Source: Actinomycetota bacterium
GTDB taxonomy: Bacteria > Actinomycetota > Actinomycetes > S36-B12 > UBA5976
DNA length: 46,005 nt
NCBI GenBank assembly: GCA_017853815.1
Contig: JAFMIT010000001.1
Span: forward strand, 1-46,005
Direction: 5' to 3'
The first letter of the stretch is position 1; every line of letters begins with the position of its first letter. Below the pieces are notes generated by a model. That model was not told the DNA's origin and did not search any database. It saw only the letters and a program-made list of their open reading frames with translations. Below, one piece after another: positions 1 to 46,005 of this stretch. Position numbers and translations under genes: made by a program.

Positions 1-726
1 GCTGACATCGCCACAATGGGTGCCGTACCTGTGGCCATCACTATTGCGTTAGCTGTGCCACCAACGACGCACATAACCTGGCTCGAAGGGTTCATGGTCG
101 GCATCGAAGCTGAATGCAAACCTCTCAACGTCGAGGTGGTGGGTGGGGACATGTCGCGTTCGGATCGCATCATGATCTCGATTACGGCCCTCGGCCACCG
201 CAGAGGTTTGCCCGCAGTGACCCGGGCGGAGGCGCAGCCAGGTGATGTCGTCGCGGTGGCTGGTCGGCTCGGCTATGCAGCCGCAGGGCTTGCGTGCATT
301 CAACGAGGCCATCGAAGCCCGCGCGAAGCTGTCGATGCTTTCCTAACGCCCACGCCACCGTATGCGGCCGGTCCTGCCGCCGCCAAGGCAGGCGCCACAG
401 CCATGATTGACATCAGCGATGGCTTGCTGGCAGACGTCAGACACATCGCCAACGCCAGCGGGGTGACCATCGATCTCGATGCCAACGCAATTGCCCCAGA
501 CGAATTTCTCAGCAACCTAGCGCGGAACATGGCCGAAGACGCCATGGACTGGGTGCGCAACGGGGGAGAAGACCATGCGCTGGTCGCAGTTTTCCCATCT
601 GGAAAGCGGTTGCCAGCTGCTTTCCGCCCCATTGGCCGGGTCCTCGACCGAGACGTTTTAGGCGTGCCCGTGCTCATTGGCGGTGCTCAAGCCCCCAAAA
701 TCGAGGGTCACGACCACTTCCGCTGA
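1..726 (+). CDS. thiL: thiamine-monophosphate kinase (5' end lies outside the window)
   Basis: Frame 1 is open from base 1 (ADIATMGAVP...), so the ATG at 16 is internal. Motifs 'IDISDGLLADVRHIA' and 'GGEDHALV' fit the ThiL/AIR-synthase family. Conserved thiL-rpmB-DAK2-recG neighbourhood. Confidence 0.8.
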   Translation, partial: ADIATMGAVPVAITIALAVPPTTHITWLEGFMVGIEAECKPLNVEVVGGDMSRSDRIMISITALGHRRGLPAVTRAEAQPGDVVAVAGRLGYAAAGLACIQRGHRSPREAVDAFLTPTPPYAAGPAAAKAGATAMIDISDGLLADVRHIANASGVTIDLDANAIAPDEFLSNLARNMAEDAMDWVRNGGEDHALVAVFPSGKRLPAAFRPIGRVLDRDVLGVPVLIGGAQAPKIEGHDHFR

Positions 727-819
727 CCTCGGTTTGGGACTCAGGCGGGGTTTCGGCTAACCTTCGCCATCGCTGACCGCTCGACGGTCACCATCCGACT
801 TACTACAAGGAGTTCCATC

Positions 820-1011
820 GTGGCTTCAAACTGCGACGTCTGCGGCAAGGGCCCAGGTTTCGGGCACTCGATCTCGCATTCGCATATCCGCAACAAGCGC
901 CGCTGGAACCCAAACATCCAGCGCGTCCGCACCATCATCGGTGGCACTCCACAGCGCGTGAACGTCTGCGTTGCTTGCCTCAAGGCCGGCAAGGTCAATC
1001 GCGCCGTCTAG
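820..1011 (+). CDS. rpmB: 50S ribosomal protein L28 (zinc-ribbon C+ form)
   Basis: 63-aa ORF with a GTG start preceded by AAGGAG. L28 signature 'HSHIRNKRRWNPNIQRV'. Two CxxC pairs (CDVC, CVAC). Confidence 0.93.
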   Translation: MASNCDVCGKGPGFGHSISHSHIRNKRRWNPNIQRVRTIIGGTPQRVNVCVACLKAGKVNRAV

Positions 1012-1022
1012 TCCAAAGATTT

Positions 1023-1060
1023 CGGCCGCCACTTTCGTAGGATTGTGGCGGCCGTTTTTT
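1023..1060 (+). terminator. rho-independent terminator after rpmB
   Basis: 10-bp GC-rich stem cggccgccac (1023-1032) / gtggcggccg (1045-1054), followed by a T6 run (1055-1060). Confidence 0.8.
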
Positions 1061-1101
1061 GTTGCCACCCTCGCGACTGCATCCGCCCCTGAGAGGAGGA
1101 G

Positions 1102-2628
1102 ATGATGTCTCACCTAGACGACGCCGTCATCATCCGCCGCTGGGCTGAAGTAGGTGTTGAGGTGCTTCGCTCACATCGCGCTGAACTCAACGCTCTCAAT
1201 GTGTTTCCCGTTCCCGACGGAGACACGGGCACAAATTTGTATCTGACGTTTCGGGCTGCCGCTGAAGCTGAGGCCGCACGAACGGGAGCACCTGATGATG
1301 CACGAGATGCGCTGAACTCCATGGCTCGCGGCGCGCTCCTCGGTGCGCGTGGCAATAGTGGAGTCATCTTGGCTCAAGTGCTTCAAGCGGTAGCGCAGTC
1401 GGTGGCCGCAACCTCAGGCGGACTCAATTTCAAACACATCATGGTCACTGTCGCTCAGGCAGCTCGCTCGGCGGTCGCAGATCCTCAAGAAGGAACTGCG
1501 CTGACGGTTCTTGATGCGGCCGCTGCGGCACTGGCGAACGAACCAAGTGTTGCCGCCTCTGCGGCCCGCGAATCGCTAGAACGAACAACGGATATGTTGC
1601 CGATTCTTCGCGCCGCTGGTGTCGTCGATGCTGGCGGTCGCGGCGCGGTGTTATTGCTCGATGCTCTCAATGCCATTTGGCATGGCGCTGACTTCGACTC
1701 GCCTTCAGTCGGTTTCGTACCAGATGCGGCACCTCATGCCGCCGCATGTGATGCGGATGCAGCGTATGAAGTCATGTTCGTTGTTGCGACTTCTCGCGCC
1801 GATGAAGTTGTTGGCGCTATCGAGAATCATGGTGTGAGCCTTGTCGTGACCCGCGGTGCGGAATTGACGCACATCCACCTTCATGCTGATGCCCCGGAGC
1901 TCGTGCTCGCGCGAGTTGGTGCCATCACCGAGGTGAAACATGTTCGAATGGAATCGTTGACGGCGACGCCACGAGCACGATCGCTGGTAGCGCAAGCTTT
2001 TGGAAGCGGAATTGTGCGTGTGCTCGTCGACGCTGGCGTCACGATTGTGCCTTGCGAACCCGACGCGCGCGCAAGCGTGCAGGATTTTGTTAGTGCTGCA
2101 CTGAAGAGCGGCGCTCGCGAAGTCATCGTGCTACCTGGTGACAAAGACAGTTTGTCGGTGGCATCGATTGCTGCAGAAGAACTGAAGCGTGAAGCCATTC
2201 GTGCAGTGGTGGTTCCAACACAATTCATAACAGAGACTCTTGCTGCAGTCTCTGTGGCTGACATGGATAGTGACATTGAAAAACTTGTTCGCTCTCTAAC
2301 CGAAGCCAGCGAAGCCGTCACAACTCTCACCGTCTCGGTAGCGAGCCGCGACAGTCAGACGCCAATCGGTGCCATCTCGGCGGGAGACTTTCTGGGATTT
2401 ATCAATGGCGACATTCGCGCCGCTGCTACGTCACTCGAAAGCGCAGTCGAAGCAGTCATTGGCGCCGTGACAGAAGCTCAGTTGATAACGGTCATTGTTG
2501 GCAGCCATGTCAGCGAGAGCGAACGACGTTCCGCCCTTGAACTCTTAGAGCAGAGTTTTGAGTCGGCTGAGTTCTACATTGTTGAAGGCCACCAAGACGT
2601 TTGGCGATTGATGGTGGGCTTCGAATAA
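1102..2628 (+). CDS. DAK2 (DhaL-like) domain protein, YloV family
   Basis: 'VPDGDTGTNLYLT' DhaL-type motif near the N-terminus. ~500-aa YloV-like length. GAGGAGGAG RBS. Conserved position directly upstream of recG. Confidence 0.85.
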   Translation: MMSHLDDAVIIRRWAEVGVEVLRSHRAELNALNVFPVPDGDTGTNLYLTFRAAAEAEAARTGAPDDARDALNSMARGALLGARGNSGVILAQVLQAVAQSVAATSGGLNFKHIMVTVAQAARSAVADPQEGTALTVLDAAAAALANEPSVAASAARESLERTTDMLPILRAAGVVDAGGRGAVLLLDALNAIWHGADFDSPSVGFVPDAAPHAAACDADAAYEVMFVVATSRADEVVGAIENHGVSLVVTRGAELTHIHLHADAPELVLARVGAITEVKHVRMESLTATPRARSLVAQAFGSGIVRVLVDAGVTIVPCEPDARASVQDFVSAALKSGAREVIVLPGDKDSLSVASIAAEELKREAIRAVVVPTQFITETLAAVSVADMDSDIEKLVRSLTEASEAVTTLTVSVASRDSQTPIGAISAGDFLGFINGDIRAAATSLESAVEAVIGAVTEAQLITVIVGSHVSESERRSALELLEQSFESAEFYIVEGHQDVWRLMVGFE

Positions 2629-4814
2629 TGCATGGACTCACCACCCCATTGAAAGAAGTCGTCGGCGGTCAAACAGCTGCACGATTCGCCAAAGCGTTTG
2701 AGATTGTGACCGTCGAAGATTTGCTACGACATTTTCCCCGTCGGTACACCAACCGCGGCGAACTCACCGACATGGCGGGTCTTCAGGTTGACGAGCACGT
2801 CACCATCATGGCGGACGTGATGTCGGTGACCAAGCGTTCGATGAAAGCGCGCAAGGGAAGTTTGCTGGAAGTGCTTGTCACGGACGGCACAGGTTCGCTG
2901 AAGTTGACGTTCTTTAATCAAGACTGGCGGGAACGCGACCTGAGAGTCGGTCGACGCGGACTCTTCAGTGGCAAAGTAACGGTGTTCAATAATTCGCGGC
3001 AGCTAGCACATCCCACCTACGTGTTGATGCCCAACGATGTGGAACCAGAACCTGAAGAAGTTGCAGCCTTCGCGCGCGCATTGATTCCGGTGTATCCGGC
3101 TGCGTCGAACCTCGCGTCGTGGGTGATTGAGCGCACGGTGAACCTCGCCATCGATGGACTCGATCCGCTCATCAAAGATCCCATTCCTGAAGAGATTCGT
3201 GAGAGCCAGCAGCTACTCGGGATTTTTGAAGCGTTCACACAGATTCATCAGCCCACGACCATGGACGAAGTGCGCGCTGCCCGCGCGCGGTTCGCGTTTG
3301 AAGAGGCGTTGACGTACCAAACCATTCTCGCGCAGCGCCGACTCGACGCAGAAGGCGCGCTCGCAACTGCGCGACCAGGTAAACAGCAGGCGGCGCTCGC
3401 CACGTTCGATGAGTCACTTCCTTTCACGCTGACCACGGGACAGCGCGCGGTGTGTGACGAAATATTCTCCGACATGCGCCAAAGTCATCCCATGCACCGG
3501 CTGCTCCAAGGAGAAGTCGGCAGCGGCAAGACGGTGTGCGCTTTGCGTGCCATGCTGCAGGTTGTCGATTCTGGGGGACAAGCCGCACTGCTTGCTCCGA
3601 CAGAGGTGTTGGCGCAGCAGCATTACCGCTCGATTCGCAAGATGCTCGGCGATTTGGTCTCTGAGGAAAGCATTTTTGGAGAGCGGCCTGCTCACGCAAC
3701 CGAAGTCACCTTGCTCACGGGGTCTATGCCAAAAGCTGCGCAACGCAAAGCACTGCTTGATGCAAGCAGCGGAACCGCAGGCATCGTGATTGGTACGCAC
3801 TCACTGATCCAAGACCGCGTGCAGTTCGCTGATCTTGGTCTAGTTGTCGTGGATGAACAGCACCGCTTCGGCGTGGAGCAGCGGGCGGCGCTTGCGGCGA
3901 AATCTCTTGAAGGAACTCGCCCACATGTTCTCGTGATGACAGCGACGCCGATTCCGCGCACTGTCGCGATGACCGTTTTTGGAGATCTCGACATTTCCAC
4001 GTTGGCGGAACTTCCAGCCGGACGTGCCCCAATCACCACTCATGTTGTGCCCGCAGCAGAGAAGCCACAATTTCTCGATCGCACGTGGAAAAGAATCCAA
4101 GAAGAAGTCGCACAGGGACGACAGGTGTACGTCGTTGCTCCTCGCATCACGGCGACAGTTATCGACGACGTCGAAGAGGTTTTTGATGAAAACTCTTCGA
4201 TCGCCGCGGCCACTGTTGAAGAGCTGTTTCACTTCTTGAGCGCTGGCCCGCTTTTTGGTTTGAAGCTTGCACAACTTCATGGTCAACTTCCCGCAGATGT
4301 TAAAGACGATGTGATGCAATCTTTCGCACGCGGAGAGATCGATGTACTTATTGCCACGACCGTAATTGAGGTAGGTGTCGACGTTCATAACGCGACGATG
4401 ATGGTGATCATGGACGCAGATCGCTTTGGTGTGTCACAACTTCATCAGTTGCGCGGTCGCGTCGGTCGTGGCGGTCTGCCTGGACTTTGTTTGCTCGTCA
4501 CCAACACGGAGGCCGGCTCCCCGGCCCGTGCACGGCTGGAAGCGGTGGCTGCGAGTGTCGATGGTTTTGAGTTGTCGCGAGTCGACCTTGAACAACGTCG
4601 AGAAGGAGACGTGCTCGGGGTGGCACAAAGTGGTCGCCGCTCAAGCCTGCGCGTTCTGAATGTGTTGCGCGATGAAGACGTGATTGAACGTGCCCGCGAC
4701 TGTGCCGTCGCTCTGGTGCTCGCGGATCCGAATCTTTCTCAGCACCCAGCTCTCGCCAAGCGCATTGCCGCAGTGCTGGACGAAGAACGAGCCGAATACC
4801 TCGAGAAGGCATGA
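2628..4814 (+). CDS. recG: ATP-dependent DNA helicase RecG
   Basis: Walker A 'GEVGSGKT', 'VVDEQHRFG' (DEQH box) and 'QLRGRVGRG' motif VI. The ATG at 2628 overlaps the upstream stop (TAATG). The TTG at 2601 in the ORF track is a less likely alternative. Confidence 0.93.
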   Translation: MHGLTTPLKEVVGGQTAARFAKAFEIVTVEDLLRHFPRRYTNRGELTDMAGLQVDEHVTIMADVMSVTKRSMKARKGSLLEVLVTDGTGSLKLTFFNQDWRERDLRVGRRGLFSGKVTVFNNSRQLAHPTYVLMPNDVEPEPEEVAAFARALIPVYPAASNLASWVIERTVNLAIDGLDPLIKDPIPEEIRESQQLLGIFEAFTQIHQPTTMDEVRAARARFAFEEALTYQTILAQRRLDAEGALATARPGKQQAALATFDESLPFTLTTGQRAVCDEIFSDMRQSHPMHRLLQGEVGSGKTVCALRAMLQVVDSGGQAALLAPTEVLAQQHYRSIRKMLGDLVSEESIFGERPAHATEVTLLTGSMPKAAQRKALLDASSGTAGIVIGTHSLIQDRVQFADLGLVVVDEQHRFGVEQRAALAAKSLEGTRPHVLVMTATPIPRTVAMTVFGDLDISTLAELPAGRAPITTHVVPAAEKPQFLDRTWKRIQEEVAQGRQVYVVAPRITATVIDDVEEVFDENSSIAAATVEELFHFLSAGPLFGLKLAQLHGQLPADVKDDVMQSFARGEIDVLIATTVIEVGVDVHNATMMVIMDADRFGVSQLHQLRGRVGRGGLPGLCLLVTNTEAGSPARARLEAVAASVDGFELSRVDLEQRREGDVLGVAQSGRRSSLRVLNVLRDEDVIERARDCAVALVLADPNLSQHPALAKRIAAVLDEERAEYLEKA

Positions 4815-4815
4815 C

Positions 4816-5367
4816 ATGACCCGCATCATTTCTGGCACGGCGCGTGGCCGCTCATTGAAAGTTCCGCCTGCGGGAACCCGCCCTACCTCGGATCGAGTGC
4901 GTGAATCGATTTTCAATGCGCTTTCCCATCGACTCGGGAATTGGCATGAACTGACGGTTCTTGATCTTTATGCGGGCTCGGGTGCTTTAGCGCTCGAGGC
5001 GCTGTCCCGCGGAGCGGCGAAGGCGGTCGCTGTTGAGAAATCGCCGGGTGCGTCAGCAATCATTCGGCAAAACTCTCAGTCTCTTGGTTTGCCGCTCACG
5101 GTCGTCACGGCTTCCGTGGAGGGATTCCTCTCAAAACCAGCGCAATCGGCTTTTGACGTGGTTTTTCTCGACCCTCCGTACGAACTTGAATCCACAGCGC
5201 TCACCGACGTACTCAGTCAGCTCGTCGAGCAGGGCCATATCGCGCCTGATTCAGTCGTGGTGGTGGAGCGCAGCGCTCGCAGTGAGCCCATTGAGCCGCC
5301 TAAACCACTGGTCCAAGCAGATCTCCGTGCTCACGGTGAAACGTCGGTTCTGACCCTCGTTTGGTAG
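4816..5367 (+). CDS. rsmD: 16S rRNA (guanine966-N2)-methyltransferase RsmD
   Basis: 'TRPTSDRVRESIFN', 'DLYAGSGALALEALSRGA' (SAM-binding) and 'FLDPPY' motifs. The ATG at 4816 lies 1 nt after the recG stop. The 44-aa upstream extension in the ORF track overlaps recG and is rejected. Confidence 0.88.
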   Translation: MTRIISGTARGRSLKVPPAGTRPTSDRVRESIFNALSHRLGNWHELTVLDLYAGSGALALEALSRGAAKAVAVEKSPGASAIIRQNSQSLGLPLTVVTASVEGFLSKPAQSAFDVVFLDPPYELESTALTDVLSQLVEQGHIAPDSVVVVERSARSEPIEPPKPLVQADLRAHGETSVLTLVW

Positions 5368-5403
5368 GTTCGCCCCCTGAGCAGCCTGTAAAAAGGGGAA
5401 CAA

Positions 5404-5889
5404 ATGCGTACTGCCGTATGCCCGGGATCCTTCGATCCCGTCACGAACGGACACCTCGATGTGTTCGGTCGAGCAGCGGCGATGTACGACGAAGTGACGG
5501 TTGCGGTCTTGAGCAACTCCACCAAAAGCGCTCTCTTCACCATCGACGAACGCATAGCTTTGCTCCGCGAGGCGGTGGCGCCGTGGGCAAACATCAAAGT
5601 TGCCACTTTCCAAGGGCTGCTCGTCGAGTTCTGCCAGAAGAACGAGATTGGCGTTATCGTCAAAGGACTTCGCGCAGTCTCGGACTTTGATTACGAACTT
5701 CAGATGGCACAGATGAATTACCGGCTTGCCAAGGTAGAGACGGCATTTATTGCCACCAATCCTGAGTATGGCTACCTGTCGTCATCGCTCATCAAGGAAA
5801 TCAGTCGCAACGGCGGAGACGTCAGCGGTCTGGTTCCTGACAACGTTTTACAAGCACTCGGCGAACGCCACAATGGAGGCAAGTCATGA
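5404..5889 (+). CDS. coaD: phosphopantetheine adenylyltransferase
   Basis: 'CPGSFDPVTNGHLDV' nucleotidyltransferase motif. 161 aa. rsmD-coaD synteny. Confidence 0.93.
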   Translation: MRTAVCPGSFDPVTNGHLDVFGRAAAMYDEVTVAVLSNSTKSALFTIDERIALLREAVAPWANIKVATFQGLLVEFCQKNEIGVIVKGLRAVSDFDYELQMAQMNYRLAKVETAFIATNPEYGYLSSSLIKEISRNGGDVSGLVPDNVLQALGERHNGGKS

Positions 5890-6407
5890 AGGTCCAAGCA
5901 CTGGTGGCAGATGCCATCGCGATGATGGAGGCCGCAAAGGCGATGCCTTTGTCACAGTCGTGCATTGTCAACCGGGGCGAGTTCCTCGACATTCTTGATG
6001 ACATTGCGGCGGCGCTCCCAGCTGAGTTGAGCCAAGCAGCCGCACTGCTGAAAGACCGCGAATTAGTCATTGAGGACGCTCATAGCGAAGCAAACCGAAT
6101 TGTCGCGCTTGCGCGAGCCGAAGCGGCGGTTCTCGTGTCGCAGGAGCGCGTCTACAAGGACGCCTTGGCCGAAGTTGAGCGGCTGCGCGATGCCAACGAT
6201 GCCGAAATCTTGCGAAAGCGCCGTGAGCTCGACGATTACGTCGACGCCAAGCTCGGTGCTTTTGAGGCAGCCCTCGTGAAGACCCTCAGCGCTGTCCAGA
6301 CTGGCCGCGAGCGCACAGCGGTGCGGTTGCAGGCCGAACTGTCCACCGATGACGGCCCGAACGATCCAGGCAACTTCTTCGGCGACTGGAACGACCCCCG
6401 CCCGTAG
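5886..6407 (+). CDS. DivIVA-family coiled-coil protein, SepIVA (Rv2927c)-like by position
   Basis: ATGA start/stop overlap with coaD. 'MPLSQSCIVNRGEFLDILDDIAAALPAEL' is followed by a long Ala/Glu/Arg coiled coil and 'DDYVDAKLGAFEAAL'. It sits directly upstream of yceD, like the mycobacterial SepIVA gene. The name is an inference from memory of that family. Confidence 0.55.
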   Translation: MKVQALVADAIAMMEAAKAMPLSQSCIVNRGEFLDILDDIAAALPAELSQAAALLKDRELVIEDAHSEANRIVALARAEAAVLVSQERVYKDALAEVERLRDANDAEILRKRRELDDYVDAKLGAFEAALVKTLSAVQTGRERTAVRLQAELSTDDGPNDPGNFFGDWNDPRP

Positions 6408-6422
6408 GCCCGATCCGAGCGT

Positions 6423-6449
6423 CCATCGGCAGTCCGATGGTCGGTTTTT
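6423..6449 (+). terminator. putative intrinsic terminator
   Basis: 7-bp stem ccatcgg/ccgatgg with a 4-nt loop, then tcgg plus a T5 run (6445-6449), 16 nt after the upstream stop codon. Confidence 0.5.
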
Positions 6450-6574
6450 GGGCTTAGCCCCTCATCAGGTAACCTTCGCCCGCTCCATTTCGGTGGAGCC
6501 GGTCGGAGGGCCGACTTCTGTAGCTCTGCGTCTGTGAGGACATCCTGAACACCCTGGATCCACGCGCGCCACTG

Positions 6575-7090
6575 GTGATCGACACCCACGAACTGGGTCG
6601 TCGCGCCGGGGCCATGCTTTCGCGTGAACTCACTGTCGCGGCGCCGCCAGATTTCGGAACCGAAGTCATCGGAGCACCTGTCGGCTCCGAGTTGCAGATT
6701 GCTCTGCGGCTCGAGGCAGTCATCGAAGGTGTCCTAGTGACTGGAGAAGTCGAAGCGACTATCGAGGGCGAATGCTCTCGGTGTCTCGCGCCGCTCTCCT
6801 CGGAGATGGTCGTTGACTTCCAGGAGTTATACGAACACCCCGATGACGACAACAAAACAGAAGACTCGTTACTGCTCGAGGGCGACCTGCTCGATCTTGA
6901 GCCAGTGCTGCGAGATGCGGTTGTGCTTGCACTTCCACTCGCTCCACTGTGTTCCGAGGACTGCTTAGGTCTGTGTACCGAATGTGGCTTCGAACTGAAT
7001 AACGATCCTGAACATCATCACGATACTGTCGATGCTCGATGGCTGGCCCTTGAAGGTCTGCTCAAGAGCGACGACTCGAAGGAAGGCTGA
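6575..7090 (+). CDS. yceD: YceD/DUF177 family protein (large-subunit rRNA accumulation protein)
   Basis: 'ECSRCLAPL' and '[17 protein letters not shown]' cysteine pairs. An acidic stretch. Immediately upstream of rpmF. GTG 6575 is the first canonical start; the true start may be earlier (see findings). Confidence 0.85.
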
Positions 7091-7095
7091 CCCCG

Positions 7096-7269
7096 ATGGC
7101 AGTACCCAAGCGCAAAATGTCGCGTTCAAACACGCGTGCGCGTCGTTCGCAGTGGAAGACCACCCCTGCATCGCTGGTGTCATGCGACCGCTGCCGTGCA
7201 CCAAAGCTGCAGCACCGTGCGTGCGGCAACTGCGGTAGCTACGACAAGCGCCAAGTTCTCGACGTCTAA
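7096..7269 (+). CDS. rpmF: 50S ribosomal protein L32 (C+ zinc form); below the ORF-track size cut-off
   Basis: My translation is [57 protein letters not shown] (57 aa). 'AVPKRK.S' is the L32 N-terminal signature. CxxC...CxxC is present. Classic yceD-rpmF pairing. Confidence 0.93.
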
Positions 7270-7280
7270 ATAACTTTCGA

Positions 7281-7323
7281 CGCACCCTAGCCACTCGTTT
7301 GAGCGGTTGGGGTGCGTTGTTGT
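7281..7323 (+). terminator. possible terminator after rpmF
   Basis: cgcaccc (7281-7287) pairs with gggtgcg (7310-7316). There is an imperfect inner stem. A T-rich tail ttgttgtgt follows. Confidence 0.4.
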
Positions 7324-7417
7324 GTCTGAAAGTTCTTAAACATTTTTCTGCAGCGCAATGCTGACGAGGGATTTAGCATGGTGCAGGGAAGACGCCAGCA
7401 ATCGAGAGGAGGCGGTG

Positions 7418-7678
7418 ATGGATTCGAAGAGCACCGTGCTGCCTGACATCGAGATTGTGATTGCTGCAACGGCACAGGTGCTCGAGATTCCGACTGAAGG
7501 GCTCTCGGTGGACACTCGCTTTGACAGCATCAACGCAGATTCCATCGCAATCATTGTCATCGCGGACGTCATCGAAACTCTCGATCCATCGGTCTGCGTT
7601 TCTGACGATGACATGCTGTTCGCGGCTACGCTTGGAGAAATGGCGGCTGCGATGAAACGGGTGGACGATGCCAGCTAG
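7418..7678 (+). CDS. small acidic acyl-carrier-protein-like (phosphopantetheine-binding) protein
   Basis: ATG 7418 is preceded by GAGAGGAGG with a 5-nt spacer. 86 aa. '[22 protein letters not shown]' fits the ACP helix II pattern D..F..(L/I)(G/N).DS(L/I), with the Ser of 'ADS' as the candidate attachment site. The gene overlaps the rnc start by 11 nt. Confidence 0.55.
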
Positions 7679-8384
7679 CGGTGCTCACTCTCCGGACTTC
7701 GTCGACCTCCGCGCTCGGCTCGGTCACGATGTCTCCGATGAGTTGTTGTTGCTCTCTGTGACTCATCGATCGTATGCCTACGAAAACGGCAACGTGCCGA
7801 CGAACGAGCGACTCGAATTTCTCGGCGACTCAGTCCTTGGTCTCGTTGTCACCGAGACTCTGTATCGGCTTCACCCAGATCTGCCAGAAGGCCAGCTCGC
7901 AAAACTGCGTGCTGCGGTGGTTAACGCTAAAGCGCTCGCCGAAATTGGTCGCACGGTGGGGCTTGGCGAATTCTTGCTTCTAGGCAAAGGTGAAGAAGCC
8001 ACGGGCGGCCGAAGCAAGGCCTCGATTCTGGCCGATGCGACCGAAGCGGTCATCGGAGCGGTTTTTCTGGGCGCAGGACTCGAAGCCGCCACGCAATTGG
8101 TGCATACCTGGGTCGATCCTTTAATCGCTGCTGCATCGACACTCGGAGCAGGCCTAGATTGGAAGACAAGTCTCCAAGAATTAACGAGTCAACTTGGGAT
8201 GGGTGTTCCTGACTACGCCGTAACGGAGTCCGGCCCAGATCACGATAAGCGCTTCACTGCCCGAGTTCGTCTGGGTGACAGGCTGCTCGGCTACGGCGAG
8301 GGGCGCAGCAAGAAAGAAGCCGAACAGCAAGCCGCAGCTTCAGCATTCGCTGAGCTTGAGGCCGCGCCACTCTCGGATAGTTAG
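7668..8384 (+). CDS. rnc: ribonuclease III
   Basis: '[16 protein letters not shown]' RNase III signature. C-terminal dsRBD '[17 protein letters not shown]'. Confidence 0.93.
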
Positions 8385-8395
8385 CCAGAATCTCG

Positions 8396-9259
8396 GTGCC
8401 TGAACTTCCAGAAGTCGAGACGGTACGCGCGGGGCTCAGTGAGCACATCACGGGCGCACGTTTCGAGACCGTGACGGTTCTGCATTCGCGGCTCACCCGT
8501 CAACATGTGCGCGGTCCACGAGATTTTGAGAAAAGTCTCCGCCAACACACGATTCGCTGCGTCTCGCGCCGCGGCAAGTTCTTGTGGTTACCGCTCTCGG
8601 ATTCTGACCAGGCTCTCGTGATGCACCTTGGGATGAGTGGCCAAGCCCTTCTGGTGCCACCGGACGAACCTGACGAAAAACACCTGCGCATTCGCTTCGC
8701 ACTCGATCGTTCGGATGTCGAGCTTCGATACGTTGACCAGCGAATGTTCGGGGGAGCGCACGTAGACGAACTCGCTGAGGTGGACCACGGTCAGAGAGTG
8801 CCTGCCTCGGTACTCCACATCGCCCGAGATGCGCTCGATCCGCTTCTTGACCTGGAGCAAGTGGTCGCCGATATTCGGCGCCGCTCGGCAGGAATCAAAC
8901 AGCTTCTGCTCAACCAAAGCGTTGTCTCCGGTATTGGCAATATCTATGCGGATGAAGCTCTGTGGGCCGCCAAGGTGCACTACCTGACGCCTGGAAACCG
9001 CCTGAGCCGCGCAAAAGTTCGCGAGCTCCTCGGGGCCGTCCAAGCCGTGATGCGAGCGGCAGTTGCGGCCGGCGGTACGTCGTTTGATGACCTCTATGTA
9101 GGCGTGAACGGGGAGAGCGGCTGGTTTGATGTCAGCCTGCACGCCTACGGTCAAGAGGGCGAACCCTGCGATAGGTGTGGCCGCCCGATCGTCCGCGAAA
9201 GCTGGGCAAACCGTTCGTCATTTAGGTGCCCCCGCTGTCAGCCGAGGCCGAGAGCCTGA
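8396..9259 (+). CDS. mutM: formamidopyrimidine-DNA glycosylase
   Basis: GTG start giving 'MPELPEVETV' (catalytic N-terminal Pro). H2TH region. C-terminal zinc finger 'CDRCGRPI...FRCPRCQ'. Confidence 0.92.
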   Translation: MPELPEVETVRAGLSEHITGARFETVTVLHSRLTRQHVRGPRDFEKSLRQHTIRCVSRRGKFLWLPLSDSDQALVMHLGMSGQALLVPPDEPDEKHLRIRFALDRSDVELRYVDQRMFGGAHVDELAEVDHGQRVPASVLHIARDALDPLLDLEQVVADIRRRSAGIKQLLLNQSVVSGIGNIYADEALWAAKVHYLTPGNRLSRAKVRELLGAVQAVMRAAVAAGGTSFDDLYVGVNGESGWFDVSLHAYGQEGEPCDRCGRPIVRESWANRSSFRCPRCQPRPRA

Positions 9260-9347
9260 GAGGTAGGGTTCGCCTTTGTCGTGAGGCGTCTTAGCCGCTG
9301 TGCGACCAACCGTGAGTTGCTCACCGCTGGAGTCGAAAGGAGGGTCG

Positions 9348-12300
9348 ATGTATCTCAAGAGTTTGACGATGAAGGGCTTCAAGTCTTTTGCGTCCTCAAC
9401 GACCCTTCAGCTCGAACCAGGCATCACCTGCGTCGTCGGCCCCAATGGTTCAGGCAAATCGAATGTTGTCGATGCACTTGCGTGGGTAATGGGCGAGCAA
9501 GGTGCCAAGTCACTTCGTGGTGGCAAGATGGAAGACGTCATCTTTGCTGGCACCGTGGATCGCGCCCCACTTGGTCGCGCCGAAGTAATCCTCACCATCG
9601 ACAACACCGACGGTGCATTGCCGATCGACTACACCGAAGTCACGATCTCACGCATCATGTTCCGCAGTGGCGGATCGGAATACGCCATCAACGGTGAACC
9701 GTGCCGGCTTCTTGACATCCAAGAGTTGCTCTCTGACTCTGGCATCGGTCGCGAAATGCACGTCATCGTCGGACAGAATCAGCTCGACCAAATTCTTGGT
9801 GCCACTCCTGACGATCGCCGCGGCTTTATTGAAGAAGCCGCTGGTGTCCTCAAGCATCGCAAGCGCAAAGAAAAAGCGCTACGCAAACTTGAAGCCATGC
9901 AGGGCAACTTGCTACGTCTGACCGACCTTACGACCGAACTTCGACGTCAGCTGACACCTCTAGGCAAACAAGCCGAAGTGGCCCGACGTGCGCAAGTCAT
10001 CCAACTCGACCTTCGTGATTCCAAATCACGTCTTCTCGCCGATGATCTCGTTCAACTTCGCGAAGCGCTCGCCGCCGAAGTAGCAGACGAAACCGCATTG
10101 CGCGACAAGCGCTCTGAGGTCGAAACTGAACTTTCTGCACTGCAGTCGCGCGAAGCAGTTCTCGATGCCGAGATTCGCGCCGACGCTCCGTTAGTCGCCC
10201 GCCGCCAAGAAACCTGGTTCCGGCTCTCGAGTCTGCGCGAACGTTTCCACGGTACGGCATCACTGGCAGCCGAGCGGGTGCGCGTGCTTTCGCCAGTCGA
10301 AGAAGAAGCGCTTGGTCGAGATCCAGAAGAGCTAGAGGCCGAAGCCAAAGCCGCGCGCGAAGAAGCGGATGCGCTTGCAGCAGAAGTAATCACGGCGCGT
10401 ACTGCACTCGAAGCGTCGACAAAGCAGCGGGCCCAAGCAGAAGGTCAACTGGCAGAAGAAAATCGCCGACTTTCAGATATTGCTCGCGCTGCCGCAGATC
10501 ATCGCGATGGGCTGACGCGACTTTCTGGTCAAGTCGATGCGATGCGGCAACGAATTGAGACGCGCACCTCTGAGATTGCCCGACTGCAGGAACAGATTTC
10601 TTCTGCAGAAGAGCGTGCGTCTCAAGCGCAGAACGAATTTCTAGCTCGTGAATCCGAAATCGCTGGCCTCAACACTGACGAAGAAGGTCTAGACGCCGCT
10701 TACGAAACCGCTGCCGCAAAACTTGCAGCGGCCGAAGATGCGTTGAACGCACTCATCGCTGAAGAACAAAGTGCTGAGCGCGAACGCGCAAACCTTGCCG
10801 CCCGCGTGGAAGCGCTCGAGATGGCACTGTCGAATCAAGGCGGCGGCGCGGTTCTGCTGTCTGCCACCGAAACCGTCCCCGGTGTCCTTGGTTCTGTTGC
10901 GTCGCTCATCAAAGTTCGCAGCGGTTATGAGGACGCCATCGCGGTCGCGCTTGGTACTGCAGCCGATGCCGTGGTCGTTTCTGATGTGGACACTGCCATC
11001 GCCGCGTTCGTTCATCTGAAGAATGTTGATGCTGGCCGTGCGGGCGTTGTTATCGCACAGAGTGGCGCCTCGACTCAGTGGGATTTCCACCAGCTTCCCG
11101 CAGGTGCGATTCGCGCGACTGACGTAGTTCAAACGCCAGACAATGTTGGCTCGGCCATCGCAGCCTTGTTGCGCAACGTAGTTCTCGTCGAGTCGCTCTC
11201 TGATGCCCGTCTGGTGATTGCGCACAATCCTGATGCCGTCGCTGTGACGTCCGCGGGTGACGTGCTTGGTGCCGCCGCTGGTGCCGGCGGATCTGCGCAT
11301 GCTCCAAGTTTGATCCAAATGCAATCTGCGCTCGACGACGCTCGTGCGAAACGTGATGCGTTGAGTGATGTTGTTTCTCGGGCCAAGTTCGAACAGGTAG
11401 CAGCGACCGAAGCCGTCAAGAATGCACAGCGTGAAGCTGACGCACGATTGACGGTGCTCCATGAGTCGGACGCAGAGATGGCGGCGGTTGCTGAGCAGCT
11501 TGGCAATCTCGCTTCCGCTGTTCGCAACGCAAACGCCGAAGCTGATCGGCTTCGTAATGGCTTGGCGGCAGCGACGTCAGCATTGGCTGCTGATGAACTG
11601 TCATTGACCGAATTGCTTTCACGCCTTGAGGCCGCAGAGTCGGCCGACGTGGAGGTTGAACCATCGACCGAGACTCGCGACCGACTTTCGGCAGACGTCG
11701 AGACCGCTCGACAGACTGAAGTTGATGCCCGTTTGGCGGTGCGCACCAACGAGGAACGCCAGCGGGCTGCTTCGACGGCCGCTGACACTCTTGAGCGGGC
11801 TGCACGTGACGAACGTGAATCGCGTCGTCGGTTCGCCGAACGCAAAGAGCGCCGTGCGCGCGAAGCAGCAGTTGCAACCTCGGTACTGAAGGGCACCGAG
11901 ATTGCACTTTCGTGGCTCGAAGTCTCACTCCAGCAGGCGTCGAACGAACGAACCGCAGCTGAACGACAGCGCGATGCTCGTGACGTCGAAATCACCGCAG
12001 TACGTGCGCGCATTCGTGAACTTTCGGGTGAACTTGAACGTTTGGTATCTGATGTTCACCGAGATGAAGTTGCTCGAGCTGAGCAGCGATTGCGCATCGA
12101 GGCGCTCGAGAACAAGGCCATGGAAGAACTCGGTCTTGATGTAGACACATTGCTTGAAGAATTTGGACCGCACAACTTGGTCCCACCATCGCCACCAGCT
12201 CCTGGCGATGAGATTGATCCGAATGCACCTGCGCCAGAGCCATACCCCTATGTTCGCGAGCAGCAAGAAAAGCGTCTCAAGCAAGCTGAACGTGGCCTGA

Positions 12301-12917
12301 ATCTCTTGGGCAAAGTTAATCCTCTGGCACTTGAAGAATTTGCGGCTCTCGAAGAGCGTCATCAGTTCTTGAACGCTCAACTCGATGACTTGCGCAAGTC
12401 CAAGAATGATCTGATGGCCATCATCAAAGATGTTGATGAACGTGTCCAACAAGTATTTGCAGAAGCGTTCGCCGATACCGCTCGCGAGTTCGAAGGAATC
12501 TTCTCGCGGCTGTTCCCCGGTGGCGAAGGCCGACTTGTTCTCACCAATCCAGATGACTTGCTCACCACAGGTATCGAGGTCGAAGCTCGCCCGCCTGGCA
12601 AGAAACTGAAGCGACTTTCGTTGCTTTCTGGCGGCGAGCGATCGCTGACAGCGGTTGCGTTCTTGGTCGCGCTTTTCAAAGCCCGCCCAAGTCCTTTCTA
12701 CGTCATGGACGAAGTTGAAGCTGCCCTCGACGATGTGAACCTCGGTCGTTTGATCGAGTTGATGAAGGAGCTGCAAGAAAGCAGCCAGTTGATTGTCATC
12801 ACTCACCAGAAGCGGACAATGGAAATCGCTGACGCGCTGTACGGCGTCACCATGCGTGGCGATGGTGTGTCTGCAGTGATTAGCCAGCGACTCGCAGACG
12901 TTCGGGATAGCGCCTAG
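9348..12917 (+). CDS. smc: chromosome partition protein Smc
   Basis: 'MYLKSLTMKGFKSF' and Walker A 'GPNGSGKSN'. Very long coiled coils around a hinge. C-terminal 'LSGGERSL' signature and Walker B 'FYVMDEVEAALD'. The ATG at 9348 follows AAGGAGGG. The ORF-track start at 9300 adds an implausible extension. Confidence 0.95.
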   Translation: MYLKSLTMKGFKSFASSTTLQLEPGITCVVGPNGSGKSNVVDALAWVMGEQGAKSLRGGKMEDVIFAGTVDRAPLGRAEVILTIDNTDGALPIDYTEVTISRIMFRSGGSEYAINGEPCRLLDIQELLSDSGIGREMHVIVGQNQLDQILGATPDDRRGFIEEAAGVLKHRKRKEKALRKLEAMQGNLLRLTDLTTELRRQLTPLGKQAEVARRAQVIQLDLRDSKSRLLADDLVQLREALAAEVADETALRDKRSEVETELSALQSREAVLDAEIRADAPLVARRQETWFRLSSLRERFHGTASLAAERVRVLSPVEEEALGRDPEELEAEAKAAREEADALAAEVITARTALEASTKQRAQAEGQLAEENRRLSDIARAAADHRDGLTRLSGQVDAMRQRIETRTSEIARLQEQISSAEERASQAQNEFLARESEIAGLNTDEEGLDAAYETAAAKLAAAEDALNALIAEEQSAERERANLAARVEALEMALSNQGGGAVLLSATETVPGVLGSVASLIKVRSGYEDAIAVALGTAADAVVVSDVDTAIAAFVHLKNVDAGRAGVVIAQSGASTQWDFHQLPAGAIRATDVVQTPDNVGSAIAALLRNVVLVESLSDARLVIAHNPDAVAVTSAGDVLGAAAGAGGSAHAPSLIQMQSALDDARAKRDALSDVVSRAKFEQVAATEAVKNAQREADARLTVLHESDAEMAAVAEQLGNLASAVRNANAEADRLRNGLAAATSALAADELSLTELLSRLEAAESADVEVEPSTETRDRLSADVETARQTEVDARLAVRTNEERQRAASTAADTLERAARDERESRRRFAERKERRAREAAVATSVLKGTEIALSWLEVSLQQASNERTAAERQRDARDVEITAVRARIRELSGELERLVSDVHRDEVARAEQRLRIEALENKAMEELGLDVDTLLEEFGPHNLVPPSPPAPGDEIDPNAPAPEPYPYVREQQEKRLKQAERGLNLLGKVNPLALEEFAALEERHQFLNAQLDDLRKSKNDLMAIIKDVDERVQQVFAEAFADTAREFEGIFSRLFPGGEGRLVLTNPDDLLTTGIEVEARPPGKKLKRLSLLSGGERSLTAVAFLVALFKARPSPFYVMDEVEAALDDVNLGRLIELMKELQESSQLIVITHQKRTMEIADALYGVTMRGDGVSAVISQRLADVRDSA

Positions 12918-12919
12918 CC

Positions 12920-13894
12920 ATGGCATTCATGAAGCGCTTCTTTGCTCGCAAAGACGCCAATGAAGAATCGACGAGAACCGAGTCATCGTCACCAACCACC
13001 ACCGAGAAGCGGACCCTCAAAGGTCGCCTGTCGCGCACGTCGGGAGGCTTTGGGCAAGCTCTGAGATCTGCTTTCGGTGCGCATACTGATGAAGAAATCT
13101 GGCAAGGCGTTGAAGACGCGCTACTGATGGCAGACGTGGGGATTGCAGCGACTCAAAAGATTGTGTCCGCGGCGCGTAAGCGAGCGGGTCGGACGGCGAC
13201 AGAAGTTGAAGTGCTTTCCGCACTCAAGGCCGAAATTCGTGCGATTCTTGATGATCACTCCGACCGCGACGTTCACGGCTCCGAAGAGGGAATGTCAGTT
13301 GTCCTCGTCGTCGGTGTGAACGGCACTGGCAAAACGACGAGCACTGGCAAACTCGCTCACCGCTGGGTTCAAGAGGGTTTCTCAGTTGTGTTGGGAGCCG
13401 CAGATACCTTTCGAGCGGCTGCCGCAGACCAATTGGAGACGTGGGCAACGCGAGCTGGCGCGACGATTGTTCGCGGTCCAGAGCAGGGCGACCCAGCAGC
13501 CGTCGCATTCGATGCAGTGTCTCGCGGCCTTGAGCTAGGCGCTGACGTGGTTCTCCTCGACACTGCCGGGCGGCTCCACACCAAGGCCGGGTTGATGGAC
13601 GAGCTGTCCAAGATTCGCAGGGTGGTTGAGCGACGGGCAGCAATCGATGAGGTCTTGCTGGTGATTGATGCCACGACTGGCCAAAACGGAGTTGCGCAAG
13701 CAAAAGTGTTCGCCGAAGCCGTCGATGTCACGGGCATTGTGCTCTCCAAATTGGATGGCACTGCCAAGGGTGGCGTCGTCATCGCGGTGCAGGAGCTTCT
13801 CGGAGTACCCGTGAAATACGTCGGCATCGGCGAAGGTGTTGAAGACCTCATTGACTTCAACGCAACAGATTTCGTCGACGCGTTGTTTGAGTAG
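12920..13894 (+). CDS. ftsY: signal recognition particle receptor FtsY
   Basis: 'GVNGTGKTTSTGKLA', 'DTAGRLH' and 'SKLDGTAKGG' SRP-GTPase motifs. Confidence 0.94.
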   Translation: MAFMKRFFARKDANEESTRTESSSPTTTEKRTLKGRLSRTSGGFGQALRSAFGAHTDEEIWQGVEDALLMADVGIAATQKIVSAARKRAGRTATEVEVLSALKAEIRAILDDHSDRDVHGSEEGMSVVLVVGVNGTGKTTSTGKLAHRWVQEGFSVVLGAADTFRAAAADQLETWATRAGATIVRGPEQGDPAAVAFDAVSRGLELGADVVLLDTAGRLHTKAGLMDELSKIRRVVERRAAIDEVLLVIDATTGQNGVAQAKVFAEAVDVTGIVLSKLDGTAKGGVVIAVQELLGVPVKYVGIGEGVEDLIDFNATDFVDALFE

Positions 13895-13902
13895 GAGTTG
13901 TC

Positions 13903-14181
13903 GTGACTGAACCACGCGCACCGCGGTATGACGGCAAGCAGGTCCTCAAGAGTTACGGGTTCGCGCTCGCGATCTTGCTACTCCCGACTCTGTTGGTGCT
14001 CAACACCAAATACGGGACTCTGGCTTTCCCTTTCTACCTCGGCATGTTCATTTATGGCATTAGTGGTCTGCTCAAGACAGATTTGGTCGAGCGCAGCAAG
14101 GGATTTGCGTCACTGCTCGGGTGCGGAACGGTCATCGTGTTGCTGATTCCCGTCACCATCATGCTGTACGTCTCGCAGTAA
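13903..14181 (+). CDS. small hypothetical membrane protein (about 3 TM segments)
   Basis: GTG start after GTAGGAG. Hydrophobic segments 'FALAILLLPTLLVL', 'FPFYLGMFIYGISGLL' and 'LGCGTVIVLLIPVTIMLYV'. I recognised no family. Confidence 0.5.
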   Translation: MTEPRAPRYDGKQVLKSYGFALAILLLPTLLVLNTKYGTLAFPFYLGMFIYGISGLLKTDLVERSKGFASLLGCGTVIVLLIPVTIMLYVSQ

Positions 14182-14241
14182 CAGGCTTGATGCAGTGTTT
14201 CGGGCCCGTTGGCGCGATTGACGCTCAAAACCCTGGGTTTC

Positions 14242-14308
14242 GTAACATTCGTAACATTCTCGACCCAGAGTTGTAACTCAAATTCGGAACTTGTCACATT
14301 CTCGCAAC
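14242..14308 (+). promoter_or_regulatory. GlnR-box-like operator array upstream of amtB-1
   Basis: Pentamers repeat with an ~11-nt phase: GTAAC(14251)-n6-GACCC(14262)-n6-GTAAC(14273), then GTCAC(14293)-attctc-GCAAC(14304). These match the actinobacterial gTnAc-n6-GaAAc pattern. There is also an exact tandem 9-mer gtaacattc x2 (14242-14259). Confidence 0.45.
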
Positions 14309-14386
14309 GCACAGTGCAGCGGATGCGAAACATGACGTGTCCATTCTTCGCCCTGTCCGATACACAACTACGGAAGAGGGTGTGAC

Positions 14387-16043
<1,657 letters not shown>

Positions 16044-16071
16044 GCACTCGCACTCTAGAAACCAATGATGG

Positions 16072-16107
16072 CCAGCCGGAGTCACCGCCGCAGTTGACTC
16101 CGGCTGG
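16072..16107 (+). terminator. strong 13-bp hairpin between the two amtB-glnK units (terminator or attenuator without a clear U-tract)
   Basis: ccagccggagtca (16072-16084) is perfectly complementary to tgactccggctgg (16095-16107), with a 10-nt loop. Only a weak T-rich tail (tcatgttggttg) follows. Confidence 0.45.
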
Positions 16108-16120
16108 TCATGTTGGTTGC

Positions 16121-16158
16121 GTAACACTGCCGTAATAAACGAAACAAGGTTTCGAAAC
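16121..16158 (+). promoter_or_regulatory. GlnR-box-like operator upstream of amtB-2
   Basis: GTAAC(16121)-actgcc-GTAAT(16132)...GAAAC(16141)...GAAAC(16154, in 11-nt phase with 16121). Includes the perfect 10-bp palindrome gtttcgaaac (16149-16158). Confidence 0.45.
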
Positions 16159-16205
16159 GAAGACCGACCACAGTTCGCCCACCATCGATAGATGAGAGGG
16201 AACTC

Positions 16206-17869
<1,664 letters not shown>

Positions 17870-17887
17870 AGACTGACTGCTTTCGCT

Positions 17888-20221
17888 ATGACCACAATTG
17901 CCGAACTCACTGCCGATTTTTCTCGGCGGCGGGCGCTGCTTGTGGCCCGCGATAGAGCGTCAAGTCCAGAACTTCGAGGCGAGCTCGTGGAGCTGTGCGA
18001 CGAATGGCTGGGAGCCATTGCGCGTGCTGCCAACATTGATTCTTCGCGAGTGGCGCTCGTCGCTGTCGGCGGCTTCGGACGTCGGGAGCTCTGTGCTTCA
18101 AGCGATCTTGATTTGTTGCTGCTTCACCACCCCGATGAAGTGCCATCGGTGATGGCGAAACTTGCAGAGCAGATTTGGTACCCAGTGTGGGATAGCGGCA
18201 TAGCCCTCGATCACAGTGTTCGGGACGTGGCCCAAGCGCGAAAACTTGCTTCTCAAGATCTCAAAGTCGTGCTCGGTTTACTGGACGCGCGCACCATTGT
18301 GGGTGACGATTCTCTGACCCAATCCCTTCGCACAAGCGTTCTCGGTGATTGGCGGGGGATGGCGAAAGATCGCCTGCCAGAACTCAAAGAGACGGTAGAC
18401 GAACGCCGTAATCGACTCGGCGACTTGTCTCATCTATTAGAGCCAGACCTCAAAGAGGCCTACGGTGGACTGCGTGATGCAACTGTCCTCCGGGCTATTG
18501 CCGCAAGTTGGATTACAGACATTGATCACGCGAGCACAGCGCCGGCTGTTGAGCATCTGCTACGTATTCGTGATGCGTTGCATCGCGTTACAGGTCGGCC
18601 GACCGATCGGTTGTCGATGCATGACCAGGCGGATGTCGCTGCACTGCAATCTGAAGGTACCGATGATGACTTGTTGAAGTCTGTGTTTGTCGCGGGCCGA
18701 TCCATCGCCGTGGCGTCGGATGTTGCGTGGCATCGAGTGGGCAGACTCACCACCAAGACGTCCAGACTTCGACGACTCGGTGCACCTAAAGAAAACCGCA
18801 CGCCGCTTGCTGACGGCGTTGTCGTTCAAGACGGTGAAGTCGTGTTGGCCCTCGATGCACGACCAGCCGAGGATCCCGTCCTCGTCTTGCGTGCTGCTGC
18901 CGCCGCAGCCCAAGCATCACTGCCGCTCGCACCGCACACTGTCGCGAGATTGGCCAACGAATCCGTACCGCTGCGTAGCCCTTGGCCGGCTGAAGCCAGG
19001 CAAGCACTCGTTTCTCTGCTCGGCGCCGGCACAGGTGCGATTGCTGTCTGGGAAGCGCTTGATCAAGCTGGAATCATTGAGAAGCTGCTGCCTCAGTGGA
19101 GCGTCATTCGTGCGGCCCCACAGCGCAATGCGCTTCACATATTTACCGTCGACAGGCATTCGCTCGAGTGCGCAGTTCAAGCGGCGCGATTGACGCGAAA
19201 TGTGAGTCGCCCGGACCTCTTGCTCGTCGGTGCACTGTTTCACGACATCGGTAAAGCACGCGGCGAAGATCACTGCGGCAAAGGTGCGGCACTGATGCAA
19301 AACATCGCGCCTGCACTTGGTTTCAATGTCGGCGACACCGCGATTTTGACCGCGATGGTTCAACACCATTTGTTGATTGCTGAGTCCGCCACTCGACGAG
19401 ACCTCGAAGATCCCGCAACAATTTCGTTTGTTGCGGAGTCGGTGCAGACTCACGAACTACTTGATTTGCTCCACAATCTCACGATTGCTGATTCACTCGC
19501 CACCGGTCCACAGATCTGGTCTGACTGGAAGTCTCGGCTGATTGAGCAATTGGTGTCCAGAACTCATGCGGCTCTTGCGGGTGATGAGTTAGAACCATTG
19601 AGTGCGCTGTCGGATCGTTTTCCGTGGACAGTCGCGCCTGGACAAACCTTGCTCGAGATTTCACCGCATGCAGGTTCAGCGACCATTTATCTAGCCACGC
19701 CAGACCGAGTCGGTCTTGTCGAAGCAGTAGCAGGAGCGCTGTCTCTCCAACGACTCGATGTGCGCACAGCGAATCTGGACACTGTCGGTGGGGTTGCGTA
19801 TCAGGAATGGTCAGTGGCCCCTCAATTTGGCGATGCTCCATCGGTGGAACTGATTCGTGCCGAGATTGAAGCGGCGCTAGCCGATGTGGCGCAGGTCGCG
19901 GCCAGAATTGAAAGACTCTCGGCGGTGAGACCGGTGCGTCGTGGCTTTGTTCCGCCGCCGCCGCGCATTCGCGCGCTTCCGCATGCATCTCAACGATCAA
20001 CCGTTGTCGAGGTGCGCGCACATGACGCGCCGGCACTACTTTTTCGAGTCACCGAAGCGTTGGCGGAACTCGACGTTTCCATCACTTCGGCGCGTGTGCT
20101 CACGCTCGGAAGCGAAGTGGTCGATGTGTTGTATCTGCAAGATGTAACCGGTCAACCACTCTCTGTAACCGCGACCGAAAACTCGATTGCAGCGATTAGC
20201 GCGGCACTTCTCGGCGATTGA
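17888..20221 (+). CDS. glnD: [protein-PII] uridylyl/adenylyl-transferase GlnD
   Basis: Nucleotidyltransferase motif 'GGFGRRELCASSDLDLLLL'. HD domain 'LFHDIGK'. Two C-terminal ACT-like segments. amtB-glnK-glnD synteny. Confidence 0.92.
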   Translation: MTTIAELTADFSRRRALLVARDRASSPELRGELVELCDEWLGAIARAANIDSSRVALVAVGGFGRRELCASSDLDLLLLHHPDEVPSVMAKLAEQIWYPVWDSGIALDHSVRDVAQARKLASQDLKVVLGLLDARTIVGDDSLTQSLRTSVLGDWRGMAKDRLPELKETVDERRNRLGDLSHLLEPDLKEAYGGLRDATVLRAIAASWITDIDHASTAPAVEHLLRIRDALHRVTGRPTDRLSMHDQADVAALQSEGTDDDLLKSVFVAGRSIAVASDVAWHRVGRLTTKTSRLRRLGAPKENRTPLADGVVVQDGEVVLALDARPAEDPVLVLRAAAAAAQASLPLAPHTVARLANESVPLRSPWPAEARQALVSLLGAGTGAIAVWEALDQAGIIEKLLPQWSVIRAAPQRNALHIFTVDRHSLECAVQAARLTRNVSRPDLLLVGALFHDIGKARGEDHCGKGAALMQNIAPALGFNVGDTAILTAMVQHHLLIAESATRRDLEDPATISFVAESVQTHELLDLLHNLTIADSLATGPQIWSDWKSRLIEQLVSRTHAALAGDELEPLSALSDRFPWTVAPGQTLLEISPHAGSATIYLATPDRVGLVEAVAGALSLQRLDVRTANLDTVGGVAYQEWSVAPQFGDAPSVELIRAEIEAALADVAQVAARIERLSAVRPVRRGFVPPPPRIRALPHASQRSTVVEVRAHDAPALLFRVTEALAELDVSITSARVLTLGSEVVDVLYLQDVTGQPLSVTATENSIAAISAALLGD

Positions 20222-20263
20222 ATAGCTGACCAATAGCCTTAACCCCGATTCATCGGAGGAACA

Positions 20264-21742
20264 ATGTTTGGGCAGCTGTCAGATCGACTCAGTGCGACCT
20301 TTAGATCACTTCGTGGTCGGGGAAAGCTCTCTGAGGCCGACGTCGCCAACGTCGTTCAAGAAATTCGCATAGCCCTTCTCGACGCCGACGTGTCGTTACC
20401 AGTGGTGCGCGCGTTTTGTGAACGGATCAAAGAGCGGGCAGTTGGCATCGAGGTTTCGCAAGCGCTCAACCCTGGCCAACAAGTTGTCAAAATCGTCCAT
20501 GAAGAACTGGTCCACATTCTCGGCGGCGAACAAAGAAGAGTTCGGTTCGCGAAGAAGCCACCAACAGTCATCATGCTCGTTGGTTTGCAAGGCGCGGGCA
20601 AGACCACACTCGCTGGAAAGCTCGCCGCTCACTTCGCCTCGCAGTCGCATACCCCGCTTCTCGTGGCTGCTGATCTTCAGCGCCCCAACGCGGTCGATCA
20701 ACTCAAAGTGGTTGCGGGCAATGCCAAGGTGGCGGTGTTCGCACCTGAAGCGGGCAACGGCAGTGGCGACCCTGTTGTAGTTGCTCGAGATGCGATTGCG
20801 TTCGCGCAGCAGAAGCTTCACGACATGGTCATCATCGACACGGCCGGTCGACTCGCCCTTGACGATGAACTGATGTCTCAGGCTCGCTCGATTCGCGACG
20901 CGGTGTCACCCGACGAAGTCCTGTTTGTGGTCGACGCGATGATCGGTCAGGACGCAGTGAATACTGCTCAAGCCTTCCAGGCTGGAGTTGGATTCGATGG
21001 CGTTGTCCTCACCAAACTTGATGGCGATGCCCGCGGCGGTGCTGCGCTCTCCATCCGCGAAGTGACTGGTGCGCCGATTATGTTCGCAAGCACCGGTGAA
21101 AAGCTCGCTGACTTCGAGCCTTTCTATCCCGACCGCATGGCTTCGCGCATTTTGGATCTCGGCGATGTGATGTCGCTGATTGAACAAGCCGAACGCTCTA
21201 TCGATGCAGATCAACGTGAGAAGTTTGCCGCCAAAATGGCTGCGGGCGACGATTTCACTCTCGAGGATTTCCTCGATCAATTGCTTGCAGTCAAAAATAT
21301 GGGACCGCTCGGCAAAGTATTGGGCATGCTGCCTGGTGCTGGTCAGATGAAGCAGCAGATTGATTCTGTCGATGATAAGGACATGGATCGAACGGCGGCG
21401 ATTATTCGATCGATGACACCTGCCGAACGCACGAACCCCAAGATCCTCAACGGTTCGCGGCGATTGCGCATTGCTAACGGTTCAGGCACCAAAGTGTCCG
21501 ACGTCAATAGTCTCGTCGATCGCTTTGCGATTGCGCAGAAGATGATGAAGCAGATGTCGAAAGGTGGCATGCCGCAGATGCCTGGCATGCCTGCCGTTCC
21601 CGGGATGGGCGGCATGCGTCCACCAAAGCAGCAACAGATTCAAAAGAAGAAAAGTCGCAGTGGCAATCCGGCAAAGAGAGCCGCGGAAGAGTCGGGGGAG
21701 TCATTCAAACTTCCAGGAGCCTTCAAGGGGCTCGTGGATTAG
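20264..21742 (+). CDS. ffh: signal recognition particle protein Ffh
   Basis: 'GLQGAGKTT', 'DTAGRL' and 'TKLDGDARGG'. Met-rich M domain ('MPQMPGMPAVPGMGGM'). Confidence 0.95.
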   Translation: MFGQLSDRLSATFRSLRGRGKLSEADVANVVQEIRIALLDADVSLPVVRAFCERIKERAVGIEVSQALNPGQQVVKIVHEELVHILGGEQRRVRFAKKPPTVIMLVGLQGAGKTTLAGKLAAHFASQSHTPLLVAADLQRPNAVDQLKVVAGNAKVAVFAPEAGNGSGDPVVVARDAIAFAQQKLHDMVIIDTAGRLALDDELMSQARSIRDAVSPDEVLFVVDAMIGQDAVNTAQAFQAGVGFDGVVLTKLDGDARGGAALSIREVTGAPIMFASTGEKLADFEPFYPDRMASRILDLGDVMSLIEQAERSIDADQREKFAAKMAAGDDFTLEDFLDQLLAVKNMGPLGKVLGMLPGAGQMKQQIDSVDDKDMDRTAAIIRSMTPAERTNPKILNGSRRLRIANGSGTKVSDVNSLVDRFAIAQKMMKQMSKGGMPQMPGMPAVPGMGGMRPPKQQQIQKKKSRSGNPAKRAAEESGESFKLPGAFKGLVD

Positions 21743-21765
21743 TGCACCATTAGAAAGGAAACATA

Positions 21766-23040
21766 GTGAGTATGTGGACAGTGCACGGAGATGGCAAGAC
21801 AGTCACTCCTGGTGAAGTGGTAGCTCCAAACGAACGTTTGAGCTGGCCGCGCACAATCGGCCTCGGCATTCAGCACATTGCTGCAATGTTCGGCGCCACG
21901 TTTTTGGTTCCAATCATTACCGGCTTCTCGCCAAGCACCACACTTTTGTTCTCAGGTATCGGCACGATTCTTTTTGTTTTCATTACTGGCAATCGAATTC
22001 CGTCGTACCTCGGTTCATCATTCGCCTTCTTGGGACCTATCGCGGCAGCTAAAGCAGGCGGAACTGATATCGCGCTGGCTCTCGGCGGCATCGTTGCGAC
22101 CGGTGTGATGTTGGCTCTCGTCGGCTTCATTGTCACCCAGGTTGGCGTCAAGTGGATCGATGCGTTCATGCCGCCCGTCGTCACCGGTTCGATTGTTGCC
22201 ATCATCGGTTTCAACTTGGCTGGTGTCGCGAAGTCTGAACTTGCGGTGCAGCCAACGGTTGGCGTGATCACCATGGTGGCCATTCTTGCTATCGCAGTTG
22301 TCTTCCGCGGCTTCATCGCACGTCTTTCGATCATTCTTGGCGTCGTAGTTGGTTACGTCGTTGCGGTGCTGACCGGCCTGCTCGGTACCGATGCTCAAAC
22401 AGCCATCTCTGGTGCGGCATGGTTCGGCGCTCCAACATTCACCACCCCTGCTTTCAGCATGAATGTCATCATCTTGTTCATCCCAGTGGTGCTGGTTCTC
22501 ATCGCTGAGAACGTTGGTCACGTCAAGGCCGTTGCCAACATGACGGGTGACAATCTCGATCCTTACATCGGCAGGGCACTTCTTGCTGATGGCGTTGCCA
22601 CGACGCTCGCTGGTGTCGGTGGCGGTTCGGGTACAACCACGTATGCCGAGAACATCGGTGTGATGGCTGCTACCCGCGTGTACTCGACGATTGCATACGC
22701 CGTTGCTGGTGCTGGTGCGATCGTCTTGTCGTTGTCGCCAAAGCTCGGTGCAGTGCTGTCATCAGTTCCGGTCGGTGTGCTTGGTGGTGCTGGCACCATC
22801 TTGTTCGGCATGATCGGCGTTCTCGGCGCCAAGATTTGGATTGAGAACAAAGTCAATTTCAATGACTCGACCAATCTGATGATTGCGGCAGTGACGTTGA
22901 TTGTCGGCATTTCTGACATGACGTTCACGGTTGGCGATTTCACGTTCAACGGCATTATCAATGGCACGTTGGTTGCTGTTGTTGGCCATGCGATCTTCCG
23001 CAGCATTGCGGCAGCTCGCGGCACTCGAACGGCTGACTAA
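21766..23040 (+). CDS. NCS2-family nucleobase (uracil/xanthine-type) permease
   Basis: About 12-14 TM segments. 'QHIAAMFGATFLVPIITG' and 'AENIGVMAATRV' are typical of uracil/xanthine permeases. The start could be GTG 21766 or ATG 21772. Confidence 0.8.
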   Translation: MSMWTVHGDGKTVTPGEVVAPNERLSWPRTIGLGIQHIAAMFGATFLVPIITGFSPSTTLLFSGIGTILFVFITGNRIPSYLGSSFAFLGPIAAAKAGGTDIALALGGIVATGVMLALVGFIVTQVGVKWIDAFMPPVVTGSIVAIIGFNLAGVAKSELAVQPTVGVITMVAILAIAVVFRGFIARLSIILGVVVGYVVAVLTGLLGTDAQTAISGAAWFGAPTFTTPAFSMNVIILFIPVVLVLIAENVGHVKAVANMTGDNLDPYIGRALLADGVATTLAGVGGGSGTTTYAENIGVMAATRVYSTIAYAVAGAGAIVLSLSPKLGAVLSSVPVGVLGGAGTILFGMIGVLGAKIWIENKVNFNDSTNLMIAAVTLIVGISDMTFTVGDFTFNGIINGTLVAVVGHAIFRSIAAARGTRTAD

Positions 23041-23051
23041 CTCCACAAGGC

Positions 23052-23094
23052 TCGCTGGCATGACTGCATAGACGGTCATGCCAGCGACTTTTTT
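23052..23094 (+). terminator. rho-independent terminator after the permease
   Basis: 13-bp stem tcgctggcatgac (23052-23064) / gtcatgccagcga (23075-23087), followed by a T6 run (23089-23094). Confidence 0.85.
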
Positions 23095-23207
23095 CTGTCC
23101 CAGTGGCTGACACAAAGTTTCTGTCGAATTCAAAGATAAGTGTCCGCATCGTGGACTTTGACTCTCCGTACGCTCCAGCTCAACGGCGCAGCCAATAACT
23201 TTCCGCC

Positions 23208-24485
23208 ATGACCTCAACCCCTGCCCTTACGCCCGAATCCTTCGGGCCCGCGACGGCCTTGCGCTGTCGTGAGTGCGGCACCGATTACGCCCTCGGCGCG
23301 GCATATTCCTGCGCAGAATGCTTCGGGCCGCTCGAAGTTGCCTACAACTTCGGCACTGTTACTCGGGAGCAGATCGCAGCAGGTCCACAGAACATGTGGC
23401 GCTATGCACCGCTCTTGCCAGTCGCCCCATGGGTTGCCGACGAACCTAACCTCAACCCCGGACTCACCAAGCTCATCAAGGCGGACAACCTAGCGAGAGC
23501 TCTGGGAATGACCGGCACGCTCTGGATTAAAGACGACTCCGGAAATCCGACCCACTCGTTCAAGGATCGCGTGGTCGCCGTGGCGCAGCATGCGGCTCGT
23601 CGACTCGGTCGAACAACGCTTGCGTGCGCTTCGACTGGCAACCTCGCAAACGCCGTTGCCGCTGCAGCTGCGCGTGCAGGTCAGACCTCGGTCGTCCTGA
23701 TTCCATCGAATCTTGAGGCCGGCAAGACCATCACCACAGCGACCTATGGCGGCACGCTGTTGGCGGTTGAAGGCAACTATGACGATGTCAATCGTCTGTG
23801 TTCAGAACTCATCGGCGAATCAATTACTGACACGTGGGGATTCGTTAACGTCAACTTGCGCCCCTACTACGCGGAGGGCTCGAAGTCGCTCGGTTTCGAA
23901 ATCGCTGAGCAGCTGGGTTGGCGTTTGCCAGACCAGGTAGTCATTCCTGTCGCTTCTGGCTCCTTGTTGACCAAGGTCGATAAGGCATGGCGAGAACTCA
24001 CGAGCTTGGGTCTCGTAGATGAGAAGGAATACGCAGTTTTTGGCGCCCAGGCGACCGGCTGCAATCCAGTGGCGCAGGCTTTTCGTGAGGGCCTTGAAGT
24101 GGTGCGTCCGGTCAAGCCAAACACAATTGCAAAATCTCTCGCGATCGGCAATCCAGCTGACGGCCCTTATGCGCTCGACGCTGCGCGTCGCACTCACGGC
24201 GCGATTGATGACGTGACAGACGTCGAAGTCGTGGAAGGCATTCGCCTCTTGGCAGAGACTGAAGGCGTGTTTGCTGAAACCGCTGGTGGCGTCACCGTGG
24301 CGGTTCTTCGAAAACTGCTCGCTTCAGGCGCTCTCGATCCAGCGAAAGAAACAGTGCTCATCAACACTGGCGACGGACTCAAGACTTTGGATGCAGTTGC
24401 GGATGTAGTGGGTCCATCGGCTATCGTCAAGCCATCTCTTGAATCTGCTGTCGATGCCCTCGACACTCTCGCTAGGAGCAATTAA
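23208..24485 (+). CDS. threonine-synthase-like PLP enzyme (MetM-like candidate)
   Basis: N-terminal Cys4 ribbon 'CRECGTDY..CAECFGPLE'. PLP-lysine motif 'NPTHSFKDRVV'. 425 aa. The stop overlaps the start of a sulfur-carrier gene. Confidence 0.8.
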   Translation: MTSTPALTPESFGPATALRCRECGTDYALGAAYSCAECFGPLEVAYNFGTVTREQIAAGPQNMWRYAPLLPVAPWVADEPNLNPGLTKLIKADNLARALGMTGTLWIKDDSGNPTHSFKDRVVAVAQHAARRLGRTTLACASTGNLANAVAAAAARAGQTSVVLIPSNLEAGKTITTATYGGTLLAVEGNYDDVNRLCSELIGESITDTWGFVNVNLRPYYAEGSKSLGFEIAEQLGWRLPDQVVIPVASGSLLTKVDKAWRELTSLGLVDEKEYAVFGAQATGCNPVAQAFREGLEVVRPVKPNTIAKSLAIGNPADGPYALDAARRTHGAIDDVTDVEVVEGIRLLAETEGVFAETAGGVTVAVLRKLLASGALDPAKETVLINTGDGLKTLDAVADVVGPSAIVKPSLESAVDALDTLARSN

Positions 24486-24772
24486 TGAGCGTCACCGTTC
24501 GCATTCCGACCATTCTTCGACCATACGCCGATGGCGCGTCGAGCGTCGAGGTGGAACCAGCGGGTGCGAGCTCATTGAGCGACGTCCTGGCTGCGCTAGA
24601 AGAAAAAGCCCCTGGCATCAGCGCACGCATCATTGACGAAGCGGGTGCACTTCGCCGTTTCGTCAACGTTTACGTCGGCGATGATGATGTTCGTTTCCTT
24701 GATGGTCTCAGCACCGTTATCGCTGCAGGCGCCACCGTTTCAGTCATCCCGGCAGTTGCCGGCGGCTGCTAA
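24485..24772 (+). CDS. MoaD/ThiS-family ubiquitin-like sulfur-carrier protein ending ...AGGC
   Basis: 95 aa. 'VTVRIPTILRPYADG...VEVE' and 'FVNVYVGDDDVRFLDGL...VSVIPAVAGGC' fit the beta-grasp carrier pattern. TAATG coupling to the upstream gene. Confidence 0.8.
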   Translation: MSVTVRIPTILRPYADGASSVEVEPAGASSLSDVLAALEEKAPGISARIIDEAGALRRFVNVYVGDDDVRFLDGLSTVIAAGATVSVIPAVAGGC

Positions 24773-24790
24773 TCGATAGCCCGGCTAACT

Positions 24791-25870
24791 ATGTCTTCTT
24801 CCTCTGAATCTCGCCGCAGCAGTGTGCCTGAAACCGTCAAAAATTGGTTTAAGAAAGGCGCCGATGCTGATGCTGTCGGTCTAGAGCCTGGCTGGGAATA
24901 TCTTGATCTCGCCGAGTGGGTCACAGAAGACCAACTCGATGGCTTTGAGCCCATTGATGGTCCAACCGAAATCATCGTGAATCTTCCCAAGAAGTCGATG
25001 GACCTCCAGGCCGAAGCAACACCTGAGTCTCTCTCCGACATTGTTGCCGACGTGATTACTGATATCGAAAACGCTCAGACAGAATTCGATATCAACGAGC
25101 GCGTCAACAAACGTGGCAAGCATGTGATTGCCGTGCTTTCGGGCAAAGGTGGCGTCGGAAAGACAACGACCCTGCTCGGCTTGGCCGGCGCAGCTGCTGC
25201 GCAAGGAAAACGAGTCTTGCTCGTCGACCTCGACCCGCAGGGATCTCTGACGCTGGCGGCGTTAGATGGTGCGGTCACTCGTACTGCCCGAGAAGCGTTC
25301 GATGATGCCAATCTAGCTGACCTTGCAGTGCCGACTGTTTGGCGAGACTTCTCCGGCACCATCGAAATCGTCCCCGCGACGCGGCACCTTGGTCAGATCG
25401 ATGTGCCACTTTCGCCGTTGCATGCGTACTCAACCCTCGTCAATCGCTTGGGTGATCTCACGGCATATGACCTCATGCTGATTGATGCACCTGCGACGCT
25501 GGCGACGTTGGCATTCGAAGCTATCTCACTCGCACACAAGGCAGTCATCGTCACCGAACCAACTCGCTTCGCAGTGACGAGCGCTATTGACGCTGCCGAC
25601 TTTGCTCGTCTAGCCCGTCGAGGCAAGCGCACGTGGAATCGTTCCGTGCATATCCTCTTGAACAAATTTGATGGGTCAGAAGAGAGCACCTACCGCAGCC
25701 GAGAAGTGCAGAGCAATTTCCCAGGGGAAGTTCTCAAGACAAGTATCAGTGCATCCACTGAGATTGATTACGCCAACAGTGCTGGTGTACCAGTTCAGGC
25801 AATTCCTGGAGTTCGCGCCGATTTGGCCGCTCGCCAGTTTGAGGTCTTGCTCAGCGAACTTACTCGTTAA
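24791..25870 (+). CDS. ParA/MinD-family ATPase with a ~108-aa acidic N-terminal extension
   Basis: Deviant Walker A 'VLSGKGGVGKTTT' at residues ~116-128. 'VLLVDLDPQGS'. No partner parB or parS-like element is visible. Confidence 0.75.
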   Translation: MSSSSESRRSSVPETVKNWFKKGADADAVGLEPGWEYLDLAEWVTEDQLDGFEPIDGPTEIIVNLPKKSMDLQAEATPESLSDIVADVITDIENAQTEFDINERVNKRGKHVIAVLSGKGGVGKTTTLLGLAGAAAAQGKRVLLVDLDPQGSLTLAALDGAVTRTAREAFDDANLADLAVPTVWRDFSGTIEIVPATRHLGQIDVPLSPLHAYSTLVNRLGDLTAYDLMLIDAPATLATLAFEAISLAHKAVIVTEPTRFAVTSAIDAADFARLARRGKRTWNRSVHILLNKFDGSEESTYRSREVQSNFPGEVLKTSISASTEIDYANSAGVPVQAIPGVRADLAARQFEVLLSELTR

Positions 25871-26423
25871 CCAGAGTTGGAATGACGAGCGAGCAATTCA
25901 GCGCTGTGTGGTCGGTAGCGAAATATTCCGCCTGCGCAAGCTGCCATTGCTCTAGGTGCGGTCGTAACCGCTCTCCATCTCGCGCGATAGCGCGTTCAAG
26001 CGCCTGCCGAGGCTGCGCGTCCAAGAACACGGTGAGATTGGCATGTTGACGCACAGGGCCCGCACATGCACCAACCCCTTCGACAATTAGCGTCTGTCGA
26101 CTCCCCAGTGTTTGCGCAGGCCCCCAGCAATCTGCGGCCCAGTCCCATGTGGCGAACGTAAGCGGCAGTTGTTGCAGGTGGGGGAGAACGATGCTGTCGC
26201 GGATTCGATCGAAGAGTTTCGGCGCGAAGGGGTTTTCCCATCCTTCGTACAGATCGTCCATATGGACGACACTGCAATCGATGAGCTGCTGCGCTAGCGC
26301 CTGTGCCAACTCGGTTTTGCCGCTTCCAGCTGGGCCATCAATGCAGATGAGAGTTCGCGCGTGACCAAACCGTTCGCTGATGCGTGAAAGCACGAGTTCC
26401 GCGGTGGCATTGGTTGAATTCAT
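25860..26423 (-). CDS. P-loop nucleoside/nucleotide kinase-like protein (uridine-kinase-like)
   Basis: 'ICIDGPAGSGKTELAQ' P-loop about 25 aa from the ATG at 26423. The longer ORF-track start (26492) is possible. The 3' end overlaps the convergent ParA-like gene by 11 nt. Confidence 0.6.
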   Translation of the reverse strand: MNSTNATAELVLSRISERFGHARTLICIDGPAGSGKTELAQALAQQLIDCSVVHMDDLYEGWENPFAPKLFDRIRDSIVLPHLQQLPLTFATWDWAADCWGPAQTLGSRQTLIVEGVGACAGPVRQHANLTVFLDAQPRQALERAIARDGERLRPHLEQWQLAQAEYFATDHTALNCSLVIPTLVNE

Positions 26424-26490
26424 CAAGACGGCTCTATTTACAGGATTGAATGATGCGCTAACACTAGGCTGCCGTGCAGAAGGGAAGCAC

Positions 26491-27291
26491 ATGATTCAGC
26501 GTTCACCGTTTGATCTGACGGGGCTCACGGGCTTGATTACCGGCGCCGGCGATGCGCGCGGAATCGGGTTCGCGACGGCGAAAATCATGGTGAACCTTGG
26601 AGCGCGAGTCTTCATCACCTCAACTACTGGTCGTATTTATGAACGAGCTGCTGAATTGCACGGTCCGCGAGTACAGATTGATGCCGGCACTGCAGATTTA
26701 ACTGTGGCGAGTCAAGCGCGAGCGATTGTTCAACAGGCAGCCGTCGATGGACTTGATTTTGTTGTGAACAACGCGGGGATGACGAGTAGCTCTCGCGATG
26801 CCGTAAATAATGGAGAGACTGGAAGTATCGAAGATATTTCTGAAGACGGGTGGCATGCCGGTCTTGATCGAAATCTTGATACGGCATTTCATGTCACTCA
26901 GGCAGCCATTCCTTTTCTTAAAAGTAGCGACTGTGGTCGCATTGTGTTGATGTCGAGTGTGACCGGGCCGCTTATGGCAATGGACAATGACGTTGCGTAT
27001 GCCGCTGCCAAAGCTGCACTTGTTGGCATGACTCGCTCACTCGCGCTTGATCTCGCGAAGTACAACATCACCGCGAACGCAGTTCTGCCAGGCTGGATTG
27101 AAACTGGTTCTCAAACCGATGCCGAAAAGATCGAGGGACGATCGACGCCACTCGGCCGCAGTGGACAACCTGAAGAAGTTGCAGCTCTCGTCGCATGGTT
27201 ATGCAGTCGTCATGCTGGCTATGTCACTGGTCAAGCACTTGTCGTCGACGGTGGCAATTCGATTCAAGAAATGCGCCACACGTCACGTTGA
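26491..27291 (+). CDS. short-chain dehydrogenase/reductase (FabG-like)
   Basis: 'ITGAGDARGIGFA' Rossmann motif, 'NNAG', and catalytic 'YAAAKAA' (YxxxK). The ATG at 26491 follows GAAGGGAAG. The ORF-track start at 26380 is rejected. Confidence 0.88.
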   Translation: MIQRSPFDLTGLTGLITGAGDARGIGFATAKIMVNLGARVFITSTTGRIYERAAELHGPRVQIDAGTADLTVASQARAIVQQAAVDGLDFVVNNAGMTSSSRDAVNNGETGSIEDISEDGWHAGLDRNLDTAFHVTQAAIPFLKSSDCGRIVLMSSVTGPLMAMDNDVAYAAAKAALVGMTRSLALDLAKYNITANAVLPGWIETGSQTDAEKIEGRSTPLGRSGQPEEVAALVAWLCSRHAGYVTGQALVVDGGNSIQEMRHTSR

Positions 27292-27505
27292 AACGATTTT
27301 GACGCGTTTAGCCCTTGTGCGAAATCGTGTCAATAAGAGTTTTTCCAAGTTTCTTCCAAGAAAAAGCCAAAATGAACTTGACTCACGCTCTGCAACTTTG
27401 GGACTCTTAGCCCCGATTCGTGGGGAATCAATAAGTAACAGACAGCTCGCGGCACGGCGCTACCTGCGTTGTGCTGTTAAGAAGCACTAGAGAAGGGGAA
27501 GTCGA

Positions 27506-30500
27506 GTGCGACTTCGTTCAGTTCAAGCGATTACCGCTTTGGCTGCTGTGGTCATCGGATCACTGCCAGTTATCGCCGGTGTCAGTACGCCCGCAAGCGC
27601 AGCAGCGCCTGAGGCTCCACACATTCCACTCACCCAGACTGACCTCGAGTTCATTCTCGATCAGGTCATGATTGGTGAAGCACACGCCAACCGCACTCGT
27701 ACTGCGACTGGCTACACCACCAGCTGCTTGACTGCAGCTGATATCCCAGCTGGTCGTCTTGCTTTGACGTACCCCTACCAGGTCACACAGCCTTGGGGTA
27801 TCCGTCAGGTCGACGGTCGTTGCAACAGCCTTGTGACTGGCCAGCGTGAATGGGGTGCGTCGGACAACATCTTCCCACGCATGGTTCCCGCGAACTACAA
27901 GTCTCCTTACACCGTTGGTGCAAACGTCACGGATCCAAGCCCTCGATACATCTCTAACTTGATTGCGGATCAGACCAGCAACAACCCTGCGGCAACAGCA
28001 GTTGCAAACCGCATGGCAGCTGTGTCATCTACCGTGACCAACCCAACGAGCGGTTTGACCTCGACCCTGTACGAACTGGGCAACGTCACTCCCGACTTCG
28101 CAGTGTCTGCGCCGTACAACAGCTGGTTCACGCTGTTCGGTCAGTTCTTCGACCACGGTCTTGACTTGGTGCCCAAAGCAAATGCTGGTTCGGTCCTGAT
28201 TCCATTGGCATCAGACGATCCACTGTACGTCGCAGGTAGCCCCACGAACTTCATGGCCTTGACCCGTGCAGCTAACACTGCCGGCGAAAGCATCAACCTC
28301 ACGACTCCTTACGTCGATCAGAACCAGACCTACACCTCGATTCCTTCTCATCAGGTGTTCTTGCGCGAATACACCCTCGTTGGTGGCCGCCCATACGCAA
28401 CAGGTGCTTTGTTCGACGGCAAGGACAACGGCGTTACTAACCACGGTTTGCCAACCTGGGCTGAAGTCAAGGCTCAGGCCGCGGCCATGCTCGGCATTCA
28501 GCTGACGGACTACGACGTTGTGAGCATCCCTACGGTTGTCACCGACCAGTACGGCAAGTTCACCCCAGCTGCCAACGGCGCTGCTCAGCTTTTGAGCACC
28601 GCAGGTGGTTTGCTGCCAGGTTCACTCGCATCGCCAATCTCAACCGCTGGTGCAAAGCCAACCGGTCACGCGTTCTTGGATGACATTGCACACGCTGCAG
28701 TTCCATTCGGTGCCGGCGGGCCAAAGCTTCCAGACGTTGACAGCGCAATCGGTTTGACCGGCTCCTCTGCGACTTACTACGACAACGAACTTCTTGATGC
28801 TCACTACATCACTGGCGACGGTCGCGGTAACGAAAACATTGGTCTTACCTCTATTCACCATATCTTCCACTCAGAGCACAACACCGTTATGGCTGACATC
28901 CAGGCTCTCGCTGCAACGCTGCCAAACACCAGCACCGCACGTTTGAGCTTCTGGCAGCAAAACATTGGTGGCCAGACTGTGTGGAACGGCGAGCGCTTGT
29001 TCCAGGCAGCTCGTATGGTGACTGAAGCTGAATACCAGCACTTGGTGTTTGGTGAATTTGCTCGCCGCATTCAGCCAAACTTGGCTGCTTTCGGTGGCTA
29101 CTTCACGACCATCAACTCTGACATCCCTGCGGAATTCGCACACGCTGTCTACCGCTTCGGTCACTCTATGTTGAACGAAACCGTCGCTCGTCAGAATGAA
29201 GCAGGTGTGGATCAGTCAATCGACTTGATCCCAGCCTTCTTGAATCCGAAGTCCTGGCGTCAAAGCGGTACGTACGTGAACGGTGTCAATTCGCTCGGCG
29301 CCTACAACACCCTCACACCATTCCAGGGTGCAGGTGCAGTGGCACAGGGCATGACCGCTCAGCACGGAAACGAAATTGACGAGTTCACGACTGAAGCTCT
29401 TCGCAACAACCTGGTTGGTCTTCCACTCGACCTTCCAACGTTGAACATCACTCGCGCACGCGACACCGGTACTCCTTCTCTGAATGAGTTCCGTCGCTCG
29501 ATTTACAACAAGACCCGTAACGTCGCACTGCGTCCTTACCGTTCTTGGTACGAGTTCGGCACCAAGTTGCGCAACCCAGAATCTCTGGTCAACTTCGTTG
29601 CTGCCTACAGCACTCACCCAACCATCACTGCTGCTACCACCCGCGCGGACAAGCGTGCAGCAGCTGCCGTTTTGACGAACGCATCGACCGCAACTGGTTA
29701 CGCGTTCTTGCACAACACCAGCACCGTTGGTTTGGGTTCAGCTGCTGATCTCGAGAACATCGACCTGTGGATGGGTGGCTTGGCAGAACGCCCAGCTCTC
29801 GGTCTGTTGGTTGGTCTCTTGGGCTCAACCTTTGACTACGTGTTCACCACCACCTTGCAGAACTTGCAGGATGGCGATCGCTTCTACTACCTCGGTCGTT
29901 GGGCTGGTACCAACTTCGCGGGCGAACTCGAAGTGGCTGGTTTCTCGCAGCTCGTTCAGCGCAACTCAACCGCGTCGCACTTGCCTGATCCAGTGTTCAG
30001 CAAGCCAAACTGCACAATCGAAGTTGGAACTCTCACCTTCGACTCGGTCGGTTTCGCTCAGAATGCACCTGCAGGTTGCCCTGGCATCATCCAGACCCCA
30101 ACCGGCCGCATCGTTTACGACGGCATGGCGAACGTTGTGTTCGGTGGCACCCAGGGTGCAAACAGCATCAACGCCGGTCGCCAGGACGACACCGTCTGGG
30201 GCGATGGCGGCAACGATGACATCGAAGGCGGCATGGGTAACGACTTCTTGATGGGTGGCACCGGTAACGATGTCATCCAGGACGAAGACGGTATCGACGT
30301 CCTCAAGGGCGAGGCTGGTGACGACGTTCTCAACGGCGGTCCTGGTCTCGACATCATGAGCGGTGGCACCGGCAACGATGCCCTGTTCGGTGGTTTCGCA
30401 AACGCCAAGGCCATGATCTGTGGCGCTGGTAACGACTACACCTACGGTTCAAACGACGCTGACGCCATCAATGGTGACGACGGCAACGACTGGCTCGAAG

Positions 30501-32395
30501 GTGCAGGCGGCGCTGACGTCATCACTGGTAACTCCGGTAATGCCTTCCAGACCCTCTACCCAGGCGATGACGTCCTCATCGGCGGCGACGGTCTCGACTC
30601 CTTCCTTGGTGAAGGTGGCACGGACATTATGGTGGATCTCAACACAGGCAATATCTACGATGGTGGAGCTGGCTACGACTGGGTGACCCGTCGTCTCAGC
30701 AACACCCCAGCTGATATCGACTTGCTGAACGGCAACGTCATCACGCCAGTCCCAGGTATCACTGTTGACACCTTCCTCTTCGTGGAAGCTGCGTCAGGTG
30801 GCTCAGGCAACGACATCCTTCGCGGTGACGACCTCGGCAACGGTGGATTCTTGAACAACGATCTCACCCAGCCTGGCGTTATCACCGGTCTGAGTGCCGT
30901 TCTTGGTGGTGCAGCAACCTTCGCACGAGGCAACATCCTCCTCGGTGGCGCAGGTAATGACACCATCCAGGGCCGCGGTGGCGATGACATCATCGATGGT
31001 GACAAGGAATTGAACGTTCGCATCAGCATCCGTTCAGTTGCTAACCCAGCGTTGGAAATCGCGACGGTTCAGAGCCTCTCTGACATCACTGCCGATCTTC
31101 ACGATCGCATCGTCAGCCCATCACAGTTGGTCGTGGTTCGCGAAATCACCACCACCGGTGTGTCGGCAGACGTTGACACGGCTGTATACCAGAACCTCCG
31201 CGCTAACTACACGATCACTCGTGTGGCTGGCACCACGGATACCTGGACTGTCACCGACAACACAGCTGCCGGTACTGCCGCTAACGGTTTGACCTTGAAC
31301 GACGGCATCGACACCGTGAGCGGTATCGAACAGCTTCAGTTCGCAGATCAGATCGTGACGCTGCCACGCCCAGCAACTGTTGGCGCGGTTACCTTCAGCC
31401 CATCTGACGTTCCAGTGGCTGACAATGCAATCTCGATCAACGCATGGGTTACTCCTTCGGTTGGTGCAACTGCTCAGACTTACACCTGGCAGTACCAGAA
31501 CACCTTGGGTAACTGGATCAACGTGGCTACCGGTAGCCAGTCGTTCATCCCAACCACCGCATACGTTGGCCGTCCATTGCGTGTCGTCTACAGCTTCGTT
31601 GATAGTTTCGGTTTGACGAACTCGTTCAACTCGACACCAACGCAGCCAGTGGATCCAGGTATCGCACTCCCTGCAAACAACCCTGCAACTGGTGCTCCAG
31701 TCATCAGCGATACGACGCCTACGGCGACCTTCGCTCTGTCTGCAGTTACCACATCTATCGCTGACGTTGATGGCATCGCAAGCGCCTTCAGCTACCAGTG
31801 GCAGATTCGCACCAGCACTGTCGGTTCAGCGTTCACGAACATCGCTAATGCAACGAACCCGACATACACCCCAGTTGCTGCAAACGCGGGTTCCATCATT
31901 CGCTTGATGATTCAGTTCACTGATGGCATCGGCTATGTTGAAACTGTGTACTCAGCTGAAACAGGTGTAGTGGGTAACTTCTACGCAGGTACTGCTGCAG
32001 TCGATCGTTACACCGGTACCGCTGGTTCTGACGTCATGAACGGCCTTGCCGGTGCAGACGTCATCAACGGCGCAGCTGGAGCTGACATCATCGACGGTGG
32101 CGTCAACGCTGACACCCTCACGGGTGGCACCGGTTCGGACATCTTCTTGACTGGCTTGACCTTCGGAGCGGACATCATCACTGACTTCGACGCCACGCCA
32201 GCAGGTGGTCAGGACTTCATCGATCTGCGCCCAATGGGTGTCACCGCAGCTAACTTCGCAACGCGAGTTACGTGGGCACTCAACGCAGGTACCGTGTTGA
32301 TCAACGTCAGCAACGGCACCGCACAGGGCACATTCCGACTGAACTCCGTCACGAACGCGGCGCTCATCGACATTACCGACTTCATCACCCTGTAA
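27506..32395 (+). CDS. secreted haem peroxidase (peroxidase-cyclooxygenase / animal-peroxidase superfamily) fused to RTX Ca-binding repeats and Ig-like repeats
   Basis: GTG start after AGAAGGGGAAG. Signal peptide ending ASA|AAP. 'RQVDGRCNSL', 'FGQFFDHGLD', 'GDGRGNENIGLTSIHHIFHSEHN' and 'EFAHAVYRFGHSML' peroxidase motifs. Many GGxGxD nonapeptides in the C-terminal half. Confidence 0.85.
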   Translation: MRLRSVQAITALAAVVIGSLPVIAGVSTPASAAAPEAPHIPLTQTDLEFILDQVMIGEAHANRTRTATGYTTSCLTAADIPAGRLALTYPYQVTQPWGIRQVDGRCNSLVTGQREWGASDNIFPRMVPANYKSPYTVGANVTDPSPRYISNLIADQTSNNPAATAVANRMAAVSSTVTNPTSGLTSTLYELGNVTPDFAVSAPYNSWFTLFGQFFDHGLDLVPKANAGSVLIPLASDDPLYVAGSPTNFMALTRAANTAGESINLTTPYVDQNQTYTSIPSHQVFLREYTLVGGRPYATGALFDGKDNGVTNHGLPTWAEVKAQAAAMLGIQLTDYDVVSIPTVVTDQYGKFTPAANGAAQLLSTAGGLLPGSLASPISTAGAKPTGHAFLDDIAHAAVPFGAGGPKLPDVDSAIGLTGSSATYYDNELLDAHYITGDGRGNENIGLTSIHHIFHSEHNTVMADIQALAATLPNTSTARLSFWQQNIGGQTVWNGERLFQAARMVTEAEYQHLVFGEFARRIQPNLAAFGGYFTTINSDIPAEFAHAVYRFGHSMLNETVARQNEAGVDQSIDLIPAFLNPKSWRQSGTYVNGVNSLGAYNTLTPFQGAGAVAQGMTAQHGNEIDEFTTEALRNNLVGLPLDLPTLNITRARDTGTPSLNEFRRSIYNKTRNVALRPYRSWYEFGTKLRNPESLVNFVAAYSTHPTITAATTRADKRAAAAVLTNASTATGYAFLHNTSTVGLGSAADLENIDLWMGGLAERPALGLLVGLLGSTFDYVFTTTLQNLQDGDRFYYLGRWAGTNFAGELEVAGFSQLVQRNSTASHLPDPVFSKPNCTIEVGTLTFDSVGFAQNAPAGCPGIIQTPTGRIVYDGMANVVFGGTQGANSINAGRQDDTVWGDGGNDDIEGGMGNDFLMGGTGNDVIQDEDGIDVLKGEAGDDVLNGGPGLDIMSGGTGNDALFGGFANAKAMICGAGNDYTYGSNDADAINGDDGNDWLEGAGGADVITGNSGNAFQTLYPGDDVLIGGDGLDSFLGEGGTDIMVDLNTGNIYDGGAGYDWVTRRLSNTPADIDLLNGNVITPVPGITVDTFLFVEAASGGSGNDILRGDDLGNGGFLNNDLTQPGVITGLSAVLGGAATFARGNILLGGAGNDTIQGRGGDDIIDGDKELNVRISIRSVANPALEIATVQSLSDITADLHDRIVSPSQLVVVREITTTGVSADVDTAVYQNLRANYTITRVAGTTDTWTVTDNTAAGTAANGLTLNDGIDTVSGIEQLQFADQIVTLPRPATVGAVTFSPSDVPVADNAISINAWVTPSVGATAQTYTWQYQNTLGNWINVATGSQSFIPTTAYVGRPLRVVYSFVDSFGLTNSFNSTPTQPVDPGIALPANNPATGAPVISDTTPTATFALSAVTTSIADVDGIASAFSYQWQIRTSTVGSAFTNIANATNPTYTPVAANAGSIIRLMIQFTDGIGYVETVYSAETGVVGNFYAGTAAVDRYTGTAGSDVMNGLAGADVINGAAGADIIDGGVNADTLTGGTGSDIFLTGLTFGADIITDFDATPAGGQDFIDLRPMGVTAANFATRVTWALNAGTVLINVSNGTAQGTFRLNSVTNAALIDITDFITL
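30140..31003 (+). repeat. RTX (hemolysin-type Ca-binding) nonapeptide repeat blocks 1 and 2 (coding)
   Basis: Runs such as 'GDGGNDDIEGGMGNDFLMGGTGNDVIQ', 'GEAGDDVLNGGPGLDIMSGGTGNDALFGG', 'GGSGNDILRGDD' and 'GGAGNDTIQGRGGDDIIDGD'. Confidence 0.85.
31382..31972 (+). repeat. two tandem ~92-aa Ig-like repeats (coding)
   Basis: Repeat 1 has '...TAQTYTWQYQNTLGNWINVATGSQSFIPTTAYVGRPLRVVYSFVDSFG'. Repeat 2 has '...ASAFSYQWQIRTSTVGSAFTNIANATNPTYTPVAANAGSIIRLMIQFTDGIG'. Shared Y-x-W-Q ... (T/S)-Y/F-x-P ... G-x-x-(I/L)-R-(V/L) pattern. Confidence 0.6.
32009..32149 (+). repeat. RTX repeat block 3 (coding)
   Basis: 'YTGTAGSDVMNGLAGADVINGAAGADIIDGGVNADTLTGGTGSDIFL'. Confidence 0.8.
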
Positions 32396-32415
32396 GGCTG
32401 ATTCGGTAAGTTCTC

Positions 32416-32462
32416 AATCAGGGCTCGGCACTCCTTCGGGAGTCCCGGGCCCTGATTCTTTT
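32416..32462 (+). terminator. rho-independent terminator after the peroxidase gene
   Basis: Long stem aatcagggc..cactcc ttcg ggagt..gccctgatt (32416-32457) with a TTCG tetraloop, then cTTTT. Confidence 0.85.
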
Positions 32463-32597
32463 GTCTAGAAAGAATGGCGCGTCCATTTTCGGGCGGATTA
32501 TTCGCTGAATATTCGATTTGGAAATGATTCGGAACGCGAATAGTTAATGGTGCCGTTTGGCACTACCAGCGGCGTCGACTCTGCTCTAACTTTCACT

Positions 32598-32633
32598 TTG
32601 CAACCACCACAAGGTCTGATCTACAAAATCAGA
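32598..32633 (+). promoter_or_regulatory. candidate flp promoter with an overlapping palindrome
   Basis: TTGCAA (32598-32603), an 18-nt spacer, then TACAAA (32622-32627). The inverted repeat TCTGAT(32615-32620)/ATCAGA(32628-33) brackets the -10 element. Confidence 0.3.
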
Positions 32634-32653
32634 TGAAGGAAAGCAGAGAGATT

Positions 32654-32830
32654 ATGAAGCGTTTGCTCGCTATGTTTGTTAAGTCAGACGAAGGCGCCAC
32701 TGCGGTCGAATACGCATTGCTCGTCGGTCTGATTGCCGTCGTATTGATTGTTGGCGTTGGCTTGTTCGGTACCAATCTGAACACCTTCTTCAACTCCATT
32801 GCCACCTGGGTACAGGGGATCATGCCGTAA
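32654..32830 (+). CDS. flp: Flp-family type IVb pilin
   Basis: 'MKRLLAMFVKSDEG|ATAVEYALLVGLIAVVLIV...' shows the canonical G/ATAVEY prepilin cleavage motif after a 14-aa leader, plus a hydrophobic stem. The ORF-track ATG 32633 would add 7 aa. Confidence 0.9.
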   Translation: MKRLLAMFVKSDEGATAVEYALLVGLIAVVLIVGVGLFGTNLNTFFNSIATWVQGIMP

Positions 32831-32857
32831 ACGGCCCGGAGCCCTATCGAGCTTCGC

Positions 32858-33343
32858 GTGGTGAAATCGATGTCCCCCAGAGGATTCGCCAAGCGGAGTA
32901 CCCAGCGAGATAGTGGCGCGATCGCGGTGGAATTCGCCCTGGTCGCGCCATTATTGCTGCTACTCCTCGTTGTTGTTATCGACTTCGGTCGCTACTTTTT
33001 CGTCCAAATCAGTTTGAACGCTGCCAGCCATGAAGCTGTGCGCGTCGGCAGTCTGATTGAGATCAGCGGACTTGAAATGCAATCGCTTGCGCGCACAGCT
33101 GCGCCGGGGGCGCCAGGTCTCGCGGTTAAGAACCAAACATCAACGAGTCTCGTTGTTAAGGCATGTGCGAGCACGACTGTCTGCACGCCGACAACGCTTC
33201 CACTCACCAAACTGTGTGACATCAACACTCAACGAGACATCTTGTATGTGACGGTCACGCTTCCATTTGAATGGCTGACGCCGGTGTTCTCGTCGGCCTC
33301 CCCGAATCTCACAGCGCGGGCGGTGATGTTGTGTTCCATCTAA
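32858..33343 (+). CDS. tadE: TadE-like pseudopilin
   Basis: 'RDSGAIAVEFALVAPLLLLLLVVVIDFGRYF' is the TadE N-terminal motif. Confidence 0.85.
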   Translation: MVKSMSPRGFAKRSTQRDSGAIAVEFALVAPLLLLLLVVVIDFGRYFFVQISLNAASHEAVRVGSLIEISGLEMQSLARTAAPGAPGLAVKNQTSTSLVVKACASTTVCTPTTLPLTKLCDINTQRDILYVTVTLPFEWLTPVFSSASPNLTARAVMLCSI

Positions 33344-34458
33344 AGATTGGCCGCCGCAATCTCACCGATGACCATGGGGCGATCGGCCTCATTTTCGCCA
33401 TTGTTGTTGGTAGTGGTGTGCTGTTTGGCTTGCTCGCGATATCCGTTGATGTGGGCAACATCTACACGGAACGCCGTGTGGTTCAGAACGCTGCTGATGT
33501 CGCTGCTGTGTCTGGAGCGATGCAGTGCGCCAAGAATGAATGCACTCAGGTAACCGTCCAAAACCTCATGACTGGATATACGAACCCCAGCTCTCCCGAT
33601 CTCAAGACATCTGTATCGGCGCTGTGCATCAAACAGCCTGCTTCAGCCGGGTGTCCCGCAGTTGGCAGCAAGGCATTGGACTGCCGAGCCGTACCTTCAA
33701 CTCTGTCCAAGTACGTACGTGTCTACACCCGCAGTCTCGATCCCTCGGGAAGTTCGCTCCTGATTCCGTGGATCTCAAACGCCATCGCGACGAGTATCAA
33801 CTCTGGCACCACCGTGACTGCCTGTTCGCAAGCTGCGTGGGGGACTGTGAAAACCGTTCCCGTCTATTACCCGTTTGCGTTACCTGCCTGCGGCTACAGC
33901 GAAGACGCCGATCAGAACTTCAAGGAGTTGCCCTCAACGAACTCCGGTGAAACACGTTGGGCCGGCTGCGCTGTCACCGATCACGACAATCAACTTAAGC
34001 AGTTTCCAAGCTCTCCAACTGGTTTTGTGCAGGTGACGCTTCCGGGAGTCAGTGGCTGCGAAGTGTCGACCGCCGTGTCAATTGGGCAAGTGCTTCAGAT
34101 CAACACCGCGAATGATCAGCATCTGTGCGGCTCCGCCCAAACAGCCATTCCATCGCTGTTGCGAATGCTCGAACAACCTCGCTACATCCCCGTCGTCGAC
34201 GCCGGTACCTCGAACACCGTCACCGTGCGCTTCTTCGTGCAGTTTCGCTTGAAGGCCTTCTATTACGCGAAAACGGGCTATCCAAACGTCGCGCCTTACA
34301 ACACCTCAACATTTTGGAATAACCAAATCCCCTCATGCAACAACAAAGCTGGCAAAGACTGCCTCTACGGGCTCTTCGAACCAGCTGTTTACCCAGGCGG
34401 CGAAATCGATCCCAACGCTCCCGCCCTGGGCATTCAGGCCGTAAGGCCACTCCCGTGA
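33331..34458 (+). CDS. TadG-like (Tad N-terminal domain) pilus assembly/minor pilin protein
   Basis: 'GAIGLIFAIVVGSGVLFGLLAISVDVGNIYTERRVVQNAADVAAVSGA' is a TadG-like N-terminal domain. GTG 33331 overlaps the tadE end. The ORF-track ATG at 33271 is less likely. Confidence 0.75.
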   Translation: MFHLKIGRRNLTDDHGAIGLIFAIVVGSGVLFGLLAISVDVGNIYTERRVVQNAADVAAVSGAMQCAKNECTQVTVQNLMTGYTNPSSPDLKTSVSALCIKQPASAGCPAVGSKALDCRAVPSTLSKYVRVYTRSLDPSGSSLLIPWISNAIATSINSGTTVTACSQAAWGTVKTVPVYYPFALPACGYSEDADQNFKELPSTNSGETRWAGCAVTDHDNQLKQFPSSPTGFVQVTLPGVSGCEVSTAVSIGQVLQINTANDQHLCGSAQTAIPSLLRMLEQPRYIPVVDAGTSNTVTVRFFVQFRLKAFYYAKTGYPNVAPYNTSTFWNNQIPSCNNKAGKDCLYGLFEPAVYPGGEIDPNAPALGIQAVRPLP

Positions 34459-34471
34459 AAGTGAGCCGACC

Positions 34472-35215
34472 ATGAAATCCCGTACCGCGCTCAACGCTGT
34501 TGCAGTCATTTTGGCTGTGGTCGCTGGCATCTCGGTGTACCTCTATGCGAGTTCTGCGGATCGCAGAGCAGCCGATGCACAATCTCCACGTCACGTCGTG
34601 GTGAGCCGACAAATCCTGCCCGCAGGCACGTCGCTGGCTATGGCAAAAGACCAGGGCTGGATCTCTGAGACAACCGTGCCCGCAGCGTCACTACCCGACG
34701 GCGCCGTGACCAAGATTGATGCCTCGAATCAAGCATTGCTCTTGTTGCAGGAAGTTCCTGCTGGACAGATTCTGTTTAGTGCAAACTTGGCAGCCTCCAT
34801 GCCTCAGATCGGCCCGCTCACCATTCCCAATGGTCTGATGGCAGTGACGGTTGAGATGAGTGATCCCGCACGGTTGGCACCGTTCTTGCGTGCCGGCGCA
34901 GAGGTAGCGATCTTCGACACTGTTCAGCTAGCGGCCAACAACACCAGTGCGTCTGTCGCAAGCACCCGCATCATTATTGACCGCGCACTTGTGCTCGGAC
35001 TCGGTCAGACGACCCAGACGAACAACGCGGACGTTGCAGAAGGTGAAGCCAGTGTTTCTGTTGCGCTGGTGACGTTGGCAGTTACCCAACGTCAGGCTGA
35101 GCTGCTCGTGCATGCGGTACAGACGGGCGCTATCTACTTCGCGCTGCTGCGCGACGGCACGACCGTGACAGCTCCTCGCACGATTACCGACCTGTATCTC
35201 TATGGCCAGAAGTGA
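34472..35215 (+). CDS. cpaB: Flp pilus assembly protein CpaB/RcpC
   Basis: N-terminal TM segment, then a SAF-like region 'VVVSRQILPAGTSL'. Position between the pseudopilins and cpaE. Confidence 0.8.
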   Translation: MKSRTALNAVAVILAVVAGISVYLYASSADRRAADAQSPRHVVVSRQILPAGTSLAMAKDQGWISETTVPAASLPDGAVTKIDASNQALLLLQEVPAGQILFSANLAASMPQIGPLTIPNGLMAVTVEMSDPARLAPFLRAGAEVAIFDTVQLAANNTSASVASTRIIIDRALVLGLGQTTQTNNADVAEGEASVSVALVTLAVTQRQAELLVHAVQTGAIYFALLRDGTTVTAPRTITDLYLYGQK

Positions 35216-35224
35216 GATGACACC

Positions 35225-36397
35225 ATGGCTGTAATTCTCGGCGAGGTGCTCGCCAACAGAGACAAGTATGTGGTCGCGGTCGGCGGCGATTTAAGAATGG
35301 TTGGCTCCGCACGCGAGCTGCACACCGATCTAGACCAGCATCCCCAGGAAGATCTCGTCATCATCGGGCCAGACGTGGACATCTCGGCGGCGGCGGACAC
35401 AGCAATTCGTTACCGCGCGTCTAGACCATCGCTTGGCATGGTGCTCGTGCGCCGCCGACTTGAAGTATCAACGCTCAATCAGGCTCTTCGATCAGGTATT
35501 CGTGAAGTCGTTGGCATTGATGACACCACTGAACTTCTCGGTGCCTGCAACCGCTCTATTGCGTTGAGTCGCGAGCTGCGAAGCCATAGTGATGTCAGCA
35601 CACCTGCGTCGAAAGGTCACATCGTCATCGTGTTCTCAGCTAAAGGCGGCTGCGGAAAGACGACGATCTCAAGCAATTTAGCAGCCGCCATTCGAGAGCG
35701 AACTGGTCAGACTGTTGCGCTGGTTGATTTCGATTTGCAGTTCGGTGATATTGGCGTTGCTCTACAACTCGAACCAACTCGATCCATTGCTGACGCTATC
35801 GGAATGCACGCAAACCTCGATGCCCAAGGTGTGCAGTCCATGCTTATCGAGTATCGACCCGGACTGGATGTTTTGCTGGCCCCGCTGCATCCATCTGACG
35901 TGGAACACATCAGCGCAGATATGGCCCAACAGGTGCTGACTCATCTGCAGTACAGCCACGACTGGGTTGTGGTGGATTCACCACCTGCGTTCACTGAAGT
36001 TGTTTTGAGAACCTTCGATATGGCAGACGAGTTCGTGCTCCTCACCACACTCGACATGCCTGCGATCAAAAATCTCAAGGTCACGATGGACACTCTCGAT
36101 GCGCTCGCAATGCCGCGCGACAAGTGGCATGTTCTCGTCAATCGAAGCGACGCTCGCATGGGACTCAGTGTCGAAGATGTCGAAAAGGCGATCGGACTCA
36201 GTGTCAACAACAAGATAGCCTCCTCAAACGATGTGCCAATGAGTATCAACTCAGGCGAAATCTTGTTCTTGTCCAAGCCAAAACATGTGGTGAGTCGTGA
36301 GATTGCTCAGCTCGCTACCGACGTCACGGAGAAATATTCCAAGGCCGCTGGGAACGAAAAGCCCGGCCTTCTCGCGAGAGTGCGAGGTGCGCGATGA
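35225..36397 (+). CDS. cpaE: TadZ/CpaE ParA-like pilus assembly ATPase
   Basis: N-terminal receiver-like domain, then 'IVFSAKGGCGKTTISSNLA' and 'ALVDFDLQFGD'. Confidence 0.85.
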   Translation: MAVILGEVLANRDKYVVAVGGDLRMVGSARELHTDLDQHPQEDLVIIGPDVDISAAADTAIRYRASRPSLGMVLVRRRLEVSTLNQALRSGIREVVGIDDTTELLGACNRSIALSRELRSHSDVSTPASKGHIVIVFSAKGGCGKTTISSNLAAAIRERTGQTVALVDFDLQFGDIGVALQLEPTRSIADAIGMHANLDAQGVQSMLIEYRPGLDVLLAPLHPSDVEHISADMAQQVLTHLQYSHDWVVVDSPPAFTEVVLRTFDMADEFVLLTTLDMPAIKNLKVTMDTLDALAMPRDKWHVLVNRSDARMGLSVEDVEKAIGLSVNNKIASSNDVPMSINSGEILFLSKPKHVVSREIAQLATDVTEKYSKAAGNEKPGLLARVRGAR

Positions 36398-37749
36398 GCC
36401 TCTCTGGACGTCTTGATCGAGCTGACGCACACAACGCCAAGGACTACCTCAATGCTCCGAGCCTGCGGGACACGGCCGTCATTCCGATCATCACTGATAA
36501 CGGTGAACTGAAGGACAAAGTTCAAACCCAACTCATGCAGGTGATTGGTCAGCAGGCGTACTCGGGCCAAATCGAGCCGGCCGTGCTCGAACGGATGGCC
36601 TATGAGGCGATTGCCGAGGTTCTGCGAACCGCAGATCGGCCATTCACCGGGGTCGATCGCGCACGGCTCGTTCAAGAAATTATTGATGACATTCTTGGCC
36701 ATGGACCTATCGAGCCGCTGCTCCGCGATCCAGATGTCACAGAAATTATGGTCAATCGCTGGGACACCATCTTTGTCGAACGTCGCGGCAAGCTGTTCCC
36801 GAGTGACGCAACATTCGACAACGAAGAGCATCTCCGGCGCACTATCGAGCGAATTGTCGCCCGCGTTGGCCGGCGAATTGATGAATCGAGCCCAATGGTT
36901 GATGCGCGCTTGCCAGACGGTTCGCGCGTCAACGCCGTGGTTCCCCCGATTGCTCTCGACGGGTCCTCGCTGACGATTCGCAAGTTCGCCCGAGATCCGT
37001 TTACCTCGGCTGATCTTGTGCACATGGGAACCTTGACGCTGCCGGCGGTTGAGCTCCTCGACGCGTGCATTCGTGGACGCCTCAATGTTCTCATCAGTGG
37101 TGGCACGGGTTCTGGCAAGACGACGACGTTGAACGTGCTGTCGGGCTTCATCCCTCGTGACGAACGAATTATCACCATCGAAGATGCTGCAGAACTTCAG
37201 CTCGACCAGCCACACGTTCTGCGCATGGAATCACGTCCCTCCAATATCGAGGGCAAAGGTCTCATCACGATTCGCGATCTCGTTCGAAACGCTTTGCGTA
37301 TGCGGCCAGACCGCATCATTGTCGGTGAAGTTCGCGACGCTGCCGCCCTCGACATGCTCCAGGCAATGAACACCGGCCATGATGGTTCGATCACGACCGT
37401 TCACGCGAACTCGACCCGCGATGCGTTGTCACGCATTGAAACGATGGTGCTGATGGCCGGTGTGGATTTGCCGGTACGCGTCATTCGCGAACAAATCGTG
37501 CAGGCCATTGATGTGGTCATCCAGCAGTCGCGCCTGCGAGATGGCAGTCGCCATGTCACGGCCATCAGCGAAGTTTTGGGAATGGAGGGGGACACAATCC
37601 AGACTCAAGACATCTTCAAGTTTGAGTATGCCCAAGGCGTGACAGAAGGGCCTCTGGGTCACTTGGCTTCGACGGGAATGGTTCCTCGATTTGAACCACG
37701 GCTGCGCGATCGCGGCATCGAACTCTCAAGGTTGATGTTTGTGCGATGA
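36394..37749 (+). CDS. cpaF: CpaF/TadA secretion ATPase
   Basis: '[10 protein letters not shown]', Walker A '[14 protein letters not shown]', '[12 protein letters not shown]' and '[11 protein letters not shown]'. ATGA overlap with cpaE. Confidence 0.93.
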
Positions 37750-39368
37750 AAAGGTTACTTATTTCTCTGCTCGTCGGGCTTGCGCTGCTCGGCCAGCCGA
37801 GCGTGGCCAGCGCCAGTGACTACCCCGATGTTTTCTTAGTCTTTGATACGAGTCAGTCGATGCGAGGGGAGCGGTTGACTGCTGCCAAAGTTGCGACTAC
37901 CGCCTTCATCGAAGGCTTGCCTGCAGAAGTCGAAGTTGGACTCATCAGCTTTGCGACTAATGTCGAGGTGCAAGTGCCGCTGACGGCAGACCACGAACGC
38001 GTCCTGCAATCAATTTCGCGTCTCCGCGCGAACGGGGACACGTCACTGTATGACGGCATCAGTCAGGCGCTGCAGGCATTAAAGCGCAGCAATTCCGCTC
38101 GGCTAGTGGTGCTCAGCGATGGTCAGGACAACGACAGCGGACTGACGTTGTCACAGCTTTTGAGCCGCCTAGAAGCAAACGACACAGTTGTCGATGTCGT
38201 AGCTCTACAACCGGACGCTGCCCAACTTTCGATTTTGCGACGCATCACGGATACGCACGCAGGCGCCGTGGTGACTGCCGCCTCTGCAGGCAAACTCCTC
38301 GAAGCCTTCTCCCAGGTCGTCGTCACGCCGACTGCAACACCCACACAATCTCCCAAGCCGACCCACGGTTCTACTGTGAGCCCCACATCATCAACCTCGG
38401 TTGGTGATCTCAATCAGTCGTTCGCGGGTCGGCTTGGGGTCCTTTTTGGACTAGCCCTTGCCTTGGCACTCATCGTCAGCATCAGTGCCGTCTGGCGTTT
38501 CTTCAGACTACGAAAACTTCGCAAGCGACTCGATCAATACACGGACTTCACCATCGTGCCAGCGGAACTGGCGTCTGAAATCAAGCCAACATCGCTGCTC
38601 GACAATTTTGACTTGCGCCAGAGAATGCCAAAGACAGTTGCTCGGTTAGAGAACTCTGCGCTAGGAATTCCCATCAATATCTGGGTCATGATGATGGCTC
38701 TGGCATGGTTTTCAGTGCTTGCAGTTTTTCGCAACTCGACTGGTTCAACATTTATTGCGTTCATCGTCTCCACTTTGCTCGTAACGCAAGGCGGCAGACT
38801 TTTCCTCCAGTGGCGATTCAATCGTCGACTGCGAGAGTTTGAAGACAACTTGCCAGCGACGCTTGCGGTTTTAGCGAGCAGCTTGCGCGCCGGCCTGTCT
38901 TTTGCTCAAGCACTCGACACCGCAATTGCTGATGGAAAAGGCGAAATCTCTCTCCAATTTCGCCTGGCTCTTCAAGAAGTACAGGTGGGATCGGCTCTTG
39001 AAGATGCCCTCATGCGCACTGCAGAGCGCATGAAAAGCGAGGATTTGAAATGGGCAGTAACGGGACTGACCATTCAGCGCGAAGTGGGCGGAAGCCTGTC
39101 GCGAATCCTCGACACGTCAGCCAAGACCATTCGCGACCGAGCGGAGCTACGCCGTGAAGTACGCACGCTCTCTGCCGAGGGCAGACTGTCCGCGATGGTC
39201 TTGGCTGGCCTGCCTGTGCTCATCTTTCTTTTTCTCATGGTGACGCGACCTCAGTACGTGTCAGTGTTTTGGACTGAACCCATTGGCAACGTCATGCTCG
39301 CCGTGATGTTGTTGCTTTTCGGTGCTGGCTGGATGTGGGTCACGAAACTGGTGAAGGTGCGGGTGTAG
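37746..39368 (+). CDS. tadB: fusion protein: signal peptide + vWA domain + Pro/Thr linker + TadB (T2SS-F family) platform protein
   Basis: '[23 protein letters not shown]' signal. MIDAS 'FDTSQSM', 'GDTSLYDG' and 'LSDGQDN'. Linker 'TPTATPTQSPKPTHGSTVSPTSSTS'. The C-terminal ~290 aa are TadB-like ('LPATLAVLASSLRAGLSFAQAL', 'LSAEGRLSAMVLAGLP'). ATGA overlap with cpaF. Confidence 0.8.
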   Translation: MKRLLISLLVGLALLGQPSVASASDYPDVFLVFDTSQSMRGERLTAAKVATTAFIEGLPAEVEVGLISFATNVEVQVPLTADHERVLQSISRLRANGDTSLYDGISQALQALKRSNSARLVVLSDGQDNDSGLTLSQLLSRLEANDTVVDVVALQPDAAQLSILRRITDTHAGAVVTAASAGKLLEAFSQVVVTPTATPTQSPKPTHGSTVSPTSSTSVGDLNQSFAGRLGVLFGLALALALIVSISAVWRFFRLRKLRKRLDQYTDFTIVPAELASEIKPTSLLDNFDLRQRMPKTVARLENSALGIPINIWVMMMALAWFSVLAVFRNSTGSTFIAFIVSTLLVTQGGRLFLQWRFNRRLREFEDNLPATLAVLASSLRAGLSFAQALDTAIADGKGEISLQFRLALQEVQVGSALEDALMRTAERMKSEDLKWAVTGLTIQREVGGSLSRILDTSAKTIRDRAELRREVRTLSAEGRLSAMVLAGLPVLIFLFLMVTRPQYVSVFWTEPIGNVMLAVMLLLFGAGWMWVTKLVKVRV

Positions 39369-39370
39369 TG

Positions 39371-40279
39371 ATGAGTTCTGTCGGTCCAGCAATCTTGGGT
39401 TTGGTTAGCGGCGCTATTGGCTTCCTGTTCTTCGCTGCGGTTGCATGGCAGGCAAAGTCACATCAGAAGAGTGTGTTGCTTCATCAGTTGGAGCTCTATT
39501 CTCGAGAACGCACTCCGTCACTTCCTATTGCTTCGCAACCATCTCCGTGGGACAACTTTCTCGAGACAGCTGCTGAGATGTTGATCGGCGATTCGCAGCG
39601 GGAGAAGATGCATGAGCGGCTTGCAAAGTCCGGTAAACACAATCTTTCTGACATTCAAAATCTTGCACGCCAAAAGGTTCTATTTGCCTTGGCTGGGCTT
39701 GTTCTCGGGCTATTGATGGTGCTCAGTGGTAGCCCAATGGCTCTACTCGCGCTCGTCGGATTTGTGGCGTCAGGCTTTTACCTACCCGATGTCTTGGTCT
39801 ACAACCAGGCCCTTAAGCGATCAGAAGAAATTGAATTTGCGCTCGCAGACAGCGTTGATCTTCTCACGATGTGCGTCGAGTCAGGTCTTGGTCTCGAGGC
39901 AGCTTTCGCTCGAGTCGCTGAAACTCAAGAGGGTCCAATGGCCGAGGAGTTTGCCGCGTTGCTCGCCGAGCTGCGCATGGGCAAGTCCCGCAACGACGCG
40001 TTCGACGACATGGCCGCCCGATGCACACAACCAGATTTGCTGCGCTTCATTAGCGCCATGAAGCAGGTCGACAAGTTGGGCATTCCGGTCTCGGCAGTCT
40101 TGCAGGAACAGTCGCGTGAAATGCGGGCCACTCGGAGAGAACGGGCGCGTGAACAAGCGCAAAAGGTTCCCGTCAAGATTTTGATGCCCGTGATGCTGTG
40201 CTTCTTGCCGGGCATTTTCCTCATCATTCTTGGACCTGCTGTCCTTTCCATTCTCGGCAGCGCGATGTTTGGATCGTGA
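39371..40279 (+). CDS. tadC: TadC (T2SS-F family) platform protein
   Basis: 'DSVDLLTMCVESGLGLEAAFARVA' and 'RRERAREQAQKVPVKILMPVMLCFLPGIFL'. The ATG lies 2 nt after the tadB stop. Confidence 0.85.
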   Translation: MSSVGPAILGLVSGAIGFLFFAAVAWQAKSHQKSVLLHQLELYSRERTPSLPIASQPSPWDNFLETAAEMLIGDSQREKMHERLAKSGKHNLSDIQNLARQKVLFALAGLVLGLLMVLSGSPMALLALVGFVASGFYLPDVLVYNQALKRSEEIEFALADSVDLLTMCVESGLGLEAAFARVAETQEGPMAEEFAALLAELRMGKSRNDAFDDMAARCTQPDLLRFISAMKQVDKLGIPVSAVLQEQSREMRATRRERAREQAQKVPVKILMPVMLCFLPGIFLIILGPAVLSILGSAMFGS

Positions 40280-40764
40280 TTGTCATGTGGATGTGGGCAG
40301 TAGCTCTGGCAGGTTTGTTTGTGGTCACGGTGCCGCTCGTGCGCACCGACCTCGCGGTGATGCGTCTACCTAATCCGCTGACTTTCGGTCTTTTCGCTTG
40401 GGGACTTTTGTGCGCCGCGACGGCAGCGTTCGTTGCTTCGAGTTTCACACTCTTTGTCACTCCACTTTTGACCGGTGTTGCACTCGCAGCGGCGCTGCTG
40501 ATCTCGGGATATATCGCTCATGGGGGAGTGGGGCTCGGTGACGTGAAGTTGGTGGCGGGGACGAGCGTCGTCCTCGCTATTTACTCCTGGCAGTTGGCTC
40601 TGCTCGCGGTCGCTTTGGCTTTTATCCTCATGGCCGTTCGCGCGGTCTATGCCATCACGCGCGGTCACGCGACTTTCTCATCCCGCTTGCCGTTTGGGCC
40701 CGCCATTTTGGCCGGTGCCTGGCTCGCCGTACTGATCGCCATTGCTTCGGACCTGCGGCTCTAG
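40276..40764 (+). CDS. A24-family prepilin peptidase (TadV/CpaA type, no methyltransferase domain)
   Basis: GTGA overlap with the tadC stop (the ATG at 40285 is an alternative). Polytopic membrane protein. The 'TDLAVMRLPN' and 'GLGDVKLVAG' motifs carry the two catalytic Asp. Confidence 0.8.
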   Translation: MIVMWMWAVALAGLFVVTVPLVRTDLAVMRLPNPLTFGLFAWGLLCAATAAFVASSFTLFVTPLLTGVALAAALLISGYIAHGGVGLGDVKLVAGTSVVLAIYSWQLALLAVALAFILMAVRAVYAITRGHATFSSRLPFGPAILAGAWLAVLIAIASDLRL

Positions 40765-40820
40765 GCGCCTATGAATCCACGCTCTATAGTGTCATTAATA
40801 AGGCACTAGAGGAGAAACAC

Positions 40821-41219
40821 ATGTCAGCGTGGTCCAAGCATCCCGGTATCAGAACTGGTGCAAGTCTCAGCCGAGGAGAACGCGCCGCAGACACCATGCG
40901 AAACGGCATGGGTTCGTGGCCGTTCGTTTTCTCGGCATTGGGTTTTCTGGCGCTATGGATGGCGTACAACCGCGGGACAGGATTTGATCCATTTCCCTTT
41001 ATCCTCCTAAATCTTGTTCTTTCCTGCGTTGCAGCGCTTCAAGGCGCCATTCTTCTCATCGCAGCCAAGCGCGAAGATCAAATCTCGTCAGAGCTGGCGC
41101 AGCACACGTACCAGATTGACCAGGAGAACCTCGAACTCACGCGAGCAGTGCACGAATTGAGCGTAAAAATCGAAAAGCTCACGGCGGAAATGCACTCTCA
41201 AATCACCAGCACCAAGTAG
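40821..41219 (+). CDS. DUF1003-family membrane protein
   Basis: 'GSWPFVFSALGFLALWMAYN', 'FDPFPFILLNLVLSCVAALQGAILLIAAKRED' and a C-terminal coiled coil. RBS GAGGAG. Confidence 0.75.
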   Translation: MSAWSKHPGIRTGASLSRGERAADTMRNGMGSWPFVFSALGFLALWMAYNRGTGFDPFPFILLNLVLSCVAALQGAILLIAAKREDQISSELAQHTYQIDQENLELTRAVHELSVKIEKLTAEMHSQITSTK

Positions 41220-41275
41220 CCCCACTCGCTGCGCGCCTGTCTAGAACTGCGTTCCAGTTCGGCTAGCCTCCGCCC

Positions 41276-42340
41276 GTGAATCTGAAAAAGTATTTTTCCA
41301 TTGTGGTCGTTCTTGTAGCCGCTTTTGTCGGTGCATCGACTCTTTCTTCGTCCGCAGCTGATCCCACGACGACGAACTCGACGTTCGCGCCTCTTGATGG
41401 CAGCTTCGAACCTACTGTCGCGCCGGCAGATGGCGACAATGTCGTGCATGTCGGCCTCTACGGCACCAACGTCTACGAACTGAGTTTCGAGGACAACACC
41501 TTCTACTTCTCAGGCTACGTTTGGATGCGTTGGAAGGGCGACCTGAGCCCTACCTCCACTTTGGAGTTCACCAACGCCGTGGAGACCTGGGGTCTCATGA
41601 TCACACCACTTACCGAAGAGCCTGAGCAACTTCCTAACGGTGACTACGTCCAGACGCTTTCAGTGCAGGGTCGTTTCTACAAGGCTTTCGCGCTCAACGA
41701 TTACCCACTGGACTCGCAGTCGTTGAGCATCATGCTTGAGGACACCACCAACACTGCAGACAAGATCACCTACAAGGTGGATGACGCACAGTCGGGTCTT
41801 GATCCCAACATGCGTGTGCAGGGCTTCCAAGTCAACGGCCTGTCTTCGCAGAACTTCCTGCATAAGTACGGAACTGACTTTGGCTACACAGGCACTTCTA
41901 ACCAGCAGACCTACTCGACCTTGCAATTCGATATTCATATCGACCGCAATGCCAATCTTTTCCTCTGGAAGTTGCTCCTGCCGTTGCTGCTGGTACTCAT
42001 CACCAACTGGCTCACTTTGATGATGAATCCGAAGTTCGTCGAAGTGCGCACTGCAATGCCAGCGACTGCCCTGTTGACCACCGTCTTCTTGCAGCTTTCT
42101 GCCATGGAATCGGTGTCACAAGCATCCGTGCTCGTCTTGATGGATCAGATCTATCTCGTGGCCTACGCCTCGATTGTGATCACGCTTGCCCAAGTCATTT
42201 TGGACAATCGTTCCGTCAAAGAAGCAGACGAAGCGCGTCTCACCGCGATCTCCAAGCGCGACCGCGTGAGCCTTGCAGTTCAGAGCATCGGCACGGCGGC
42301 AATTCTGTTGCTGCTCATCGTTCCAAAACTCATGAGCTAA
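41276..42340 (+). CDS. prokaryotic pentameric ligand-gated ion channel (Cys-loop receptor family) homologue
   Basis: Signal peptide. Beta-rich ectodomain with 'YVWMRWKGD' and the Cys-loop-equivalent 'YPLDSQSLSIMLED'. Four TM segments in the M1-M3 / short loop / M4 layout ('LWKLLLPLLLVLITN', 'RTAMPATALLTTVFLQLS', 'MDQIYLVAYASIVITLAQVIL', 'LAVQSIGTAAILLLLIV'). Confidence 0.72.
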   Translation: MNLKKYFSIVVVLVAAFVGASTLSSSAADPTTTNSTFAPLDGSFEPTVAPADGDNVVHVGLYGTNVYELSFEDNTFYFSGYVWMRWKGDLSPTSTLEFTNAVETWGLMITPLTEEPEQLPNGDYVQTLSVQGRFYKAFALNDYPLDSQSLSIMLEDTTNTADKITYKVDDAQSGLDPNMRVQGFQVNGLSSQNFLHKYGTDFGYTGTSNQQTYSTLQFDIHIDRNANLFLWKLLLPLLLVLITNWLTLMMNPKFVEVRTAMPATALLTTVFLQLSAMESVSQASVLVLMDQIYLVAYASIVITLAQVILDNRSVKEADEARLTAISKRDRVSLAVQSIGTAAILLLLIVPKLMS

Positions 42341-42354
42341 CAACTAAAACCAAA

Positions 42355-42397
42355 AACAAAAGGTCGGATTCGCAATCAGCGGGTCCGACCTTTTGTT
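42355..42397. terminator. bidirectional terminator between convergent genes
   Basis: Stem aggtcgga (42361-42368) / tccgacct (42384-42391), flanked by an A-rich run upstream (aaaaacaaaa) and tttgttt downstream. Confidence 0.75.
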
Positions 42398-42423
42398 TCG
42401 TTGGAAACTATTGGATCAAACCT

Positions 42424-43152
42424 CTAGTCGCGGCCGAGCAAACCGCCGAGCGATGCAATGCCGCTCACAGGTCCGCTGCCTTGTTGGCTGCCGAGCTGTG
42501 GGGTAATCCAGCGAATCAGGCTCTTGGGGCTGCGACTCTGTGTCCACACGCGACCTGGGCCTGTGAAATGCAGAACAAAGCCTTCGGCGCTCTTGACCAT
42601 GCCAGCAATGCCAGCCGTCGCCGTCTCTAGCGTGCACGTGACGTTTGCGTCATACGCCACCATGTGACCGGAATCCACCACCAACTTTTCGCCGGCTTGC
42701 AAGGTGGTCAAATCGAGTGCTCCGTAGCAGCCGACCACCACTTGGCCTGCGCCTGTGGCTGTAATCGCAAATCCACCTTCGCCACCAACCAGATTCTTCA
42801 TGCCACCCCACTGCGTCTCAATCGTGACTGCTGCAGCATTAGCGAGCCATGAGCCGCGCTGAATAATCAGACCCACGCTCGGCACATCAATCGCCACCAC
42901 GTCACCAGGTAAGTTGGGTGCTACATCTACCCAGCCGCCACCGGCACCTGCCGTAAAAGTGGTGATGAAGAACGATTCGCCGCCAAGCGCAGCACGCTTT
43001 AGCGACTTGAGCATCCCGCCCTCAGCCTTGGCATCAATCGTGATGTTCTGATGCATCATCATCGAGCCAGACTCGGCGCGGACTTGCTCACCTGCATCTA
43101 GCGAGAGGCGAGCAACAGCAAACGATGGGTTGTGTCGAATATCAATTTTCAT
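42424..43152 (-). CDS. AIM24 / TIGR00266 (DUF124) family protein
   Basis: 'MKIDIRHNPSFAVARLSLDAGEQVRAESGSMM', 'GGESFFITTFTA', 'GGWVDVAP..PGDVVAIDV' and a Gly-rich C-terminal tail. Confidence 0.8.
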   Translation of the reverse strand: MKIDIRHNPSFAVARLSLDAGEQVRAESGSMMMHQNITIDAKAEGGMLKSLKRAALGGESFFITTFTAGAGGGWVDVAPNLPGDVVAIDVPSVGLIIQRGSWLANAAAVTIETQWGGMKNLVGGEGGFAITATGAGQVVVGCYGALDLTTLQAGEKLVVDSGHMVAYDANVTCTLETATAGIAGMVKSAEGFVLHFTGPGRVWTQSRSPKSLIRWITPQLGSQQGSGPVSGIASLGGLLGRD

Positions 43153-43302
43153 ACGCCGAACCTAGAACGCCTGTCGCCACTGGTCAACGGACTTTCGGGC
43201 ACGCTTTTTCGCAAATGCACGACTGGTATCTGCGACCGCAATACAGGTCTACGCTGGCGGGAGACCAGCCACTCGGGCTCGCCTTTTTTCGAAGGAGCCA
43301 CC

Positions 43303-43425
43303 ATGGCTGAGAAATCTGTTCAAAAGAATTCCGCAAAGACTGCACCCGCTAAGACTCTGAAAGAAAAGCGTGCTGCGAAAAAGATCAAGGCAGTCGGCAA
43401 ATACTCAACCGCACTCGACAAATAG
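43303..43425 (+). CDS. possible 40-aa lysine-rich small protein
   Basis: ATG preceded by GAAGGAG (43291-43297). Sequence MAEKSVQKNSAKTAPAKTLKEKRAAKKIKAVGKYSTALDK. I recognised no family. Confidence 0.35.
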   Translation: MAEKSVQKNSAKTAPAKTLKEKRAAKKIKAVGKYSTALDK

Positions 43426-43465
43426 GACGGCCGGCGGGCGCAATTGATTCAGGTGCGCCGCCCGA

Positions 43466-44209
43466 TTACTGCCGTCTTTTATCTAGGTATATCTCCATCG
43501 ATTTCGGCATTTGCCCCCACGAGTCAATGATTTGCTCGCGAACGCGACCATCGATGCTGAGAGCTGTGCGATGCCGGGTCGGGCCATCGTCCGTCTCTTC
43601 ATCAACTATTTTGCTAAAAACGCCGTCCCAATTGCGGACGAAAAACAATCTGCCAGTGCGGAGATTGCGAAGTTCGTAGCCGAGCGGGCCAAACTTGCGA
43701 GGTCCTAGCTTCAACTTCGATCTTTCGAGCGGGGTTCCCCGTCTCTGACGTTGGCCAACGTAGCACCTGAGCCGGTAGATCCAGTATGCCAACCCGATGA
43801 TTGATACGGCGAGAATGCCTGTGATCAACGTCCATCGTGATCGTCGTCCCGTCCCGTAGACACCATTTCTGTCGCCTGTGTCTATCGCGGTGATGATCGC
43901 GCCAATCTCAATCGACGCTGGCTCATCAAATACGGCGACGTCCTGACGAGTCGATTGTCCGTCGGCTGATTGAAAGTCACCAAACCACATCTGCGAGGTG
44001 TGTCCTCTTGTGTGGTTAGTCTCCAAACGCGTGACAGTAAAGGTGCCACTCGTTCCATCTCCGACGAGTGCTCGATAGGCCGGGCCAATGTCTTGAATGC
44101 AAAAAATCACTGCCAAAACGGCACCCGCAGGAAGAAGTATCCACTGAACAATCAACCACGAGATTACCGTCAGACTTGATTCGAGCTGTTTTAGCCGACG
44201 CGTGAACAT
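43466..44209 (-). CDS. hypothetical membrane protein (2 TM segments flanking a small extracytoplasmic domain, basic C-terminal domain)
   Basis: ATG 44209 follows GGAAAGGG; the ORF-track GTG 44224 is an alternative. TM segments 'VISWLIVQWILLPAGAVLAVIF' and 'LITGILAVSIIGLAYWIY'. Confidence 0.5.
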   Translation of the reverse strand: MFTRRLKQLESSLTVISWLIVQWILLPAGAVLAVIFCIQDIGPAYRALVGDGTSGTFTVTRLETNHTRGHTSQMWFGDFQSADGQSTRQDVAVFDEPASIEIGAIITAIDTGDRNGVYGTGRRSRWTLITGILAVSIIGLAYWIYRLRCYVGQRQRRGTPLERSKLKLGPRKFGPLGYELRNLRTGRLFFVRNWDGVFSKIVDEETDDGPTRHRTALSIDGRVREQIIDSWGQMPKSMEIYLDKRRQ

Positions 44210-44285
44210 TCGCCCTTTCCCCACGGCTCAAGTATGTCACTCGCAAGTTTGGCTATCACTAAGTCCTCTAAACTCTGCTGCGCAC

Positions 44286-44360
44286 GGGGCGGTAGCTCAG
44301 TTGGTCAGAGCAGCGGACTCATAATCCGTCAGGTCGTGGGTTCGAGCCCCACCCGCCCCA
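44286..44360 (+). tRNA. tRNA with anticodon CAT (elongator Met or Ile2/lysidine type); CCA not encoded
   Basis: Cloverleaf read by eye: acceptor GGGGCGG/CCGCCCC; D-arm GCTC-AGTTGGTCA-GAGC; anticodon arm GCGGA-CTCATAA-TCCGT; T-arm GTGGG-TTCGAGC-CCCAC; discriminator A. Confidence 0.85.
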
Positions 44361-45014
44361 CTACGCCTTGCGATTGAACTCCAAATGAATGACGCCTACG
44401 GGTGATGGAGTCGATTTCACATCGAAGCGCTGCTCGATGCCCTCCAGACCGGCCCATAAGTTTTCGCCGCGTCCGAGGATGATTGGTACGACAACGAGAT
44501 GCATGTAGTCGATGAGATCGGCTTGAAGAAATTGCCGAATGGTTTGAACACCGCCGCCGATGCGAATGTCTTTGGTGCCCGCGAGTTCTTTTGCGTGTTG
44601 TAGAGCAGTCGCTGGATCAGCGTTGAGAAAGTGAAATGAGTTGCCGCCTTGTAGGTGGATTGGAGCTCGCTCGTGATGAGTCAAGACAATCACGGGTGTA
44701 TTGAACGGGGGATTGTCGCCCCACCAGCCCTGCCAGGTTTCGTCCTCCCACGCGCCTCGTTGCGGGCCAAATTTGTTGCGGCCCATGATTTCAACGCCGA
44801 TGTTAGGTTTCCAGCTTCGAGCGAATTCATCATCTAGGTCGGTCGAGCCATCACCTTCGCCGGGCAGTCCCATATCTCTGAACGTCTTGGTCGCGAAAGC
44901 CCATTGGACGAGCCGAGTGCCGGCATGCCCAAAAGGTGTCTGAAGAGATTGGCCTTCGCCAGTGCCGTAACCGTCGAGCGAAATAGAGAAATTGTGAACG
45001 CGTACTTTGGACAT
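44361..45014 (-). CDS. dihydrofolate-reductase-family (RibD C-terminal domain) protein
   Basis: 'VRVHNFSISLDGYGTG', 'IMGRNKFGP' and 'DIRIGGGVQTIRQFLQADLIDYMHLVVVPIILGRGE'. Confidence 0.78.
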   Translation of the reverse strand: MSKVRVHNFSISLDGYGTGEGQSLQTPFGHAGTRLVQWAFATKTFRDMGLPGEGDGSTDLDDEFARSWKPNIGVEIMGRNKFGPQRGAWEDETWQGWWGDNPPFNTPVIVLTHHERAPIHLQGGNSFHFLNADPATALQHAKELAGTKDIRIGGGVQTIRQFLQADLIDYMHLVVVPIILGRGENLWAGLEGIEQRFDVKSTPSPVGVIHLEFNRKA

Positions 45015-45061
45015 TTGATGAGCCTAGGGCTAGCTGTTGGTGAAATCGACGGAGGTGACGC

Positions 45062-45553
45062 CTACTCCACAGGAATCAATATTCGAAAACGTGCCCGATC
45101 GCTGTTGGGATCGTATTCATCGCCGTAGATTTCGAGGTGCTGGCCAGGCCTGCTGCGCAATCCTGATTCTGGGAGAGCGCGCATGTAGGCATCCTGAAAC
45201 CCTGAATCAAGTGCATTAGCTGGTACGTCGCAGTGGTAGACGAAATAGTTGCCACCGTCGAGTTGCAAGGTTTCAAGGAACGGTAGGGGATCTGCGCTTT
45301 CCAGCCCGCAGAAATAGTTGATCTGTTGCGGAGGGACTAACTCGTCGGCTGGCCAACTCACGCCATAAAGCTCTCCGTCTAACGCGACGCCATTGCGCAC
45401 GAGGTGGTCAATGAATTCGAGCCACAACTTCTGCCCAAAATCGGCGCCACTTCCTTCAACCTCATTGAAGGATGACGGGCCCTGACGGCCAATGCCATAG
45501 AGAACGGTTGGCTGAATAAAGAGTGTTGTGGTCACGTCACCAGTCTTGTGCAA
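45062..45553 (-). CDS. GyrI-like small-molecule-binding domain protein
   Basis: 'YGVSW', 'YFCGLE', 'GGNYFVYHCDVPANAL...AYMRALPESG' and 'LEIYGDEYDP....FRILIPV' fit the GyrI-like/effector-binding fold pattern. Confidence 0.6.
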   Translation of the reverse strand: MHKTGDVTTTLFIQPTVLYGIGRQGPSSFNEVEGSGADFGQKLWLEFIDHLVRNGVALDGELYGVSWPADELVPPQQINYFCGLESADPLPFLETLQLDGGNYFVYHCDVPANALDSGFQDAYMRALPESGLRSRPGQHLEIYGDEYDPNSDRARFRILIPVE

Positions 45554-45588
45554 TGGAGAGTTACAGCCAAACCTGGGTGGGACGGTGT

Positions 45589-45936
45589 CTAAAGGCCACC
45601 GGACAGGACGTACTCGCGGAACTGGTTGTCATCAAATTCCACCTCGATGACGAGCCCGCACGTCGTGTGCCCGCCAACGTTGTGAGGCGGCAGCGCCCAA
45701 ACGTTTTTGTGAAAGAAACCGATTTGAGTGCTGCCGATAATCTGCATGCCAGGTTCCAGCGCTTCGTCCCGCGTCATCATTTTGCTTGGGTAGACATACG
45801 CGCGGCCGCAAGCATCTACCCAGTCGGGAGTGCCTGTGCCGGCCTGATGGCGTAGACCAGGTTCGAGATAGATGCCCACTGCAAGTAGTGCGAGCACAAT
45901 GTTTCGCTTGCGAAAAATTCGCTTAACCCCGTTCAT
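45589..45936 (-). CDS. hypothetical protein with an N-terminal signal/anchor
   Basis: 115-aa ORF. 'KRNIVLALLAVGIYL' is a hydrophobic N-terminus. Same strand and close spacing as the two genes downstream of it. No recognised family. Confidence 0.45.
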   Translation of the reverse strand: MNGVKRIFRKRNIVLALLAVGIYLEPGLRHQAGTGTPDWVDACGRAYVYPSKMMTRDEALEPGMQIIGSTQIGFFHKNVWALPPHNVGGHTTCGLVIEVEFDDNQFREYVLSGGL

Positions 45937-45957
45937 GCTGTGATGCTAACAAAACAA

Positions 45958-45987
45958 TGTGGGTGGCAGCTTTCGCAACCACCCACA
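45958..45987. other. 9-bp hairpin near the window edge (possible bidirectional terminator)
   Basis: tgtgggtgg (45958-45966) / ccacccaca (45979-45987) with a 12-nt loop. Flanked by acaaaaca upstream and aagttttgt downstream. Confidence 0.35.
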
Positions 45988-46005
45988 AAGTTTTGTGTCG
46001 TGTCG

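Follow-up and report, generated by a model that had tools for sequence, protein, structure and literature searches.

Features of the locus

In the window, the whole 46,005-nt stretch of DNA analysed here, a plus-strand open reading frame of 1629 aa was found to encode a putative secreted haem peroxidase fused to RTX repeats (Table 1). Its coordinates agreed with those given in a first-pass annotation of the same DNA, and all motifs quoted there lie at the quoted residues. The gene starts with a GTG at 27506, preceded by a strong Shine-Dalgarno sequence. Since an in-frame TAG (27488-27490) lies 18 nt upstream, this GTG is the first possible start. A promoter and terminator scan around the gene returned nothing informative.

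The window also shows the gene order smc-ftsY-amt-amt-(PII-sized ORF)-glnD-ffh. The best named relatives of the encoded Ffh are from Actinomycetota MAGs (79-80% identity) and Ca. Nanopelagicales (69-71%). A Tad/Flp pilus locus lies on the same strand, 237 nt downstream of the peroxidase gene, and encodes a Flp pilin, TadE, a TadG-like protein, CpaB, TadZ, CpaF, VWA-TadB, TadC and a prepilin peptidase; a secretin was not found in this locus. Together, the Ffh relatives and the Tad locus without a secretin suggest that the host is monoderm. In the scanned large ORFs of the 46 kb, no match above the Pfam cut-off was found to the ABC/MFP/OMF-type families of type I secretion systems (T1SS), and the CpaF ATPase gave a single sub-threshold ABC_tran match, consistent with the earlier description of an actinobacterial window without T1SS genes.

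Table 1. Coordinates of the peroxidase gene, its predicted parts and the neighbouring pilus locus in the window.
Feature	Position	Strand	Basis
Whole gene, 1629-aa secreted RTX haem peroxidase (long peroxicin / MopA-PepA family)	27506..32395	+	ORF, Pfam, alignments
Shine-Dalgarno GAAGGGGA, strong, 6 nt between its end and GTG	27492..27499	+	
Putative Sec-type signal peptide, residues 1-32	27506..27601	+	inspection, homologue contrast
Haem peroxidase domain with family-specific beta-rich insertions, residues ~43-870	27632..30115	+	Pfam, AF2, Foldseek
Distal motif FGQFFDHGLD: Gln213, Asp216 (candidate haem ester), His217	28136..28165	+	alignment
GDGRGNEN: catalytic Arg440, Glu443 (candidate second haem ester)	28814..28837	+	alignment
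Proximal motif EFAHAVYRFGHSML: Arg550 (haem propionate), His553 (proximal ligand)	29132..29173	+	alignment
LNITRAR: Asn647 (H-bond partner of proximal His), Arg650 (haem propionate)	29441..29461	+	alignment
RTX beta-roll 1, residues 878-1106	30137..30823	+	Pfam, motifs, model, fold match
RTX beta-roll 2 (short), residues 1144-1164	30935..30997	+	motifs, model
Mixed alpha/beta domain behind the roll, family-conserved, residues ~1165-1285	30998..31360	+	family consensus, model
Ig-like beta-sandwich 1, residues ~1290-1380	31373..31645	+	model, fold match
Ig-like beta-sandwich 2, residues ~1400-1485	31703..31960	+	weak ZirU_fam match, model, fold match
RTX beta-roll 3, residues 1492-1558	31979..32179	+	Pfam, serralysin C-terminal region match, model
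C-terminal end module ..FDATPAGGQDFIDLRPMGVTAANFATRV..LIDITDFITL	32180..32392	+	homology to proteobacterial copies
Tad/Flp pilus locus (neighbour, not a demonstrated part)	32633..40764	+	profile scan

Peroxidase domain and haem pocket

The peroxidase domain, which begins at the conserved helix TDLEFILDQV, matched Pfam PF03098 (An_peroxidase) with 207 bits against a cutoff of 25 (E = 6e-61). An AF2 model of residues 33-880 (pLDDT 85.3, pTM 0.90) showed a mainly alpha-helical peroxidase fold, and the best PDB fold matches in Foldseek were 8s6c, 6erc (DdPoxA), MPO, LPO and DUOX (E = 2e-25 to 1e-17), with TM-scores normalised to the target of 0.65-0.80 for 8s6c, 6erc, MPO and LPO. Together with a match to Pfam HemolysinCabind (E = 2.4e-31, six stretches), these data bear out the proposed fusion of a member of the peroxidase-cyclooxygenase superfamily to RTX repeats.

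The haem pocket comprises Q213, D216, H217, R440, E443, R550, H553, N647 and R650. These residues align to matching residues of the solved bacterial peroxidase CyanoPOX (8s6c), where D80, H81, R199, E202, R291, H294, N376 and R379 are the reported counterparts (numbering of PMC11776367), and each is invariant at its column wherever a residue is aligned (50 or 51 of 51 sequences), indicating that the residues earlier assigned as catalytic are homologous to the catalytic ones. As had also been proposed, the Asp and Glu that may form haem ester links are retained. In the GDGRGNEN motif, Arg440, Glu443 and Asn444 are identical in 51/51 aligned homologues, and the presence of Asn444 means that the MPO-type Met sulfonium link is absent. 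Directly behind the distal His, Gly218 replaces the distal Ca2+-ligand Asp of animal peroxidases and CyanoPOX, a position defined by D82 of CyanoPOX (PMC11776367), and Gly is found in 50/50 homologues with a residue there; this substitution had been overlooked in the first-pass annotation. Four Cys residues (74, 106, 836 and 858) are present in the domain.

Compared to the Chordata-type halogenating peroxidases (MPO/LPO/EPO), the protein thus has the two candidate ester residues in common, but Gly218 and Asn444 stand in place of the distal Ca2+ Asp and, for MPO, of the linked Met. CyanoPOX and DdPoxA (6erc) share the fold with TM-scores of 0.78-0.80 normalised to target length, as well as the haem-pocket residues, among them the Asp and Glu that are candidates for ester links (PMC11776367). 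Different from these short, single-domain enzymes, the domain studied here is ~330 residues larger with beta-rich insertions and is followed by ~770 residues of RTX/Ig modules, and the distal Ca2+-ligand Asp of CyanoPOX is exchanged for Gly. CyanoPOX has the same Asp and Glu, yet was crystallised with non-covalent haem.

RTX, Ig-like and end modules

A model of residues 861-1629 (pLDDT 88.5) placed beta-roll strands at 878-1106, 1144-1164 and 1492-1558 and recovered both the three RTX blocks and the two Ig-like repeats that had been read from the sequence. Nine strict GGxGxD motifs were found in the protein, with repeats in beta-roll 1 at 908, 917, 944, 953, 1026, 1053 and 1098. The mixed alpha/beta domain that follows the short second roll reads ..NVRISIR..SQLVVVREI..DTAVY..ANY..GIEQLQFADQ. 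In fold searches, the C-terminal half matched Ig/FnIII tandems of adhesins and the RTX domain of CyaA. The end module is homologous to the end of proteobacterial copies that have no signal peptide and are presumed T1SS substrates. No recognised wall-binding module was found in the protein, suggesting that it is probably released or only loosely attached to the cell.

The protein is a member of the long peroxicin/MopA/PepA family

More than 3,600 homologues with the whole architecture in common were found at E<=1e-10. By definition, long peroxicins are proteins of 1600-3300 aa in which hemolysin-type Ca2+-binding repeats come after one or two peroxidase domains (PMC4420034, PMC6247904), and the protein agrees with this definition in both domain order and size. 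The long peroxicins (Zamocky's Family 5) are the same proteins as MopA. The gene product is an ordinary, well-built member of the known bacterial family long peroxicin/MopA/PepA. No strict or loose match to the PERCAL inserts (GxDGxx[GN][TN]xDD), a feature of only a subset of long peroxicins, was found in the protein, which has a shorter loop at the place where the family consensus carries such an insert.

Members of this family have assigned roles, contrary to what the first-pass annotation had stated. Mn(II) oxidation by MopA, which depends on haem and Ca2+, has been shown in Aurantimonas, Erythrobacter SD-21, Roseobacter AzwK-3b and P. putida GB-1 (PMC6247904). The PepA protein (PP_2561) from P. 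putida KT2440 displays peroxidase activity once reconstituted with haem, and it has been reported to be a determinant both of root colonisation and of induced systemic resistance (PMC3396595). MopA, from Aurantimonas manganoxydans SI85-9A1, Erythrobacter sp. SD-21, Roseobacter sp. AzwK-3b and P. putida GB-1, and PepA are among the closest known systems. They share with the protein a peroxidase with the same insertions, an RTX block, the conserved inter-roll domain, the Ig-like pair, a second RTX block and the GGQD...DF end. MopA/PepA-type proteins are 38-45% identical to it across 82-98% of the length, and ~50% within the peroxidase domain; for two-domain Pseudomonas and Erythrobacteraceae copies, which are relatives of the characterised MopA/PepA and not those sequences themselves, the figure is 39-45%. 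MopA and PepA are extracellular, Ca2+-binding and haem-dependent, and by its sequence the protein may be grouped with them. It differs from them in its putative Sec signal peptide, which MopA and PepA do not have, in its single peroxidase domain as opposed to two in P. putida and Aurantimonas, in having about half as many RTX repeats, and in the four cysteines of its peroxidase domain.

The protein is divergent within the family. Its closest relatives in the protein collection are only P0001 (~100% identity), P0002 (85%) and P0006 (54%), no relative above 47% was found among GTDB species representatives or JGI metagenome contigs, and outside genus-level relatives its identity to anything is <=54%. 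In a rough NJ tree, the protein and P0006 stand alone on a deep branch among signal-peptide-bearing, mostly actinobacterial copies, outside the proteobacterial clades that hold relatives of the characterised MopA/PepA. Recent horizontal transfer from a diderm bacterium was considered and found unsupported, given this position and the G+C content of the gene (0.56-0.57), which equals that of its flanks.

The rarity of an RTX-peroxidase fusion in a monoderm bacterium, which the first-pass annotation had implied, did not hold. A table published in 2012 already lists Arthrobacter members of 1625 and 1712 aa, and A. chlorophenolicus A6 B8HDW8 and Arthrobacter sp. FB24 A0JUB7 are known from the same paper (PMC3396595). 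A count made in 2022 gave 47 MopA homologues in actinobacteria (bioRxiv 10.1101/2022.11.10.515945), and RTX proteins in six T1SS-less Actinobacteria genomes had been noted in 2010 (PMC3034196). Furthermore, cultured carriers were found, namely Kineosporia sp. R_H_3, Arthrobacter sp. Leaf69, A. oryzae, Pseudarthrobacter sp. 1C304 and Cryobacterium cheniae. Like the protein from the window, the actinobacterial members have a signal-peptide-like N-terminal extension, one An_peroxidase domain and an RTX block in 1.6-1.8 kaa, but their identity to it is only 40-44%. In most of them, the C-terminal RTX end is swapped for LGFP, SLH, Big_5 or FG-GAP plus fn3 modules, whereas Kineosporia and the protein studied here keep it.

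Secretion route

By inspection, the N-terminus has the n-h-c layout of a signal peptide (MRLRS, VQAITALAAVVIGSLPVIAGV and STPASA, followed by AAP), with a predicted signal peptidase I cut between ASA and AAP that places Ala at -3 and -1. Neither a twin-arginine nor a lipobox Cys was seen in this N-terminus by inspection. Tat export was ruled out, as the RR motif is absent, although RR does occur in the n-region of some homologues. The N-terminus hence has the features of a Sec/signal peptidase I substrate, in agreement with the Sec-type signal peptide proposed earlier, and a contrast between phyla supports this assignment. The h-region comprises 21 residues and could serve as an uncleaved anchor.

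The contrast lies in an extension of ~40 aa, which in the protein directly precedes the conserved DLEFILxQ helix, the point where proteobacterial and cyanobacterial homologues begin. In copies from GTDB species representatives (24 actinobacterial and 46 proteobacterial), a signal-peptide-like extension was found in 20/20 classifiable actinobacterial and 0/40 classifiable proteobacterial copies, the compared sequences being related, so that these counts are not independent events. Of the 24 actinobacterial copies, four were left unclassified by the script, three of which (L030, L032 and L051) have an extension by eye; 40 of the 46 proteobacterial copies start <=14 aa from the helix, and an unambiguous extension was found in none. 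Three Methylococcales copies also have signal-peptide-like N-termini, indicating that the extension is not strictly a monoderm trait. Moreover, the peroxidase domains of extension-less copies are free of Cys in 94% of cases, while extension-bearing copies always have an even number of Cys (0, 2 or 4), the protein studied here having four. Cultured actinobacterial copies pair the extension with the Gram-positive wall/surface modules LGFP, SLH, Big_5 and FG-GAP. The position of the extension exactly before the conserved helix and its occurrence in all classifiable actinobacterial homologues strengthen the inference of Sec export, and the start at the first possible codon behind a strong Shine-Dalgarno sequence also speaks for this route.

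Classical RTX substrates of T1SS, such as serralysins, CyaA and RTX lipases, have beta-rolls made of tandem GGxGxDxUx nonapeptides and a C-terminal end module, both of which also occur in the protein. Different from these, it has an N-terminal signal peptide, a monoderm host and no cognate ABC/MFP/OMF genes nearby; T1SS-type RTX proteins have no signal peptide and carry their signal at the C-terminus, whereas the protein begins with a putative Sec-type signal of 32 aa. It is conceivable, though improbable in our judgement, that export of the protein relies on an RTX-type signal at the C-terminus and on an ABC exporter whose genes lie elsewhere, i.e. on a T1SS of two components that lacks the outer-membrane factor, in which case the hydrophobic N-terminal segment would be a membrane anchor or functionless. 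That the GGQD...DITDFITL end of the protein is homologous to the end of signal-peptide-less proteobacterial copies would fit such a route, as would the HlyB/HlyD-like pair that adjoins an RTX gene in the Gram-positive Streptococcus sanguinis (PMC3034196). However, a HlyB/HlyD-type pair was found neither in the 46-kb window nor in the six Actinobacteria genomes with RTX proteins that were surveyed earlier (PMC3034196). In most actinobacterial copies the T1SS-like end is gone and the N-terminal extension retained, and this extension has an AXA site and is correlated with paired cysteines. T1SS adjacency itself is diagnostic neither way, because no T1SS was found within 10 kb of an Ectopseudomonas copy. 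We consider it likely that the gene is the monoderm (actinobacterial) version of a long-peroxicin/MopA-PepA-type extracellular haem peroxidase, exported by Sec.

Proposed maturation and function

Based on the signal peptide and the homologue comparison, we hypothesize that the unfolded precursor leaves the cell through Sec and that signal peptidase I cleaves behind Ala32. Outside the cell, the three RTX beta-rolls would fold upon Ca2+ binding, and the Cys pairs 74/106 and 836/858 of the peroxidase domain are probably disulfide-bonded. Haem b, assumed to be taken up outside the cell, would be bound with His553 on the proximal side and His217, Arg440 and Gln213 on the distal side, and Asp216 and Glu443 could become ester-linked to it at the first H2O2 turnover, which is chemically possible. 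The mature enzyme may then oxidise small extracellular substrates using H2O2 or O2-derived species.

As a tentative first guess, somewhat short of an even chance, the substrate may be Mn(II), oxidised to Mn(III), which is the sole documented substrate of the family. No sequence feature tells Mn(II) from other substrates, and iodide, bromide, thiocyanate or phenolics, as in CyanoPOX, are alternatives. The same enzyme might instead remove H2O2 or oxidise halides and pseudohalides in the manner of LPO or CyanoPOX, for defence or competition; we regard this job as possible but doubtful. Asp216, Glu443, Gln213, His217 and Arg440 are all kept, and CyanoPOX, which is the closest solved structure and has the same Asp and Glu, prefers iodide and aromatic substrates (PMC11776367). 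By its Ffh relatives the host is akin to freshwater planktonic Actinomycetota, and the removal of external H2O2 matters for acI relatives (bioRxiv 10.1101/343640), which by analogy may apply here. On the other hand, no long peroxicin is known to work like that, Gly218 alters the distal Ca2+ site found in halogenating peroxidases, and the MPO-type Met is missing (Asn444).

The neighbouring pilus genes raise another alternative, in which the protein is a surface or matrix protein that acts with the Tad pilus in attachment, its peroxidase cross-linking or mineralising the matrix (peroxidasin-like or by Mn-oxide deposition) and its RTX/Ig part forming an adhesin stalk. The flp-tadE-...-tadC genes downstream on the same strand, the same gene order in an 85% relative and the similarity of the C-terminal half to extender regions of RTX adhesins speak for it. 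Against it, the other scanned family loci (8-10 kb flanks each) have no Tad genes beside the peroxidase gene, only two Ig-like domains are present, no recognised anchor is, and behind more distant actinobacterial copies a HisKA_3/LuxR pair comes next in place of Tad genes, making such a role unlikely. This pair was found beside the peroxidase gene in actinobacterial MAGs and Ectopseudomonas and is absent beside the gene in the window. A Tad link as a family feature was dropped, since a tblastn search with nine window proteins over 167 loci recovered the adjacency only in the 85% relative (L002); the Tad adjacency is lineage-specific.

Implications

For the gene itself little changes, as it remains a divergent MopA/long-peroxicin member. 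What appears to be new from these sequences is the contrast between actinobacterial and proteobacterial copies in the N-terminal extension, the cysteine parity, and the C-terminal swap for wall-binding modules, with the protein from the window keeping a T1SS-like end. One reading, which we put forward as speculative and rather less than probable, is that the family represents a natural experiment in a switch of secretion route, in which a T1SS-exported RTX enzyme of diderms was re-addressed to Sec in monoderms. Along with the switch, a signal peptide and paired cysteines would have been gained and, usually, wall-binding modules would have taken the place of the T1SS-type C-terminus. The protein, with its putative Sec signal, four cysteines and still complete RTX end module, would be an intermediate. 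If this is true, RTX beta-rolls would be a general Ca2+-triggered extracellular folding device independent of T1SS, which would answer the puzzle of 2010, the occurrence of RTX proteins in T1SS-less Actinobacteria. More speculatively, the enzyme may serve in this freshwater lineage as an extracellular H2O2- or Mn-handling function tied to the neighbouring Tad pilus.

Together, the extension contrast, the cysteine parity and the swapped C-termini would explain in a simple and testable way how RTX proteins exit Gram-positive cells. The cultured Arthrobacter, Kineosporia and Cryobacterium strains are direct test beds for both the secretion of actinobacterial MopA homologues and their Mn(II) oxidation, which bears on the attribution of soil and lake Mn oxidation to Actinomycetota.

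Predicted domains and haem pocket

The first-pass annotation had described a Sec-secreted haem peroxidase fused to RTX repeats, and its gene was recovered with the same coordinates and length (Table). The GTG is the first possible start, since an in-frame TAG stands 18 nt ahead of it; a Shine-Dalgarno sequence, GAAGGGGA, ends 6 nt ahead of it, and the intergenic gap before the gene is 214 nt. Pfam profiles significantly matched An_peroxidase (E 6e-61; 207 bits against a cutoff of 25), as had been anticipated, and HemolysinCabind in six stretches (E 2.4e-31), while NCBIfam gave partial RTX-type matches only, including a serralysin C-terminal region at residues 1479-1616. The motifs quoted earlier were all found at the residues given.

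A phmmer search against PDB sequences matched the query to 8s6c (E 6e-27), DdPoxA, EPO, MPO, LPO and DUOX1. The 8s6c structure shows CyanoPOX of Cyanobacterium sp. TDX16, in which D80 and E202 (ester candidates), H81, R199, R291, H294, N376 and R379 have been named (PMC11776367). FGQFFDHGLD, GDGRGNEN, YRFGHSML and LNITRARD of the query aligned to wGQFLDHDLD, GDVRSNEQ, YRVGHTML and LNIQRGRD of 8s6c, respectively, and the counterparts are D216 and E443 (ester candidates), H217, R440, R550, H553, N647 and R650. These residues and Q213 were invariant wherever the column was occupied in a 51-sequence family alignment, and the catalytic residues assigned in the first pass are homologous to those of the 8s6c pocket. 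Different from CyanoPOX, whose distal Ca2+ site uses D82 (PMC11776367), and from animal peroxidases, the query has Gly at position 218, as do all 50 of the 50 homologues with a residue at that column. Position 444 is Asn, indicating that the MPO-type Met is absent.

An AF2 model of residues 33-880 (pLDDT 85.3, pTM 0.90) recovered the peroxidase fold, matching 8s6c (E 2e-25; TM 0.78, normalised to target), 6erc (0.80), MPO and LPO. The domain is ~330 residues larger than these structures because of family-conserved beta-rich insertions; PERCAL, a Ca2+-motif insert of some long peroxicins, was absent from the query sequence. The model of residues 861-1629 (pLDDT 88.5) matched tandem Ig/FnIII regions of RTX adhesins, the CyaA RTX domain and an RTX lipase, and its layout is the family consensus arrangement throughout. 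Together, the Pfam matches, pocket alignment, models and fold matches support the prediction of a haem peroxidase fused to RTX repeats.

Features of the window, the encoded protein and related loci
Feature	Position	Strand	Details
Peroxidase ORF	27506..32395	+	1629 aa, GTG start
Cys74	27725-27727
Cys106	27821-27823
Cys836	30011-30013
Cys858	30077-30079
Beta-roll strands	residues 878-1106, 1144-1164, 1492-1558		model of 861-1629
Conserved mixed domain	residues 1165-1285		model of 861-1629
Two beta-sandwiches	residues about 1290-1380 and 1400-1485		model of 861-1629
Terminal cap	C-terminal end		model of 861-1629
Tandem ammonium-transporter genes	14387-15703, 16206-17522		438 aa each
PII-sized ORF	17528-17869		113 aa
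Ammonium-transporter pair to glnD	14387-20221
PLP-dependent (PALP) enzyme	23208-24485
ThiS-family small ORF	about 24500-24770		L001 gene calls
Tad/Flp pilus locus	32633-40764		Flp pilin (G|ATAVEY motif), TadE, TadG-like, CpaB, TadZ, CpaF, TadB, TadC, prepilin peptidase
TadB homologue	37746-39368		N-terminal von Willebrand A domain fused to T2SSF domain
Weak Neur_chan_LBD match	41276-42340		354 aa; E 1.4e-4, 21.8 bits (cutoff 26)
HisKA_3 + LuxR/GerE pair beside peroxidase	L004/L005 15991-17969; L006 15949-17945; L007 7291-9446		related loci

Family membership and possible substrates

A protein search with 8,000 candidates scored returned at least 3,605 homologues at E<=1e-10 from Pseudomonas/Ectopseudomonas, Nitrosomonas, Prochlorococcaceae, Methylococcales and Actinomycetota MAGs, nearly all of 1,500-2,800 aa with An_peroxidase and HemolysinCabind as in the query; scans of GTDB species representatives and JGI metagenomes gave at least 581 and at least 563 confirmed relatives, respectively. 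The only close relatives in the protein search were a near-identical ENA contig, an 85% identical protein (locus L002, which keeps the peroxidase-flp-tadE order) and a 54% identical one (P0006); all others were at most 47% identical among the matches listed from GTDB representatives and JGI metagenomes. In a rough NJ tree of peroxidase domains, the query and P0006 formed a deep branch within the mostly actinobacterial part whose members bear signal peptides, and the G+C of the gene is in line with that of its flanks. The cluster representative P0001/L001, reported as '100% identical', differs in the last ~20 residues (..GTIRLNSVTNATLIDITDFLTN vs ..GTFRLNSVTNAALIDITDFITL), suggesting that the window is from a very close, not identical, strain or assembly. 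Permuted copies, in some Pseudomonas, Methylococcaceae and other family members, have an RTX block and Ig-like pair ahead of the peroxidase domain, with the DLxFILxQ helix beginning at residues 381-1541 (P0041, P0068, L033, L079).

The family corresponds to the 'long peroxicins' of Zamocky (1600-3300 aa, with PERCAL and hemolysin-type Ca2+ motifs), whose role was called 'completely unknown' in 2015 (PMC4420034). MopA, which requires haem and Ca2+, is the haem peroxidase that oxidises Mn(II) in Aurantimonas, Erythrobacter SD-21, Roseobacter AzwK-3b (where oxidation runs via superoxide) and P. putida GB-1 (PMC6247904). PepA (PP_2561) of P. putida KT2440 is extracellular, peroxidase-active once haem-reconstituted, and reported to determine both root colonisation and induced systemic resistance; the same 2012 paper tabulates members from Arthrobacter chlorophenolicus A6 (1712 aa) and Arthrobacter sp. 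FB24 (1625 aa) (PMC3396595). A 2022 survey counted 47 actinobacterial MopA homologues (bioRxiv 10.1101/2022.11.10.515945), and a 2010 RTX review predicted 16 RTX peroxidases and remarked with surprise that six Actinobacteria genomes lacking T1SS homologues carry RTX genes (PMC3034196). The earlier claim of novelty, including the lack of an assigned physiological role, is therefore out of date, and the query is a new, divergent member of the known long-peroxicin/MopA/PepA family. Mn(II) is the sole substrate documented for this family. Because the LPO-type pocket is complete save the distal Ca2+ ligand, iodide, bromide, thiocyanate or phenolics are possible substrates of the query.

Host and gene neighbourhood

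The window carries, in order, fakA-like, recG, coaD-like, rnc, fpg, smc, ftsY, two amt genes, a PII-sized ORF, glnD, ffh, a permease, a PLP enzyme, ParA-like, a kinase, an SDR, the peroxidase, flp, tadE, tadG-like, cpaB, tadZ, cpaF, VWA-tadB, tadC, a prepilin peptidase, and DUF1003 with further genes. The smc-ftsY-amt-glnB-glnD-ffh order is that of Mycobacterium tuberculosis (Rv2922c-Rv2916c). In the window the amt-amt-PII-sized ORF-glnD group lies inside an smc-ftsY-...-ffh block, as in Mycobacterium. The PALP and ThiS-family pair resembles the actinobacterial CysM/CysO cysteine pathway, and the ORF at the weak Neur_chan_LBD match could encode an actinobacterial homologue of the bacterial pentameric ligand-gated channels.

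The best named Ffh relatives were from Actinomycetota MAGs (79-80% identity) and Ca. Nanopelagicales (69-71%). The Tad locus is complete and of monoderm type, with no secretin, and, as the first pass had noted, no ABC/MFP/OMF-type T1SS scored above Pfam cut-off in the scanned large ORFs of the window, the CpaF ATPase giving one sub-threshold ABC_tran match. These data place the host, probably from fresh water, in Actinomycetota and make it almost certainly monoderm, in keeping with the context first proposed.

Among 167 fetched loci, Tad genes adjoin the peroxidase in L002 only. A HisKA_3 kinase and LuxR/GerE response regulator flank other actinobacterial copies (in MAGs) and one of Ectopseudomonas chengduensis, where a second, 4089-aa two-domain peroxidase adjoins; the pair, absent from the window, may have a conserved role in regulating the family.

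Secretion route

The conserved part of every family member opens with the helix DLEFILxQI. Of the best 120 protein matches (out of at least 3,605), 70 begin 3-10 residues ahead of it, and ~40 have a signal-peptide-like extension of 25-80 aa with a basic n-region, hydrophobic core and AXA-like end. In named genomes, extension vs none tracks the cell envelope: among the matches listed, 20 of 24 actinobacterial loci had the extension and none lacked it (the other 4 were unclassified by script, with a signal peptide seen by eye in L030, L032 and L051), whereas 40 of 46 proteobacterial loci begin directly with the helix, an unambiguous extension being seen in none of the 46. Two cyanobacterial loci also begin at the helix, and one Chloroflexota and one Rokubacteriota locus are signal-peptide-like. 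The exceptions are P0032, P0036 and P0045 from diderm Methylococcales (Methylotetracoccus oryzae and relatives), which combine the extension with a T1SS-like C-terminal module and, in the NJ tree, group among actinobacterial copies; a monoderm-to-diderm transfer may lie behind this.

Of the extension-less copies, 94% have no Cys in the 850-aa peroxidase region; in extension-bearing ones the number there is 0, 2 or 4, always even. The comparison is over related sequences, so its p-value does not count independent events. Cys106 of the query (in VDGRCN) is common to 14 of the 51 aligned homologues, all signal-peptide-bearing; Cys74, Cys836 and Cys858 are confined to its closest relatives. The GGQD...DF(I/L) end common to copies without a signal peptide is missing from many actinobacterial copies. 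In cultured examples the C-terminus carries LGFP repeats (Arthrobacter sp. Leaf69), SLH (A. oryzae), Big_5 (Cryobacterium cheniae) or FG-GAP (Pseudarthrobacter); the Kineosporia copy and the query retain the RTX end. The median number of RTX motifs is 10.5 in the signal-peptide-bearing class vs 19 in copies without the extension.

Taken together, the N-terminal contrast, cysteines, C-termini and persisting RTX motifs make Sec export the best-supported predicted route for the query, strengthening the original proposal, and suggest that folding or stability upon extracellular Ca2+ binding, rather than T1SS, is the reason for retaining the RTX rolls. PMC3396595 makes no use of the term 'signal peptide'. 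The peroxidase family and its actinobacterial members were already known; what is new here, a modest addition, is the systematic contrast in signal peptides, cysteines and C-terminal modules between monoderm and diderm copies.
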